Shown here in pieces: positions 1 to 64,000 of a stretch of 64,000 nucleotides of DNA (within the stretch, counting starts at the first letter, position 1; each line of letters opens with the position of its first letter). A program made the position numbers and the translations under genes. The DNA lies in assembly GCA_963675595.2 (NCBI GenBank), contig CAXXLZ010000002.1:4608001-4672000 (forward strand), read 5' to 3'. Origin of the DNA: Thermodesulfobacteriota bacterium (lineage in GTDB: Bacteria > Desulfobacterota > Desulfarculia > JACQYL01). A model generated the notes under the pieces. The model did not search any database, was not told the origin of the DNA, and worked only from the letters and a program-made list of their open reading frames with translations.

Positions 1-369
1 CCAGAACTTATTCAGGTCGAAGGAGCGAACTCGGAGACGGCCCAAAGTGGAAAACACGCTGGTCGTCAAGGCGATGTTCTTGATGGTCTTGAATCCCAGC
101 CTGGCCACCGCCTGAGAAAGGGAGGAGATTTCCCTTCCGTCCACCGGACGATAAAAGGCGGAATTCACCACCTTTAATATCCGAGCCATAATACTCGGAT
201 CATCTTCGATGATAGCCGCCACATCCTTGGCAGTGGTATCCGGGTTCTCGATGGCCTGCTCGATTTTCCGAATCACGATGGGGATTGTCGGCAGATCATC
301 AATTGCCTCGAGCCCCATAAGCAAGGAATCGCCCAAGTTAAGGAGTTCTTTGGCGCTTTCAAGGCTCAT
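1..369 (-). CDS. HDOD domain signal-transduction protein (3' end runs off the window)
   Basis: Not in ORF track; manual translation from ATG at 369: MSLESAKELL...IDDLPTIPIVIRKIEQAIENPDTTAKDVAAIIEDDPSIMARILKVVNSAFY...ISSLSQAVARLGF...FDLNKFW, the typical HDOD LPxxP / DPxxxARILKxxNSAFY / AVARLG pattern. Confidence 0.9.
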   Translation of the reverse strand, partial: MSLESAKELLNLGDSLLMGLEAIDDLPTIPIVIRKIEQAIENPDTTAKDVAAIIEDDPSIMARILKVVNSAFYRPVDGREISSLSQAVARLGFKTIKNIALTTSVFSTLGRLRVRSFDLNKFW

Positions 370-541
370 GACGTCCTCAATGGACCGGCTTTGCCTCGAT
401 GTCGGCGAGTGAATGACCATAATTGACATTTACCTGCAATTTCGGTCTGTTATAGAAGTCACCATAGTCATGTTACAGCGTACATGTCAACCCTTTTGTG
501 ACGGGACGCTTCCACGCGCCCCTCGCCGGTGCGTCTTGCGG

Positions 542-1909
542 CTAGGAGATCGAGTCCGGCGATTCGAATGCCGGTTTCAGGGGATCCAGTATTTTCTTTT
601 CCACCCAGCCGGCGTCGAGCCACTCTACAGGGTTGACGAAAATTCCGTAGATCGCCGTTCCGAAGTGTAGATGGTCCCCTACGGCCAAGCCGCTGGTTCC
701 GGTATGCCCGATAACTTGGCCTTTCTTCACGCTCTGGCCCGGAGTGACGGCGATGTTGGAGAGATGTGAATAAGTGGTGAACAGTCCGAATCCGTGGTCA
801 ATGATTACAGTGTTTCCGTAAATGCCGGAATAGGAAGCGTCCGCCACAATGCCGTTGTTCGCTGCGGGCACGGGAGCCTGCGCCAGAGAGGCCAGATCGA
901 GCCCTAAATGATACGAGTGACTGACGACTCGACCCTGGTAGAGGTAATCACGATAATCTGCGAACCCCGCCCGGGCGCCGGCGTTGGGAAGGGCCAGGAA
1001 CGCTCCCGACCAAAGCTTTTCGGCTATCGATTTGCTGCAGACTTCCCGGAAATGGTCTTCGTTGGACTTACGCATTTGGGTGTTCACGCGGACGAAGACA
1101 TCCAAAGGAGAGGCTTCGGAGGACAGTTCAGGATACTTGGAAACGAACTTCGATATGACCCGTTGGAGAAAAGAATCGGACAAGGTGATTTTGTCCTTGC
1201 TGAAGTTTTTTCCGGCGATCCGATAGGGGAAGGATGCTTCTCCGCGATTGCCTGCGCGGTCTTTCGCGACGACCTTGAGCTGAACTTCCGCAGTGTCGTA
1301 AGGCAGCGCGATCATGGACAGGAAAAGTCCGACCTTTCCTTCCAAGGGCAGGCCGTGGAAAAGTCTTTCATTGACCATCACGCCCTGCTCCAATACTTCT
1401 TTGGATATTCTATAGAGGACCGCGGCCGAACCCCCTTGATTCATATAGCGGGTGTTTGAAACCACCGTGATCATGGGCACGGCGGTGTCTACGATGATTT
1501 TCTGTTCGAGAGTCGTGCGGTTGCCGTGAAACCATTCCGCAAGAGAATAGTCCCGAACCTGAACCTTCAGCAGAGCTTCGCCGTCCTGAATCCCCAGCTT
1601 GATGGGTGTCAGCGGAATTTCATAGGTCTTGCTCCGCTCGTCGCCTCCTTCCAGGAGGCCGGCCGAAGGATACAGCTCTTCAAGGAGAACAACCGGCTTG
1701 TCGCGCTGCTCGATGGTGACCTTTATGTCTCGGAGACCGGAGGCTTCGTCCAAAGCGTCGATTCTGAGAGTGGCTTCGCGCCCCAAGTACTTGAGTTCGG
1801 ACCAAGAGACTTCGGGGGGGGTGCCTTCGAATCTGACGATGTAGAACCACACCAGGGGAATCAGGATTGCGAGGACGATGAGAAGGAGAAACAAGGGTCT
1901 TCGAAACAC
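542..1909 (-). CDS. M23 family metallopeptidase, N-terminally membrane anchored
   Basis: N-terminal TM segment; HLGLD (HxxxD), YGNTVIIDHG, YSHLS and HLHF (HxH) M23 motifs. Confidence 0.92.
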   Translation of the reverse strand: MFRRPLFLLLIVLAILIPLVWFYIVRFEGTPPEVSWSELKYLGREATLRIDALDEASGLRDIKVTIEQRDKPVVLLEELYPSAGLLEGGDERSKTYEIPLTPIKLGIQDGEALLKVQVRDYSLAEWFHGNRTTLEQKIIVDTAVPMITVVSNTRYMNQGGSAAVLYRISKEVLEQGVMVNERLFHGLPLEGKVGLFLSMIALPYDTAEVQLKVVAKDRAGNRGEASFPYRIAGKNFSKDKITLSDSFLQRVISKFVSKYPELSSEASPLDVFVRVNTQMRKSNEDHFREVCSKSIAEKLWSGAFLALPNAGARAGFADYRDYLYQGRVVSHSYHLGLDLASLAQAPVPAANNGIVADASYSGIYGNTVIIDHGFGLFTTYSHLSNIAVTPGQSVKKGQVIGHTGTSGLAVGDHLHFGTAIYGIFVNPVEWLDAGWVEKKILDPLKPAFESPDSIS

Positions 1910-2568
1910 TAGCCAACCTCCTTGAGTTTCGGTTCTTCGTGGATGGAATATCGGGCCAATCTACGAATCACAACGTTGAAAAGCGCGAATACCACATCCA
2001 ATTGAAAGTGATGTAACACGCTTCGATCCACCAGGGGAACCATCCGGGCGGCGAATTCTTCATCGCCGCAATAGAGAACGAATCCCACGGGAACCTTGGG
2101 CAGCGTGATTACGGAGAAAGCCGCATCGCCATAAGAAAGGGGTGAGCCTCCCATTCTTTCTCCCAGTTTGAGGAAAGCGTTGGGAGAGTCGCCGAATCGT
2201 TGGATCAAAGGGTGAGTGTCGATGGCGTGGGGGCCCTGAAAAAACAGGTTACCCCCCGGGAGCTCACCGGGAGTCACCATGGGGCCTATGGGTATGGCCT
2301 CCCCGGCGTGGACGAGGTAGGTGAGCAGAACCAGGCAGAGCTCAAAATTTCGGGCCGGGGGAAGGTCTCGGGTACCGAGGACGATCGATTCCGCCTCGGG
2401 GTCGAGGACATAGAGCCGGTCCATGAAGGGAAGAGAGTATCGACCGCTTGTCGACTCGAAGGAGGCTTCCGTCCTTCGCGTTACGTCCCGAGGAGCCATA
2501 CTACGTAGACGGGACCAGAGACGATCATCCAGCTGGAAAGGGAATCGTAGTTCGGTGGGGTTTCCCAT
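1909..2568 (-). CDS. DUF3786 domain protein
   Basis: LLTYL, ELPGGNLFF, GDAAF..LPKVPV..GDEEF pattern of DUF3786; stop overlaps M23 start by 1 nt. Confidence 0.75.
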   Translation of the reverse strand: MGNPTELRFPFQLDDRLWSRLRSMAPRDVTRRTEASFESTSGRYSLPFMDRLYVLDPEAESIVLGTRDLPPARNFELCLVLLTYLVHAGEAIPIGPMVTPGELPGGNLFFQGPHAIDTHPLIQRFGDSPNAFLKLGERMGGSPLSYGDAAFSVITLPKVPVGFVLYCGDEEFAARMVPLVDRSVLHHFQLDVVFALFNVVIRRLARYSIHEEPKLKEVG

Positions 2569-2811
2569 GCGGTTCCTGGAGCGGTCCGATTATATCCTAC
2601 GGTCGCGGAGTTAGAGTCACAAATGAACATCAGGATAGCCCATCGCCTGAGATTTGCCAAACGGTTGTTGTGATGAATGAAGGGGGCATGCTCGAGCGAT
2701 GGATTTTGACGGGGCACGAATCCGGCGACCGTCCGAGACTCTGTTCGAATGAGAAATCGGGGAGGAGCCGGAGCCCCGCGGCCCTCCTTGCGTCACCGCG
2801 AGGATTGCAGT

Positions 2812-4560
2812 ATGTTCGCTCGAATGACGGCTCTCACAAAAGAACTCAACAGATGGCGGGTACTGAGTTCGGACTCGGCTCCCATGGAAGACTTCGCCCG
2901 CCGAACCGGCCTTTCGGCCGTTGCGGCCACAATCCTCTGGAATCGTGGAATGAGGACTTCGGAAGAGGTTCGCTGTTTTCTTCATCCTTCCTTGGCCGGG
3001 ATGGAACCGCCGTTCGGCATGCTGGATATGGGGGCGGCCGTCGAAAGGATTCTTTCTGCGCTCGAACGTCGAGAAACGGTGGCGGTTTACGGAGACTACG
3101 ACGCCGACGGAGTGACCGCGACGGCGCTGCTCCACTTGTTTCTGAAGGAGATCGGACTTCCCTCTCTGGTTTACCTGCCCAACCGCTTCAGAGATGGGTA
3201 CGGCTTGAACCGGCGGGCGTTGGAAGCCTTGGCCCGGCAAGGCGTCACCCTGGTGATCACCGTGGACTGCGGCGTCTCGGATCACCGTGAGGTGGAAACA
3301 GCGCACAGGTTGGGCATGGATGTAATCGTCACCGATCACCACGAACCACCGCCCCATAGGACATCGGCCGCAGCCGTCATTAATCCGAAGCAGTCTTCGT
3401 GCCCCTATCCCCACGAAGGCCTCGCGGGCGTTGGCGTAGCTCTCAACTTGGCGGTTGCTCTAAGAGCGGCCTTGAGGACCCATGCTCCCGCGAATCCGGG
3501 CGCCGAGACCAACCTGAAATCCTATCTCGATTTGGTGGCATTGGGAACCATCGCGGATTTGGTGCCATTAACCGGTCAGAATCGAATCCTGGCCAAGGCG
3601 GGTCTGGAAGTACTCTCAAATGGTCCGCGGCCCGGTCTGGCGGCGCTCAAACGGGTGGCCGCCGTGAACGGCCCCGCGGTCAGCGGCGAAGACGTGGCTT
3701 TCCGACTGGCTCCACGATTAAACGCTGCGGGGCGCATGGGAGACCCTATGGAGGCTTTCGAGCTGTTGGTCGCGGAAGACTCGGGGACTGCGTCCCGGTT
3801 GGCGGCGGGCCTCGAACAGAGGAATGTGGAGAGAAAGGGAGCCGAAGGGAGACTGTTTCGCGTGGCTCTGGCCCAGGCTGGAAAAAGAGGGAGGGAGCCT
3901 CAGGGTGGAATTGTGCTGGCCGGAGCCGATTGGCATCTGGGGATCATCGGCTTGATCGCCTCAAAGATCAGAGAGCATTTCAATCTACCGACCTTGGTGG
4001 TCAGTCTGAACGGGGGTATGGGGCACGGTTCCGGTCGCGGAGTACCGGGCATGAATCTGGTGGAAACTCTTCGGGCATGCAAAGATTACCTGGTTTCGTT
4101 CGGGGGCCATGCCGGCGCGGTGGGTTTTCGCGTGAAAGAGGAGCGTCTCGCCGATTTTGCCGGGGCCTTCCAGGAAGTCGCCTCCCAAAACGTCCGGGTC
4201 GAAGTCGAGGTTGCGCCCATTTGCGTGGACGCTCGAGTCCCTCTGGACAGCATGACCTATGAAACCGCCCTTGAACTGGAACGTTTAGGGCCTTTCGGCC
4301 AGGGGAATCCGGAACCCGTATTTCTTTCCGAGGGAGTCTGTGTGGTGAGCAAGAGATGGATTCGAGAAAAACATCTTGTTCTGAACCTGATGACCGAAAA
4401 GGGACGTTCCATCAGAGCCGTGGGGTTCAATATGGAGGAGGGGACTGCGGATTCCGCACCCGGCTCCCTGGATCTGGTGTACACGCCGTCGGTCAATCGT
4501 TACGGAGGCAAGGACGAACTTCAGCTTCGCATTTTGGACGTGTCCCCGTCACCGCTCTGA
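2812..4560 (+). CDS. recJ: single-stranded DNA exonuclease RecJ
   Basis: YGDYDADG, TVDCG, TDHH, LGTIADLVPL, PRLNAAGR, GSGR, FGGHAGAVG, PFGQGNPEP motifs; start chosen at ATG 2812 (ORF track starts 2749). Confidence 0.95.
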   Translation: MFARMTALTKELNRWRVLSSDSAPMEDFARRTGLSAVAATILWNRGMRTSEEVRCFLHPSLAGMEPPFGMLDMGAAVERILSALERRETVAVYGDYDADGVTATALLHLFLKEIGLPSLVYLPNRFRDGYGLNRRALEALARQGVTLVITVDCGVSDHREVETAHRLGMDVIVTDHHEPPPHRTSAAAVINPKQSSCPYPHEGLAGVGVALNLAVALRAALRTHAPANPGAETNLKSYLDLVALGTIADLVPLTGQNRILAKAGLEVLSNGPRPGLAALKRVAAVNGPAVSGEDVAFRLAPRLNAAGRMGDPMEAFELLVAEDSGTASRLAAGLEQRNVERKGAEGRLFRVALAQAGKRGREPQGGIVLAGADWHLGIIGLIASKIREHFNLPTLVVSLNGGMGHGSGRGVPGMNLVETLRACKDYLVSFGGHAGAVGFRVKEERLADFAGAFQEVASQNVRVEVEVAPICVDARVPLDSMTYETALELERLGPFGQGNPEPVFLSEGVCVVSKRWIREKHLVLNLMTEKGRSIRAVGFNMEEGTADSAPGSLDLVYTPSVNRYGGKDELQLRILDVSPSPL

Positions 4561-4625
4561 GCCTCGATTAGCATTCCCCTCGCTCGGTCCCGGAGGCGGC
4601 GAATGAGAGTGATTTTGGGGAGGTG

Positions 4626-4663
4626 AAAAAAGGCGGGAACCTCGGAAGAGGTTGCCCGCCTTT
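4626..4663 (-). terminator. intrinsic terminator hairpin between convergent recJ and hflC
   Basis: AAAGGCGGGAACCTC-GGAA-GAGGTTGCCCGCCTTT stem (one bulge) with A6 run 4626-4631, giving a U-tract on the minus strand. Confidence 0.75.
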
Positions 4664-4688
4664 CGAAATGAGCTCGCCTTACTTGGGA

Positions 4689-5537
4689 TCAGCGCATGTA
4701 TTTGAAGAAGGGACTGTCGGTCCCGAGCACCAATGTGCTGTCGTCCTTCAGGCCGTTCTTATAGGCTTCCAAGCTTCGTTGAAACGCATAGAATTCAGGA
4801 TTCTGCTCGAACGCCTCGGCGAAGATCTTTATGGACTCGGCGTCGCCCTTGCCTTTGATTTCTTGGGACTGCCGATAAGCATCCGCGAGGATCACCGCCT
4901 TCTCCTTGTCCGCCGTGGAGCGAATTTTCTGGGCCTCTTCCATGCCTTCCGAACGGTACTTCTTGGCTTGTCGTTCGCGTTCCGCACTCATTCGTCCAAA
5001 CACCGCCCGTTCGTTTTCAACGGGGAGATCGGCTCGCTTGATGCGTACGTCCACGACCTCAATGCCGTAGTCACGGGCGACCTTGTCGCTTCGTTCGGTC
5101 ACATTGGCCATGATCCGGGCGCGGGTCTTGGAAAGAATATCGGTCAGGGTGTGGACACCCAACTCTACACGAAGTTCCGAATAGATGATGTCGTCCAGGC
5201 GTGAGACGCCCCCCGGAACCGTGCGCACCGTCTGGTAGAACTTAAGCGGATCCACGATGCGCCATTTGGAGTAATTGTCCACCACCAAGTTCTTCTTGTC
5301 CTCGGTCAGAATTTCCGCGGGGGCGGCGTCGTATTCAAGAATTCTCTTTTCGAAGAAAATCACCTGCTGGAGAAAGGGAATCTTGAAGTGAAGCCCCGGA
5401 CCGCGCACGCCTTCCACCGGCTTTCCAAGTTGGACCAGAAGGGCCTGTTGGGTCTGATCCACAATGAAGGTGGAAAGATTGACGGCAATGAGTGCGACAA
5501 CCACGGCGACGGCAAGAATTCCGGTAGTCCTGTTCAT
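4689..5537 (-). CDS. hflC: FtsH protease modulator HflC
   Basis: SPFH domain; PGLHFKIPF, VDVRIKRADLP, RMSAERER, FYAFQRSLEAY; directly after hflK. Confidence 0.95.
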   Translation of the reverse strand: MNRTTGILAVAVVVALIAVNLSTFIVDQTQQALLVQLGKPVEGVRGPGLHFKIPFLQQVIFFEKRILEYDAAPAEILTEDKKNLVVDNYSKWRIVDPLKFYQTVRTVPGGVSRLDDIIYSELRVELGVHTLTDILSKTRARIMANVTERSDKVARDYGIEVVDVRIKRADLPVENERAVFGRMSAERERQAKKYRSEGMEEAQKIRSTADKEKAVILADAYRQSQEIKGKGDAESIKIFAEAFEQNPEFYAFQRSLEAYKNGLKDDSTLVLGTDSPFFKYMR

Positions 5538-6598
5538 GGCTTGGCCTCCTTTGACGTTGCGGAGCCCTGCAACATCCCTTTCTTGCCTAAAGGCAACAGG
5601 GGGAGGAGTTGTCGACCCACTTGTTCGCCTACGATCACCTTCGAAGAATTTCGCAAAACGTCTTCGAATGTCTCGATGTATAGCCTCTTTTCGGTGACGT
5701 CCTTGGCCTTGTTGTATTCGGCCAGGATTTGAGTGAATCGGCTGGCGTCACCCTTCGACTTGTTGATGACGGTTTCACTGTAAGCCAACGCCTGGTTCAC
5801 GATTTCGGCCGCCCGGCCTTGCGCTTTGGGCAAAATGTCGTTCTGGTAGCCCTGAGCGTCGTTGATGAACTTGTTCTTGTCCTCCTTCGCGCTGGCCACG
5901 TCCTTGAATGCGTCGATCACCGCTTGGGGCGGGTGGACGTCCTGCATCTGAACCGCCGTAACGCTGATCCCGGCCTTGTAGAGGTCCAGGGTTTCCTGAA
6001 GAAGGTCCTTGGTGTCCTGCTGAATTCGGAACTTGCCCGTGGTGAGGGTTTCGTCGATTTTGTTCTTACCCACCACCTGGCGCATGCTGGCTTCGCTGGC
6101 GTCTCGGACCGTCTTGTCCGGATCGGCCACGTTGAACAGGAACTCGGGCGCGTCTTTAACCTTGTATTGAACGATGAACTGGACGTCGACGATGTTCTCG
6201 TCACCGGTGAGCATCAGAGACTCCTGGGGAACGGACTGATACTTGGCCGGCTGGCCCTGCGAAATGGTTCTGAAACCCACCTCCAGCCTTCTCACCTGGG
6301 TCACTTTGGGTCTGAGCACGGTTTCGATAGGATAGGGGAAGTGATAATGGGGCCCGGAATCCGTGGTATAGGCCATCTGGCCGAAGCGTTTGACAACGCC
6401 CACTTCGTCCGGGGCCACAATGTAAATTCCTGAGAGAATCCAGACCGCCAATCCGAGAACGACCAGAATGGTGCCTCCCGGGAGACGGGACCTGAAGTTC
6501 CGTAGCTTCTCTACGAACTGATCCAAGTCCGGTGGAGTCGGTCCCTTCCCTCCTCCGGACTGCTGCTTACGCTGCAATTTTTCCCAATCCCAAGCCAT
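5534..6598 (-). CDS. hflK: FtsH protease modulator HflK
   Basis: PPDLD N-terminus, MLTGDENIVDV, V.DAF.DV..A.ED, RLYIET; 4-nt overlap with hflC. Confidence 0.95.
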   Translation of the reverse strand: MAWDWEKLQRKQQSGGGKGPTPPDLDQFVEKLRNFRSRLPGGTILVVLGLAVWILSGIYIVAPDEVGVVKRFGQMAYTTDSGPHYHFPYPIETVLRPKVTQVRRLEVGFRTISQGQPAKYQSVPQESLMLTGDENIVDVQFIVQYKVKDAPEFLFNVADPDKTVRDASEASMRQVVGKNKIDETLTTGKFRIQQDTKDLLQETLDLYKAGISVTAVQMQDVHPPQAVIDAFKDVASAKEDKNKFINDAQGYQNDILPKAQGRAAEIVNQALAYSETVINKSKGDASRFTQILAEYNKAKDVTEKRLYIETFEDVLRNSSKVIVGEQVGRQLLPLLPLGKKGMLQGSATSKEAKP

Positions 6599-6802
6599 GA
6601 ATCCTCCGGCTGTTTCCGGTTACGTAAATAGTTGTATTCATAACGATCCGGCCCGTTATCTGTCAAGGAAATTAGGTGCGGCGCCCCGGAATCGGAGATT
6701 TCGGCGGCCCTTGATTTCGCAGGGGAAAATCGTCGACATGGCCCCCTAAGCCGGTTATGCTCAATATTCAATTAGGTAATCCATTCATAAGGAGGGCTTC
6801 CG

Positions 6803-7609
6803 ATGCGGAGCTTAGGCATCGTTGGTGGAGGAAACATGGGAGAGGCCATGGTCCGTGGAGTCGTGGAGAGCGGACTGTTGACTCCCGATCGGCTGTTCGT
6901 GACCGACGTCGTCATGAAACGTCTGGAAATGTTGAAAGAGAAGTACGGGATCAATACCGTACCGCGGCCCCGGGAGCTCCATGGGAAGGTGGACACTCTC
7001 GTGCTGGCGGTGAAACCACAGAACATGGACCAAGTCCTGGAGGAATTGCGTCCTGCGTTGTCCGTGGACACGCTCGTGATTTCCATTGCCGCCGGGGTTC
7101 CTTCAAAGAAGATCGAACGCGGGCTCAAAGAAGGTGTGCGAGTCATCCGCGTCATGCCCAACATGCCGGCATTGTACCTGCAGGGGGCCGCTGCGTTGTG
7201 TAAAGGCAGGTGGGCTCTAAACGAGGACCTGGAAACGGCCTCGAGTCTTTTCGCCGCCATGGGAACGGCTTTGGTCGTGGATGAAAAAGTGATGGACGCG
7301 GTGACCGGTTTGAGCGGCAGCGGTCCGGCTTACGTCTTCCTGTTCATTGAAGCCCTTTCCGACGGAGGAGTGCGCATGGGACTTCCCCGGGATACGGCAT
7401 TCTCTCTGGCCGTGCAGACGGTGCTGGGAGCCGCCAAGGCGTTGAGTGAATCCGGAGAGCATCCGGCGAGGATGAAGGAACTGGTCACCTCGCCCGGAGG
7501 GACGACCATTGCCGGGCTTCACGAACTGGAAAGGAATGCGTTCAGGGGTGCGGTCATGGATGCCGTGGAAGCGGCCACCTTGAGGTCACAGGCCCTTGGG
7601 GCCGACTGA
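6803..7609 (+). CDS. proC: pyrroline-5-carboxylate reductase
   Basis: GGGNMG, LAVKPQ, SIAAG, RVMPN, LSGSGPAY, VTSPGGTT. Confidence 0.97.
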   Translation: MRSLGIVGGGNMGEAMVRGVVESGLLTPDRLFVTDVVMKRLEMLKEKYGINTVPRPRELHGKVDTLVLAVKPQNMDQVLEELRPALSVDTLVISIAAGVPSKKIERGLKEGVRVIRVMPNMPALYLQGAAALCKGRWALNEDLETASSLFAAMGTALVVDEKVMDAVTGLSGSGPAYVFLFIEALSDGGVRMGLPRDTAFSLAVQTVLGAAKALSESGEHPARMKELVTSPGGTTIAGLHELERNAFRGAVMDAVEAATLRSQALGAD

Positions 7610-7669
7610 CGAGCCCGGCCCGGGGTCGCATTCCGTGACATTGCAGGGGACTCACGGACAAGCGACCCC

Positions 7670-8440
7670 TTAGTCTCCTTCCTGGTCCGTTTGCGCCGTG
7701 TTGCACAGCACACCGATTCCGTCGATGACCACTTCCACACGATCTCCGTGTTTCATGGGGCCGACTCCCGACGGGGTGCCCGTGGCGATGACGTCCCCCG
7801 GATCCAGAGTCATGACGTGAGAAATGAAACTTACCAGTTCCGGTACGGTGAAGATGAGGTCCGAAGTGGAGGCCGATTGCACCCGTTCTCCGTTCAGGTA
7901 GGTTCGGACCATCAGGGATGAGGGGTCAAGTTCCGTTTCAATCCAGGGGCCCACAGGGCAGAAGGTGTCGAAGCTTTTGGCACGGGTCCACTGGCCGTCC
8001 TTTTTCTGCAGGTCTCTCGCGGTTACGTCGTCCAGGCAGGTATATCCCAGTATGTGCTCCCGAGCGTCTTCGGGAAGGACTTTTCGTGCCCTTTTGCCTA
8101 TGACCACGGCCAGTTCCCCTTCGTAATCGATTCGCCGGCTCATGGAGGGAAGGATGATCTCGGCGTGCGGACCCACCACGGAACTGCGCGGCTTCATGAA
8201 GAGAATGGGTTCCTCCGGAATGGGAATCTTCATCTCTTCGGCATGGGCGCGATAGTTGAGCCCCACGGCCACAATCTTGCCCGGAGAAACCGGAGAGATG
8301 AGCCGAATATCCCGCAGGCGTTCGGTCCGATCGGCGTCGAGCTCAAGGGTAACCGCGTCGCGGACGTTGACGATTTCTTCCTCCCCGCGGAGTACACCCC
8401 ACAGTTCCTGATCTTCTTTCATAAACCTTACGATACGCAT
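7670..8440 (-). CDS. fumarylacetoacetate hydrolase family protein
   Basis: KIVAVGLNYRAHAEE, DYEGELAVVIGK, DVTARDLQ, KSFDTFCPVGP, GDVIATGTPSGVG; start moved to ATG at 8440. Confidence 0.93.
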   Translation of the reverse strand: MRIVRFMKEDQELWGVLRGEEEIVNVRDAVTLELDADRTERLRDIRLISPVSPGKIVAVGLNYRAHAEEMKIPIPEEPILFMKPRSSVVGPHAEIILPSMSRRIDYEGELAVVIGKRARKVLPEDAREHILGYTCLDDVTARDLQKKDGQWTRAKSFDTFCPVGPWIETELDPSSLMVRTYLNGERVQSASTSDLIFTVPELVSFISHVMTLDPGDVIATGTPSGVGPMKHGDRVEVVIDGIGVLCNTAQTDQEGD

Positions 8441-8562
8441 AAAAAGTCTCCCGCAGGATTTTTTCAGGCAGGTATAGACCGGAACCCCGACGAACGTCAA
8501 TGGTGCGAGACGAGGGGAGCCGGCGTTGGATCAAAAAGGTTCCCCGGAGGTCCCCTCCCGGT

Positions 8563-11500
8563 TCAGTCTCCGACGGCGCCCGGATGAAGAGCCAGCACCT
8601 CCTTGAGCTCCTCGTCGGACAATTCGGTCAGCCAGTCCTCACCCGCCGAAACCACACGTTCGGCCAGTTCCCGTTTCGACTCGATCATCTCGTTGATTTT
8701 TTCCTCCATGGTGCCGGCACAGATGAACTTGTGCACCAGTACGTTCTTCTGTTGGCCGATACGGAAAGCCCTGTCCGTGGCCTGATTCTCCGTGGCCGGA
8801 TTCCACCAACGGTCGAAATGGAACACGTGGTTGGCACGAGTCAAATTCAGACCGGTTCCGCCCGCTTTGAGAGTGAGAATAAACACCGGCGGGCCTTCTT
8901 CCTCATTCTGGAAGCGTTCGATCATGCGATCACGGGCTTTTTTCGGTACCGCGCCGTGTAGGAAAAGGGTCTCGCGGCCCAAGGACCGCTGTAAATGTCG
9001 CCGAAGAAGCTCGCCCATTTCAGCGAACTGACTGAAAACCAGAGCTTTCTCCCCGACGGATAGAACCTCCTCGATCATCTCGGTGAGACGGGCCAGCTTT
9101 CCGGAACGTCCCGCCAAGGGAGAGTTGTCTCTGAGAAACTGCGCCGGATGGTTGCATACCTGTTTGAGGCGGGACAAAGTGGCCAATACCACACCCTTCC
9201 TCTGAATTCCTCTGGTCCCTTGTATGATCTCCTCGGCTTCGCGGAGGACTGCGGTATACAGAGAGGCCTGTTCACGCGTCAGGGAACAATAGACCTTCAT
9301 TTCCATCTTATCCGGAAGATCCGAGATAACCGTCTTGTCGGTTTTAAGCCTTCGAAGAATAAAAGGCGCGACCGTCTTCTTCAGACGCTCCCCCGCGAGT
9401 GCGTCCTGTCCGGACTGGATCGGGAGGAAAAACTTCCTCTTGAACGACGCCTGTGTGCCCAAAAGACCCGGATTCAGAAATTCCATGATGGACCACAGGT
9501 CACCCACGTTGTTTTCCACCGGTGTTCCGGTCAACGCCAACCGATAATCCGCATCGAGGAGTCTCGCGGCTCCGGCTTGTTTGGTTTCCGGGTTCTTGAT
9601 GTTCTGAGCTTCGTCCAGAATCACTCCAGCCCAGTTCACCCCACGTAGGAACTCGATGTCCCGGTGGAGCAGACCATAACTGGAAATGACGACGGCGTGT
9701 CTGTTTGCCTCATTCCGAAAATTTTCCCCGCGATTGCGGTCCGTGCCGTGGTGGACCATGACGGGTAGGTCCGGAGTGAATCGAGCGGCTTCTTTGCTCC
9801 AGTTGTTCACCAGGGAGGTGGGACAGACCAGGAGTACGGGGCGTTTTCCATTGCGATTCCAATCTCCCTGCAAGAGAGCCAGGGCCTGAATCGTCTTGCC
9901 CAGGCCCATATCATCCGCCAAGCACGCTCCGAGACCCCAGCGGCGCAGGAAAGCAAGCCAAGAATAGCCTCGAACCTGATAAGGGCGCAGAGTCCCCACA
10001 AAGCGTGCCGGAGGATCGAGGATTTCGTACGAGGATCCGTCCTCCAATTGACTCAGCAGCTTTTCGAACCAACCAGAGGCTCGAATTCCTTTGAACTCCA
10101 GCCCCTCCACTCCGTCTTGCGCGTTGAGAGCCAGGAAGAGGGCGTCTTTCAAAGGGCGATGCTTCACCGATCCCGTTCTTAAGAATTCGGAAACGGCGTG
10201 AATTTCTTCCGGGTCCAAGTGAACCCATTGACCTCTCAAACGGACCAGGGGCTGTTTCATTTCTGCGATGGCTTGCAGTTCGTCTCGGCTGAGAACTTCT
10301 TCTCCCAGAGCCACCTGCCAATCGAACCTGACCAGTGTGCTCAGGGTCAACTCGGCTTTGGATTGAATCTTGGTGCCTCCCACGGCCGCCTGGAGGGCGA
10401 GGCGCCCCCGAGTTCCCCGGCCCGCCCACCATGACGGTACCATGATACCGAAACCGCATTCTTCCAGGGTTTGAGCCTTTTCGGACAGGAACTCGTAAAC
10501 CGAGGTAAACGGCATCACACAGCCCTTGGGTTCCCGCTCTTCCATAGCCGGCGTGATCAGAGGACACAAATGAGCCGCCTGTGCGAGAGAAGCCAGAGCG
10601 AATTTGCGTAAGATCGGAAATTGGTTCCCGAAAGCGCGGTTTCGGGGCGTTGCGGGATCCCAGAGATCACTCAAGGGGATCAAGAGACTTGGATCCGAGA
10701 CGCTTTGCAGGAGAAACCGGAGAAACCAGGGACTGCTCCTAAAGGAGTCCAAGGGTTCGGAGGGTTCCTCGAGGCGTAGGCAGAGACGGAATCCGGACTG
10801 CGATTGGTGTTCGGAAGTCTCGCGACTCGATGGAACGAGGGCGACCAACTCACGGAGGTCGTCATCGGAGATATTTCGCCCGTCCCGTGGAGCCGACCGG
10901 AGGAGATGCAGCCAGGCATCGTGAATGCTGGAGAACTCCTTTTGCCTCTTGTTATGTCGTCGGGGGAGACGGCCGTCGGCAACGCCCGAGCGGAAAAGGT
11001 AATCGACCATTCGATTGAGAAATTCACGCAACGCCGGCAAAGCCGTCGTCGGCGCAATCGGGGGAGCTTCGGGGTCCGATAGGCTCCGGGCCGGCGGCGG
11101 CATTTGAGAAGCGAGGAACGTGAGTTTTCTGCTGCGTTCTTCGTCTAGTGCGGGTTCCCAGGACGTACTGTTTGGTCCCGAGTCCGAGTCCACTCTCATC
11201 CCGGCGCAGACTTGCCGGTTCGCAACAATTTCTCCGGCGAACTTGAGCACATCGGCCCAATATTGAATGTCGGAACCGATTACGATACCCGGGGCCAAAA
11301 CCTTCTTCGCCATGCAGGTGCACAGCAGCTCGACGGTTTCGGTGGGTTCGAGACGGAGAGCCTCCACTTTCCAGGGAATCTGCATCAAACGCGCCCGGGA
11401 CTTGGGCGGTTCGGCGATGAGAGGACTCGTTGCCACGGGGTCCCAGCCCTTGGTGGGAGCGAGGAGCAGCAGAGGGTGCGACTGAGCCGAACCGAAAGGA

Positions 11501-11760
11501 AAGCCGGGGGCGGCGTGGCGGAGGCACCATCGCACTCCTTCGGCGCCGGCGTCAAAAGGATATGTACGCGCCTCGGCGCGTTTCGGAGGTCTTCCTTTTT
11601 TGGTAACGGCTTGTCGCGGCTCCTCGACGGGGGTTTCCCCCCAGAGATACAATATCCCTCGAAGAACACCGGCGTGAAGCAGAATCATCCGTGCTTCCGA
11701 ATCGCCGAACGGGAGGCCCGCTTCGGTGGGGTCGGCATGGGAGTCCGTTGAAGTTTTCAA
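8563..11760 (-). CDS. SNF2/SWI2-family helicase (DUF3670-type bacterial SNF2)
   Basis: LRPYQ, LADDMGLGKT, DEAQNIKN, LTGTPVENN, LRRLK, LKQVCNHP, GGTGLNL, DRWWNPA.ENQATDRAFRIGQ. Confidence 0.93.
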   Translation of the reverse strand: MKTSTDSHADPTEAGLPFGDSEARMILLHAGVLRGILYLWGETPVEEPRQAVTKKGRPPKRAEARTYPFDAGAEGVRWCLRHAAPGFPFGSAQSHPLLLLAPTKGWDPVATSPLIAEPPKSRARLMQIPWKVEALRLEPTETVELLCTCMAKKVLAPGIVIGSDIQYWADVLKFAGEIVANRQVCAGMRVDSDSGPNSTSWEPALDEERSRKLTFLASQMPPPARSLSDPEAPPIAPTTALPALREFLNRMVDYLFRSGVADGRLPRRHNKRQKEFSSIHDAWLHLLRSAPRDGRNISDDDLRELVALVPSSRETSEHQSQSGFRLCLRLEEPSEPLDSFRSSPWFLRFLLQSVSDPSLLIPLSDLWDPATPRNRAFGNQFPILRKFALASLAQAAHLCPLITPAMEEREPKGCVMPFTSVYEFLSEKAQTLEECGFGIMVPSWWAGRGTRGRLALQAAVGGTKIQSKAELTLSTLVRFDWQVALGEEVLSRDELQAIAEMKQPLVRLRGQWVHLDPEEIHAVSEFLRTGSVKHRPLKDALFLALNAQDGVEGLEFKGIRASGWFEKLLSQLEDGSSYEILDPPARFVGTLRPYQVRGYSWLAFLRRWGLGACLADDMGLGKTIQALALLQGDWNRNGKRPVLLVCPTSLVNNWSKEAARFTPDLPVMVHHGTDRNRGENFRNEANRHAVVISSYGLLHRDIEFLRGVNWAGVILDEAQNIKNPETKQAGAARLLDADYRLALTGTPVENNVGDLWSIMEFLNPGLLGTQASFKRKFFLPIQSGQDALAGERLKKTVAPFILRRLKTDKTVISDLPDKMEMKVYCSLTREQASLYTAVLREAEEIIQGTRGIQRKGVVLATLSRLKQVCNHPAQFLRDNSPLAGRSGKLARLTEMIEEVLSVGEKALVFSQFAEMGELLRRHLQRSLGRETLFLHGAVPKKARDRMIERFQNEEEGPPVFILTLKAGGTGLNLTRANHVFHFDRWWNPATENQATDRAFRIGQQKNVLVHKFICAGTMEEKINEMIESKRELAERVVSAGEDWLTELSDEELKEVLALHPGAVGD

Positions 11761-11898
11761 ATTGGTTTTGAGAATAGGTCCTCCTCAGGGGAGTCTGTTT
11801 CGGTTCGACATACTAAGCGACCGGGAAGGTTAAACCTTAAAAGTACTCACGGAAACGGGCATGTGCAAGGTATTCTCGACGTTTTGCGGCGGGGGGCT

Positions 11899-11955
11899 TT
11901 TTCCTTGACAAGGAAAAGGCGATCTAATAACTATAATGTAGTTATATTATAGTCA
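11899..11955 (+). promoter_or_regulatory. sigma70-type promoter/operator region of SDR-had-oah-dch operon
   Basis: TTGACA at 11905-11910 inside the palindrome TTTTCCTTG-A-CAAGGAAAA (11899-11917); AT-rich inverted repeat ACTATAAT-N8-ATTATAGT (11930-11953); -10 spacing is not canonical. Confidence 0.6.
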
Positions 11956-11991
11956 TGTTGTAACTGCTTTTTCGCGGAAAGGACGGTCCCC

Positions 11992-12747
11992 ATGATGAGG
12001 CTTAAAGGAAAGACCGCCGTGGTCACGGGCGGCGGCCGAGGAATTGGTCGGGCCGTGGCCCTCGCCTATGCCCGGGAAGGGGCCCGTGTGCTCGTCAATT
12101 ACTCTTCCAGAGAAGACGCGGCGTTGGAAGTGCTTCGGCTTATTGAAGAGGCCGGCGGAGAAGCCCTGATCCATCGCGCCGACGTGTCCGACAAAAAAGA
12201 AGTGGAGCAGATGTTCTCCGCCGCGGAGGAGCGCTTCGGTTCGGTGGATGTCCTTGTGAACAATGCCGGATTGACCCGGCCCAACCTCTTGATGAAGATG
12301 TCCGAGGAGGAGTGGGATCGGGTGGTGGACGTTCATCTCAAAGGTGCGTTTCTCTGTACGCAGGCGGCGGCGGGTTTCATGAAGAAGCAGGGATCCGGCA
12401 AAGTAATCAATGTGACGTCCGTCGCCGGGATCGTGGGCACCGTCGGACAGGTGAACTATAGTGCGGCGAAAGGTGGAATCATTTCCTTCACCAAGAGCGT
12501 GGCTCGAGAACTGGCCCGATTCAACGTGTGCGCCAACGTGATCTCGTTGGGCATCGTGGCCACGGATATGACCGAAAAGATCCGAACGGATGAGAAACTC
12601 CGTGAAATTTATATGAATCGCATCCTGCTGAAGCGCTTTGCCGAACCCGATGATATTACTCCCGCCTTCGTCTTTCTTGCTTCAGCCGACGCCGACTACA
12701 TCACAGGCCAGTTGCTGTGTGTCGACGGCGGTTACGGGATGATATGA
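11992..12747 (+). CDS. FabG-like short-chain dehydrogenase/reductase (3-oxoacyl-CoA/ACP reductase family)
   Basis: TGGGRGIG, VNNAG, NYSAAK (YxxxK), YITGQLLCVDGG. Confidence 0.9.
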   Translation: MMRLKGKTAVVTGGGRGIGRAVALAYAREGARVLVNYSSREDAALEVLRLIEEAGGEALIHRADVSDKKEVEQMFSAAEERFGSVDVLVNNAGLTRPNLLMKMSEEEWDRVVDVHLKGAFLCTQAAAGFMKKQGSGKVINVTSVAGIVGTVGQVNYSAAKGGIISFTKSVARELARFNVCANVISLGIVATDMTEKIRTDEKLREIYMNRILLKRFAEPDDITPAFVFLASADADYITGQLLCVDGGYGMI

Positions 12748-12845
12748 CCTCCCTGTATGCAACGCCCTCGACTCCGGTCGGGAGCGGTTAAGATTCGGTG
12801 ATACCTTAAGAGAATCATTCCAATACAGCAATTGAGGAGGGTTTC

Positions 12846-13952
12846 ATGCCGGGTGTTCCCGAGAAGATTCAGACTTGGCGGATGGTAAGGCCTTACGGCA
12901 AAAACAAGGAAACAGGAGAAACGGTTCCCGGTGTTTTGGAAAAAGCGGAGATTCCCGTTCCGGAGTTGGGCTCGGATGATGTGCTCGTGGAGATCGCGGG
13001 CTGTGGCGTGTGTCATACCGATCTGGGATATTTCTATGACGGCGTTCCAACGGTGAATTCGCCGCCGCTGACTCTTGGACACGAAATCAGCGGCACGGTG
13101 GTGGCCGGGGACGATGCGTGGATCGGAAGGAACGTTATCATTCCGGCGGTCATGCCTTGCATGAAATGTGAGTTGTGCAAGGCGGGGAGGGGCAACCGGT
13201 GTCTGAATCAGAAAATGCCGGGCAATTCTCACGGCGCTTACGGGGGATTCTCTTCGCACATTCCGGTGCCGTCTCGCGGGCTGTGCGTCATCGAAGACCT
13301 TAAGGGTATTCCTTTGTCCCACTACGCGGTCATCGCGGACGCGGGCACCACCCCCTACCAGGCCGCCATGCGTGCGCAACTCGCGCAGGGCGATGTGGTT
13401 GTGGTTGTGGGCGCCGGAGGCGTGGGCATGAACATGATACAGATCGCCAAGGCTCTGGGCGCCGGACTGGTGATCGGATTCGAGGTCGATCAGCCGAAGA
13501 TCGAAAGAGCGCTGAAGTTCGGAGCGGACTTCATGATCGACGCAAAAGGCAAGGACATTAAATCCCTCAAAGACGAATTCAAAGCCCTATGCAAGTCACA
13601 GGGATTGCCGTCGAACTATGGGCTCAAGATTTTCGAGTGTACGGGTGCGAAGGTCGGACAGGAGATCGGACTCGCTCTTCTGACGTTCGTGAGCAAATTG
13701 ATTCTCATCGGGTACGGCATGCACACCATTGAGTTCATGTTCAGCCGTCTCATGGCCTTCGATGCGGAGATCATCGGCACATGGGCCTGTCTGCCGGAAT
13801 ACTATCCACGCATGCTTGAGCTGGTTCAGAGCGGCAAAGTCCAAATCGAGCCTTTCGTGGAGACTCGACCCATGAGCGAGATATCTCAGGTGTTCGAGGA
13901 TCAGCATGCCGGGAGATTCACTCGACGAATCGTTCTGGAACCGGATTTCTAA
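12846..13952 (+). CDS. had: 6-hydroxycyclohex-1-ene-1-carbonyl-CoA dehydrogenase (Had/BamQ)
   Basis: Zn-MDR: GCGVCHTDLGYFYDGV, LGHEISG, CMKCELC..GRGNRC, QKMPGN, SRLMAFDA; next to oah and dch. Confidence 0.9.
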   Translation: MPGVPEKIQTWRMVRPYGKNKETGETVPGVLEKAEIPVPELGSDDVLVEIAGCGVCHTDLGYFYDGVPTVNSPPLTLGHEISGTVVAGDDAWIGRNVIIPAVMPCMKCELCKAGRGNRCLNQKMPGNSHGAYGGFSSHIPVPSRGLCVIEDLKGIPLSHYAVIADAGTTPYQAAMRAQLAQGDVVVVVGAGGVGMNMIQIAKALGAGLVIGFEVDQPKIERALKFGADFMIDAKGKDIKSLKDEFKALCKSQGLPSNYGLKIFECTGAKVGQEIGLALLTFVSKLILIGYGMHTIEFMFSRLMAFDAEIIGTWACLPEYYPRMLELVQSGKVQIEPFVETRPMSEISQVFEDQHAGRFTRRIVLEPDF

Positions 13953-14097
13953 CGGCCCGGGGAGACCGCCTCCGAAGCGGACTCTTTTCGCGCCTCGGCC
14001 TCGTCGTTCGTGCGCCGACGTATATCCGTTTCGCGGCGATCCATCCATGACCCTGTTTTCCAACCGGCTGTTGAACAGTCGGTCCAAGGAGGAGAGA

Positions 14098-15234
14098 ATG
14101 AGTCTTGAATGGCTGGGAAAGGATCACGAACTCAAGGACCATGCTTTGTTCGGAACCGACCGGTGGGGGTCGGACGCGGACGCACCTTGCGTGGTTTACG
14201 AGAAGAAACCGATTCTGGACGCCGAAGGACATCCTGTGGAGGGCCTGTACAGCGCTTGGGTCAGGCTGAACAACCCCAAACAGTACAATTCCTACACCAC
14301 CGCGATGGTGAAAGGGGTCATCGCCGGGTTTCACGCGGGTTCGGCGGACCGCAGCGTGGTGGCCATGGTGTTCACCGGCACGGGGGACAAGGCTTTCTGC
14401 ACCGGGGGCAACACCAAGGAATACGCGGAATACTACAGCAAGCGCCCCAATGAATACGGGGAATACATGGACCTGTTCAACGGCATGGTGGACGCAATCC
14501 TCAACTGCAAGAAACCAACGATCTGCCGTGTCAACGGCATGAGGGTGGCCGGGGGACAGGAGATCGGTATGGCGTGCGATCTCACCGTGTCCTCGGATCT
14601 CGCGGTCTTCGGGCAGGCCGGACCAAGGCACGGGTCCGCGCCGGACGGCGGGTCCACGGACTTTCTTCCGTGGATGCTCAGCATCGAGGACGCCATGTGG
14701 AACTGCATCTCCTGCGAGCTTTGGTCGGCCTACAAGATGAAGATGAAAGGTTTGATCACCAAAGTGGTCCCCGTGCTGAAGAAAGAGGGTCGGTTCGTTC
14801 GCAATCCTCAAATCATTACGGATACCTATATTGATGACGGCGAAATCGTCTACGGTGACTTTCGTTCCGGGGATTCGCTCAAAAAGGCGAAGGAGCTGAT
14901 CAAGGAGTGCGAGGTGGACTTCGAGCTGTTGGACGGCGAGGTCGACCGGATTCTCTGGGCATTCACCAATCTGTTCCCCGGCTGTCTGATCAAATCCATC
15001 GACGGCATTCGAGCGAAGAAGAAAGTATTCTGGGATCAGGGCAAGTTGCCCAACCGTCACTGGCTTGCCGCCAACATGATGGGCGAGGCCTTTCTGGGAT
15101 TCAACGCTTTTAACACCAAGAAGATGACCGGTCGCGACACCATCGATTTTGTGAAATTTCGACGCAAGGTCGCTCAAGGAGACCTTTTCGACGACGCTTT
15201 TTTCGAAGAGGTTCTGGGCACACCTGAGAAGTAG
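14098..15234 (+). CDS. oah: 6-oxocyclohex-1-ene-1-carbonyl-CoA hydrolase (Oah/BamA)
   Basis: NPKQYNSYTT.MVK, FCTGGNTKEYAEYY, GQAGPRHGSAP.GGSTDFLP, WLAANM; start at ATG 14098 after AGGAG RBS. Confidence 0.95.
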   Translation: MSLEWLGKDHELKDHALFGTDRWGSDADAPCVVYEKKPILDAEGHPVEGLYSAWVRLNNPKQYNSYTTAMVKGVIAGFHAGSADRSVVAMVFTGTGDKAFCTGGNTKEYAEYYSKRPNEYGEYMDLFNGMVDAILNCKKPTICRVNGMRVAGGQEIGMACDLTVSSDLAVFGQAGPRHGSAPDGGSTDFLPWMLSIEDAMWNCISCELWSAYKMKMKGLITKVVPVLKKEGRFVRNPQIITDTYIDDGEIVYGDFRSGDSLKKAKELIKECEVDFELLDGEVDRILWAFTNLFPGCLIKSIDGIRAKKKVFWDQGKLPNRHWLAANMMGEAFLGFNAFNTKKMTGRDTIDFVKFRRKVAQGDLFDDAFFEEVLGTPEK

Positions 15235-15297
15235 CGAACGTGGCGGGCCGGCAACCTCGCCGTGGGTAAGTCTTTGAAAACGCCGAAATCATGTTTA

Positions 15298-15331
15298 TTG
15301 GACAGAACGCCGGAAGCGGCGTTCTGTCCAA
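15298..15331. repeat. perfect 15-bp inverted repeat between oah and dch
   Basis: TTGGACAGAACGCCG-GAAG-CGGCGTTCTGTCCAA, ending about 10 nt before the dch RBS. Confidence 0.85.
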
Positions 15332-15350
15332 ACTGTTTCGAGGAGAGACC

Positions 15351-16115
15351 ATGAGCCAAAAGCATATCAAGACGGAACTCAAGAGCGGGCTGGCGACGAT
15401 CACCTTGGATCGTCCGCCTCTGAATGTCCTCAACATCGAGATGATGGAGGAAATCAACGAGGTGCTGGACCGTTTGACGGCAAGTCGCCCCAAGCTGCTG
15501 GTGTTTCGCGCCGAAGGCAAAGCCTTTTCCGCAGGTGTGGACGTGGGAGAGCACGTCGGCGATCTTATGCCCAAGATGATTGATTCTTTTCACGGCATGT
15601 TTCGAAGGATGGATGCTTTGGGTGTTCCGAGCATAGCCGTTGTTCAAGGGGCCGCCTTGGGCGGAGGGTGTGAGTTGGCCGTGTATTGTGATTTGGTCAT
15701 CGCTTCGGCGGCCGCGAAATTCGGCCAACCCGAAATCAAGGTTGGTGTCTTTCCCCCCATTGCCGCCTTGATTTTTCCTCGAATTATGGGGCGAAAAAAG
15801 GCCATGGAACTGATACTCTCGGGAGACGTCGTTTCGGCCGGAGAAGCGGAGCGCCTTGGACTGGTCAACAAAGTGGTGGAGCCGGAATCGCTGTCTTCCG
15901 AGGCGGAAGCTTTTATTGCACGTTTTCTGGCCAACAGCGCCGTGGTGATGCGGCTGACGCGTAAGGCCGTTTTGAACGGACTCGATGAAGATGCCGCAGC
16001 GGCGCTGCAACGCATCGAGGACGTTTACATGGATGAGCTCATGAAGACTCACGACGCGGAAGAAGGTTTGGACGCTTTCATGAACAAACGACCACCGGAA
16101 TGGCGGGACCGCTGA
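15351..16115 (+). CDS. dch: cyclohexa-1,5-dienecarbonyl-CoA hydratase (Dch/BamR), crotonase family
   Basis: RPPLNVL, FSAGVDVGEH, ALGGGCEL, GQPEIKVGVFPP, YMDELM.THDA.EGL; operon context; start at ATG 15351 after GAGGAG. Confidence 0.88.
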   Translation: MSQKHIKTELKSGLATITLDRPPLNVLNIEMMEEINEVLDRLTASRPKLLVFRAEGKAFSAGVDVGEHVGDLMPKMIDSFHGMFRRMDALGVPSIAVVQGAALGGGCELAVYCDLVIASAAAKFGQPEIKVGVFPPIAALIFPRIMGRKKAMELILSGDVVSAGEAERLGLVNKVVEPESLSSEAEAFIARFLANSAVVMRLTRKAVLNGLDEDAAAALQRIEDVYMDELMKTHDAEEGLDAFMNKRPPEWRDR

Positions 16116-16238
16116 TACGGGGATCGAGTTCGACACGTTGAGTGGGACGGATGATTTCGGGGGTGGAAACGGGTTACCGACATGAGATTCCGTTCTCGTT
16201 GTGTCGGACCTCACCGAACGACACCAAGGGATGCAATC

Positions 16239-16279
16239 TCATTTTGCCATTCAGAGTCCGTCGGGCAATTGCAAAATGA
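16239..16279. promoter_or_regulatory. candidate enhancer (UAS) for a sigma54 activator
   Basis: TCATTTTGC (16239-16247) and its exact reverse complement GCAAAATGA (16271-16279), 80-120 bp upstream of a -24/-12 box. Confidence 0.55.
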
Positions 16280-16357
16280 AACCTTATCGAAGGTGTATTG
16301 CCGAATGTCCGTGCCGGAATTTCCCATGGGCTCGTCGGCAAGGGCGAGTGACGAGGC

Positions 16358-16372
16358 CGGCACGGAGCTTGC
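16358..16372 (+). promoter_or_regulatory. sigma54 (-24/-12) promoter
   Basis: CGGCACGGAGCTTGC = GG-N10-GC, one mismatch to TGGCACG-N4-TTGC; about 110 bp upstream of the NifX-family gene. Confidence 0.75.
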
Positions 16373-16480
16373 CTAGTTGTCATGGGATATCGGGCGGCCC
16401 GGCGCTTCCGTCGGTTCGGCCCGGCGAACAAATCGCATTCACCGCTTGAGCGGAGAAAACAATCAGGGAGTAATATCGAT

Positions 16481-16855
16481 ATGATCAGACTTGCCATACC
16501 TTCGGTTCATCCGGGCGGGCTTGACGCGAATCGGGCCGGCCATTTCGGGCATTGCGACGCTTTCACCATTCTGGAAGTGGATGGTACGGACATTCTCAAA
16601 GTGGAAATTCTCGCCAACCAGGAGCACTCCCAGGGTGGATGTATGGTCCCGGTGAATCTGCTCCGATCCAACAATGTGAACGCAATCATAGTGGGCGGGA
16701 TCGGTATGCGCCCCCTTATGGGATTCCGGCAGGTGGGAATCGATGTATACCATGAGGCGACGGAGCCCCGGATACGACCTGTTGTGGAGCAGTGGCTCGA
16801 AGGCCGTGTGCCTTTGATCTCCGAGGACCAGGTTTGCGGCGGTGCCGCGGGATAA
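16481..16855 (+). CDS. NifB/NifX (MTH1175-like) family protein, Cys/His-rich variant
   Basis: RLAIPS, HFGHCDAF, HSQGGC, IVGGIG.RP, C-terminal CGG; start at ATG 16481 after GGGAG. Confidence 0.85.
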   Translation: MIRLAIPSVHPGGLDANRAGHFGHCDAFTILEVDGTDILKVEILANQEHSQGGCMVPVNLLRSNNVNAIIVGGIGMRPLMGFRQVGIDVYHEATEPRIRPVVEQWLEGRVPLISEDQVCGGAAG

Positions 16856-16963
16856 GGCCGGTAAGTGTCAGGATCGAACGAAACTCGTGTTTCCGCGGCG
16901 AGTCCATGTGTATGGCTTCTGTGATCGCGGAGCGCGGGTGGAAGAACAGGGTAAGCGGATATT

Positions 16964-17401
16964 ATGAAAGACGCAGGTGTATTGGGTGCGGATGTGGTGG
17001 AAACCCTTTCGAGGACGGGATATTCCGACAAAGCGATTGAGCTTCTCAGGGACCGGCCCGGCATGGGAACCCTGGAGAACGCGGACCAGGTCACGGAAAT
17101 CGTGGGACCCTGCGGCGATACCATGACGATCTATCTGGCCGTGGATGACGAATGGATCCGGGACGCCCGGATTCAGGTACTCGGTTGCCCCGGTGCCGTG
17201 GCCTCAGGCTGTGCCGTGGTTTCCCTGGCCAGGGGAAAGTCGTTGGAGCAGGCTCGGAACCTCACTTTGGACGACCTCTACGCCGAAGTTCAGAAGCTGC
17301 CGGACAAAAAGGTGCATTGTGCTCGACTGGCCTTGAAGACCCTCCACAAGGCGGTCGAGGAGTACCGGAACAGCCAAGATGAGAAAGGGCGTGAGGAATG
17401 A
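16964..17401 (+). CDS. NifU/IscU-like Fe-S scaffold domain protein
   Basis: YS.KAIEL...P..G.L, GPCGD, GCPGA.AS, LP..KVHCARL (three conserved Cys). Confidence 0.88.
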   Translation: MKDAGVLGADVVETLSRTGYSDKAIELLRDRPGMGTLENADQVTEIVGPCGDTMTIYLAVDDEWIRDARIQVLGCPGAVASGCAVVSLARGKSLEQARNLTLDDLYAEVQKLPDKKVHCARLALKTLHKAVEEYRNSQDEKGREE

Positions 17402-17757
17402 AAATCGCAGTTTCCGCAAAAGGTACGGATTCCGCTTCGCAGGTGGATCCTCGGTTCGGGAGAGCCGCCTACATTCTCGTAGTGGATAGCGAGACCGGTG
17501 AAGTGGAAGTGATAAACAATTCCGAGAACGCGGGAGCCCTTAAGGGGGCCGGCATCCAGGCTGCGGCCCGAGTGGCGGAGAAGGAAGTCAAGGCCCTGTT
17601 GACCGGCCATTGTGGGCCCAATGCCTTTGAGGTTTTGCACAAGGCGGGAGTTCAGGTGGCGAATAACGCCTCCGGTACGGTGAAACAGGCTGTGGAAGAT
17701 TTTTTGAACGGCAAACTCCCCATTGCGGAAAAAGCCGATGTGGAAGGTCACTGGTGA
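17398..17757 (+). CDS. NifB/NifX family protein, orange-protein (ORP)-like
   Basis: KIAVSA, VDPRFGRA, GAGIQAA, LLTGHCGPNAF; 4-nt overlap with upstream gene. Confidence 0.88.
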   Translation: MKIAVSAKGTDSASQVDPRFGRAAYILVVDSETGEVEVINNSENAGALKGAGIQAAARVAEKEVKALLTGHCGPNAFEVLHKAGVQVANNASGTVKQAVEDFLNGKLPIAEKADVEGHW

Positions 17758-18194
17758 TTGGCAAGAGAGCGGATCAAGAAGAAGCCGGCGCGGGTGTCGG
17801 GGAGGGGATCCAGGTTCTTTTCGTGGAGCCCGATCCTAACGTAAGGGCATGGATGATTCCGGAGTTGGAGTCGCGAGGTTACCTGCTCAAGGTTGCTGAG
17901 AACGGTCCCGAGGCTTTGAGGCTGCTGGAACGGGACACGTTCCATTTGGTTTTTGTTGACGAAAACTTGGAGGGATCACCGGGAAGAGACTTGGTGGTTC
18001 ATATCGTTAGGACGGCTCCCTTCACCTCATGTGCATTCATCTCCGACTTGGACGACTCCACGATCCACGAAGTGATGGAGAGTCTGGGCATTATCGGCCA
18101 CGTGGGAAGAGAAAGGGATGAGCAGACCCTGCTCAGGCTTCTGGACCATTTCGAAAAGGTGTATCAAACAACGATCAGCGCCTCCTCGAATTGA
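17754..18194 (+). CDS. stand-alone receiver-domain protein (atypical)
   Basis: AENGPEAL, VFVDENL (phospho-Asp position), G.DL; conserved Lys-Pro apparently replaced by GR. Confidence 0.7.
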   Translation: MIGKRADQEEAGAGVGEGIQVLFVEPDPNVRAWMIPELESRGYLLKVAENGPEALRLLERDTFHLVFVDENLEGSPGRDLVVHIVRTAPFTSCAFISDLDDSTIHEVMESLGIIGHVGRERDEQTLLRLLDHFEKVYQTTISASSN

Positions 18195-18332
18195 TGGAGC
18201 TTACTCTGCCGATCGGCATGATCGACCATCCGGTCGGCAAAGGCGCTTTATAGGTTATTTCCGATGACCTGGAGAGATGAACGGATAAATATTTCCCCCC
18301 GGGTTGCGATGCGGTTATCCGTGGAGTTTGGT

Positions 18333-18842
18333 TCAGCGCCTTCCGAATCCGATCCGTTTCATCTCTTTTTCGGAATCCTTCCACCACTCGTTCAGTCGAT
18401 CAATGAACTCCTGCGGAGCCGGTCGCTCTCCATGCAGTATCTTGCGTAATTCGTGAACGCTGTCGGCTCCCATAATTCCGGGAAGCTCGTTGATGGACAC
18501 GCCTATGTAGTTCCCCCGCGAGAAAATTTCTCTGAAAAGCGATCGATCATGAATAAACTCACCTCCGGCCAGTCTCAGCAGAGGAGCGGGCTCCACGTTT
18601 TCCGCGGTGGGCGCGGCTTCCGTCTCCGCCCCGGGGCCGGGGTTAGGCGTCCCATCCTGCATGAGATTTGACGTTTCCTCTTCACGTTCCCATTTCAGAA
18701 TTCTCTCGAAGTCCGCCGTAGGCACCAGCACAGCCGCGTCTTTCCCCCTGCGGTGAATGACCACTCGTTGACCCGCGTAGGCGACTCGATTCAGAATATC
18801 CGCTAGGTTTTCCCTAAGTTTTCCAGCACTCATGCGTTCCAT
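18333..18842 (-). CDS. Phd/YefM antitoxin-like domain fused to C-terminal HTH-like domain
   Basis: N-terminus MSAGKLRENLADILNRVAYAGQRVVIHRRGKDAAVLVP is Phd-like; start at ATG 18842 after GGAGG. Confidence 0.75.
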   Translation of the reverse strand: MERMSAGKLRENLADILNRVAYAGQRVVIHRRGKDAAVLVPTADFERILKWEREEETSNLMQDGTPNPGPGAETEAAPTAENVEPAPLLRLAGGEFIHDRSLFREIFSRGNYIGVSINELPGIMGADSVHELRKILHGERPAPQEFIDRLNEWWKDSEKEMKRIGFGRR

Positions 18843-19173
18843 GAATCCCGCCTCCTTTCTTTCATGAAGTACCATAGTGCCGAGAAGCGCACTGTCAAGG
18901 GGATTCAGAACGAGAAGAGGAATTTAGGACGAATATCTTCCAGGGGCGGCGTAACAATATCCAGAGAAAGGGCTAAGACGAAATTTGAAAAATATATAAG
19001 ATATTTGGTATTCTTATTTAACTGTTTGATTTTTCCAGCGGTTTGAATTGAACTTGAAGCAGCTTCGGGAAGACGGGCGGACTTTCCTGCCCGGGCGGAG
19101 GGCTCGGTTTTTCCTCTGAACCGAGAAAGATTGCGGGTGTTTAAAACGGGAAAACCGTAAAGGGATTCTCAAA

Positions 19174-21102
19174 ATGCGACATACCGTCCTGGTGGTGGAC
19201 AACCACCGGATTATGCTGCAGTTCATGGCCAATTTACTAGAGCGCCAAGGTTGCAGGGTTCTCACGGCCGAGAACGGATTGGCGGCTCTGGATATCTTGG
19301 ACGTGGAGAAGCCGGACGTCATGTTCGTGGACTTGGTGATGCCCAACATCACCGGTCAGAAACTGTGCCGGATAATTCGGAAGATTCCTCAATTCAATGA
19401 TGTGTTCATTGTGGTGCTTTCCGCCATAGCTGCCGAAGAAACCCGTCACTTTTCGGAGTTCGGGGCCGATGCGTGCATAGCCAAAGGACCCTTCGATGTC
19501 ATGTCCGGACACGTGCTGCGCGTCCTCAAACGTCTTGAAATGCCCGCACCCAAAATCGTCGATAACGAGGTTGTAGGCTTGGACTCCGTTCATCCTCGTG
19601 AGATCACCAAGGAACTGCTGGCGGTGAATCGGCACTTCGAGGAAATCTTGGACCGCATGTGCGAGGGCATTCTGGAAATCAACGAGGAGGGTAGAATCAT
19701 CTATGCCAGTTCCGTTGCCGTCGCGTTGATCGGGTTACCCGAGGAGAAACTGCTGGGCGCCCGGTTTCTGGATCTGGTGAGAGAGCGGGACAGAGGTAAT
19801 GTATTGGAAGTTTTCATCAATCCCGGCGAGTCCGTTCGTACTCTGGGAGAAGACGAACCCGTTGAGGTGGCGGGAAAACCGGTAATCATCAAGACTCTTC
19901 CCATGGGATTTCAAGAGGGGCGCAGTGTCGCCATTCTCCATGACATGAGTGAGCGTAGACGGATAGAGGAACGGCTGCGTCGGGCCCAAAAAATGGAAGC
20001 CGTGGGAACGCTTGCAGCAGGCATCGCGCACGGTTTCAACAACCTCCTCACGGGGATTCAGGGAAACGCTTCTCTGATGTTGCTCAGCGTGGGGTCCGAC
20101 GATCCGAACTACGTCAGGCTGAAAAACATCGAGAATCAGGTGCAAAGAGCCGCCGGCATGGTGAACCAACTGCTGGGATACGCGAGAAAAGGGCGGTACG
20201 AAGTGCGACCTTTGGACCTGAATGCCGTCGTATCGGAGGTTATCACGACGTTTGCCGAGGATCACCCGGGAATCGAGGTTGAGTCGAAATTATCTCCGGA
20301 TCTGCTTCTCGTGGAAGCGGACAAAGACCAGCTGAAGCAGGTGTTGGTGAACCTTTGCAGCAACGCCTATCAAGCCATGCCCCAGGGGGGGAGAATCTCG
20401 GCGGAAACAAGAAACGTGGCACAGCAGGATATCGATTGCGTGGCGGAGGACGTCTGTGGCCGTGAATTCGTCCTCTTGACCTTTTCGGACACCGGCGCCG
20501 GCATGGATGACGAGACTCGTGAGCGTGTTTTCGACCCCTTCTTCACCACGCGGAAAATCGGGTGGGAAGCGGGCATCGGGCTGGCCTCCATTTATGGGAT
20601 CATTGCCGCGCACAAAGGCTTTGTGGAAGTGGATTCGGAACCCGGATCGGGTACCAGCTTCCGGGTTTATCTGCCCTCTTGCCGGGCCGCCCGGAAGGAG
20701 AGTTCAAGACGGGAGAAGCCCGCCGAAGGGACGGGCAGGATGCGGACGGTTCTTCTGGTGGATGACGACGAAGTGGTTCTGGATGTGGCGGGAGATATGC
20801 TCAAGGCCTTGGGGTACCGTGTACTCTGCGCGCGGGACGGCCTTGAGGCGGTGAATGTGTATTCTCGGGATCCCCGCGAAGTGGACCTTGTCATGATGGA
20901 CATGGTGATGCCCAATATGGGTGGAGGCGAGGCCTTCGATCGAATTCGCCGGATCGATCCCACGGCCAAGGTGCTTCTGTGCAGCGGATACAGCTCCGAA
21001 GGGGAAGCAACGGACATTTTGGCTCGGGGATGCAACGGCTTCATCCAGAAACCGTTTGATCTGGAGAAATTGTCGGGAACGATCAATCAGATTCTGGAAT
21101 AA
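19174..21102 (+). CDS. hybrid sensor histidine kinase (REC-PAS-HisKA-HATPase-REC)
   Basis: N-terminal REC (VDLVMP), PAS, QKMEAVGTLAAGIAHGFNN, NLCSNAYQAM, DTGAGM, FDPFFTT, C-terminal REC (MDMVMP, QKPF). Confidence 0.93.
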   Translation: MRHTVLVVDNHRIMLQFMANLLERQGCRVLTAENGLAALDILDVEKPDVMFVDLVMPNITGQKLCRIIRKIPQFNDVFIVVLSAIAAEETRHFSEFGADACIAKGPFDVMSGHVLRVLKRLEMPAPKIVDNEVVGLDSVHPREITKELLAVNRHFEEILDRMCEGILEINEEGRIIYASSVAVALIGLPEEKLLGARFLDLVRERDRGNVLEVFINPGESVRTLGEDEPVEVAGKPVIIKTLPMGFQEGRSVAILHDMSERRRIEERLRRAQKMEAVGTLAAGIAHGFNNLLTGIQGNASLMLLSVGSDDPNYVRLKNIENQVQRAAGMVNQLLGYARKGRYEVRPLDLNAVVSEVITTFAEDHPGIEVESKLSPDLLLVEADKDQLKQVLVNLCSNAYQAMPQGGRISAETRNVAQQDIDCVAEDVCGREFVLLTFSDTGAGMDDETRERVFDPFFTTRKIGWEAGIGLASIYGIIAAHKGFVEVDSEPGSGTSFRVYLPSCRAARKESSRREKPAEGTGRMRTVLLVDDDEVVLDVAGDMLKALGYRVLCARDGLEAVNVYSRDPREVDLVMMDMVMPNMGGGEAFDRIRRIDPTAKVLLCSGYSSEGEATDILARGCNGFIQKPFDLEKLSGTINQILE

Positions 21103-21199
21103 CACCAAGGGGGTGGAGTCACGGTCGAGACGAAACGGATCGTCGCAGGTTCGATCTTACGGATGCCCGAAGTTTCTATGAGCGTATGTCATTCCAGTC

Positions 21200-22153
21200 A
21201 TGACCGATGCCATGTTTGATGTCGATGTTCTTTGTGTCGGACACGCGTCCTACGACGTGTCCATGCTGCTTGACCACCATCCCGAACCCGACGAGAAATG
21301 CATCGCGGTTTCCTTGTTGGCCTGTGGAGGCGGACCCGCAGCCAATGCCGCCGTGACCGTGGCCAGACTCGGCGGAACCAGCGCGTTCATGGGATACCTT
21401 GGACTTGCAGGCTATGGCCGGTCGCACTTTGAGGAACTCATGAAAGAGGGCGTCCGCACGGATCTCATAGTGAGAGGAGATGCGGATATCCCGTTTTCGG
21501 TGATCCTGGCCAAAAAGAGCGGCGACCGGACCGTGGTGAACCATCGAAGTCGTACTCCGGTTCTGGCGAGGGATGCGGTCGACTTTTCCCTGTGTCGGCC
21601 TCGTGTCGTTCTGCTGGACGGGCATGAACCGGAGCTGTCCCTGGAGTTGGCGATTGAAGCCGGGGAACGAGGAATCCCCGTTGTGCTGGATGCCGGGTCG
21701 GTTCACGAGGGCACGCGCCGTCTCCTTTCCAAGGCAGGCGTTATCGCGGCGTCCGCTCGTTTCGCCGAGGACTTTACCGGCGAATCCGATCCGATGCGCG
21801 CTCTCGGAAACCTTGCAGCCATAAGTCCCCTGTGCGTGATCACATTGGGGCGGGAGGGGCTCGTCTATCGACGAGGAAATGAGAGCGGGCGAATCCCCGC
21901 CTTTCCCGTAGATGTGGTGGACACGACGGGAGCGGGAGATGCGTTTCATGGGGCATTTTCCCTGAGTATCGCCCGAGGGGAACCTGTCCGGAGGGCCCTC
22001 CTGAAGGCGAACGCCGTTGGCGCGCTTTGCTGCACCAAACTCGGTGCCCGTCCGGGAATCCCCCATCGTGAGGAGGTGGAGCGTTTTCTTCGCGAAAGGA
22101 GGGATTCGATCCCATCGTCCGAAGATTCCATGGACGATCCATTGACCGAGTAG
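21200..22153 (+). CDS. PfkB family carbohydrate kinase
   Basis: GGPAANAAV..ARLG, VLDAG, ITLGREG, VDTTGAGDAFHG. Confidence 0.92.
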   Translation: MTDAMFDVDVLCVGHASYDVSMLLDHHPEPDEKCIAVSLLACGGGPAANAAVTVARLGGTSAFMGYLGLAGYGRSHFEELMKEGVRTDLIVRGDADIPFSVILAKKSGDRTVVNHRSRTPVLARDAVDFSLCRPRVVLLDGHEPELSLELAIEAGERGIPVVLDAGSVHEGTRRLLSKAGVIAASARFAEDFTGESDPMRALGNLAAISPLCVITLGREGLVYRRGNESGRIPAFPVDVVDTTGAGDAFHGAFSLSIARGEPVRRALLKANAVGALCCTKLGARPGIPHREEVERFLRERRDSIPSSEDSMDDPLTE

Positions 22154-22206
22154 GGTTTTTTGTCGCGTAGTATGGGAAAAACACTTTTTGAGGTAAGGAG
22201 TTCGAA

Positions 22207-22530
22207 ATGTCCGATAGGCCCCTGCCCAAATGGTTTGAAACGGTCAAGTCTCGTCACCCGAAAGTGATTCAGGCGGTGGACGCTTTAGGGGAAGCCGTTC
22301 GTGCCGAAGGTCCTTTGGATGAGAAGACGGTCGAGTTGATTCAGCTTGCCGCAGCCGCCGTGCTTCGTTCCGAAGGCGCGGTCCACAGTCACGCTCGAAG
22401 GGCTTTGGAGGCGGGTGCGACCATGGACGAAGTCCGCCATGCCCTGATCCTGCTTACGGGTACCATCGGGTTTCCCACGGTTTCCGCGGCGCTGAGCTGG
22501 ATCGAAGACGTGGCTAAGAAGACCCGATGA
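22207..22530 (+). CDS. carboxymuconolactone decarboxylase (CMD) family protein
   Basis: GPLDEKT.ELI.LAAA, SEGAVHSHARRALEAGAT, TIGFP. Confidence 0.88.
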   Translation: MSDRPLPKWFETVKSRHPKVIQAVDALGEAVRAEGPLDEKTVELIQLAAAAVLRSEGAVHSHARRALEAGATMDEVRHALILLTGTIGFPTVSAALSWIEDVAKKTR

Positions 22531-22581
22531 AGATTCCGCGTTTCCCCAACGCACCCTCAATTGAAGTGAGTCGATCGATCC

Positions 22582-24387
22582 GTGCCGCCTGAGTTCAGTC
22601 TCGATATGGCTCTAGTCCTGGGCCTGATCGCCGTCGCGGTTTTCCTGTTTGTGGTGGAATGGGTCCGCGTCGACGTGGTGGCCGTCCTCATGATGGTTTC
22701 GTTACCATTGCTGGGGTTGGTGACCCCGTCGGAGGCCTTCAGAGGCCTGAGCAGCAATGCGGTGGTTTCGATTTTGGCGGTCATCATTATCGGCGAAGGG
22801 CTCGACAAAACGGGACTGGTCAACCGCCTGGCGGCGCCCATTGTCCGTCTCGGTCGAGGAAAGCCGTCTCGTATCACCATCTTGGTATCCGCCACCGTCG
22901 CCGTGATCTCCAGCTTCATGCAGAACATCGGCGCGGCGGCGCTCTTCCTTCCGGCGCTCCAGCGCATCAGCGAACGTTTGAGCGTTCCTCTGTCACGTCT
23001 CCTCATGCCGGTAGGCTTCTCCGCTATTTTGGGCGGTACCGTTACCCTGGTGGGCTCCAGCCCGTTGATCCTCCTCAACGACCTCGTCCGCCCCTTCGGC
23101 ATCGAACCCTTCACCTTGTTCGAAGTCACCCCCGTGGGGCTGGTTCTAGTGGCTGCCGGGATTCTGTACTTCGTTCTTTTAGGCGGTTACGTGCTTCCCG
23201 ATACTCGAGGCGAGGGTGTCGCCGATGAGCCGGGCATTCGAAAATCGGCGCACATGTACTGCCAGATGGGCAAGCTGTTCGAACTCAAAGTCGGTGAGAG
23301 CAGGGTGTCGCCCCTGGCGGTTTCCTCGTTGTCGGAACGCCATCCCGTTTCCGTACTGGGAGTTTCCAAGACCACGGATCGAGTGATAGCATCGTCCCCG
23401 CAGGCCGAGGTGTTGCGGCCCGGAGATGAGCTGGTGGTGCACGGTCTGGCTGAAGACGTCTACCGTATGGCCGAGGAATACCTGATGGAGGTGAAGGAAA
23501 GCCTCGAACGGTTCGGAGGCGATTTGTGCCCCGACGTTCCCGGGACGGCCGAGGCCGTAATCCCCCCCAATTCCCTCATGGTGGGAAAAACTTTGGGGGA
23601 TATGAACTTCCGTGAGAGATACGGCGTGCGTCCCATCGCGCTGCACCGCGGCGAGAAGGTTTTCTACTCGGGGGTCAGCCGAATGTCGCTGCGGGAAGGG
23701 GACGTGCTGGTGCTTGACGGTTCTTGGGAGCGTCTGCACATCCTTCAGAAACAGGAAAAGCTGATTTTCAACACACCCCTGACTGCCGCCGGAGGAGATC
23801 GGAAGAAGGCGTTACTCGCGGGTTTCTGGTTCTTTGCGGCGCTGTTCCTGGTCATCGTGCTTCACGTTCAGCTCTCCGTCAGCCTCATGACCGGCGCTTT
23901 GGGCATGGTGGTTACACGGGTGCTTTCCATGGACGAAGCCTACCGCAGCGTGGATTGGAGGACCGTGTTCCTGCTCGGAGGATTGATCCCCTTGAGCACG
24001 GCCTGTGAGAAGAGCGGTGCGGCGGCCTGGATTGCGCATCAGTCCCTCACCGTTATGGGCGATGTTGCTCCCGTAGTGTTTCTCACTCTGACGGCGGTAC
24101 TCACAACCGCCTTCTCATTGGTGATCTCCAACGTAGGGGCCACGGTGCTGCTCGTGCCCCTGATCATAAACGTGGCCGCTCAGGCGGGTGCGGACCCCCG
24201 TACGGCGGCGTTGGTGGTGGGCCTTGCAGCCTCCAATTCCTTTACCCTCCCGACCCATCAGGTCAATGCTCTCTACATGAGCGCCGGACGGTATCGCAGT
24301 ATCGACTTCCTTCGAGCGGGCAGCATCATGACGGTGATTTTCATCGTCGTACTCATCGGCGCCATGACCCTGTTTTTCGGGGCGTGA
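22582..24387 (+). CDS. SLC13/DASS family anion permease with two TrkA-C domains (possible sulfate/dicarboxylate transporter)
   Basis: Multiple TM helices; SSFMQNIGA, GGTVTLVGS, central RCK_C segments, ISNVGAT, ASNSFTLPTHQVN. Confidence 0.88.
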   Translation: MPPEFSLDMALVLGLIAVAVFLFVVEWVRVDVVAVLMMVSLPLLGLVTPSEAFRGLSSNAVVSILAVIIIGEGLDKTGLVNRLAAPIVRLGRGKPSRITILVSATVAVISSFMQNIGAAALFLPALQRISERLSVPLSRLLMPVGFSAILGGTVTLVGSSPLILLNDLVRPFGIEPFTLFEVTPVGLVLVAAGILYFVLLGGYVLPDTRGEGVADEPGIRKSAHMYCQMGKLFELKVGESRVSPLAVSSLSERHPVSVLGVSKTTDRVIASSPQAEVLRPGDELVVHGLAEDVYRMAEEYLMEVKESLERFGGDLCPDVPGTAEAVIPPNSLMVGKTLGDMNFRERYGVRPIALHRGEKVFYSGVSRMSLREGDVLVLDGSWERLHILQKQEKLIFNTPLTAAGGDRKKALLAGFWFFAALFLVIVLHVQLSVSLMTGALGMVVTRVLSMDEAYRSVDWRTVFLLGGLIPLSTACEKSGAAAWIAHQSLTVMGDVAPVVFLTLTAVLTTAFSLVISNVGATVLLVPLIINVAAQAGADPRTAALVVGLAASNSFTLPTHQVNALYMSAGRYRSIDFLRAGSIMTVIFIVVLIGAMTLFFGA

Positions 24388-24469
24388 GGAGAGGGGAAAC
24401 CGGCGTTTCGTATCCGCCCCCCTTGTCGGAAAACAAACCGTCGCAGGTGAGGTTGCCGTCCGAAACGCC

Positions 24470-25114
24470 TCACAGTCTCCAGACGAAGATGTCCTCCGCG
24501 ATCTCCTTATCCATGGCCAGTTCCGTGTTTTCAAATCGGATGATCAGGGCCGGGTAGGTCTGGTGCACTTCAATGATGGTGCCCGGATTCACGCCGAAAG
24601 AAGAGAGGCGATGCAGGCGGTTGTGGCTCTTGGGCTTGATATAGGCGATCTTTGCCTTGTCGCCGCTTTTCAACTTCAACAGGCCGACAACGGTCTTGTC
24701 CACTACTTCCTTGGATTGGCGGCAGCATTCCCCGGGTGGGATGGGAAGTCCGTGCGGGCAATGAGTGGGGTGTCCCAATAGTATACAAATGCTTTCTTCC
24801 ATTTCCGGAATGAGGAAGTGCTCCATTTCGCAACCGATCTTTTCCGCCTCCTCCGGGTTAACGTCCAGAGCGTACCTCACGAGGACCTCTCCCAGCCGAT
24901 GGCGGCGTACGATCTTGCGCGCTTCCCGTTGGCCTTTGGACGTCAACAGAACCGAATCGTCGTCGAAGGTGATGTATCCTTCGGCTTCGAGCTCCTTCAG
25001 AATCTCTTCGGTCAACTCAACGTGGCAGATACTGCGCATCTTGGAGCGAGCGGGGTTCCCTTCTTCACGGACCATCCACGCAGCTTCGAGCGCTTCTTCC
25101 AATTCACGCTTCAT
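24470..25114 (-). CDS. DtxR/IdeR-family metal-dependent regulator with C-terminal FeoA domain
   Basis: LT.KG..EA..IVRRHRL.E, GCEMEH, LGHPTHCPHG.PIP, FeoA-like RLSSFGVNPG; start at ATG 25114. Confidence 0.85.
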   Translation of the reverse strand: MKRELEEALEAAWMVREEGNPARSKMRSICHVELTEEILKELEAEGYITFDDDSVLLTSKGQREARKIVRRHRLGEVLVRYALDVNPEEAEKIGCEMEHFLIPEMEESICILLGHPTHCPHGLPIPPGECCRQSKEVVDKTVVGLLKLKSGDKAKIAYIKPKSHNRLHRLSSFGVNPGTIIEVHQTYPALIIRFENTELAMDKEIAEDIFVWRL

Positions 25115-25119
25115 GTGTA

Positions 25120-27093
25120 TTACCCGCCGAACCGGATCTGAAAGACCCTGAATAAATAGTTCAATATGATTCCGACCACGAGAGCATAAGGGGTCACAAA
25201 CAGAAGCATCCAAGTGGCCGTTTTGAACCCGTGCTCTTTGTAGGTTACCACCAAAGCGTTGACGCAGGGAACGAGAAAGGTACAGATCAGCAAGAGCAAT
25301 ACGGTCTGGACGTCGCTGAACAACCCACGGTCGAACAACTCCTTAAGCATTGCGGCGCCCGCTTCTCGCCGAATCATAGTGGACAGCACCACACGAATAC
25401 TCTCGGGAGGCAGATCGAGAAAAGTCTCCAGAAAAGGCTTGCCGAGGTACTCTAAAAACCGCAGGAAGCCCAACTCGTTGAGCACGAAAAGAACAAAGGT
25501 GGCCAGAATGAAAACCGGAATCGCTTCTGCGGTGAAATGAGTAATCCGTTGCGTGGTTTTGACCAGAATGCTCCGCATTCTTGGAATACGCAACGGCGGA
25601 ATTTCCATGAAGAACGTGGATCGTTCACCCGGCAGCAATCGTTCCGCCGCGAGACCGGCGAGGAACATCTGGAGAAAGATCACTCCGAAAACGACGGCAT
25701 AGGCCTTCCAGTTCAAATGGGCCAGCACCACCAACATCACGCTCAGCAACGGAGCGCAGGGCATGCCCAGCAGAAGCAGGAGCGTGGCGATGATCCGCTC
25801 CTTCTTCGTTTCCAACACCCGGGTCGTCAAAATGGCCATGGTCACGCACGAAAAGCCCATGACGATGGGAAGAATGCCTTTGCCTGAGAGCCCCATCTTT
25901 TTCAGCAGGCGCCCGAAAAGAACGGACAGCCTTGCCAGGTATCCCGAATCCTCGATAATCCCAAAGGTGAAGAAGAACATGAAAAGGACGGGGGCCACCA
26001 CTCCCAAGGCGAGGTTCAACGCCACGCTCACCAATCCGAATTCCCCGACCATGAACCGCTGAAATAGGGGAAATGAAATCTTCCCGGAAATGGAGGCCAC
26101 CGTCGGGATGATGATTTGTCCGAATAGACGATCTTCCATCAAACCGACAAGAAATCGGGCACCGAAGTCTCCCACGACGAGGTACATGAGGGCGAGGACC
26201 AGCACGGCTATGGGAATGCCGGTGGTCAGGTTACGAGACCAGCAGCCGAGCTTTTCCGAAAAGGGAATATGCTTGGGCGGAGAGAGAGTCTGAACCTCCT
26301 CTGCGATCCTTTGGGCCGCTCGAGTATATGTTTCGTGAAGGAGGACTTCCGGCCGATGGTAGAATTGCCCCCTCGTGGTTTCAATGAGTGACAGCACCCG
26401 GCGGTGTGTCTCCGGGTCCAGGGTCTTAGACAGAAAGCTGAGCGCTCCCGGATCCAGGGTCAACGCCTGCAAACCGATTGCCCGCCCCGGGAGGTCCCTA
26501 TCGGAGACCAGCTTTCGGAATTCGGTTAGGAACCTTTCGATCTTGTCCGGAAGCTTCACGCCCTGTATAGGCTTACGCGCATCCGGGAGGACCCTTCTCA
26601 GACTGCGAAGGCCGATGCCCTCCACCGCGACGGAGGAGTTAACCGGTATGCCCAGTATCCCGGAAAGTCGGGATACGTCGATGGAGATTCCAAGCTGGCG
26701 CGCCTCGTCCGTCATATTCAGATCGAGCACCGCCGGAAGATCATATTCGGTGAACTGGAGGAGGAGGGAAAGGGATCTGCTCAAGTTCTTGGCGTCTCCG
26801 ACGAAGAGCAGGGATTCGGGATGAGCGTTCAGGATGCTGTCCCGGGCAATGGATTCGTCCTCGCTCAAGGTAAACACGCTGTGGACTCCGGGAGTGTCCA
26901 TAAGCGTGAAATCCGTGCCGGTGATTCGGGAAGCCTTGAATACCACGGGGGCGCCGGCGAAACTGATGTTGCCGTGTTTGCCTCGGCACAAACGCTCGAA
27001 AATCGATGACTTGCCTACGTTCAGGTTCCCGAGGAGAACGATGAGATGTTCGGGAGACTTGTCCGTGGCTGGATTTTGTTTCTGGATGCCCAT
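25120..27093 (-). CDS. feoB: ferrous iron transporter FeoB
   Basis: GNLNVGKS (G1), DTPG (G3), NMTD (G4), EDSGYLAR, MGFSC, FFMEIPPLR, LVPC. Confidence 0.92.
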   Translation of the reverse strand: MGIQKQNPATDKSPEHLIVLLGNLNVGKSSIFERLCRGKHGNISFAGAPVVFKASRITGTDFTLMDTPGVHSVFTLSEDESIARDSILNAHPESLLFVGDAKNLSRSLSLLLQFTEYDLPAVLDLNMTDEARQLGISIDVSRLSGILGIPVNSSVAVEGIGLRSLRRVLPDARKPIQGVKLPDKIERFLTEFRKLVSDRDLPGRAIGLQALTLDPGALSFLSKTLDPETHRRVLSLIETTRGQFYHRPEVLLHETYTRAAQRIAEEVQTLSPPKHIPFSEKLGCWSRNLTTGIPIAVLVLALMYLVVGDFGARFLVGLMEDRLFGQIIIPTVASISGKISFPLFQRFMVGEFGLVSVALNLALGVVAPVLFMFFFTFGIIEDSGYLARLSVLFGRLLKKMGLSGKGILPIVMGFSCVTMAILTTRVLETKKERIIATLLLLLGMPCAPLLSVMLVVLAHLNWKAYAVVFGVIFLQMFLAGLAAERLLPGERSTFFMEIPPLRIPRMRSILVKTTQRITHFTAEAIPVFILATFVLFVLNELGFLRFLEYLGKPFLETFLDLPPESIRVVLSTMIRREAGAAMLKELFDRGLFSDVQTVLLLLICTFLVPCVNALVVTYKEHGFKTATWMLLFVTPYALVVGIILNYLFRVFQIRFGG

Positions 27094-27137
27094 GTTGTCC
27101 GGAAGAATGGAAAGGAACCCGACAAGGCCCTGCGGCT

Positions 27138-27524
27138 TCAGATGAGTCCGACCACTTTGTACTCAAGGGCCGAGAGAGACGCCCCTCGGGTCAGGATTGA
27201 GATGCGGACAAATCCCTTTTCTCCGGGGTCGAGCCGAAGGGGAGGTTTGATGATCGCGTACACCCGATTGACTACGTTTCCGTCCGCTCCTCGGGCCAGA
27301 AGGAAAACCATTACGTTCTCGACACTCACATCCGTTCGGTTTTCGATGCCGGCCTTGACGAAAAGCAGACCGGTGGCGTCTTGGCGGACGCGAACGTCCG
27401 TGAGGCGGAAACCGGTGTATTCGGATTCACGTACAACGATTTCCGCAGCGTAGCAAAGGGATGTCGACGCGAGGATTATCGCGGTCAGAAAACACAGAAT
27501 GGAATTTCGGCCTCTATAGTTCAT
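27138..27524 (-). CDS. exported hypothetical protein (Ig-like, FxLYD-like beta domain)
   Basis: Signal-peptide-like N-terminus; beta-rich G.IENRT..SV.NV.V, DGNVV, L.PGEK pattern; same strand upstream of feoB. Confidence 0.6.
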   Translation of the reverse strand: MNYRGRNSILCFLTAIILASTSLCYAAEIVVRESEYTGFRLTDVRVRQDATGLLFVKAGIENRTDVSVENVMVFLLARGADGNVVNRVYAIIKPPLRLDPGEKGFVRISILTRGASLSALEYKVVGLI

Positions 27525-27728
27525 TCATTCGCCCACAACGCGCCGGCAAGACATCCGGGCGTTAGTACAGATTATCGTCTGAACGCATGGCCCTCCGATA
27601 GAGTCACAACACGAAATGACTTCTTGAATCGGAAAGAAAGGCCGCCGACGGGGCGACCGGAGATAAGCACCGATACATTCTATTCTTTTAGGTCTTGATT
27701 TCAAACGCTTTTTTCCCATGGAAAAGGG

Positions 27729-28328
27729 TCAGTCATCCAGGAGAAAATCCGTGATATACGGATTGGTGCGGCATTGCCGGGCTAACGTGGTTTGGGGCTC
27801 GTCTCCGTAGTCGTGACCGGGCCAGATGACGGTTTCAGGCGGCAACGGAAGCACTTTGGTTCGAATGGATTGGAGTAAGGTTCCGAAGTCTCCGCCCGGA
27901 AGGTCCGTGCGACCCACCGCATCGACGAAAATGGTGTCGCCGGTGAAAAGATTGCCGTCCACGTAGAGGCAGATGGCTCCCGGCGTATGGCCCGGAGTAT
28001 GAATCACCCGGATTTTCAGCGAGCCCAGGACCAACTCGTCGCCGTCGTCCACCAGCAGATCGGCGCCGGGCGCCATGAAAGCGTCCGCCCTGTGCAGGAC
28101 CACTTTGGCACCCGTCGCCTGCTGGAGCGGCCAGTTGCCACAGGTGTGGTCCCCGTGGCCGTGAGTGTTGACGATATATTCCAATGTAAGGTCGTGCTCT
28201 TGAAGAAGGTTCAGAAGGCGTTGAGTATTCCCGGCGGGATCCACATAAAGGGCCTTGCGGGTTTGTTCACACCCAATGAGGTAGCAGAACACGTCCATAC
28301 TTCCAACGATAAGCTGTTCTATGATCAT
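27729..28328 (-). CDS. MBL-fold metallo-hydrolase (glyoxalase II-like)
   Basis: THGHGDH, HTPGHTPG, FTGDT, GRTDLPGG, WPGHDYG; start at ATG 28328. Confidence 0.92.
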   Translation of the reverse strand: MIIEQLIVGSMDVFCYLIGCEQTRKALYVDPAGNTQRLLNLLQEHDLTLEYIVNTHGHGDHTCGNWPLQQATGAKVVLHRADAFMAPGADLLVDDGDELVLGSLKIRVIHTPGHTPGAICLYVDGNLFTGDTIFVDAVGRTDLPGGDFGTLLQSIRTKVLPLPPETVIWPGHDYGDEPQTTLARQCRTNPYITDFLLDD

Positions 28329-28419
28329 GGCGCCCCCCTTCTTGCGCTCGCGGATGTCGCTTGAAGCCTCGAACCCGCGCTTCCCCTCTACTGAAGAGTA
28401 TCGATTCGGAATTGGTTCG

Positions 28420-30324
28420 CTATAGACAGTTTTGCACGTTTTCCCATTCGCCGGAACGTATCTGCTCAAACTTTTCCCAGAACAAGCGGTCGCTTAAGTA
28501 GAAACGTCCGTTCTTACTGCGAGCCACGAATTTTGAGAATTGTCTCGGGCCGCCGTTATACACCGCATAGACCGCACGTGCCGCAAAATCGGAATTCATC
28601 GGATCGTCCGGGTCCACCTTATCGAGAACATAACGGCCGAGGTAAAGGGCTAATATTTGGCAACCCGCCCGGGCGTTGTACCAGATGTTCCATCGTAGAT
28701 GGTGCTGGTCGTAAATTCCTCGCCAAACCCGTTCGTTGATCTGCATGAGTCCCACGGAAGAACCGTTGTAGGAGCGGAGAACCCGGATCTTTCGGTCTCC
28801 CACCGTGAACTGTCTCCAACAGCTCTCCTGCCATGCGGTTGCCGGAATGAGAATGCGAAACAGGTCGTGGTGTTCCGCGTCCAATGGGCTTTTCTCGATG
28901 GTGTCTTCCGCTGCTTGGGTCAGGACGTTGCGAACGCGCTCGAGGTATCCCTTCTTGTTCGTGTCCGGAACGAGCCAGCGAGTCAACTCTTCCACATCGA
29001 TGCGGCGATCGGCGGAGGCTCGCTCCGGATACTCGCCGTCCGAGGCCCAAGCGCTGGAAGTAACCCAAGAGAAACCGAGCCAACGCCGAAAAAAGGCGGC
29101 GGGGGAGGAATGCTCTTGTTCCTGCAGGTCTTCGGAATCCGGAGGCGACGATACATCAGGCAGCTGTTCCAGTCCCATCAACCGTCTCAAGTCGTCGTCC
29201 ACCTTATAACGATAGACCAGCGAAGGCATCACGCCGGAGCGGTTGAGAAGTCTGGCCAAACGTCGTAATCCATCGCCGCTGATCTCAATGCCCAAAGCGG
29301 GCCCCAAGCTGTCCAAGGCTTCCAGGGCATCGGCCGCGGATAAGAACGTCAGATAGTTCAGGAGGGTCGGAGCATCCTGTTGCGCCAAATGTCTTCGAAG
29401 GATCGGCGCGGCTGTGCGCCATGCCTTGACGAACTGCTCTCTGACCAAGTCTTTGCCGCGATCTCCCTTGGTCATGGCTTCCACAAACTGGTATCGCATG
29501 TCGAGCAGCAAATCCAGGAGATCCTTCTTTTCACGGTCCGTAAGAGACAAGGCGGCAAATCCATGGATTTCATAAACCAGAAAAGCGTCCCATGTTTCCC
29601 AAAGTCGAACGAACGCCCCCATTTCCTCCCGGGTGAGTGGCTCCGCAGGGAGGATGGGAGCTTTCTTCGGCAAAGACTCCACGTCAATAAGGATTGAGGC
29701 TCGGAGTCCTCCAGGCGCGACTTCGATGGTTCCCGGGCGAAGGGTGTTGAACCATGCCTTGACCCGATCTCGGGATTCTTCATTGACCATCAGAGGGACA
29801 AATTCCTTCATTTCAGCCAGCGGCGGGGCGAAACCCACGCAAGTATCGTCCAGGTATTGGTGAACATGGGTCTTAATCAATTCCCAGATAATCTTGTTCA
29901 CCGTAGTTTCTTCTCTGTTCGAGTTGAACAGGCGGGAATCCACGGTCCGAAATTTCAGGTTCCAATCGGAGTCCAGGCTCGGCTCTCCCAATACCTCGAT
30001 GAAGCCTTCCCAAGCTTCAGGACCTCGACAATTACCCATCCAGGGCATGCCGGCTTGGACTCGAATTCGGGAACCGAGCCGCAACAGATGCCCTTCCGGA
30101 CCCAATTCCGGGCTCCAAAGCTCAATGTAGTTGCAGCCCTGGAGTTCGTTGAGCACGATCACACGCTTGCCCGGGTCCGTGTACAAGAAGTGCTCCAGAA
30201 GACGGGTGAGGGTGGGATAATCAAGGTTGGCGGGAATGGACACGGTTTCCGCTCCGGCCCGCCCGAGGAAGAGGAGCGTCACCAAGAAGGCGCATACGAT
30301 TGGACTCTTGAAAAGGCGCGACAT
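28420..30324 (-). CDS. exported lytic transglycosylase (SLT) with large N-terminal domain
   Basis: Signal peptide; C-terminal AWQES, GLMQIN, YNARAG, AVYNGGP SLT motifs. Confidence 0.85.
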   Translation of the reverse strand: MSRLFKSPIVCAFLVTLLFLGRAGAETVSIPANLDYPTLTRLLEHFLYTDPGKRVIVLNELQGCNYIELWSPELGPEGHLLRLGSRIRVQAGMPWMGNCRGPEAWEGFIEVLGEPSLDSDWNLKFRTVDSRLFNSNREETTVNKIIWELIKTHVHQYLDDTCVGFAPPLAEMKEFVPLMVNEESRDRVKAWFNTLRPGTIEVAPGGLRASILIDVESLPKKAPILPAEPLTREEMGAFVRLWETWDAFLVYEIHGFAALSLTDREKKDLLDLLLDMRYQFVEAMTKGDRGKDLVREQFVKAWRTAAPILRRHLAQQDAPTLLNYLTFLSAADALEALDSLGPALGIEISGDGLRRLARLLNRSGVMPSLVYRYKVDDDLRRLMGLEQLPDVSSPPDSEDLQEQEHSSPAAFFRRWLGFSWVTSSAWASDGEYPERASADRRIDVEELTRWLVPDTNKKGYLERVRNVLTQAAEDTIEKSPLDAEHHDLFRILIPATAWQESCWRQFTVGDRKIRVLRSYNGSSVGLMQINERVWRGIYDQHHLRWNIWYNARAGCQILALYLGRYVLDKVDPDDPMNSDFAARAVYAVYNGGPRQFSKFVARSKNGRFYLSDRLFWEKFEQIRSGEWENVQNCL

Positions 30325-30734
30325 GTTTCACCAATGGCGGGATGCGATTGCGGCCCGAGTCTTTGATCGTGAAAAAGTTTCCCTATGACGCACCCAAAAT
30401 ACCATGATCGGTTCGGCTTGGAAACTTATCATGGTCTGCAAGGACTTTCCGGGGGAGGGGCCGAATTCGGATTCCGGTTTCAGCCGACTCAGGGAACGTG
30501 TGGGGGGAGCGGGGCCGATATCGGAAACCAATGGATAATGCGGCGGTTTGCTGCTATCTTTCCTATTAGTGAATGGTGTGCCCATCGAAAGTCGGGCACG
30601 CCGGTTCTCGAAGCGTCTTGTTGTTGCCGGTCGATATGTCGGCCATGTTGACATTGCAGAAAGTCCTCATTGCGGGCTCACACGGCTCCAAGGTTTATGG
30701 AGGAGCGTGCGTCCCGCGTCGAAGGGTGTCGCTT

Positions 30735-32423
30735 ATGAACGCCGGGTGTGCCTTTGCGCGATCGAATCGAGTGGTTGGAACCTTACGACCTTTTTTCGGT
30801 CTTTGTCTGTTTCTATTTTCCGCTGTTATGGTTTGTTTTGTTGCTCCCGCTTCAGCGGAAGACACGGTGGAAATCGACGTGGTCCGGGGAGACTATCTGG
30901 TCCGTATCTGTGAGCGGTATCTCCAGGAACCGGAAGATTGGCAACGAGTAGCGGATCTGAACGGGCTGGGTAATCCCGACCTGATTCATCCCGGAGATCG
31001 CCTCCAAATTCCGGTGATTTGGCTGAAAGGGCTCCCCTTGGACGGCAGAGTCACTCATGCGCAGGGTCAGGTGCTTCTGGAACCAAAGAGCGGGGGCTTG
31101 ATTCGGCCGCTGTCCGAAGGGGATCCCATAGCAGAGGGATACCGGATCACCACCGGTGAAAACAGTGAGGCCACCATCGAATTCGAGAGTGGAGTGGTTA
31201 TACGCCTGCGTTCCAAAACCACTCTGAGAATCGATCAAGCGAATCGGAAAGACGAGCAGACTCTGCTTTTTCAGATGTTCCTGCAAATGGGGAAGGTGGT
31301 TTCCAGAATCCGGGACGCGCTGCAACGGGACAGCCGGTTCGAGCTCGAAACACCCTCCGCGGTGGCGGGGGTGAGGGGTACCCGTTTTCGTTGCGGGGTC
31401 GATGCGGAGAAAGCAGCCCGGTATGAGGTGCTGGATGGGGTGGTATCCGTTCAGGCCGAAGAACGAGAAGTCCTTCTCCCGCCCGGAACCGGGACCGTGG
31501 TTGAACTCGGAGGGCTTCCTTTGGATCCTATGCCCCTGCTCCCTTCTCCACGGGTGATTCCTCCGAGCTCTCCATGGAAGTCTCTGCCCGTCGAACTTGA
31601 ATTGGAGCCCGTGCCGGGAGCGGTATCGTATCGGGTGGTCTTGTCTCTTGATCCCAATCTGCGGCAAGTCGTCAGGGAGTCGATGGTGCCTTCCCACGAG
31701 GTAATCCGATTCGACTCGCTTCCGGACGGCGAATATTACATGGCCGCTGCCGGCATCGATGAGAAAGGTTTGGAAGGGCCTCAATCCGAGGTGGTTTCCT
31801 TGCAGGTTCGGATACATCCGTTGCCGCCCGGAATGATCAGGACATCGGGGCCGATCCAGCCGAGCGGGGAGGCCTTTTTCGGCTGGGAACCCGTTGCCGG
31901 GTCCACGGCCTACAGAATTCGGATCGAGGATTCCGCGGGCGAGGTGGCGAATATAAGGAGTGATGTACCTTCTTCAGCCGCCGTACTGATGCCCGAGACG
32001 CCCACGGAATATCGGGTCGACGTGCGCGCCGTGGCACCGGACGGCTATGAAGGTATCTGGTCGGAACAAACGAGCATGTTGGTCGTGCCGCCTCCCGCCC
32101 CCCCGAAGGTTGAATTCCCCGACGAGTCGTCCGAAACGATCCGTCTGGGGGCTGAAGACTCGGACCATGGCATGCAATACCGTTTCCAGGTGGCGCAAGA
32201 TCCGGATTTCAAAGGTCTTGTTTACGATGCCGTCTCGGACGACTCGGAGACGGCCATGAGCGGGCATCTGGAGCCGGGAGAATATTATGTGCGGGTCGCC
32301 CTGGTTTCCGGAGATTTTCAGAGCGGTTTTTCGGGTCCGACCTCTTTTGTGACCGGAAACCGCTGGAAGCTTTTTTCAACCATACTGCTGACGATGATCA
32401 CTCTGGCGGCCACCGTACCTTAA
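30735..32423 (+). CDS. LysM-FecR-fibronectin III domain protein with C-terminal hydrophobic tail
   Basis: VVRGDYL..I...YL..PEDW..VA.LN...NPDLIHPGDRLQIP (LysM); TPSAVAGVRGT.F (FecR); PVPGAVSYRV, WEPVAGSTAYRI FN3-like repeats; start uncertain (30735 chosen). Confidence 0.85.
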   Translation: MNAGCAFARSNRVVGTLRPFFGLCLFLFSAVMVCFVAPASAEDTVEIDVVRGDYLVRICERYLQEPEDWQRVADLNGLGNPDLIHPGDRLQIPVIWLKGLPLDGRVTHAQGQVLLEPKSGGLIRPLSEGDPIAEGYRITTGENSEATIEFESGVVIRLRSKTTLRIDQANRKDEQTLLFQMFLQMGKVVSRIRDALQRDSRFELETPSAVAGVRGTRFRCGVDAEKAARYEVLDGVVSVQAEEREVLLPPGTGTVVELGGLPLDPMPLLPSPRVIPPSSPWKSLPVELELEPVPGAVSYRVVLSLDPNLRQVVRESMVPSHEVIRFDSLPDGEYYMAAAGIDEKGLEGPQSEVVSLQVRIHPLPPGMIRTSGPIQPSGEAFFGWEPVAGSTAYRIRIEDSAGEVANIRSDVPSSAAVLMPETPTEYRVDVRAVAPDGYEGIWSEQTSMLVVPPPAPPKVEFPDESSETIRLGAEDSDHGMQYRFQVAQDPDFKGLVYDAVSDDSETAMSGHLEPGEYYVRVALVSGDFQSGFSGPTSFVTGNRWKLFSTILLTMITLAATVP

Positions 32424-32445
32424 CCATCGGCGGGTTTCCATAACC

Positions 32446-35094
32446 ATGAAGACTCCATCCGCCCGGAACACCATCCCGAGAGCCCTCCGGGCGCGCTATG
32501 CTTTTATCTTTGCCGTCGGGATCTGTTTGTTGGCCGTCGCCGACCAATTCACCTTGCTCTCTCCGTTGGACCGAGTCCTGCAAGATGTGGAATACAGAAT
32601 CAGAGGAGTCAAGACTCCTCCCTCCCGCGTCCTCATTGTGGCCGTGGATGAACGAAGCCTCCACTCTTTGGGGCGATGGCCCATTTCCAGGAACCACTAC
32701 GCGGAGCTTCTTGACCGATTGAAGGAGGCCGGCGCGGTGGGCTTCGACGTGGTTATGTCGGAACCGTCTCCGCAGGATGAGGTTTTGAGGGAAGCGATTG
32801 AGCGTCACGGCAGGGTGGTTCTCCCCATGTATGTCTCTCGGGATTTGAAGCAGGTTCTGCCGACGGACGTTCTTACCGCTTCAGGAAGCCCCGTTGGGCA
32901 CATCCACATGGAAATGGGACCGGACGGCATCGTTCGTCAAGTCCGGCACACAGTTCACGAAGGAGGTCGAAGGCGGCCTTCCATGGCCCTTGTTCTGGCG
33001 GTCCCGGCGCGGGGAGGCAACGGCAAATCGGACTCGTTTCGTCCTCCGGAGGGCAAGACGTTATTCGGCTTCGGCGAAAGAAAAAGCGTCGGCATCAACT
33101 ACTACGGGCCCCCCGGTACCTTCTTTCGGGTCTCTCTGGCGGATGTCCTTGACGGCAAGTTTTCCGAGTCATTTTTCAAAGACAAAATCATCCTTGTCGG
33201 AGTGACCGCCGAGGGCATTAAAGACGGATTAGGTACTCCCTTCAGTCGGAACCGCAACCAAATGGCGGGCGTTGAGCTTCAGGCCACCGTGTTGGCTAAC
33301 CTGCTGGACGGTTCTTGGCTGAAACCGATCAACGGCGCACTGAGGCTTGCCGCGGCGGTGGCGCTCTTCGTGGTCTTCTTTTTCTGGAGTATTCGGCCGG
33401 CCGGCCTGGGGAGTCTGGGAAGCCTGAGTATCATTCTCGCGACTCCGGCTCTTGTTCAGTTTGGACTATTCGCAAAGGCGTCGACGTGGATTTCGCCTTC
33501 GATCTTCCTCCTTGCCTTGGTGTGCGCCGGCGTGATCGGCCATGTATTCAAGCTGGAGCGCGTCGGTCTGCTGCTTTCCGAGGCCAACCGGGACTGGAAG
33601 GATTCATTCGACAGCATCGCCGACGGAATCGTTATTTTGGACTCGGCCTGTCATTGGGTCAAGACGAACCACGCAGCTGAAACAATGCTGGACGCCAAGC
33701 TGACTCAGCTAGTCACGGAAAGATGCCGGACCCTGTCGAAAAAAGCGGGTTACGACAAAGAGACCGGCAAGGGAGATGCGGGGCGGTATCATCCTGTGAT
33801 GGAGGAAGTGTCCGAAGCGCACTTGTCAAAACATTACGAAGTTACCTCCTTAGCCAGGATGGGTTCTGACAGGGAGTTCGCCGGCAGCGTGCATGTGCTG
33901 AGAGATGTCACCGATGAGAAGATTTCCCAATACGAAAGAAGAATTCTTCAGGAGCAGCTCCAGAAGGTACAGAAAACCGAAGCCATAGCGGTGCTGGCGG
34001 AAGGCATCGCGCACGATTTCAACAACATCCTTGCGGTGATGATGGGATATGCCGAGGCTTCCCTACTGGACACGCCCGACCAGTCGCACGTTCATGGGAA
34101 GATCGAGAAGATTGTGGCGGCCGGAGAGAGGGGCAAAGAACTTGTGGGGCAAATCCTCAGAATGGGCCGCAGCACGAAAAATGAGCGTAAGCCCGTACAG
34201 GTGAATTCCGCTGCGGGTGAGATTTTGAAACTGCTCAAGGCCGCCGTCCCCGCCACCATTCGGATTGAAGAGGATTTCAGGAGTGACTCATCGGTGATGG
34301 CGGACCCTTCGGAGCTTTACCAGGTCCTGATGAATCTCTGCGTCAACTCGGCTCAGGCAATGCAGGATCGGGGAGGCATCCTGAGAGTGGCGACACGAGA
34401 GGTGGACATAGATGAAATTATAGTGGGAGCGCGTCCCATCCTTCACCCGGGTCACTATCTTCGACTGAGTGTCGAAGACACGGGTCATGGGATCCCTCCC
34501 GAAATCATGGACAATATCTTCCAGCCGCACTTCACCACCAAAGCCGGAGGCAAAGGCACGGGACTCGGATTGGCCACGGCATCCAATATCGTGGAAAACC
34601 ATGGGGGGGCCATGGCGGTGGAGAGCAGGGTCGGGGAAGGCACGGTATTTCACGTGTTCCTGCCTCTAACGGATCGCCCCGTGCTTGAGGAAGAACGAAA
34701 AGAGACCGACGTTCCGGTCATGGGTCGGGAGCGGATTCTGTTCGTGGACGACGAGGAGAGCCTTCTGGAAATCGGCAGAGATGTGCTCGGGCGGCTGGGT
34801 TACCAGGTAACGACCTTTTTGGACCCCAGAGAGGCTTTGGCCCGGTTCTCGGAAGAGCCCGATGCTTTCGATCTCGTTGTAACGGACATGACCATGCCTT
34901 ATTTGACTGGGGATTCGCTCACACGGCAACTAAAGGAAGTCCGTCCGGATATCCCGGTGATTCTCTGCAGCGGCTTCAGCCACCGAATCGAAGAAGGGAC
35001 TGTCGAAAAAACGGACTTTCAGGCCGTGATGACCAAACCTTACACGATCGGCGGCCTTTCGAGAACTCTCAGAAAAGTACTCGATCAGGCTTAG
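32446..35094 (+). CDS. CHASE2-domain hybrid sensor histidine kinase
   Basis: VAVDERSL..LGRWP, VGFDV, DGIVR, KIILVG, AGVELQA (CHASE2); 3 TM; GIAHDFNNIL; GKGTGLGL; C-terminal REC (TDMTMP). Confidence 0.93.
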   Translation: MKTPSARNTIPRALRARYAFIFAVGICLLAVADQFTLLSPLDRVLQDVEYRIRGVKTPPSRVLIVAVDERSLHSLGRWPISRNHYAELLDRLKEAGAVGFDVVMSEPSPQDEVLREAIERHGRVVLPMYVSRDLKQVLPTDVLTASGSPVGHIHMEMGPDGIVRQVRHTVHEGGRRRPSMALVLAVPARGGNGKSDSFRPPEGKTLFGFGERKSVGINYYGPPGTFFRVSLADVLDGKFSESFFKDKIILVGVTAEGIKDGLGTPFSRNRNQMAGVELQATVLANLLDGSWLKPINGALRLAAAVALFVVFFFWSIRPAGLGSLGSLSIILATPALVQFGLFAKASTWISPSIFLLALVCAGVIGHVFKLERVGLLLSEANRDWKDSFDSIADGIVILDSACHWVKTNHAAETMLDAKLTQLVTERCRTLSKKAGYDKETGKGDAGRYHPVMEEVSEAHLSKHYEVTSLARMGSDREFAGSVHVLRDVTDEKISQYERRILQEQLQKVQKTEAIAVLAEGIAHDFNNILAVMMGYAEASLLDTPDQSHVHGKIEKIVAAGERGKELVGQILRMGRSTKNERKPVQVNSAAGEILKLLKAAVPATIRIEEDFRSDSSVMADPSELYQVLMNLCVNSAQAMQDRGGILRVATREVDIDEIIVGARPILHPGHYLRLSVEDTGHGIPPEIMDNIFQPHFTTKAGGKGTGLGLATASNIVENHGGAMAVESRVGEGTVFHVFLPLTDRPVLEEERKETDVPVMGRERILFVDDEESLLEIGRDVLGRLGYQVTTFLDPREALARFSEEPDAFDLVVTDMTMPYLTGDSLTRQLKEVRPDIPVILCSGFSHRIEEGTVEKTDFQAVMTKPYTIGGLSRTLRKVLDQA

Positions 35095-35158
35095 GGAGAT
35101 CGCGCAATACACCGATCATCGTCTTCTGCGTCGCGAATCTTCTTCGAGGAAATGCCCC

Positions 35159-36208
35159 ATGAGTTTTGTCAAAGGCGCGGATGCGTCGAAATCCTATGAG
35201 AATCGTGCCCTTTTGACTTGTCTCGAAGTGGGCAAATTGCTGATCTCCAACCTGGATCTGAAGGAGATTCTCCGACTGATCATGACCAAAGTAACGGAAG
35301 TGATCGAGGCGGAGAACTGGTCTCTCTTGCTTGAAGATGAAACTACGGGCGGACTCCGCTTCGAGATCGCAGTGGGAATCGACCGCGAGAAAATCAACGG
35401 GTTCAAATTGAAGCCCGGGGAAGGGGCGGCCGGCCATGCGGCCGAAACCGGTACCCTGCTGATCGTACCGGACGTTCACGGCGATCCCAGATTCAGCCCT
35501 CGTGTGGACCAACTGACCGGGTTCACCACTCATTCCCTGGTGTGCGTTCCTCTTCGGTTTCAAGATGAGGTCTTAGGGGTTATTGAGATCGTAAACATCA
35601 AAGATTTCGTGGAATTTGAATCCAAAGTTTTACCGGTTCTGACGATTCTAGCCGATTATGCCGCTATTGCCATTGAGCATTCCCGGTTGTTCGATCGAAT
35701 TCGGAGGATGAGCATCACGGATGAGTACACCGGACTGTATAACGCCCGATACCTCCATCAGATACTGGGAGGGCTTGTGAATGAAGCGCGCAGCGGGTCC
35801 CGGAGCCTGGCCGTTGTGTTCGTGGACGTGGATCATTTCAAGCGGATCGTGGATACTCGGGGACATCCCGCCGGCAGCTTGGTTCTGAAAGAGATCGGGC
35901 AAACCATACAATCCTGTCTCTCAGAAGATGACTTACTGATCAAATACGGGGGCGATGAGTATGTGCTGTTGCTTCCCGGCCGCAACCGTGATTCGGCTTG
36001 GGGACTCGTTCGTCGTGTACAGGAAGCGATTCGGGCGTCCAAGTACCTCCTGTCCGATCCGGAACCGGTTTCCGTCACCGCCAGCTTCGGAATCGCCTTA
36101 TGCCCTGATGATGCTCGGAACGAAAAGGACCTTCTGATCCTGGCGGACCAGATGATGTATTCCATCAAGCGGACTACCAAAGACGGGATCGGCATTCACC
36201 CGCGGTAA
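35159..36208 (+). CDS. GAF-GGDEF diguanylate cyclase
   Basis: GAF (GEGAAG, VPDV..DPRF, LGVIE); TDEYTGLYN, DVDHFK, YGGDEY. Confidence 0.92.
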   Translation: MSFVKGADASKSYENRALLTCLEVGKLLISNLDLKEILRLIMTKVTEVIEAENWSLLLEDETTGGLRFEIAVGIDREKINGFKLKPGEGAAGHAAETGTLLIVPDVHGDPRFSPRVDQLTGFTTHSLVCVPLRFQDEVLGVIEIVNIKDFVEFESKVLPVLTILADYAAIAIEHSRLFDRIRRMSITDEYTGLYNARYLHQILGGLVNEARSGSRSLAVVFVDVDHFKRIVDTRGHPAGSLVLKEIGQTIQSCLSEDDLLIKYGGDEYVLLLPGRNRDSAWGLVRRVQEAIRASKYLLSDPEPVSVTASFGIALCPDDARNEKDLLILADQMMYSIKRTTKDGIGIHPR

Positions 36209-36459
36209 TGCATGATATCCTTTCCGCCCGCGTTTTCACAGGTTGCTTTCCACCCTCCGGGACGTACGCCGGTGTAGGTCGTTCCATTCCAGGCCGACTC
36301 AGGGGTAGGGTAGGGAATCTCCGCCTGACTCGTCGGCTCCTCTGCTCTCTTTGTTTGCGGCCCCGGGCGGTGGTCGTGGTCAGGGCATGAAAATTGCTTC
36401 CAGTGTGCGGATAGACGAGAAACCAACGGTCCTACAGAGGAAACGGAGGAATAGAACCT

Positions 36460-38784
36460 TTGGAGCACATGAAGCTTTTGTGCGATTTCAGTGAGATAAA
36501 CTGGGTCTTCGCGGACAGCGCCAGTATAGAGACCTTTCTGCAGAAGATCGTGACCATGGTCGCCAAACATATGCAGGCCCACGTCAGTTCCATATATCTT
36601 TATGATGAAGCCGAGCATGAATTGACACTTCGTGCCACCCAAGGCCTTAACCCCGATGCGGTCAATCGGGTGAAACTCCGGTTGGGAGAGGGGATCACCG
36701 GACTGGCCCTGAAGGAACTGCGGCCGGTCACACAAAGAGGAGGCGAAGTCCATCCCAATTACAAGGCGATCCCCGGGATATTCGAAGAGAATTTCGAGTC
36801 CTTCCTCGCGGTTCCCATCGTCCGAGGCGTATCCCGGGTGGGCGTTCTCACCGCGCAAAGGGTGAGGGAGCGAAACTTCACCGACGAAGATGTCATGGCC
36901 ATGCGGGCCATTGCCTCCCAGTTGGCCAACATACTTGAAAACGCCAAACTGCTTATGGGGCTGGAGGGGAAGCTCCTCTCTCCGACGAGGGAAGAGTCTC
37001 TCTCGGACCTGAAGTTCCTCAAAGGGAAGAAGGCCGCTCCGGGATTCGCGTATGCTCCCACCAGGGTGGTAGACCGCGGGCGGGGGCTTTCCTTTTTGTA
37101 TCGACGCGAGATTCAAGGCGAATATGGAATCGAAGATTTCCGCCGTGCGCTGTCCGCAACGGAACAACAGCTTTCCACGCTCCAGACCGAAATCGGTGAG
37201 AGGCTGTCGGACGCCGCCTCTTTGATCTTTACCTCCCACTTGCTGATCTTGAAGGACCGGAGATTTGTTGGAGCCATTGAGGAGATGATCGAGGAGGGGA
37301 TCAACCCACCTGAAGCGGTCCGGTCGGTGGCGGAAAAATATGTAGAGGCCTTTTCCAAGAGCTCCGATCCCTACATCAAAGAAAAAGCTTCGGACCTTCT
37401 GGACCTGGCTCTGCGGCTATTTTCCAACATTATAGAGGACACGGGGGAGGTCTATACTTTCAGGGGCCGGGTCGTGGTTGCCCGTGATCTGTTTCCTTCG
37501 GACTTCCTTAGGATGTCTTCCGAAGGGGTTGCGGGTATCGTCATGGCCACCGGCGGTGTGACTTCCCACCTTTCCATACTGGCCCGCTCCCTTCGGATTC
37601 CCATGGTCATCGTGGACGAGCCGCGTCTGCTTGGATTGCCCGAGTCGAGTCTGTTGCTGCTGGATGCGGAATTGGGGAACATTTATGTGAATCCGTCCGA
37701 GGAAGTGGTTTCCGCGTTCAATAAACGCAACGAAGCCAGATCGAAGGCGGATGCGGACAAACTTCGTATGGAGCCGGTTTCGCATACGCGGGACGGTGTG
37801 CGCGTCCGACTCCTGGCGAATATCAATCTTCTCACCGACCTCGATCTGGCCCGCGAGATGAAGTGTGAGGGCATCGGCCTTTATCGAACGGAATTTCCTT
37901 TCATCATTCGTTCCGATTTTCCCTGTGAGGAAGAGCAGTATGTAGTCTATCGGAAGCTCATCGAGGCCTGTCCCGGCAAGCCGATCACGCTTCGTACCCT
38001 GGACATCGGGGGCGACAAGGTGCTTTCTTATTTTCCGAGAATTCGGGAGCAGAATCCGTTTCTGGGCTTACGATCGATTCGCTTCACTCTTAAGCACAAG
38101 GACATCCTGGTCGCTCAGGTTCGCGCCATGCTGCGGGCGGGCAAGGGCGCCGATTTGCGCATCATGTTTCCCATGATTTCCTCCATTGAGGAATTTCGCC
38201 GGGCCAAAGACGTGGTGAGAGAGTGTATCGCGGACCTGACCAAGGAAAAAGTGGAACACAACTCAAAGCCCGGGATCGGAATGATGGTCGAGGTGCCGTC
38301 GGTGGTGGATCTTGCCGACGATTTTGCCCGACAGGCCGACTTCTTTTCACTGGGAACCAACGATTTCATTCAGTATCTGCTGGCCGTGGATCGGACGAAC
38401 GAAAAGGTCGGTGATTTGTATATTCCGCATCATCCTGCAGTGCTGCGGAGCCTCAAGAGAGTGGCCGATGCGGCTTTGAGAGCGGATATCGAGCTGTCCG
38501 TGTGCGGCGACATGGCCCACGACGTGAGACTCTTGCCGTTTCTTCTGGGTATCGGAGTTCGTCACCTGAGTATGGCCCCGGTTTACCTTCCGAAGGTGCA
38601 ACGGGCGGTGCTGGACCTCTCTTATCAAGATGCCGGAGAACTGACGGGTGCTCTCATTCGGGCGAACGAGGTACGGGAGGTGGAACGGTTGTTGGACAAG
38701 ACCGTTCCGCGTGGTGTACCGACCTCACGAGTGGTCGAGGCAGGGGTGGTCCACGACGGCTTGTCCAACGCCGTCTCGGGCTAG
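36460..38784 (+). CDS. ptsP: PEP-protein phosphotransferase EI(Ntr) with N-terminal GAF
   Basis: GAF (LRATQGL, LGEGITG); GGVTSHLSILARS; GIGLYRTEF; RTLDIGGDK; NPFLGLR; SLGTNDF; VCGDMA. Confidence 0.93.
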   Translation: MEHMKLLCDFSEINWVFADSASIETFLQKIVTMVAKHMQAHVSSIYLYDEAEHELTLRATQGLNPDAVNRVKLRLGEGITGLALKELRPVTQRGGEVHPNYKAIPGIFEENFESFLAVPIVRGVSRVGVLTAQRVRERNFTDEDVMAMRAIASQLANILENAKLLMGLEGKLLSPTREESLSDLKFLKGKKAAPGFAYAPTRVVDRGRGLSFLYRREIQGEYGIEDFRRALSATEQQLSTLQTEIGERLSDAASLIFTSHLLILKDRRFVGAIEEMIEEGINPPEAVRSVAEKYVEAFSKSSDPYIKEKASDLLDLALRLFSNIIEDTGEVYTFRGRVVVARDLFPSDFLRMSSEGVAGIVMATGGVTSHLSILARSLRIPMVIVDEPRLLGLPESSLLLLDAELGNIYVNPSEEVVSAFNKRNEARSKADADKLRMEPVSHTRDGVRVRLLANINLLTDLDLAREMKCEGIGLYRTEFPFIIRSDFPCEEEQYVVYRKLIEACPGKPITLRTLDIGGDKVLSYFPRIREQNPFLGLRSIRFTLKHKDILVAQVRAMLRAGKGADLRIMFPMISSIEEFRRAKDVVRECIADLTKEKVEHNSKPGIGMMVEVPSVVDLADDFARQADFFSLGTNDFIQYLLAVDRTNEKVGDLYIPHHPAVLRSLKRVADAALRADIELSVCGDMAHDVRLLPFLLGIGVRHLSMAPVYLPKVQRAVLDLSYQDAGELTGALIRANEVREVERLLDKTVPRGVPTSRVVEAGVVHDGLSNAVSG

Positions 38785-38979
38785 TGCATCGTGAGGACGT
38801 CCTCTGAATGTGACTTCAACCGCGAGTGTCGCGTCGTTTCGTCGGACGCCGCGTTCGGAACCGTCAAGCCTGCCTGACACGCACCGATCAAACGCCCACG
38901 TATCCGAACGGTGCCATGCGCGGCTATGGCGCCGACCGCCTTGCGCCACGATTGCCTTCGGCAACGATCGTTTGCCGGG

Positions 38980-40557
38980 TTATATCTTTGCGGACCCGGA
39001 CTTTCCAAACTTCTTTGCCAGAGGACGGTAGAGGAGTTCGATCTCCGGACAACGCAGAAGTACCGCCAACAACAGAAAAGTGATCCCTCCCACAAGCATC
39101 TGCAACAGCAGGTGCAATGCCGCCCCTCCGGGCAAAGGCAGCTTTGCCGTCAGCAGCGCCGTTGCCGCCAAACCAACGGAAGCCGCCGTGGTTTTCGCAA
39201 GAGACCTAAGTATGTTCCTTCCGTCCATACGGTGAATCTTTTTTCTGAGCAATATGACCAAGAGTCCGAAATTGATTGCGGAAGAAAGAGAATTCGCCAA
39301 GGCCAGCCCCCGAAATTCCAGGGGACCCATGAGCGCCACGCTGAGGCCGATATTGGCGAGAAGAGCCAGGATGGCTATGCCGGCCGGAGTTTTGGAATCC
39401 TGCAGAGCGAAGAAACCCGACAGGAGAATCCTGACTCCCGAAAAAGCCCACAAGCCCAAGGCGTAATAGAGCAGTGCGGAGGCCGTGTGCTCAGCCGCGA
39501 TATGATCGAAGGCACCTCGCTGGAAAAGAACGATGATCATGGGGTCCCTGAGTGCGATAAGACCGGCCATGCAGGGGAAGGTGATGAAAAACAGCAACCT
39601 GAGAGAGTAGGAGAACGTCTGGACGAAACCGTGCATATCCCCATCCGCGACGTGGCGGGACATACTGGGAAGGCTGGCGGTGCCCAAGGCGATGGCGAAG
39701 ATGCCCAGCGGAAATTGCACGAGGCGGTCCGCATAGTAGAGATAGGACACGCTGCCCGCGGCCAGAAGAGACGCCAAAAGGGTGCCCACCAGGACGTTGA
39801 CCTGATATACGGCGGCTCCTAAAACCGTAGGCGCCATGAGTTTCAGTATCTTCATGAGAGCGGGATGTCGGAAGTGGAAAGACGGCCTGAAAGAGAATCC
39901 CTGTCGCGACATGAAAGGGACTTGAAGAAGCAGCTGCACCAAACCTCCGGCAACAACCCCCCAGGCCAATGCGAAAGCGGGGTCCTCCATGAGACGTCCC
40001 AGGGAAAAAACCGCCGCGATCATGGAGAGGTTCAGAAGCGCGGGCGCTGCGGCGGGCGCCGCGAAGTGCCCCAACGAGTTGAGAACTCCCATGCATCCGG
40101 CCACGAGGCCGATGAAAAAGATGTAAGGAAAGGTGATTCGCGTCAGTTCAACGGTAATTTCCAGTTTGCCGGGATCGTCGGTAAAACCGGGAGCGATGAG
40201 ATGCACAAGGGCGGGCGCGAAAGCCAGTCCCAGGGCCGTCACTCCCATCAGAAACAGAGCCTGCAAGGTGAGCACGGACCGGGCCGCCTCCATGGCGGCG
40301 GGCTTGCCCTGCCGGGTCAAGGTTTCCGTGAATACGGGAACAAAGGCCACCGTGAAGGAGCCTTCGGCAAAAAGTCGACGTAAGAGGTTAGGTAGGCGGA
40401 AGGCCACGAAGAAAGCGTCGGCCGAAGCGGCCGTGCCCAGAAAATAGGCGATGACCACATCACGGAGAAATCCCAGTATGCGACTGGTGAGGGTGGCGGC
40501 TCCCACCACACCCGCCGCGCGCGTAACGTTCTTCCGTTCATCGGACGGCATTTTCAT
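38980..40557 (-). CDS. murJ: lipid II flippase MurJ (MviN)
   Basis: SRILGFLRD, ADAFFVAFRLPNLLRRLFAEG, YADRLVQFPLG, LFQRGAF. Confidence 0.96.
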   Translation of the reverse strand: MKMPSDERKNVTRAAGVVGAATLTSRILGFLRDVVIAYFLGTAASADAFFVAFRLPNLLRRLFAEGSFTVAFVPVFTETLTRQGKPAAMEAARSVLTLQALFLMGVTALGLAFAPALVHLIAPGFTDDPGKLEITVELTRITFPYIFFIGLVAGCMGVLNSLGHFAAPAAAPALLNLSMIAAVFSLGRLMEDPAFALAWGVVAGGLVQLLLQVPFMSRQGFSFRPSFHFRHPALMKILKLMAPTVLGAAVYQVNVLVGTLLASLLAAGSVSYLYYADRLVQFPLGIFAIALGTASLPSMSRHVADGDMHGFVQTFSYSLRLLFFITFPCMAGLIALRDPMIIVLFQRGAFDHIAAEHTASALLYYALGLWAFSGVRILLSGFFALQDSKTPAGIAILALLANIGLSVALMGPLEFRGLALANSLSSAINFGLLVILLRKKIHRMDGRNILRSLAKTTAASVGLAATALLTAKLPLPGGAALHLLLQMLVGGITFLLLAVLLRCPEIELLYRPLAKKFGKSGSAKI

Positions 40558-40902
40558 CAAACGAGTTCCCAGGGAAAGGGGTTTTCAAAATTGATGAATC
40601 TAATGGGGTGCCGCCGCTTTTTCAAGGTGCAAGAGGAGCGGGCGAATGGGTTGAGCCTCGGCGGGGAAGGTTGGAAAACGTATAAAACGGCCAAGTTGCT
40701 AAACCGAGCCCAAAACGACTTGGTCTTTATGGTTAAGAAGTGTTTTTCAGAGTGGCCAAAGTTGTGTTTGGCGCTTGACGCGAAAGGGAAGGTTTGTGTA
40801 CCTTCTAAAATTCCGATAAAATCATAAAACGGAAGAGGCTTCCCAAACCCGGACACTGATGACGCCGGGAGACCCTGCCGATAGGGAGTGTTCATCGGAA
40901 CC

Positions 40903-41328
40903 ATGATTGCCTATGATCTTCAATGCGGCGAAGGACACAAATTCGAAGGCTGGTTCGATAACGCGGACGCATTTTCGGACCAACTTGCCAGGGGATTGAT
41001 CACATGTCCCATGTGCGGAAGTTCGCAAATCGAAAGACTATTCTCGTCCTTCACCATCAAGAATTCTCAGCGGGCCGCCATGCCGGGCGACGGTGAAGAG
41101 CAGGCCGCCATACCGGAAAAGATCGTCCAAGCCTTTTACCGGCATTTGGAGAGTGAGTTCGAGGACGTGGGCGCGAACTTCGCAAAGGAGGCCCTGAAGA
41201 TTCACTACGGGGTGTCCGAAAAGACGAAGATACGGGGAGTGACCACCGAACAAGAAGAAGAGACGCTCAAAAAAGAGGGCGTGACCTACCTCAAAGTGCC
41301 GGTACCTCGTTTGACGCCTGATTCTTGA
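40903..41328 (+). CDS. DUF1178 family protein (zinc-ribbon)
   Basis: MIAYDLQC..GH.FEGWF, CPMCGS, EDVG.NFA.EA.KIHYG; start at ATG 40903. Confidence 0.9.
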   Translation: MIAYDLQCGEGHKFEGWFDNADAFSDQLARGLITCPMCGSSQIERLFSSFTIKNSQRAAMPGDGEEQAAIPEKIVQAFYRHLESEFEDVGANFAKEALKIHYGVSEKTKIRGVTTEQEEETLKKEGVTYLKVPVPRLTPDS

Positions 41329-41425
41329 AGCTGAACCCTCTCAGCGAAACAACATCCGCCGCTCCATTCTTCTCGATCGATCCGTCGCAACTTCCCGTTA
41401 TCAGTGGCCTCGGAGGGGTTTCCCG

Positions 41426-43204
41426 TCAAGGGGACTGCTTCTTTCGTGAAGTCTCGATTCTGAGACCCAGCTCGGCCAATTGCATGGCTTCCACTTCAGC
41501 GGGTGCGTCGGTAACCGGGCAGGCGCCTTTCTGAGTCTTGGGGAAGGCGATGACGTCGCGGATGGTCTTGCCTCCGAGCATGAGCGTGATCAGGCGATCC
41601 AGGCCCAAAGCGATGCCGCCGTGAGGAGGGGCTCCGTATTGGAAGGCCTCGAGAAGAAACCCGAACTTTTTCCGGGCCTCTTTCTTGGATATGGACAGAG
41701 CCTCAAAAACCCGCTCCTGCATTTCCGAATCGTGAATTCGGATGCTTCCTCCTCCCACTTCCACTCCGTTCAGCACCAGATCGTAAGCGCGTGATCGCAC
41801 TTTTTCCGGACTGTCGGACAGGAGTTCCACATCCGCTTCCACGGGGGCGGTGAAGGGATGGTGCACGGAAACGTACCTTTTTTCCGTCGGATCGAACTTG
41901 AGCAGGGGGAATTCGGTCACCCACATGAACTGGAAGCGACGATGGTCCACCAGCTCCATGCGACGGCCCAGGGCCAACCGCACTTGTGCTAGAGAGTCGT
42001 TCACGATCTTGGGCTGATCCGCTCCGAAAAGCACCAAGTCTCCGTTTTCCATGCCCAAGGCTTCCGCGAGACCCGTTTTTTCCGAATCGCTCAGGAACTT
42101 GGTGATGGGCGACATCCATTCGTTCCCTTCCACCTTGATCCAGGCCATGCCTTTGGCCCCAAAGCGTCCGGCGAGGTCGGTGAGCTCATCCAACTCCTTG
42201 CGTGAGACCACGTGTCCGCCTTTTACGTTCATGGCCTTGACCACGCCCCCTCCGGTCGCCGCCTTTTGAAAGACTTTCAGGCTGGTTTGGTGGAAGAGGT
42301 GGGTTACGTCCACCATTTCGAATCCGAAGCGGGTGTCCGGGCAGTCGGTACCGTAACAAAGCATGGCTTCGTGGTAGGACATGCGCGGGAACGGGGTTGT
42401 GAGCGGATAGTCCAGGAGTTCCCGAAACAAGCGGGTGATGAGCCGTTCGATGATGTCAATGACGTCCGACTCATCGACGAAGGACAGTTCCATGTCCAGT
42501 TGGGTGAATTCCGGTTGCCGATCCGCACGGAGGTCTTCATCGCGGAAACACCGAACGACTTGGTAGTACCGATCGAGACCGGACACCATGAGTAGTTGCT
42601 TGAACAACTGAGGAGACTGGGGGAGCGCATAGAACTGTCCGATGTTCAGACGGCTCGGCACCAGAAAATCTCTAGCCCCCTCAGGCGTGCTCCGTGTGAG
42701 CACCGGGGTTTCCACCTCGATAAAGTTTTCATTTCCAAGGAAGTTTCGAATGGTGTCGTTCACTCGGTGCCGGAACATCAGATTTCGGGTCATGAAGGGG
42801 CGACGGATGTCCAAATACCGGTATTTGAGACGTATGGAGTCCCCCAAATCTTCTTCATCAAGGTCGAAAGGGGGGGTCTTGGACTTGTTCAGGATTTCCA
42901 GCTCAACGGCCGGCACTTCAACGGTGCCGGTGGGCAGAGAGGGATTGACGGTTTCTTCGTCTCTCAGACGCACGACGCCTCGAACCGCGACCACGAATTC
43001 GGTTCGCAGGTCGTTGGCCAGGGAGTGTGCTTCGCGGGATTGCTCAGGGTTGAAGACCACTTGCACCACACCGCTGCGGTCTCTCACATCCACAAAGACC
43101 ACGCCGCCATGGTCTCTAATGGTGTGAACCCAACCGTTGAGACAGACCTCACGATCCAGCATCGATTCCTGGATCTGTCCGCAATAATGCGTCCGTTTAA
43201 GCAT
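41426..43204 (-). CDS. aspS: aspartate--tRNA ligase
   Basis: RTHYCG, RDHGG, TPEGARDFLVPSR, LPQSPQLFKQ, FRDEDLRADRQPEFTQ, HHPFT, PPHGGIALG; start at ATG 43204. Confidence 0.97.
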   Translation of the reverse strand: MLKRTHYCGQIQESMLDREVCLNGWVHTIRDHGGVVFVDVRDRSGVVQVVFNPEQSREAHSLANDLRTEFVVAVRGVVRLRDEETVNPSLPTGTVEVPAVELEILNKSKTPPFDLDEEDLGDSIRLKYRYLDIRRPFMTRNLMFRHRVNDTIRNFLGNENFIEVETPVLTRSTPEGARDFLVPSRLNIGQFYALPQSPQLFKQLLMVSGLDRYYQVVRCFRDEDLRADRQPEFTQLDMELSFVDESDVIDIIERLITRLFRELLDYPLTTPFPRMSYHEAMLCYGTDCPDTRFGFEMVDVTHLFHQTSLKVFQKAATGGGVVKAMNVKGGHVVSRKELDELTDLAGRFGAKGMAWIKVEGNEWMSPITKFLSDSEKTGLAEALGMENGDLVLFGADQPKIVNDSLAQVRLALGRRMELVDHRRFQFMWVTEFPLLKFDPTEKRYVSVHHPFTAPVEADVELLSDSPEKVRSRAYDLVLNGVEVGGGSIRIHDSEMQERVFEALSISKKEARKKFGFLLEAFQYGAPPHGGIALGLDRLITLMLGGKTIRDVIAFPKTQKGACPVTDAPAEVEAMQLAELGLRIETSRKKQSP

Positions 43205-43385
43205 GCCCGATTTCCATTGATACCACGAGGTTGATCGATATTCGCCCAAGCTTTGGAAAAGGGCTACTATAGGAGCGAGTCCCGGATTTGTAAAGCAAAA
43301 CTTCCGGAAGGATATCCGGTGAGCGCGGGTGGACGGACCCGGGAAGAACGTCCCCGCACCTGTTTTCATTCGTCTGTGCTTCCCC

Positions 43386-43410
43386 CGTTCCCAAGTTGAA
43401 CTTGGGAACG
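43386..43410. repeat. REP-like perfect palindrome
   Basis: CGTTCCCAAGTT-G-AACTTGGGAACG in the aspS / molybdoenzyme intergenic region. Confidence 0.75.
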
Positions 43411-43607
43411 AGACCTCTAGGTAATCTTCATCCGCGCAACGCACCACATCCGGGGAATTCGGTGACGCCGGGCATACCGGGTGAACTCTCCCGACGCGTG
43501 TCCAAAGTCTCAACGGGTCCTGAGAACCCCCCGACCTCGTTATGGAAAACGTATGAGGTCGGTCACTCGGGTCGAGCGCGTGAAAACGCGCCTGTGTGAG
43601 GTTGTGC

Positions 43608-43635
43608 TTGACGGAATAGCTACATATTAGCTACA
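43608..43635 (+). promoter_or_regulatory. promoter -35 box with tandem operator repeat upstream of the molybdoenzyme operon
   Basis: TTGACG (43608-43613) followed by TAGCTACA at 43617 and again at 43628 (11-bp period). Confidence 0.6.
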
Positions 43636-43691
43636 AAGAAGGTATTGGCCTCTCTCCACGCCCCGACCTTAAGTTTAAGGACAGCAAGCCC

Positions 43692-44174
43692 ATGAAACAC
43701 ATTGTCCGCATCAACGTCAACGGCGACCCCTATGAGTTGGCCGTGGATTCCCGGAGCACCTTGCTGGATGTTCTCCGAGAAGACCTTCGCCTCACCGGAA
43801 CCAAAAGGGGATGTGGCGATGGGGACTGCGGAGCCTGCACTGTGCTCTTGGATGGTCGGCCGGTGAACTCCTGCCTTACCCTGGCCGTGGAGGCCGATGG
43901 AAGAGAGGTGACGACCATCGAAGGGTTGGCTCCCTCGGGGTCCGGGCTCCATCCGCTTCAAGAGGCCTTCATCGAGAAAGGCGCGGTGCAGTGCGGCTAC
44001 TGTACTCCCGGAATGATCCTTTCCGCCCTGGCTCTATTGCGCAGGAATCCGAACCCTACCGAGGAGCAGGTACGGGAAGGTCTGAGCGGAAATCTATGCC
44101 GTTGCACGGGCTATAACAAGATTGTCGAAGCCGTCATGGCTGCGGCCGCATCCCGAAAGGAGGAGTCGTCATGA
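43692..44174 (+). CDS. XDH-family small subunit, 2x[2Fe-2S] (HcrC/CoxS-like)
   Basis: GTKRGCGDGDCGACTV, NSCL, QCGYCTPG, GNLCRCTGY. Confidence 0.93.
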   Translation: MKHIVRINVNGDPYELAVDSRSTLLDVLREDLRLTGTKRGCGDGDCGACTVLLDGRPVNSCLTLAVEADGREVTTIEGLAPSGSGLHPLQEAFIEKGAVQCGYCTPGMILSALALLRRNPNPTEEQVREGLSGNLCRCTGYNKIVEAVMAAAASRKEESS

Positions 44175-45064
44175 TACCCAGAATGACCCTCCCTCGATTC
44201 GAGTTCTTTGCGCCGGAAAGCCTGGACGAGGCATTGGAGCTGCTTTCGGAGTATGGAGACCGGGCTCGAGTGAAAGCCGGCGGCACGGACCTGCTCATCA
44301 GAATGCGCAAGCGCTTGGTTACTCCTGATGTACTTATCGGACTGTCCCGACTAAAGCACCTCGAGGCCATCGTATTCGACGAAGAAAAAGGACTGAGTAT
44401 CGGGGCCATGGCCAGGCTGGCCCAAGTGGCCGACAACGAGCATATACGGAATCGGTACCCCGCCGTGGCGTACGCGGCGTCCATCACGGCCACCAATCAG
44501 ATTCGCAATCTCGGAACCGTGGTGGGGAACCTCTGCAACGCATCTCCCTCGGCGGACAACGCCCCGTCCCTCATTGCCATGAAAGGCGAGGCGGTGCTGG
44601 CCTCCGTGAGGGGCAAGCGAATCGTACCATTGGATGCTTTCTTTCTGGGACCGGGAGTCACGGTTCGCGAACACGACGAACTGGTAACGGAAGTGCGCGT
44701 GCTCAGACCAGGGGTCGGAACGGGGTGTGCCTATCAATTCATTTCCATGCGCTCCAAAGTCGATATCGCCGCCGTCAGTGTGGGCGTTATGGTTGTCATG
44801 GATGGAGAGACGATTCGGGAAGCCCGAGTGGTGCTCGGTGCGGTGGCCTCGACTCCTCTTCGCTCTTTGAAGGCGTCCGAAGTGCTGACCGGGGCCAAGG
44901 TCAACGATGCCCTCCTGCAGGAAGCCTCCCGCGCAGCCATGGAGGAAGCCTGTCCTATTTCGGACTGCCGGGCCTGCGACGAATACCGGAAACGCATGGT
45001 GGGTGTGCTGACTCGAAGGGCCTTGCACCAAGCCATATCGGACGTTCGGAACGACCCGAGATAG
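44171..45064 (+). CDS. XDH-family FAD-binding medium subunit (CoxM-like; no HcrB [4Fe-4S] insertion)
   Basis: AGGTDL, IGAM, QIRNLGTVVGNLCNASPSAD. Confidence 0.92.
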   Translation: MIPRMTLPRFEFFAPESLDEALELLSEYGDRARVKAGGTDLLIRMRKRLVTPDVLIGLSRLKHLEAIVFDEEKGLSIGAMARLAQVADNEHIRNRYPAVAYAASITATNQIRNLGTVVGNLCNASPSADNAPSLIAMKGEAVLASVRGKRIVPLDAFFLGPGVTVREHDELVTEVRVLRPGVGTGCAYQFISMRSKVDIAAVSVGVMVVMDGETIREARVVLGAVASTPLRSLKASEVLTGAKVNDALLQEASRAAMEEACPISDCRACDEYRKRMVGVLTRRALHQAISDVRNDPR

Positions 45065-45112
45065 ACCGGAGTTCCGCCGAGTTGCAAACTACTTACGTCA
45101 GGTGGGTGAAGC

Positions 45113-47395
45113 ATGATCGAACGTTCAGTTGTCGGAAAGGATACACCCAGGATCGACGCGCGTCTAAAGGTGACCGGCGCGGCAATCTATACCGACGACA
45201 TGTCTCTGCCCGGCATGCTGCATGGTGCGATTCTCCGTTCTCCTCTGCCGCACGCGCTGATTCGCAACATCGACGTATCGGCGGCGGAGCGGATTCCGGG
45301 CGTCAAAGCCGTGATCACGGGAAAGGACGTTCCATCAATTCGTTACGGCAATTGGAGACTGGTTCCCGAGAGCCAGGATGAGACTCCTTTGGCTCATGAG
45401 AAGGTCCGATTCATCGGGGATGAAGTGGCCGCCGTGGCCGCTGTGGACCGGGAAACCGCCGAAGAGGCGCTGGAACGGATTCGGGTCGAATACGAAGAAC
45501 TTCCCGGATTGTTCGGCGTGGAAGATGCCGTCCGCGAGGGAGCGCCCACAATCCACGAGGCTTCACCCGGCAACATCAGTCTCGACCGGAAGATCGGTTA
45601 CGGCGATTTGGAAAGCGGATTCGCGCAAGCCGACCTGATCCTGGAAGACACCTTCCGCGTGCATCCGGTGAGTCATGCATACATGGAGCCTTGTTCGAGC
45701 CTGGCCGTGGCCGATGGACAGGGCAGAATCACCTTATGGAGCTCAACACAGACTCCTTACATCGTCCAATGCTTGTTGGCGTCCACCCTGGGGTTGCGGG
45801 AGAACGAGGTTCAGGTGATCAAGCCCTACGTGGGCGGCGGCTTTGGGGGCAAAATGGAAATGCGGGTCTGGGACTTCTGTGCTGCGTACCTGGCTCGCAC
45901 GACCGGTCGCCCGGTGAAGTTCACGCTGACTCGTGAGGAGGAGATTCGTACCGGAAGGCGTCGGCATCCTATGGTGATCCGTTCCAAAGTCGGCTTCAAG
46001 AAAGACGGAAGTCTGACGGCCAAGCATTTCCACGTGTTATTGGAGGGCGGCGCCTATAACAGCATGGGGCCGACGGCCACTTTCCTGTGCGGGAATTTCG
46101 GTGCCATGCTTTATCGTTATCCCAATTATCGGTACGAAGGGTACCACGTCTACACCAATAAACCCCCGGCTGGAGCCATGAGAGGTTTCGGCGCTCCTCA
46201 GGCCCTGTTCGCTTCCGAGACCCAGATGAATATTGCGGCGGAAAAACTCGGGATCGATCCCATCGACATCCGCTTGAAGAACGCCATGGTGCCGGGGGAC
46301 GAAATTCCGGACGTGGCCGTGATCAGTTCCTGCGGTTTCGTGGAAAGTCTCAAGGAAGTACGCAAAATGAGCGACTGGGATCGGAAACGAAAGAGGCTCG
46401 GCAAAGGTTTCGGTATCGGTATCGGGTGTTACAGCTTCATCTCCGGCGGTGTATTCAACTGGTTCAATACCCAATACCCGTTTTCTTCCGCCGAGGTTCG
46501 GGCTTACGACGATGGAACGGTCCACCTTTTTACCATGGCGTCGGATATCGGCCAGGGGTCGGATACGGTCCTGGTTCAGATTCTTGCCGAGGAACTGGGC
46601 CTTTCCATGGACCGAGTCCGGATCACTTCGGGCGACACGGCCATGACGCCGAAGGCGGACTTGGGCACTTGGGGCAGTCGAGTGACTCTGATGGCCGGTA
46701 ACGCCGTGATCAAAGCGGCACGCCGGGTGAAGGAAGAGCTGGCCCGTGTGGTGTCGCTCAAATTTAATCTGAACGTGATCCATGAAGTGGATTTCAAAGA
46801 CGGACGGGTCTTCACCAAATCTAGGCCGGATAGGGGCGTGACTTTCGGCGAAGCGGTGGCTTTGGCGATGAAGTACAACCGCGGCGAACAGGTGATCGGG
46901 CGAGGCTCTTACACTCCCAGGGATAAGGGACTGGTTTCACCGGCATTCAGCTTTGGAGCCCAGGTGGCGGAAGTGAAGGTGGATGAAGAAACGGGCAAGG
47001 TCGAGGTGGAGAAGATGTACACCGCTCACGACTGCGGCACCGTGATCAATCCCATCTCCGTTGAGGGCCAACTGGAAGGCTCCATCCATATGGGGTTGGG
47101 CTACGCGCTATGTGAAGAGTTGGTCATGGAAGACGGCCGCACCCTGCCTGAAGGGTTCCTGGATTATAAACTGCCGTCCGCGGTGGACATGCCGCCGGGG
47201 GAATCCGTGTGCATTGAAACCTACGAACCCGAGGGCCCGTTAGGGGCCAAAGAAGCCGGGGAAGGACTGGTCTCCCCGACGGCTCCCGCCATTGCCGAGG
47301 CCGTGTTCCATGCCGTCGGCTACCGCTGCATGGATCTGCCCATCACACCGGACAAAATCTTGGGAATCAGGAAAAGTACCGCGAAAGCCTGCTGA
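45113..47395 (+). CDS. XDH-family molybdopterin-binding large subunit, 4-hydroxybenzoyl-CoA reductase alpha-like
   Basis: KVTGAAIY.DD, HAYMEP, GGGFGGK, AMRGFG, DIGQGS, DLGTWGSRVT, GAKEAGEG; family certain, substrate inferred. Confidence 0.85.
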   Translation: MIERSVVGKDTPRIDARLKVTGAAIYTDDMSLPGMLHGAILRSPLPHALIRNIDVSAAERIPGVKAVITGKDVPSIRYGNWRLVPESQDETPLAHEKVRFIGDEVAAVAAVDRETAEEALERIRVEYEELPGLFGVEDAVREGAPTIHEASPGNISLDRKIGYGDLESGFAQADLILEDTFRVHPVSHAYMEPCSSLAVADGQGRITLWSSTQTPYIVQCLLASTLGLRENEVQVIKPYVGGGFGGKMEMRVWDFCAAYLARTTGRPVKFTLTREEEIRTGRRRHPMVIRSKVGFKKDGSLTAKHFHVLLEGGAYNSMGPTATFLCGNFGAMLYRYPNYRYEGYHVYTNKPPAGAMRGFGAPQALFASETQMNIAAEKLGIDPIDIRLKNAMVPGDEIPDVAVISSCGFVESLKEVRKMSDWDRKRKRLGKGFGIGIGCYSFISGGVFNWFNTQYPFSSAEVRAYDDGTVHLFTMASDIGQGSDTVLVQILAEELGLSMDRVRITSGDTAMTPKADLGTWGSRVTLMAGNAVIKAARRVKEELARVVSLKFNLNVIHEVDFKDGRVFTKSRPDRGVTFGEAVALAMKYNRGEQVIGRGSYTPRDKGLVSPAFSFGAQVAEVKVDEETGKVEVEKMYTAHDCGTVINPISVEGQLEGSIHMGLGYALCEELVMEDGRTLPEGFLDYKLPSAVDMPPGESVCIETYEPEGPLGAKEAGEGLVSPTAPAIAEAVFHAVGYRCMDLPITPDKILGIRKSTAKAC

Positions 47396-47413
47396 GCGGT
47401 CATTGGGTCAAAT

Positions 47414-47451
47414 AAAAGGCGGGAACGCTCTTCATGAGCGTTCCCGCCTTT
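47414..47451. terminator. probably bidirectional intrinsic terminator between convergent genes
   Basis: Perfect 16-bp stem AAAGGCGGGAACGCTC-TTCAT-GAGCGTTCCCGCCTTT. Confidence 0.85.
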
Positions 47452-47488
47452 GCTAAAGATTTAGGAGAGAGAAGAAGAGATATATATG

Positions 47489-48937
47489 TCAACCTAGTTT
47501 GACGGTGACGAAGAAAGTAGCGCCTCGTCGCCAAACCAGGAGTAGAAGCGTCTTAGCCTCATTTTTGCCTGTGGCCGCCTTGAATTCCTCCACCGAGTTG
47601 ATCGGTTTGTGTTCCACTTCCAGGATGACATCTCCCCGGAGCAAGCCGCTTTCCGCAGCAGGGCTTCCCGGCTCCACCGAGGTTACGGCCACGCCTTGAG
47701 ATTTTTCGAGCCCGAGACCTTTGGCCAGTTCCGGCGTAACGGTCTGGATGGATATCCCGATACGTTTTCCTTGGGTGGTTTCGGAAGCCACGGTGAGCTC
47801 GTCTTTCAGAGTCCCCAATTCCACCTTCAAGGTCTTCTTCTTTCCGTCACGGAGAATCTGCACTTCCACCTGGGTGTCCGGGGGAACGTTGGCGACCATT
47901 TGGGGCAGTACCTGGGAGTTTTCCACGGGCTGATTATTGAAGGCGACAATGACGTCACCCCGTTTGATGCCCGCCTTGGCCGCAGGACCGCCTTCGGTGA
48001 CGTCCGCCACCAGAGCTCCGTTGCGGTCGGAAAGCTTAAACGAGTCGGCCAGCTCTTCGGTGATATTCTGGATGGTCACTCCCAGCCATCCTCTGGTGAC
48101 CTTGCCTTTTTCCTTCAAATGAGTCAGCACGCTCTTCGCCATGTTGATGGGCACGGCGAAACCGATTCCCTGCCCTGTGGCCACAATGGCGGTATTGATG
48201 CCGACGACGTCGCCGTAATAGTTGAATAGGGGGCCGCCGCTGTTGCCCGGATTGATGGAGGCGTCCGTTTGAATGAAATCATCATAGGGGCCGGCGCCGA
48301 TGACTCTTCCCGTGGCGCTGATGATGCCCGTTGTCACGGTTTCCGACAAACCGAAGGGGTTGCCGATGGCCAACACGGGTTCACCCTGGCGAAGGGTGTC
48401 GGAGTCGCCGAGGGTGACGAAACTCAGGTCCTCTTTCGGCTCGATCTTGATCAAGGCGATGTCCGTCTTGGGATCGGTACCGACGACCTTGGCCGGATAC
48501 TCTGTTTTGTCATAAAGCACGATCTGAATTTCGTCGGCTTCCTGCACGACATGGTTGTTGGTTACGATGTAGCCGTCCTTACTGACGATAAATCCGGATC
48601 CCAGTCCCTTTTGGCGATATTCGCGGGGCATCCGATTACCGAAAAAACGTTCCCAGAAATCCTTAAACGGATCATTTTCGCCGAAAGGCGACGTGCCGTG
48701 CCCTTGGAAAGGCATGGCGCTCATTTTTTCGACCTTGACTACGCTGATATTCACGACACAAGGCTTAAGCCGCTCCACCAAGTTGGGAACGGTCTCGTTG
48801 GTGACTTCGAACTTCCGGTGCGGAATGGACGATTCCGTCCAGAATGGTGCGGCCGCCGCGATACCCGACAAAAAAATACTCAACACAACGACGCGTATTC
48901 CAACCGCTATCCAACTTCTGCTTCGCTTGTGGTTCAT
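47489..48937 (-). CDS. DegP/DegQ (HtrA) serine protease with two PDZ domains
   Basis: Signal peptide; GLGSGFI, TNNHVV, TDIAL, IQTDASINPGNSGGPL; two PDZ. Confidence 0.95.
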   Translation of the reverse strand: MNHKRSRSWIAVGIRVVVLSIFLSGIAAAAPFWTESSIPHRKFEVTNETVPNLVERLKPCVVNISVVKVEKMSAMPFQGHGTSPFGENDPFKDFWERFFGNRMPREYRQKGLGSGFIVSKDGYIVTNNHVVQEADEIQIVLYDKTEYPAKVVGTDPKTDIALIKIEPKEDLSFVTLGDSDTLRQGEPVLAIGNPFGLSETVTTGIISATGRVIGAGPYDDFIQTDASINPGNSGGPLFNYYGDVVGINTAIVATGQGIGFAVPINMAKSVLTHLKEKGKVTRGWLGVTIQNITEELADSFKLSDRNGALVADVTEGGPAAKAGIKRGDVIVAFNNQPVENSQVLPQMVANVPPDTQVEVQILRDGKKKTLKVELGTLKDELTVASETTQGKRIGISIQTVTPELAKGLGLEKSQGVAVTSVEPGSPAAESGLLRGDVILEVEHKPINSVEEFKAATGKNEAKTLLLLVWRRGATFFVTVKLG

Positions 48938-49334
48938 CTAAGATTTCCTCCTTGTGACGATTCTTTCTTGTGCCGTTGTTCGTCTTCTGCGAGACGATTT
49001 GTCAAAATAGATTGCCGCGAGCCGAATGCGTTTAATGTTTTCTCCAGACCCAATTCTACGGGTTGATGGCCGATTTGGCAACATACTGATTTCTTTAAGG
49101 TTTCAGTTTATTTGCGAAGTCTCCCCGGCTGATCCGGCGTCCGGAGGCGCGGAATCGCCATACCTCGCCGCGGGAACGGGTGGATCAGTGCGTTGATGTT
49201 TTCTTTCCAAAGCCCGAGATTTGCGTTATCCGGATTCTTCGGCGAGGCTTCGATAAACCTTGAGGGCGGGGTCTCGGTTCATATACTTCTTGAGGCGTTG
49301 AATTCCGGAAAGTGATGGATATGATACAACCATC

Positions 49335-50723
49335 ATGAAGAAGCCGAAACGTTTGACCCCGGACGAGGCGGAGACCATTTTGGATTCCGTGGCGGACGGG
49401 GTTTTCACCGTAGACAAGGACTACCGGGTTACTTGGTTCAACCGGGCGGCCACTCGGATTACAGGCGTTCCGAGGGAGGAGGCCGTGGGTCGGCACTGCT
49501 GCGAGGTGTTCCGGGCGGAGATCTGTGAGGCCGACTGCGCGCTGAAACAAACCGTGCGAACCGGCAAGCCCCTGGTGAATCGAGCGGTCTATATTGTGAG
49601 ACCCGACGGGCGGCGGGTGCCCATCAGCGTGAGCACCGCTCTTCTGTTGGACCGGAAGGGGGAGGTCATCGGGGGCGTGGAAACCTTCCGGGACCTCAGC
49701 TTAGTGGAAGAACTTCGCAAAGAGGTGGAGCGTCGCTACACCTTCGAAGACATCATATCCCGCAATCACGCCATGCGGGACATTTTTTCCATTTTGCCCG
49801 AGGTGGCCCGGAGCGACGCCACGGTGCTGATCGAAGGAGAAAGCGGAACCGGCAAGGAATTACTGGCGCGCGCCATTCACAATCTTTCGTCCAGGAATGA
49901 CAAAGCCGCGGTGACGGTGAACTGCGGCGCCCTTCCGGACACGCTTCTCGAATCCGAGTTGTTCGGCTACAAAGCCGGAGCCTTTACCGACGCCAAAAAG
50001 GACAAGCCGGGACGGTTCGCCCAGGCCGAAGGAGGTACCCTGTTTCTGGACGAAATCGGGGACCTGTCTCCCGCTTTGCAGGTGAGGCTGCTCAGGTTCC
50101 TTCAAGAAAGAACCTACGAGCCTTTGGGATCGAACCACACGTTGCATGCCGACGTCAGGATTTTGGCCGCGACCAACCGTGAGCTCCAGGGTGAAATGCA
50201 GAACGGGCGTTTCCGCCAGGATCTTTATTACCGAATCAACGTCATGCGGCTTCGGCTACCGCCTTTGAGGGAAAGGAAAGAAGATATTCCACTGCTTGTG
50301 GAGCACTTTGTCTCCCATATGAACCGCGTGAAGGGAAAGAATATCGAAGGTCTTTCCAACGACGCCCTGTCCGCCTTTATGGAGCATGATTGGCCGGGCA
50401 ACATACGGGAGTTGGAAAACGCCATCGAGCACGCCTTCATTCTTTGCCCGGGCGGACTCATCGAACGCCGACATCTCCCGGAACAGTTTCGTTCGTCGTT
50501 TTCGGTTCCCGACGGCATGGTGGGGAGCGGAACCACTTTGGCGGAAGTCGAAGCGAGAATCATCTATGAGACGCTGATCCGGCATCAAGGGAACCGCCAA
50601 GCCACGGCCAACGAACTGGGCATCGACAAGACCACCCTGTGGCGGAAGATCAAGAAGCTCGGACTCGACGTCCCGCGAGGCGGAAACCGCTCGGAGTCCC
50701 CCGAAAACGAAGAAACTCAATGA
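49335..50723 (+). CDS. PAS-AAA-Fis sigma54 activator, OrpR-like
   Basis: PAS with C-x8-C-x3-C ([14 protein letters not shown]); [43 protein letters not shown]; Fis HTH. Confidence 0.9.
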
Positions 50724-50900
50724 CGCCGCCGTCGGCACCCTGATCCCCCCAACGGTTGCCCGGGCATTCCAAAAATCGTCGCGGTCCCACCGGTGATGAT
50801 CCGCCTCGTATGAGCGCCGCCCGTATTTTCGCCGCTTTGAAGCGGCCGGCTGATTTGTAGGGCCGGCCTCGGAAGTCCCGATGGCCGGCGCTGATCGGCG

Positions 50901-51404
50901 CTATCCGATGAGCACCATGCTGTACCAGGCCGGCATCATCTTTCCGTCTTTGTCAAATTCCACTTTGAATCCCAACGGGGTCAGCGTCTTGCCGAAGTCG
51001 ACTCCGTAAGCGTCCATGGAAGGGCGCGCGAGATGGGGAAAGCGGCAGGGTTCGGGAAAGGCGCATTCCTCGCACTGGACACAGAGCGCAAGCGCCATGG
51101 AATACCCGAAGCCGAGCATCATGGATTCCTTCTCCACCCCGAGGGCGACGTCCTGGCCGAGCTTGGCGTCCGTGGTCTTGATGACGACGGCCTTATCGTA
51201 TTCTTTGAAAGCCTCGTCGAACTGCTCTTGGGAGAAATGGAGATTGGGAGGACACGTCCAGTACTTGCCCCATCGTTTGCACCCGAACCGGCATTTCAAA
51301 TGCGACCTCGGGTCGAACGCCACCTGCGAGGTGTCGATCAGTTTGGCTTCGACGGCACCCAATTCCAGCGCCTTTTCCACCAGGACTTCAGGGTTCGCTT
51401 CCAT
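50901..51404 (-). CDS. DUF2284 domain (Cys-rich predicted metal-binding) protein
   Basis: CRFGC..WGK.WTCPP, CVQCEEC..PEPCRFP..ARPSMDAYGVD; start at ATG 51404. Confidence 0.85.
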   Translation of the reverse strand: MEANPEVLVEKALELGAVEAKLIDTSQVAFDPRSHLKCRFGCKRWGKYWTCPPNLHFSQEQFDEAFKEYDKAVVIKTTDAKLGQDVALGVEKESMMLGFGYSMALALCVQCEECAFPEPCRFPHLARPSMDAYGVDFGKTLTPLGFKVEFDKDGKMMPAWYSMVLIG

Positions 51405-51723
51405 TCCTTCTCCTCTTAATCGGGCCGTTATAAAAGGCCGGTTGCCACAGGCAGGCAAAGAAACGACGACATGCAACGCGCGCAAATCCCAAGCAATGAG
51501 ACGGACCCAAGAAGTATGCCGCTGTGACGAGGGGTCCAGCGCGACGCGGCGGATCGGGTTCTAAACCGACCTGATGGGCCTCACCGAGCGGAAGGCAGGC
51601 TACCGACATATGGGGGCGGAAGTCAATCGGGATTTCGTATGGACCGCAAAGATGATAAACAAAAAGAGGGTGCCGCGTATGGTGCGGCATTTCAGGAGAG
51701 TCCGCCGCATAGAGGCGGACTCC

Positions 51724-52602
51724 TTATTTCGGGGGTTCCTCTTCTCCCTGCGTCGGAGTTTTGGTGAGCATGCCCAGAATTTGCTGCAACGCTTTACGCT
51801 TGGATTCCGTGGAGCCGGCTTCGACCCAGCCGTAGCCCGCGTCGTGAAGCTGCAGGGCCAAGTCCAGGAACGGAGTGGGTTCAACCCCCGCCTGTTGAAG
51901 GAATTCCCGATCGGCCAGTATGTCTTCCGTGGGGCCCTGGCGCAGGACCCGTCCTTCGGAAAACACCGCGATTTCGTCCGCCCAAAGACAGGCGAGGTCC
52001 AGGTCGTGGGTGGCGAAAACCAGGGTGGTTCCATTCCGGAAAAGTTTCTCTAGCAGGTCCAGCAGATTCTTGACGCCGCGGGTGTCCAATCCGGCGGTGG
52101 GTTCATCCAGAATCAGCACTTCAGGCTTCATGGCGGCGATGCCGGCGATGGCCACCCGCTTCTTCTGCCCAAAGCTGAGCATGTGTGTGGGGCGTTCGGC
52201 CAGGGATTCAATGTCGAGGGCTTTGAGGGTGTCGCGCACCCGTTCCCTGGTTTCCTCTTCGGAGAGGCCCAGGTTCAGCGGACCGAAAGTCACATCCTGG
52301 TACACGTTGGCTGAAAAAAGCTGGTCGTCGGCATCCTGAAGCACCAATCCCACCCGTCGACGCCAGCTTTTCTTCGCATCGCGGTTGTATCGGGCGGGGA
52401 GGCCGTCCAGGAGGATTCGGCCCTTCTGAGGTTTCAGGGTACCGTTGAGATGCAGCAGAAGGGTGGTTTTCCCCGCGCCGTTGGGTCCGAGCACGGCCAG
52501 ACGACGACTTTTTCGGATTTGCAGGTTCAGCTTGTTCAGGGCTTTGACGTGCCCCGGGTAGGTAAATTCGATCTCATTAGCTTCCAGGATAACCGAGTTC
52601 AT
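51724..52602 (-). CDS. cbiO: ECF cobalt transporter ATPase CbiO
   Basis: GPNGAGKTT, DDQLF, LSFGQKKRVAIAG, ILDEPTAGLD; start at ATG 52602. Confidence 0.9.
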   Translation of the reverse strand: MNSVILEANEIEFTYPGHVKALNKLNLQIRKSRRLAVLGPNGAGKTTLLLHLNGTLKPQKGRILLDGLPARYNRDAKKSWRRRVGLVLQDADDQLFSANVYQDVTFGPLNLGLSEEETRERVRDTLKALDIESLAERPTHMLSFGQKKRVAIAGIAAMKPEVLILDEPTAGLDTRGVKNLLDLLEKLFRNGTTLVFATHDLDLACLWADEIAVFSEGRVLRQGPTEDILADREFLQQAGVEPTPFLDLALQLHDAGYGWVEAGSTESKRKALQQILGMLTKTPTQGEEEPPK

Positions 52603-53350
52603 GCAGGAATCCGTTGCAGGCCAGACTGGTCGCGACGACCACCAGAAGAAGGCAGGCAATAAGGGTGAGGGTTTTCGAGGAAACGGGCTTCTCCTCCGTC
52701 AGGAACTTGAATTCTCCTTCGAATCCTCTGGCCGAGAGACCGGTTTCCATTTGGCGAACCCGGCCCATGGTCCGGTCGAACAAGGCGGCCACCAGAAGAC
52801 TCAAAGAGCGACAACTGGTCATGAATCCTTGATATCCCAAACGCGCGGACTGGGATCGATGGGCCGCGGCTACCGTGTCCGAAGCGACGAAAATCAGGCG
52901 ATACGTGAGGAGCATCAGCTCAATGACGGCGGCGGGCACTCGGACCCGGGACAGAAGGGGCACCAAGTCGGTCATGGGGGTGGTCAGAGCGAGAAACGAC
53001 AAGCACGATACGGCCGCCAGGGACCTAAGCACCACCTTCAGGGCCGTGTTGACGCCTTCGGGAGAGAGAGCGAAGTGCAATCCATGAGACCAATGTACGG
53101 ACACAAACAGCATGGGGGTGCTCAACAGCAAAAAGCCCACGGGCAGGGCCAGTATCTTCAGATAAAACCCTCCCGGAATCTTTGCGCCCCAAATGGATGC
53201 CAGGGAAACGAGCACGATGATGATCAAGGCGGCCGGCATTGGAGGCAACAGAAGACTGAGGAAAAGCATGCCTCCGGCGAAGAGGAGTTTCTCCACCGGA
53301 TGGCGCCGACTCCATTGATTCGTGTAAGCTATGGTATCAATGTGAAACAT
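52577..53350 (-). CDS. cbiQ: ECF cobalt transporter T component CbiQ
   Basis: IDTIAY.N...HP.EK, LALTTPM, YRLIF, QSARLGY, LSARGF. Confidence 0.92.
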   Translation of the reverse strand: MFHIDTIAYTNQWSRRHPVEKLLFAGGMLFLSLLLPPMPAALIIIVLVSLASIWGAKIPGGFYLKILALPVGFLLLSTPMLFVSVHWSHGLHFALSPEGVNTALKVVLRSLAAVSCLSFLALTTPMTDLVPLLSRVRVPAAVIELMLLTYRLIFVASDTVAAAHRSQSARLGYQGFMTSCRSLSLLVAALFDRTMGRVRQMETGLSARGFEGEFKFLTEEKPVSSKTLTLIACLLLVVVATSLACNGFLHELGYPGS

Positions 53351-53654
53351 GTTCCGGGCTTTTCTCCTGAAACTTGGCGCGAGCGCGACGATACCCTAAA
53401 TAATATGCCAGAACGCCGGCTCCCAATGCGGCTTGAAGGGCGAAGAGCATACTTTCGATTTCCCCGCTCGGAGGCTCCCAGAAGGGTTCGAACCAAGGTT
53501 TGTATCCGGGATGGCTTTGGACGATGACTCCCTCCGCCTGCCCGTCGGCTCCTGCGAAGGGTTCCTCGCGATCCGAAAGTCCGGGAATCATCAGGGGAAT
53601 CACCGCCAAGGCCACAACCAGGGCGATCAAAATTCCGTTTCGTTTGAAAATCAT
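53337..53654 (-). CDS. cbiN: cobalt transport protein CbiN
   Basis: [38 protein letters not shown]. Confidence 0.95.
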
Positions 53655-54322
53655 TGTACACCTCCGGCGAGGATTGCGGTTTCCTCCAACTCGTCGCGGC
53701 TGTACTTCAGCACCAGATTCACCACCAGTACGGTAAGCAGCCCTTCGGAAACCGCAAGTGGGATTTGGGTCACCGCGAACACCGAAAGGAATTTAATCGC
53801 CGCACCCTGGAAACCGCTCACCGGGTCGGGAAAGGCCACGGCCAGTTGTAGGGCGGTGACCACATAGGTGGTGAGGTCCCCGAGGGTCGCGGCAAGGAAG
53901 GTCGAGAATCCCAAGGAACGACCCGTTCCACGGAGAAGACGAAAAAGCGCGTAGGCCACCCAGGGGCCGGCCACGGCCATGGAAAATACATTGGCGCCGA
54001 GGGTGGTCAATCCGCCGTGGGCGAGAAGAAGCGCCTGGAACAGAAGCACGATGGCCCCGAGGAGGGGCATGACCGCAGCTCCAAAAAGTATGGCCCCTAA
54101 ACCCGTGCCTGTGGGATGAGAGCAACTGCCTGTGACGGAGGGGAGTTTCAGGGCGGAAAGGACGAATACGAAGGCTCCACATGCCGCGAGCAGCAGTTTG
54201 GCCTTGGGCTTCTCTCGAAATATTTTAACCACCTTCCGCGCGCTCACGACGACGAAGGGCAGCGACACCGCAGTCCAAGCGGCCGCATGAGCGGGCGGCA
54301 AATAACCTTCCATGATATGCAT
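53651..54322 (-). CDS. cbiM: ECF cobalt transporter S component CbiM
   Basis: MHIMEGYLP metal-binding N-terminus, [37 protein letters not shown]; start set at MHIMEG (54322). Confidence 0.95.
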
Positions 54323-55072
54323 ACGCGTGATTCCTCCTTGCGGTTTGGATTTCACCTCGGAGTCCGGCCGGACCCTTTTCGCTATTGGACGATCATTGCA
54401 GCCTTCCTCTCGGGAACCTATAACGGAGGCATGTCTTCATGTGATGCGCAGTAACTTTCTGGAACTTAATTTTGAATAGACGATATTGTTGCCGAAAAAT
54501 ACCCGCGCCGTTCACACGCTTCTCAGAATCGTCGCCGAAGCCGGTATCGTTAATCTTATTGACGGCCCAAGTCACTTCTTTTGCTTTTGAATAGGATCGA
54601 AAAATGTTACTCTATTATCCGATCCAAAAAAGGGACATCCAATATAGTCCCTTTTCAAATATCGGTATGCAATATAGCGATCGATGATCAACACTTTGGC
54701 GCTGAAGCGCTCTCTCCAATCCCTTGCCGCGAGGAAGATATCTATTATTCGGTATCTTGCGGAATAGACGCCGCCCGCGACCTCCCTTGAGAGGGCCGGT
54801 AAATCAGAGAGCAAACCTGATGCTAAGAGATAATGCCCTAGTTGAAAATTAATTCACAACGGATAGTCGTCGATTCCGACTTTGTTGGTTTTTATGGCTG
54901 TGCCCTAATCTTCGTGAGCGAAGTTTAACACAAAATCCGGAATCCTCCAAAATTTCTTGAACCGTTCACAAGAAAAAAGTACCATATAAATGGTAATCAT
55001 GTCAATTTAAGAAGCTTGTGGATATGCTTCGGCCTATAGTTCGTGAGTTTACTATGGGTTTGTTTCTATACA

Positions 55073-55091
55073 TATACATACCATAAGTATA
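55073..55091. promoter_or_regulatory. candidate CsoR/RcnR-family operator
   Basis: TATAC-ATACCATAA-GTATA (ATAC-N9-GTAT) about 150 bp upstream of the CsoR-family gene. Confidence 0.5.
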
Positions 55092-55242
55092 AGCCGGGAG
55101 TTTCCTCCCGGCGTTGCCCGGGAAACTATCATTTTCGGTCACGTGGCAGGTTGGTTTTCGGGTTCGAGTAATGGTCGTTTCCCAAGAAACTCAAACCCGG
55201 CTTCAATATGGACGGGTTCAGGTTTAACACAAGGAGAATCGC

Positions 55243-55518
55243 ATGGCGCTCTGCGGTGAAGACCATCAGAAGCTGCTGACCCGCATTAATCGCATCGAGG
55301 GTCAGGTGCGGGGGCTTAGGAAGATGGTGCAGGAGGACCGGGATTGTATGGAGGTGCTGAAGCAAATCGCAGCCGCCGGCGGGGCCCTTAGATCCCTGGC
55401 CATGGTCCTTCTTGAAGACCATTTGAAGGGTTGCGTGGCTTCGGCCATTCGAACGGATCAATCGGAGAATGAACTGATTCACCAAGTTATTGAAGTGTTT
55501 AATAAATTCAGTAAGTAA
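55243..55518 (+). CDS. CsoR/RcnR-family metal-sensing transcriptional repressor
   Basis: RINRIEGQVRGL..MV..DRDC.EVL.QIAA..GAL, EDHLKGCV (C-H-C fingerprint). Confidence 0.93.
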   Translation: MALCGEDHQKLLTRINRIEGQVRGLRKMVQEDRDCMEVLKQIAAAGGALRSLAMVLLEDHLKGCVASAIRTDQSENELIHQVIEVFNKFSK

Positions 55519-55595
55519 GCTCCGGTTTGAGCCGAGTGCGCCCAAAACGGGTTTTGATCTGAGTGTCTTTTTAACCCCCGGCACGGGAGGCCGCA

Positions 55596-56648
55596 ATGGA
55601 GAAGATGACGCCCAAAGAAAGAGTGCTCGGACTGTTTCGCCGAGACCCCATCGACACCATGCCCATTTTCAGCGGACTTTCCATGGCGGCGCTCCCGGCA
55701 TTGCGGGAGGCGGGCCTGGTTTTCTCTCAGGTCCACACCCGTCCGGACCTCATGGCGCGAGCCGCAGTAGTCTCATCCCGCAGAATGAATTTCGACTGCA
55801 TCGTGGTCCCCTTCGACATCACGATTCTTTCCGAAGCTCTGGGCAATCGCCCCAACTTTTATGAGGACGCCTCCGAAGTGGTCTTTCCGACGGTTCCCGA
55901 AAAGATCTGGAAGGACCTGGAAGAGATCAGCATTCCCGACGACATACTTGAGCGGGGCCGAATTCCCATGATTTGTGAAGCGGTTTCCATCATCAAGCGA
56001 GAGGCTCCCGAATACCCCGTGGGGGTATGGCAAAGGGGGCCTTTCACGCAGATGGGGCAACTTTTCGAGCTGGAAGAGGTTTTGAAGGCTTCCTTCAAAG
56101 CCAAAGCCAAAGTGGAAGCGGCCCTGGAAAAGCTGGCGGAACTGGTTTCGGCCGCTGGACGCCTGTGGTTGGACGCCGGAGCGGACTATATCACTTTGAG
56201 CGAACCCAGCGGATCCGGAGACGTGTTGCCTCCCCGCCTTTTCAAGAGTCTTATCCAACCGAAGCTCGCCCAAATTCTGGAAGAGTGGCCGTCTCCCAAG
56301 GTCTTGCATGTCGCGGGGAAGACCGACGGAATCATCGAAATGATGAAGGACTGTGGAGCCGACGGCATTGCCGTGGACAAGAAAAGCAACATAAAGGACA
56401 TTCGAACGAAGATCGGGGACGAACTGCTTCTTTTCGGAAATTTCGATGTCTATGACTTACCCTGCAAACCCGAGACGACCGTGGAACATACCGAGGCCGT
56501 GATCAAAGGGATCATCGACGACGGAGTGGATGGGGTATGGCCGGGGTCGGACCTCTGGCCCGACATGAAAGAGGAGAACATGCGGGCCGTTGTTCGCACC
56601 GTGCACGAATACGGGGCAAAGCCCAGTCCTGCGGTGGGGAGAACCTGA
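55596..56648 (+). CDS. MtaA/CmuA (URO-D superfamily) methyltransferase-like protein with degenerate Zn site
   Basis: MTPKERV, VPFDIT..SEALG, GRIP...EAV, GPFT, AGADYI..SEPSGS, LFGNFD; HxC reads HVA and PGC reads PGS. Confidence 0.85.
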   Translation: MEKMTPKERVLGLFRRDPIDTMPIFSGLSMAALPALREAGLVFSQVHTRPDLMARAAVVSSRRMNFDCIVVPFDITILSEALGNRPNFYEDASEVVFPTVPEKIWKDLEEISIPDDILERGRIPMICEAVSIIKREAPEYPVGVWQRGPFTQMGQLFELEEVLKASFKAKAKVEAALEKLAELVSAAGRLWLDAGADYITLSEPSGSGDVLPPRLFKSLIQPKLAQILEEWPSPKVLHVAGKTDGIIEMMKDCGADGIAVDKKSNIKDIRTKIGDELLLFGNFDVYDLPCKPETTVEHTEAVIKGIIDDGVDGVWPGSDLWPDMKEENMRAVVRTVHEYGAKPSPAVGRT

Positions 56649-56674
56649 GAAGGAGAGGGCGGGCCGAACGCCGG

Positions 56675-57499
56675 TTACGGAGTCTCGTGAGGGCGGTCCC
56701 TGACCAACAGGTGGGACTTCAGCAATTTGAACATGGCGATGACTTTGTCGGCGAAGGTGGTGCCGGAGTTGTCCGCGACCAAGTCGGTGAGATCGTTGAG
56801 AAAGAGACGGTCCTCTTCAAGAAGATAGTCCTGCTCCTTCCACCAGGAGTTCTTCAACTCCCTCGCGAAGGCGACGTTTCTGGCGGCCAGAGTGTTCAGC
56901 GGGGAGTATTCCCGAAATTTTCGGCAGAGAAAAGTGGCTCTCACCCAACGGTGAGAAAGCAGCATTCGGTAGTTTTCCGACTCCTGACGTTCACAGTTGA
57001 TTCGGAAAAAACAGAGATGCGCCTGGGGTTCGCCGTGACCCAGTTCAATGGCCAGTTCGGTGCAGGCGTGCTCCTTCGCAGCTTCGCGAAGGTGCTCCAC
57101 CACGTGTCGAAAGAAATTGACACCGGATCCTGAAACCGGAAAAAGCGGCATGATTTGCTCACTGAAACTGGGTCCCACGAACTGTCGGCGTATTTCCAGG
57201 ACGCATTTGGCCGTTTCCCGGTCCAACCACCCTTGAAAGGGCAGGGCGGGCAACCCTTGAACAAGCTCTTCGCAAACATGGACCAGGAATTCTCTATCGG
57301 CGACTTCTCCGGAGACCGGCTGCGCCGGTATGGATCCCTGCGCGGAGCCATAGGACCGCCGGTCGGCATGCACCACTAGTTTCACGTGCGGCCGACTCTT
57401 CGGATCGATGTTCTCCAGGAAGTCTTGAATGAAGTGCTCCGCCTCGGCCTTGATGTCCCTCGTTTGATCGGTTCCGGTCTTCGTCGGCGGTGAGCTCAT
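56675..57499 (-). CDS. hypothetical protein (274 aa)
   Basis: Long ORF with RBS-like GGAG upstream, fills the gap between MtaA genes; no recognised family. Confidence 0.7.
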   Translation of the reverse strand: MSSPPTKTGTDQTRDIKAEAEHFIQDFLENIDPKSRPHVKLVVHADRRSYGSAQGSIPAQPVSGEVADREFLVHVCEELVQGLPALPFQGWLDRETAKCVLEIRRQFVGPSFSEQIMPLFPVSGSGVNFFRHVVEHLREAAKEHACTELAIELGHGEPQAHLCFFRINCERQESENYRMLLSHRWVRATFLCRKFREYSPLNTLAARNVAFARELKNSWWKEQDYLLEEDRLFLNDLTDLVADNSGTTFADKVIAMFKLLKSHLLVRDRPHETP

Positions 57500-58092
57500 T
57501 TCGCGTCTCCCTTCCGCTCCTTCCTAATCGTGGTTTTGCAGCCCGGTTCGTACTCGAAAAGCCGGGCCCCGGTCGTTCGGTGACATCCTTGCGTCTCGAT
57601 CGGTGCGGTTCTCGTTGACTCCCACGATGGGAGCCCTTACCGACAGACTATAGCATGACGGTCCATGAAATCACAGTAGCCGAGTTGGGAAATCTGCGGC
57701 TTGTCCGACCGCATGGAATTTCCCTTTCTTGGCATCCTGCCGTTCGTTTTTGAGGTGTTGAGGAGAACTCGCTTGACCGGTGGGAGAGACCCGAACGGAG
57801 CTTGGGCCAGAAAAGGACGGCGGTGGAGACCGGGCGTACCTGAATGAGTGGTGGAGCCGCGGCGGGAGGCGAGTAGGGATCCCGGCGGCATAAAACCTTC
57901 TCCCTCCGGATGCCTGGGGGGGATGGAGGGCGAGGTACACAGGCGAAACAGCTTCCCCCGGGATCCCAAGGGACAACAATGAAAGGGCGGCGATCGACGC
58001 CGAAGATTTCTTGGGAGGGCGCGGAAGCCCCTTTTAGACGAGAGGCTCCCTGCCCGGTCGCTACAGTTCAGCGTGATCGCAGCCGATGAGGT

Positions 58093-59136
58093 TTAGTATT
58101 TGCCGTAAATTTCCGCCGCTTCCATGATCGCTTGAGCATTCAGGAAACTGGCGTTGGGCGGGAATTCGCATCCGGGGGACAAGATGAATTTTCCACCGGC
58201 CTTGAGTTCCTCGATTTCTTTCTTGCATTCTTCCTTGACCATGTCCGGAGTTCCCAGGAAGCAGTAGCGGGCCGGCTCCATGTATCCGCAAATGGTGGTC
58301 TTGTCGCCCCATTTCTCCTTCGTTTCGGTCCAGGTCGCGCAATCATCGGGCGTGTAGGCGCAGGAAATGAGCACGGGTTCCATGGCTTCGATCTGGGCGT
58401 CGAAGTAGATGTTCTGGCCGCAGTTGTGCACCATGACCATGCAGCCGCATTCGCGAATGGTGTCGGCCAGGCGTTTCGCAAAGGGCGCTTCGATCTTCTG
58501 CCACAGGCTCTTCTTCATGATGGTGCCGGAAGCATAGAGAGTGTCCAGCATGATGGCGGGTACGCCGGTTTTGGCCAATGCCTTGATGTAGTCCACCAAC
58601 ACCTCAGTGATCACTTCCTGGGCCTTGATCACGGCTTCGGGGTGTTTCATGCAATCCAGGAACATCCTCTCCGCTCCGCGCATCATGCTGAGAATTCCCA
58701 GGGGACCGAACACGAAGGCAACCACGGGAACCTCGGCGCCCTTTTCATTCTGGAGAATCTCATGCATTTTGATGAAGCCGCTCATGCGAGGCGTTTTGGT
58801 GGGGTCGATCCGTTCCACCTTGGTCAGATAGTCGTCGGGGGTCACGATTACGGGCTTGTCGTAGTTGGGGTGAGCGGTGTCCTCCACGGGAAAGACCACT
58901 TCCTGGCCGAAATCGGCGCATTCGACGGACAGGTCGACTAAGGTGACGAAGCAATCAAAACCGAACATCTCCTGCGCCTGGATCCAGGATTTGGCCGCAA
59001 GCTCATAGTCTTGAGACCACTCCCCATAGGTGATTCCGTAGACCCGGCGGGATGCCCCACAAATCAGGGGAGTTGCGGGAACACGGTCTGCTTCTTTGCC
59101 CTGCAGGCAGGCTACCACTCTTTCCATCGAAGTCAT
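58093..59136 (-). CDS. MtaA/CmuA (URO-D superfamily) methylcobamide methyltransferase, Zn motif intact
   Basis: MTSMERV, DRVP, DLSVECADFG, GPLG, VHNCG (HxC), GGKFILSPGCE; start at ATG 59136 after AGGAGG. Confidence 0.88.
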   Translation of the reverse strand: MTSMERVVACLQGKEADRVPATPLICGASRRVYGITYGEWSQDYELAAKSWIQAQEMFGFDCFVTLVDLSVECADFGQEVVFPVEDTAHPNYDKPVIVTPDDYLTKVERIDPTKTPRMSGFIKMHEILQNEKGAEVPVVAFVFGPLGILSMMRGAERMFLDCMKHPEAVIKAQEVITEVLVDYIKALAKTGVPAIMLDTLYASGTIMKKSLWQKIEAPFAKRLADTIRECGCMVMVHNCGQNIYFDAQIEAMEPVLISCAYTPDDCATWTETKEKWGDKTTICGYMEPARYCFLGTPDMVKEECKKEIEELKAGGKFILSPGCEFPPNASFLNAQAIMEAAEIYGKY

Positions 59137-59693
59137 GACTTCCTCCTTCTCGGTTGACGTTGGTTCACCAGGATCATAAGTTCGAACTCCCGTGAGGGAG
59201 TCGGATCGATCGTGTCGTCGCCGAAGCGGATCTCCTTTCTCTGCCCGGGACGTACACAACAATCCTTGCTATGCGTGCCTCCAATACCGTCAGGCGACTG
59301 CGGCTCGGTCGCACCATTCCGGTTGCATCGGATGGCCGAGCCGTTGAGCCGCGTTTGGAACCGATGTAAGTGGTCTGGTTGGGAAGTGGTGAAGTCGAAC
59401 TCGTCGAAGCAGGTGTGGATTCGCTTCTGCTTCGTTAAAGCGCCGTCCCTCGGCGGCTCGGCGGGCAAGCGGCGAGATCGCTTTGTGAACGATGTGTCTT
59501 TTCAAGGGGTGCTCAACACGATCAATACGGAAAGGCTCGGAGGCGAGGCGGTAGTCCGCAGTGCGAGGCATGACGGCTTCGCTTCCTTCTTCCCCGATGG
59601 ATGCTTTCCGGTTCGGCTGAACGGCGATTGGGTATCCGAAGGCCTCGTGCTCCATGCTGCAACCGTGTTCGCAATCCGGTCCGGCCAAAGAAA

Positions 59694-60308
59694 TTACTCC
59701 TCCCAGTTGAGGACGATGTCTCGGAGTTGTTCGATTCCCACTCCGGAAAAGGTGGAAAGACGAACGATTTCCGCAGTTTCATTGAATTGTCTTAACTTCT
59801 TCTCGCTTTCTTCAATGGTTGTGGAGTCCACGGCATCCACCTTGCTCATGGCCAGAATGTCGGCGTCCTGGACCTGAGCGACCACGAGTCTGCCGAGCAT
59901 ATCCATGTCGAGAAGCTCGGCCGGTCGTGTGGTGTCGAAGAGGACAATGGCCGGTCCCAAAGAAATTCGAGCGTCCCTACCCCCCATTCGGGCCGCCATT
60001 TTAACCTGATGGGGAATGGCGACCCCGGTAGGTTCCACCAGAACATGCTCGGGTTTAAACTCCCGATAGAGTGTGGCCAGCGTCTTGGCGAAGCTGGAAG
60101 CCACTTCGCAGCAGATGCATCCTCCACCGATGTCCTTCACTCGCATGCCGCTTTCTTGGATCACTTTGCCGTCCACCGGAATTTCACCGATTTCATTCAC
60201 CACGAGGGCCACCTTCCGGTTTCCCGAGTCGGCGATTTCCGCGGAGAGTCTGAGAATGAAGGTGGTCTTTCCACATCCCAGAAAGCCTGCAATTTGAGTG
60301 ATTTTCAT
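59694..60308 (-). CDS. CobW/COG0523-like G3E GTPase (short form)
   Basis: GFLGCGKTT, VNEIGE, GGCICC, VEPTGVA, QV..ADI, SKVD. Confidence 0.9.
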   Translation of the reverse strand: MKITQIAGFLGCGKTTFILRLSAEIADSGNRKVALVVNEIGEIPVDGKVIQESGMRVKDIGGGCICCEVASSFAKTLATLYREFKPEHVLVEPTGVAIPHQVKMAARMGGRDARISLGPAIVLFDTTRPAELLDMDMLGRLVVAQVQDADILAMSKVDAVDSTTIEESEKKLRQFNETAEIVRLSTFSGVGIEQLRDIVLNWEE

Positions 60309-60563
60309 GAAATCTCCGTGCCGGCGTTGTGTCGTTGTGCGGAAGCGAATGAGGTCATCGGGATGACCGTGCCTTCACGGTCCGGTGCGATGATCGAAGA
60401 GGAGCCATGCCGCGGCGACGAGGTCGGAATCTTCCGAAGATCAATCTCCCGAGGTCAACGGAAATTCCTTTCACACGGTGCGGGCGCGGCACCGGGATCA
60501 AGCTCGCTTTTCGGGGTTCGGCGTCGCCGACGCAATCGTCCCGAGGCACGGTTCCTCTTCAGG

Positions 60564-61232
60564 CTATGCTTTGGACTGAACCTCGCGCAGGCGACCGATC
60601 ATCTTGATGCCCTCGGTCACGGCGTTGCCCGCGCTCTCTGCGTAACCGTCGGCGCCGAACAGGGTGGAAACGTCCCGGGTCACGGGAGCGCCGCCGAGCA
60701 TGATCATCACATTGGGATTCTTCTCTTTGATCATCTTGATGACCTTCTTCATGCCCAGCATCGTGGTGGTCATCATGGCGCTCATGGCCACGATTTCCGA
60801 ATCCGTACGCATCTGTTCCTTGACGAAATTCTCCAGAGGCACGTCGCGGCCCAGGTCGTAAACTTCAAATCCGGCCACGTCGAACATCATCTTGACCAGG
60901 TTTTTGCCGATGTCGTGAACGTCGCCCTGGATGGAGCCGATGACGACCTGGCCCTTCATCTTTCCACTTTGCTCCTGGGGCACGTGGGGGCGGAGGATGT
61001 CCAGACCGGCATAAAGGGCGTCGGCGCACATGAGCACTTCAGGCACGAAGTATTCGTTGCGCTCATAGAGATCTCCCACGATCTGCATGCCGGCCGCGAG
61101 ACCGTCCATGATCGCTTCCAGTGGGTCCACCTTTTCGTCGAGAGCCTGTTGCGCGAAGCTTTTCACTCCCTCTTCGTTGTACTCCACGACCGAGTCGCTT
61201 AAACCTTTGAGGATGTCTTCCTTGCCTGCCAT
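60564..61232 (-). CDS. corrinoid (B12-binding) protein of MtaC/MttC type
   Basis: GL..GM..VG.LYE..EYFVPEVL, GDVHDIGKNLV (DxHxxG), DLGRDVP, SAMMTTTM, LGGAPVT, GADGYAE.A; start at ATG 61232. Confidence 0.95.
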   Translation of the reverse strand: MAGKEDILKGLSDSVVEYNEEGVKSFAQQALDEKVDPLEAIMDGLAAGMQIVGDLYERNEYFVPEVLMCADALYAGLDILRPHVPQEQSGKMKGQVVIGSIQGDVHDIGKNLVKMMFDVAGFEVYDLGRDVPLENFVKEQMRTDSEIVAMSAMMTTTMLGMKKVIKMIKEKNPNVMIMLGGAPVTRDVSTLFGADGYAESAGNAVTEGIKMIGRLREVQSKA

Positions 61233-61335
61233 ACTGATTCCCCTTCCTTTGCTGAAGCATTCTTGAACGGACGGGCCCCTGGGATTGCGGAAGCCGCCTC
61301 CTCGACTTCCGCACATGTTCGCTTGCGATAATAAT

Positions 61336-61352
61336 ATACACTATAGGGGTAC
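61336..61352. promoter_or_regulatory. candidate CsoR/RcnR-family operator upstream of corrinoid operon
   Basis: ATAC-ACTATAGGG-GTAC: TAC-N9-GTA with a G-tract, about 105 bp upstream of the corrinoid gene start. Confidence 0.6.
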
Positions 61353-61894
61353 TGAATAGTCCGAGGGATGAATTCCGGCTAGACGCCGGATGATTTATTG
61401 GTGAACCTGCATTATGGAAAGAATTTTGGGATAGACGAAGTTAGTTATAAACGTAAGAAAGCCTTAAAGAAATAAATAACTTGGATATTCTATTGCTAAT
61501 GACAATGATTGGTGTGGCATTCAATCGGAATTACATATGATATGTTTAACATATAAGGAATAATGCCTATACAAAAGTTGGGATGGGGCGAAACTTGACG
61601 TTCCATGAAGGGCGGTCTCGATGGGAATCTCTTCTTCCGGAAGCCCGTCACGCGGGCGCGATCTCCCGGTTCCGATGAGGGGCACTGGCCTCGCCGGCGA
61701 ATATCTGCTACAGAGGGAGTCCCCGCACGAGTTGAGCGGGCGGCGCTTCTCCCCGCGCCCGGATGTTTCAAAAGAAGTCCAAGTCGGCGACGGCAGGCCG
61801 TCGAATCGTTCGGTGGGTTCTGAATTCGCCGGGGGGAATCCGGGCGCGTACCGCGTCACAAATCGGGAATATCCGTCAAACGAGGTGGAAGGCC

Positions 61895-62305
61895 ATGAAA
61901 GGTTGGTTTTGGCCCGGCATGATGGCCATGCTGTTGTGGGGCTTGTGGGGCTTCTTTCCCAAGCTCACCGTCCGTCATATTAATCCGGGCAGTGCCCTGG
62001 TGTTTGAAACCTTGGGCGGCATGATCGTGGCTTTGGTGGTGCTTGTCGTCCTTGGGTTCAGAATCCAGACGGATCCGGCCGGGGTGGGGTATGCGCTGTT
62101 TACCGGTGTTTGCGGTTTTCTCGGGATCCTTTTCTACCTCAAGGCGGTAACCGTAGGCAGGGTTTCCCTGGTGGCGACCATGACCGCTCTGTATCCCGTG
62201 GTGAGCGTCCTTCTCGCTCACTTTGTCCTGGGCGAGCCGCTGACCCTGAAGGAGGGCGCGGGCATCCTCCTGGCATGCCTCGCCATTCTTCTCATGGTGC
62301 TGTGA
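61895..62305 (+). CDS. single-repeat EamA/DMT family transporter
   Basis: LLWGLWGFFPK, FYLKA...GRVSLV..MTALYPVV..LLA...LGEPLT; start at ATG 61895. Confidence 0.88.
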   Translation: MKGWFWPGMMAMLLWGLWGFFPKLTVRHINPGSALVFETLGGMIVALVVLVVLGFRIQTDPAGVGYALFTGVCGFLGILFYLKAVTVGRVSLVATMTALYPVVSVLLAHFVLGEPLTLKEGAGILLACLAILLMVL

Positions 62306-62359
62306 ACGGGAGAGAGCCCTCTCTTCACCCTCGAAGAAGAAGGCGTTTCAGGCGTTCGG

Positions 62360-64000
62360 TCATGATTCCTTGGGTGAGAACTTTTTCACCACCGCCGCGA
62401 TTTCTTCTTCCGTAAACGGCTTGTGCAGAATTTCATTGACCCCGGCCGCAAAGGCGGCGTCGAAGTCCTGGGCCTCGTTTTGCGTGGTGACCATCACGAT
62501 GGGGAGCGCGTCTTTGTCGTACCACCGGCGAACAAGGCCCGTCAGTTGGATACCCGTGATTTCCGGCATATTCAGATCGGTCAAAATCAGATCGGGTTTT
62601 TCGGCGCGCACCCGGTCCACCGCCTCGGCGGGAAACTGGAAAAGCCGCGGTTCGCATCCCAAGTCGTAAAGCATACCCCGATAGATATTCAGTATCATCT
62701 TGGAATCGTCCACGGCGAAGATCACCGGTTTGGCTTCCGCTTCGGCCGTCGGGGCTCCCTCGATGAGCGAAGCCAGATCGTCCCGTCCGTTCTTCGTTAG
62801 AAGTTCGCAATAGTGGCCCTTCAAATCAGGATGAGCGCGCTCGGAAAGATACGGGACCGCCTTCTTAACGAAAAACTCCTCTTCCAGGAGGTCGAGGAAC
62901 ATGCGGTCGCATTGGGAGTTGATGATGGTGACCACGATGTTCAAGGCTTCCATGTCTTCGGTGCGAATCATGTTCTTGACGCCGGCGGCCAGAATCTCAT
63001 CATAATTACGTTCGATGGCGCCGGCCGCCGCAGCTCTCACGTTGGCCACGGGATCCTGCAATCCGGCGCCCAAGGCGAAAGCCCCTTTATGCAACGGCAG
63101 GAGGCCAAGCGCCTCATACGCGGCGAATCGCACGTTGGGATCGGCCGGGTGGGTGTGGATCAGTTTGCGCACGGCGGGAATGCTTGTGGGGTCTTTGATG
63201 TCCCCAAGAACGTTCAAGGAATGGATGACCAGGTCCGGGTCGTCCTGAGTCAGGTTTTCCAGAAGCAGGGGAACCGCCTTGGCTCCCACCTGCACCAGCA
63301 TCTGTTTGCCCGTGCTGCGAATGTGCGCATGGGCCGATCCCAACGTTTCGTTGAGTTTTTCCAGCGACTCCACCGACTGGACCCGGGCGAAAACCTCCAG
63401 GATCAAGAAGTCGATTTCGGCGTCGATTCCGAGTTTCTCCGACAGTTTTTTCATGGCCGGAGGCGTGCCCAGGCGGCCGAGGGTTTCCACCGCCGCGGCC
63501 ACGAGCCTCGCATTGCCGCTGTAAAGGAACTCCGCCACCAGGGAAACCGACCATGAGTCACCGAGGTTTCCCAGAGCCGGCATGGCGGCTGCAAGCACCA
63601 TATCATTGGCTCTTGAAGCAAGGAACTCCCTTAGAACCGGGACGGCCTCTTCAAGACGGATTTCACCGACCACCTCGGCCAGCAGGGCTTTCCCCGCGTC
63701 GTCATCCCCGGTCTTGAGGAGTGCCAGTGGGACCGAAGGCTTGTCGAGGGACATGGAGAAGAGGAGTTCCCGAGCCAAAGAATCCACGTCGCCAAGGTCG
63801 GACGACTTGGAAACCAGGCGAACCAGCAAGGGAATCGCGAATCCTTCATCGGCTCTGCTGAGTTCGAGCAGGGCCTGCCTTTGGGTCTTGGCGTCCATCT
63901 CACCCAAATGGGCCAACACGATGCTCGCCTTGAGGAGGTCCTGTCTGGCGATATCGTATCGCAGCTCGTCCAGGAATGCCTGGGGAGAAATATCCATCAT
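62360..64000 (-). CDS. HEAT-repeat protein with C-terminal receiver domain (start at window edge)
   Basis: Repeated LG.LG / VR.AA..ALG / AVP.L HEAT units; C-terminal AVDDS, LTDLNMP, MVTT, HKPF. Confidence 0.88.
   Translation of the reverse strand: MMDISPQAFLDELRYDIARQDLLKASIVLAHLGEMDAKTQRQALLELSRADEGFAIPLLVRLVSKSSDLGDVDSLARELLFSMSLDKPSVPLALLKTGDDDAGKALLAEVVGEIRLEEAVPVLREFLASRANDMVLAAAMPALGNLGDSWSVSLVAEFLYSGNARLVAAAVETLGRLGTPPAMKKLSEKLGIDAEIDFLILEVFARVQSVESLEKLNETLGSAHAHIRSTGKQMLVQVGAKAVPLLLENLTQDDPDLVIHSLNVLGDIKDPTSIPAVRKLIHTHPADPNVRFAAYEALGLLPLHKGAFALGAGLQDPVANVRAAAAGAIERNYDEILAAGVKNMIRTEDMEALNIVVTIINSQCDRMFLDLLEEEFFVKKAVPYLSERAHPDLKGHYCELLTKNGRDDLASLIEGAPTAEAEAKPVIFAVDDSKMILNIYRGMLYDLGCEPRLFQFPAEAVDRVRAEKPDLILTDLNMPEITGIQLTGLVRRWYDKDALPIVMVTTQNEAQDFDAAFAAGVNEILHKPFTEEEIAAVVKKFSPKES

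Follow-up and report, generated by a model that had tools for sequence, protein, structure and literature searches.

A rearranged, reduced corrinoid methyltransferase locus with cobalt-uptake genes and a CobW-like GTPase in a Thermodesulfobacteriota bacterium

Gene content and regulatory features

The locus lies in a stretch of 64 000 nucleotides (the window) of contig CAXXLZ010000002.1 from a Thermodesulfobacteriota bacterium, and its features are listed in Table 1. Every gene named in the initial annotation, comprising DUF2284, cbiMNQO, a CsoR-family repressor, two MtaA-like genes, an ORF of unknown family (ORF274), a CobW-like GTPase and a corrinoid protein, was recovered in its place, and the products of cbiO, cbiQ, cbiN and cbiM each exceeded their own NCBIfam/TIGRFAM cut-off in a profile scan. 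The two MtaA-like proteins (MT_A and MT_B) match the URO-D profile PF01208 with E values of 1.5e-55 and 2.8e-53, share 21% identity and are encoded on opposite strands, MT_A on the plus strand and MT_B on the minus strand with the corrinoid protein. The reading frames of MT_B, CobW, the corrinoid protein, DUF2284 and CbiMNQO are intact; they have good ribosome-binding sites, and their codon use resembles that of the host. Two AT-rich gaps were borne out by a GC content of 0.496 at 54001–55000 and 0.53 at 61001–62000, compared with 0.53–0.61 elsewhere. The term 'island' finds no support in composition, as GC3 spans 0.58–0.78 inside the locus and 0.65–0.74 in seven genes outside it.

Table 1. 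Features of the locus, with positions in the window
Feature	Position	Strand	Evidence
DUF2284, Cys-rich predicted metal-binding protein (167 aa)	50901..51404	-	PF10050, E 1.5e-29; orthologue of conserved MT_B operon gene
cbiO, ECF cobalt transporter ATPase	51724..52602	-	TIGR01166, 270 bits (cut-off 212); start set by choice at ATG 52602, ORF open from 52659
cbiQ, ECF T component	52577..53350	-	TIGR02454, 161 bits (cut-off 112)
cbiN	53337..53654	-	NF002780, 131 bits (cut-off 84)
cbiM, cobalt S component	53651..54322	-	TIGR00123, 292 bits (cut-off 184)
AT-richer divergent promoter region, cbiM/csoR	54323..55242		between the two genes
ATAC-N9-GTAT palindrome 5' of csoR, candidate CsoR/RcnR-family operator	55074..55090		pattern
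CsoR/RcnR-family repressor	55243..55518	+	PF02583, E 2e-27
MT_A, MtaA/CmuA-type URO-D protein	55596..56648	+	PF01208; corrinoid-RACE-MtrH trunk family, cysteine-less subclade
Third palindrome copy, ATACCCCGTGGGGGTAT, within MT_A coding sequence	56012..56028		pattern
ORF274 (274 aa)	56675..57499	-	small family
MT_B, URO-D-fold methyltransferase, H237-C239-C323 zinc site	58093..59136	-	PF01208; proposed MT1
F3 relic, frameshifted	59343..59673	-	matches split over two frames
CobW-like (COG0523) GTPase domain without C-terminal domain	59694..60308	-	PF02492; GGGCICC motif
Monomeric corrinoid protein (222 aa), DVHDIG base-off/His-on motif	60564..61232	-	PF02310 and PF02607
ATAC-N9-GTAC palindrome 5' of corrinoid-cobW-MT_B transcript, candidate CsoR operator	61336..61352		pattern

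The repressor contains residues C35, H60 and C64 together with N-terminal C4 and H8, the C-H-C metal fingerprint of CsoR/RcnR repressors; it falls below each of the cut-offs for RicR, FrmR and RcnR. Its gene is specific to this locus. All three copies of the palindrome in the 64 kb fall in the locus, for a pattern that was picked after the sites at 55074 and 61336 had been seen. The ATAC-N9-GTAT form presumably resembles known CsoR/RcnR-family operators; the palindrome is not conserved 5' of the relatives' genes, and the copy inside MT_A may be a codon coincidence. A riboswitch search gave no Rfam match at the gathering score or at E ≤ 1.

The MT_B module and its accessory genes

MT_B forms a clade of its own in the tree. 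Its predicted structure (pLDDT 95) has an MtaA-like URO-D barrel, a fold with MT1 precedents, with 4AY8/4AY7 as the best PDB match (TM 0.80–0.82, 20% identity). The triad H237, C239 and C323 aligns with that of 4AY7, and its motifs are present in 120 of 120 homologues among the matches listed. At 79 MT_B-related loci the neighbours include a CobW GTPase (52/79), a second CobW that is a selenoprotein (45/79), a CbbQ ATPase (57/79), a VWA protein (51/79), F3 (54/79), DUF2284 (33/79, most of them 53–73% identical to that of the window), CbiM (26/79), the ORF274 family (13/79), RACE (10/79) and MtrH (8/79). A corrinoid gene lies inside the fetched flanks of 17 of the 79 loci, or 11 of the 37 that extend to at least 20 kb, at an identity threshold of 35%, below which three further loci fell at 34%. 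The eight-gene set that had been put forward as a unit is not co-conserved: CsoR occurs at 0/79 loci, CbiN at 2/79 and a cysteine-less MT_A beside MT_B at 0/79. The conserved unit is larger than that set and different from it.

In relatives, the ATPase is of the CbbQ_C type and is found with a VWA protein and with a GTPase bearing a GG-U-xGC motif, with TGA in 44 of 45 matches to this motif. The window lacks CbbQ, VWA, the second CobW selenoprotein and DUF1638, and tblastn with RACE, MtrH, CbbQ, VWA and second-CobW queries gave no match above threshold across its whole length. Few partners are as constant as CbbQ, VWA and the selenoprotein GTPase, so the window copy may depend on their supply in trans, or it may be in decay. 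A likeness to the CbbQ/CbbO and NorQ/NorD AAA+/VWA chaperones is seen in the relatives only, where the apparent client would be a corrinoid methyltransferase, a pairing that literature searches did not turn up.

The window CobW is 68–75% identical to the CobW of relatives. It is not the selenoprotein of NF041053, as it scores 128.7 against a cut-off of 180 and has GGGCICC with no TGA; the second GTPase of relatives fits that family, its C-terminal part alone reaching 178.2 against the cut-off of 180. Complex prediction for CobW and MT_B gave a score of 0.46 (best of three controls 0.00), on a mark that is reached by 116 of 157 solved pairs and 2 of 215 mismatched pairs and that, at scores up to 0.60, holds 18 of the solved pairs only together with both mismatches. 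The runs agree in at least 70% of contacts with a partner pLDDT of at least 75, and the model weakly supports a CobW–MT_B complex. In relatives, F3 is a gene of ∼170 residues located 3' of CobW. In the window its N-terminal match is in one frame (E 9e-4) and its C-terminal match in another (E 2.5e-6); this frameshifted relic of a conserved partner gene had been overlooked in the initial annotation.

ORF274 has no Pfam or NCBIfam match in the scan of window ORFs. With 65 matches at E ≤ 0.001, it is a real gene of a small family, and in some relatives an orthologue lies immediately 5' of CobW. Its model (pLDDT 92.5; best structural match Z 7.7, r.m.s.d. 3.0, 81 aligned) weakly suggests a zincin-like fold without the HExxH motif, with a DUF5781-like lead from the atlas. 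Most relatives carry a different, longer CbiM at the same operon, 31–37% identical to that of the window, which indicates that metal uptake was recruited at least twice.

MT_A, the corrinoid trunk and known systems

The two MtaA-like genes are both present but are not equivalent. In MT_A the site reads H238-A240-S318, with both zinc cysteines lost, and the cysteine-less subclade is monophyletic (20 rows, support 100, identity 57–73%). In the tree with Mlp references, MT_A forms a clade of its own (support 99) that is sister to Mlp1 and Mlp3 together. The MT_A orthologues found at MT_B loci have a His-Cys-Cys site and in seven of nine cases adjoin MtrH. The corrinoid protein scores 206.9 bits on TIGR02370 (cut-off 215.3), carries the DxHxxG motif as DVHDIG and is 76–81% identical to proteins of two related loci (L026 and L028). 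At loci L071 and L077 the order is corrinoid protein-RACE-MtrH-PNPOx-MtaA/CmuA (the trunk), with corrinoid and MtaA-like proteins orthologous to those of the window (61% and 38–41% identity). MT_B directly precedes this trunk in L071 and sits beside RACE-MtrH-MT_A in L056, L060, L070 and L077, and in three heliobacteria (L065, L067 and L072) MT_B orthologues lie inside type I mlp clusters, with corrinoid proteins that cluster with the one from mlp. MT_B thus docks on differing corrinoid trunks, as a substrate module would. Two larger modules, that of MT_B and the trunk, are represented in the locus by a reduced copy with a changed gene arrangement.

Two absences had carried the argument for novelty. 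The lack of an MT1 falls as an argument, since the URO-D/MtaA-like family itself includes MT1 enzymes, of the MtvB type and others (MtvB, OdmB, VdmB, MtoB, CmuA, MecE and CdmB; PMC13222342, section 9), with O-, S- and halogen-demethylases of the family on record (PMC10418091), and MT_B is therefore a natural candidate MT1. The lack of a folate methyltransferase and an activator holds for the window: a Pfam scan of its 62 ORFs (19 + 43) found no MtaB, MttB, RACE or MtrH/THF methyltransferase, and none lies within 20 kb upstream, or in the 2.8 kb of sequence available past the corrinoid gene. It does not hold for the homologues, because MT_A and the corrinoid protein belong to the trunk: of nine MT_A-carrying loci, seven have an MtrH/MtgA-family gene and five have RACE. 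These MtrH-family neighbours resemble MtgA (6SJ8, E 1.5e-33), a methylcorrinoid:THF methyltransferase. A second trunk locus is probably present in this genome, as a His-Cys-Cys MT_A paralogue (P0169, 54% identity) lies on a contig equal in length (4,730,252) to that of the window's MT_B entry, which is a proxy for a shared genome; none of the 120 MtrH homologues listed, of 1210, came from a contig of this length.

The trunk order is that of the methyltransferase operon Desku_0050-0060 of Desulfofundulus kuznetsovii 17T (PMC5770442, PMC10907483), which likewise has a CobW/P47K gene and cobalt-dependent expression. L071 matches Desku_0056-0060 in order and in size (224/655/312/131 versus 221/649/311/131 residues), a link made through relatives by order and size rather than by direct sequence comparison. 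Desku_0056-0060 is induced ∼100- to 3000-fold by methanol and cobalt (PMC5770442 supplement). The donor module there is MtaB/MtaC for methanol, whereas MtaB, RACE, MtrH and PNPOx are all missing from the window, where MT_A is without zinc cysteines.

Kountz and Balskus (PMC10418091) have already described clusters that combine several MtaA-like proteins with a corrinoid protein and lack a folate methyltransferase, the type I mlp clusters, among them SdmABC of M. voltae; they have His-Cys-Cys sites and some cysteine-less members (Mlp1). The locus does not belong to them. It shares at least two MtaA-like genes and a corrinoid protein with them, but lacks RACE and a co-directional core, its genes being on opposite strands; clusters homologous to it carry MtrH, and in the tree MT_A and MT_B fall in clades apart from Mlp1/2/3. 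The Mlp references were identified from gene order in A. noterae (L080) and in heliobacteria, all of them species in the table of PMC10418091. MT_B is 26% identical to the Mlp2 references (36% to each other), and a joint clade with them is rejected by the AU test (p = 0.0095). For MT_A and Mlp3 the identity is 23–24% (42% among Mlp3s), and a joint clade is not rejected (p = 0.105). Neither enzyme is CmuA (23–24% identity, with no fused corrinoid domain). As MtaA/MtbA, MT_A scores 211, 182 and 185 and MT_B 126, 115 and 99 on PRK06252, TIGR01463 and MtaA (cut-offs 244, 235 and 400). Methanosarcina MtaA/MtbA/MtsA/MtpA share the fold and zinc triad of MT_B, with 20% identity of MT_B to 4AY7. In PMC7374477, MtsA/MtsB and MtpA/MtpC are described as demethylating DMS or MMPA with a corrinoid protein. 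The Cmu, Mec and Cdm halomethane systems combine a URO-D MT1, a corrinoid protein, an MtrH-type or other folate MT2, RACE and extra URO-D genes, but the locus differs in its 23–24% identity to CmuA, lack of a corrinoid fusion, weak CdmB match and other accessory genes; its gene content also differs from the published list of the mec cassette. What stands of the proposed undescribed system is an uncharacterised corrinoid methyl transfer tied to cobalt uptake and a metallochaperone, without the eight-gene unit or the missing MT1; among the characterised enzymes compared, none matches either methyltransferase.

Proposed role and alternatives

We propose, with a probability of about one half, that a corrinoid-dependent demethylation system of anaerobes has in this locus a satellite that is reduced and rearranged; the architecture outlined here is, as such, rather probable. 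MT_B would be the substrate-specific methyltransferase I, its zinc site binding a soft heteroatom of the substrate, whose methyl group would pass to the Co(I) corrinoid protein. The heteroatom would most likely be the sulfur of dimethylsulfide, methanethiol, methylmercaptopropionate or a similar small compound, a guess to which we give somewhat less than an even chance: His-Cys-Cys sites are tied to S/Se methyl transfer (PMC10418091), but CmuA, the chloromethane MT1, has one too, and the triad does not settle the substrate. The heliobacterial loci hold sulfur-assimilation genes, with MetY in L072 and a NifH-like gene, an NMT1-type ABC transporter and a nitrite/sulfite reductase-family gene in L065; with MetY at one of 79 loci, this sulfur context is thin outside heliobacteria. 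Reactivation of the corrinoid would fall to a RACE, and transfer of the methyl group to tetrahydrofolate for Wood–Ljungdahl oxidation to an enzyme of the MtrH/MtgA family, both encoded elsewhere. CobW may load metal into MT_B, with CbiMNQO providing cobalt, and the repressor, acting at the palindromes that the two methyltransferase transcripts share, may couple these to metal supply. MT_A would have arisen by duplication and divergence of the trunk MtaA-like enzyme and would work with no zinc to activate a thiol, on a different substrate or as a non-catalytic partner. Gene content, motifs, clades and gene neighbourhoods are observed; the MT1 role, the direction of transfer, the position of RACE and MtrH in this genome and the regulation are predicted.

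The foremost of several unlikely alternatives is a self-contained relay that needs no folate: MT_B would move a methyl group from a methyl-thiol to the corrinoid protein and the cysteine-less MT_A would hand it on to an acceptor other than a thiol, or the two steps would run in the opposite direction. Both genes accompany a single corrinoid gene and share candidate operators, the cysteine-less clade is maintained, being monophyletic and intact at 57–73% identity, and CdmB shows that a zinc-free URO-D methyltransferase can work (PMC13222342); however, no such MT_A adjoins MT_B at the 79 loci, where its orthologues keep their cysteines and mostly MtrH, and RACE would still have to come from elsewhere. 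Salvage of methyl-selenium or methyl-sulfur, with MT_B freeing selenide or sulfide for biosynthesis and not energy, is also unlikely. The heliobacterial orthologues lie in listed type I clusters, the relatives' operon encodes a selenoprotein GTPase and ClMlp2 methylates selenide (PMC10418091), but MT_B is not Mlp2, the heliobacteria have Mlp2 and Mlp3 of their own next to it and the association with MtrH and RACE points to folate.

That MT_B demethylates methyl halides or methyl-metalloids like CmuA or MecE is improbable, although the triad is common to CmuA, mec cassettes bring several URO-D proteins together with a corrinoid protein, RACE and an MtrH-type enzyme (bioRxiv 2021.08.30.458270), and ArsM-like genes and aquaporins occur at 6/79 and 3/79 loci. 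MT_B is 24% identical to CmuA, with no supported grouping, and matches CdmB only at E 3e-4; dichloromethane and chloroform degraders are the sole reported carriers of close mec homologues (bioRxiv 2021.08.30.458270). An MT2 or relay role serving an MtaB/MttB-type MT1 encoded elsewhere seems quite improbable: MtaB occurs in L003 (same strand, 8 kb upstream), yet it is the only one among 241 neighbouring proteins scanned, with no MttB. Desku_0055, a 354-residue URO-D gene of D. kuznetsovii 17T likened by position alone to MT_B in L071, is up ∼7-fold on methanol and cobalt but ∼1000-fold less abundant than MtaA/MtaB, and the mtaB-less operon of strain TPOSR is barely expressed on methanol (PMC10907483). 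Finally, a redundant, decaying remnant without present function is very improbable; the frameshifted F3 and the absent partners would fit it, but the genes named above as intact speak against it, as does the gain of a regulator along with sites to match.

Under the proposed satellite reading, the MT_B set is a widespread but unstudied vitamin B12 enzyme set of anaerobic microbes, with archaea among the carriers that have CobW. If true, it would provide a candidate, open to test, for the route by which sulfate reducers use up methylated sulfur.

Gene layout and conserved partners of MT_B

The locus comprises a minus-strand block (DUF2284, cbiO, cbiQ, cbiN and cbiM, in that order), an AT-richer gap of 920 bp, a plus-strand pair formed by a CsoR-family gene and MT_A, and a second minus-strand block with ORF274 (274 residues), MT_B, a CobW-like GTPase and a corrinoid protein; MT_A and MT_B are the two URO-D/MtaA-like genes. 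The gene list of the initial annotation was accurate, with every gene placed as described. Its term 'island' was not borne out: the GC and GC3 contents are in line with those of the flanks, so the locus bears no sign of recent acquisition and a horizontal island has no support from either measure. Seven intergenic gaps were checked for hidden genes, and the sole match to any related locus was a relic of F3 (the ∼170-residue protein encoded after CobW in relatives). The gaps gave no Rfam match to a riboswitch or noncoding RNA, and scans for sigma-70 promoters and terminators were at chance level (4 versus 4.8 and 21 versus 14.7, respectively). The 64 kb contain just three ATAC-N9-GTAY palindromes, one preceding csoR–MT_A, one within MT_A and one ahead of the corrinoid operon (five strand matches versus 0.39 expected, for a pattern drawn from two of the three sites); in relatives the palindrome gave 23 matches in 1.2 Mb at inconsistent positions. 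Since the pattern derives from two sites and is not conserved in relatives, co-regulation of csoR–MT_A and the corrinoid operon through these candidate operators is at best plausible.

Coordinates of features in the window and in MT_B-related loci (L handles, numbered within each locus)
Feature	Sequence	Position	Strand	Remark
Locus under study	Window	50901-61352		
MT_A	Window	55596-56648	+	
MT_B	Window	58093-59136	-	
F3 relic	Window	59343-59673		Frameshifted
ORFs without any family match	Window	54572-54814, 57637-57979, 59212-59877, 59290-59688		
PAS sigma-54 activator	Window	49335-50723	+	Convergent with DUF2284
Short-chain dehydrogenase, zinc alcohol dehydrogenase, two enoyl-CoA hydratases	Window	11992-16115	+	Consecutive; presumably resemble benzoyl-CoA ring-cleavage genes had/oah/dch
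Two NifB/NifX-type proteins and NifU-like gene	Window	16382-17757	+	NifU-like gene in the middle
Xanthine-dehydrogenase-family molybdoenzyme	Window	43692-47395	+	Three genes (2Fe-2S, FAD, Mo subunits)
Single-domain EamA transporter	Window	61895-62305	+	Divergent from corrinoid operon; the 79 loci lack a homologue, so a link to the locus is unlikely
MtaB and RACo-domain gene	L003	529-1905		Upstream of MT_B operon, same strand
C-terminal MT_A remnant	L026	3310-3468		Broken; after MT_B, directly before a corrinoid gene sharing 81% identity with that of the window
cobW2	L007	9338-9925		Example; precedes MT_B in L002-L073 (Desulfobacterota, Actinomycetota), a genomic context for NF041053
CbbQ/NorQ-type AAA+ ATPase and VWA protein (750-970 aa)	L053; L025	11197-12039; 12365-14668		Directly 3' of MT_B in L001-L055
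Corrinoid protein and MT_B facing CobW, F3 and hydantoinase/oxoprolinase-family gene	L043, L045	9261-14713		Minimal archaeal module

ORF274 is a genuine gene and belongs to a small family, 11 members of which gave no Pfam match at cut-off. Its predicted fold is weakly zincin-like without HExxH, and no Foldseek match was found at E ≤ 0.001; assignment of a function from structure was rejected, the best Z of 7.7 lying within the range of common arrangements.

MT_B is kept at 47-71% identity in Desulfobacterota, Actinomycetota, Bacillota and some archaea, with 233 confirmed places among GTDB genomes (one per species) scanned with an MT_B alignment. The best 80 were retained as 79 loci, mostly from Desulfobacterota, plus Actinomycetota, Bacillota and a few archaea; the partner counts are therefore skewed towards near relatives, and many of these loci are short.

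Partners of MT_B counted by tblastn
Partner	All loci	Loci of at least 20 kb
CbbQ-type ATPase	57/79	30/37
F3	54/79	28/37
CobW	52/79	28/37
VWA protein	51/79	29/37
Second CobW	45/79	22/37
DUF2284	33/79	19/37
CbiM	26/79	15/37
DUF1638 (none in window)	20/79	
Corrinoid protein	17/79	11/37
ORF274	13/79	5/37
RACE	10/79	9/37
MT_A	9/79	8/37
MtrH	8/79	7/37
CbiN	2/79	2/37
CsoR	0/79	

The usual Desulfobacterota operon reads cbiM-cbiQO-regulator-[ORF274]-cobW-F3-cobW2-MT_B-cbbQ-VWA-DUF2284-DUF1638, and the CbbQ-type ATPase and VWA protein rank among the most constant partners. The second CobW-like GTPase, cobW2, has an in-frame TGA in a GG-U-xGC motif (28 of 28 among the matches listed; 44 TGA and one TGC among 45 motif matches) and agrees with NF041053, a predicted selenoprotein family listed in PMC13188914. 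The window lacks cobW2, cbbQ, the VWA gene and DUF1638, its CbiMNQO differs from the cobalt transporter of relatives, and it has acquired csoR and the cysteine-less MT_A. With these losses and gains and the F3 relic, the eight-gene set is a derived arrangement and not the unit it had been taken for, as CsoR and CbiN are absent or rare in relatives and other partners are more constant.

In relatives a sigma-54 or PAS/LuxR regulator often lies within the operon, resembling the window activator in the AAA domain only (39-43%). TSCPD-domain, SMC-like AAA, thioredoxin-like, further CobW and aquaporin genes lie by the MT_B operon in L002, L013, L014, L022, L024, L025, L041 and L052; PMC10907483 describes an unexplained 'insert' with the same kinds of gene in the D. 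kuznetsovii TPOSR operon. ArsM-like SAM methyltransferases occur in six of the 79 loci (L018, L024, L025, L033, L049 and L061), with NF041536 (ArsM/DUF2284 selenoprotein) as best match, below cut-off. L028 and L029 are near-identical and labelled Enterobacterales and Desulfobacteraceae, respectively; the former label probably arose from misbinning or misnaming.

Zinc sites and relation to known families

MT_B and MT_A are 21% identical. The MtaA zinc triad is intact in MT_B (His237, Cys239 and Cys323), and its motifs are present in all of the best 120 of 1044 homologues listed (matches at E ≤ 1e-20 among 2648 candidates). For the MT_B model (pLDDT 95), the best structural match is M. mazei MtaA (TM 0.80-0.82, 20% identity). 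The corresponding positions in MT_A are His238, Ala240 and Ser318; among 120 listed of its 226 homologues (from 8000 scored), 100 are His-Cys-Cys, 20 lack both cysteines and none lacks just one. In a FastTree of 55 rows, all cysteine-less sequences group as a single clade with support 100; the tree contains the window MT_A, 19 full-length cysteine-less members (one fragment omitted) and 35 His-Cys-Cys rows, 26 sampled from the 100 and nine from loci. P0169, a His-Cys-Cys paralogue 54% identical to MT_A, suggests a second locus in the window's genome. The MT_A remnant in L026 is a further instance of decay and rearrangement.

Reference Mlp1/2/3 proteins from the multi-MtaA mlp clusters (type I defined in PMC10418091) were identified from their gene order in Acetoanaerobium noterae and heliobacteria. 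In quick trees MT_B and MT_A each form a clade apart from them (support 100 and 99, respectively); a joint clade of MT_B with Mlp2 was rejected (AU p = 0.0095) and one of MT_A with Mlp3 was not (p = 0.105). Lacking RACE (the corrinoid reactivator) and with genes on opposite strands, the locus falls outside the type I clusters. CmuA is 23-24% identical to MT_A and MT_B. The mec cassette was compared through its published description; the mec preprint (bioRxiv) reports close homologues in chlorinated-methane degraders only.

MT_B as a proposed substrate module on a methyl-transfer trunk

No MtaB, MttB, RACE or folate methyltransferase was found among 62 window ORFs or by tblastn on the window. 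The claim that a THF methyltransferase and an activator are missing holds for the window but not for the nine homologous loci with an MT_A orthologue, seven of which have an MtrH-family gene and five RACE. The MtrH protein resembles MtgA (methylcorrinoid:tetrahydrofolate methyltransferase), scoring under the MtgA cut-off. Gene order is MT_B-corrinoid-RACE-MtrH-PNPOx-MT_A in L071 and RACE-MtrH-PNPOx-MT_A-ferredoxin-CobW-CbbQ-VWA-MT_B in L077 (D. thermosubterraneus), and the window corrinoid protein is 61% identical to that of the L071 trunk. By gene order and protein size this trunk matches Desku_0056-0060 of D. kuznetsovii 17T, which, according to PMC5770442, increase with methanol plus cobalt (Desku_0060 log10 LFQ 9.6-9.8 versus 6.9-7.4 without cobalt). 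PMC10907483 describes the same trunk without mtaB in strain TPOSR and D. thermosubterraneus; donor modules on the trunk are thus exchangeable.

The premise that no MT1 (donor-specific methyltransferase) is present does not hold, since PMC13222342 places the MT1s MtvB, OdmB, VdmB, MtoB, CmuA, MecE and CdmB in the UroD superfamily; a URO-D gene adjoining a corrinoid gene is an ordinary MT1 candidate. MT_B is also found in two different settings: with the folate trunk, and within heliobacterial type I mlp clusters (L065, L067 and L072), where the adjacent corrinoid protein clusters with the mlp corrinoid protein. It thus appears to behave as a substrate module. Against this reading stands the MtaB of one related locus, L003, the only one among 241 neighbouring proteins scanned (120 plus 121 of 178 further candidates; the remainder were excluded as probable wrong-frame ORFs or repeats, or because they exceeded the size limit). 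As a substrate-specific MT1, MT_B would most likely bind a methylated soft-atom donor at its zinc and methylate the corrinoid protein in its Co(I) state; methyl transfer to folate would then be completed by RACE and MtrH encoded at another locus. The His-Cys-Cys triad and the sulfur-assimilation setting in heliobacteria favour a methyl-sulfur donor; because the triad is shared by CmuA and only one of the 79 loci has MetY, this substrate is a guess, at somewhat below even odds.

Possible maturation and significance

Co-occurrence and, weakly, a complex model suggest that CobW may be a metallochaperone of MT_B: the predicted complex scored 0.46 (best control 0.00), a level at which passing pairs are more often false than true, save where the interaction is already likely. 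In the literature searched, which mostly excluded subscription papers, we found no description of the maturation cassette with a corrinoid methyltransferase, no AAA+/VWA chaperone serving one and no paper naming the DMS/methanethiol demethylase of sulfate reducers; the one paper linking NorQ/CbbQ with corrinoid/CobW concerns cobaltochelatase. Sulfate reducers reportedly dominate the anaerobic oxidation of DMS and methanethiol in some sediments (Lyimo et al. 2009).

The initial annotation was half right in its interpretation and sound in its observation. The locus is a reduced form of a system centred on an as yet uncharacterised clade of URO-D methyltransferases, whose maturation cassette is unusual, and it carries a cysteine-less paralogue. 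On the fullest reading, with a probability of about one in four, MT_B would be the DMS/methanethiol demethylase of sulfate reducers and other sediment anaerobes, passing methyl groups to folate via the corrinoid-RACE-MtrH trunk and matured by two CobW GTPases (one a selenoprotein) and a CbbQ/VWA AAA+ chaperone, a machine undescribed for any methyltransferase, to which the window would add an MtaA paralogue that is free of zinc and serves a new acceptor or acts in a new way as a scaffold. MT_B is found in cultured strains, which makes its substrate directly testable. As the window holds a derived, incomplete copy, the interest lies in the MT_B family more than in this locus. If true, a corrinoid methyltransferase with an AAA+/VWA chaperone and a selenoprotein GTPase of its own would represent a new maturation route, whatever the substrate.
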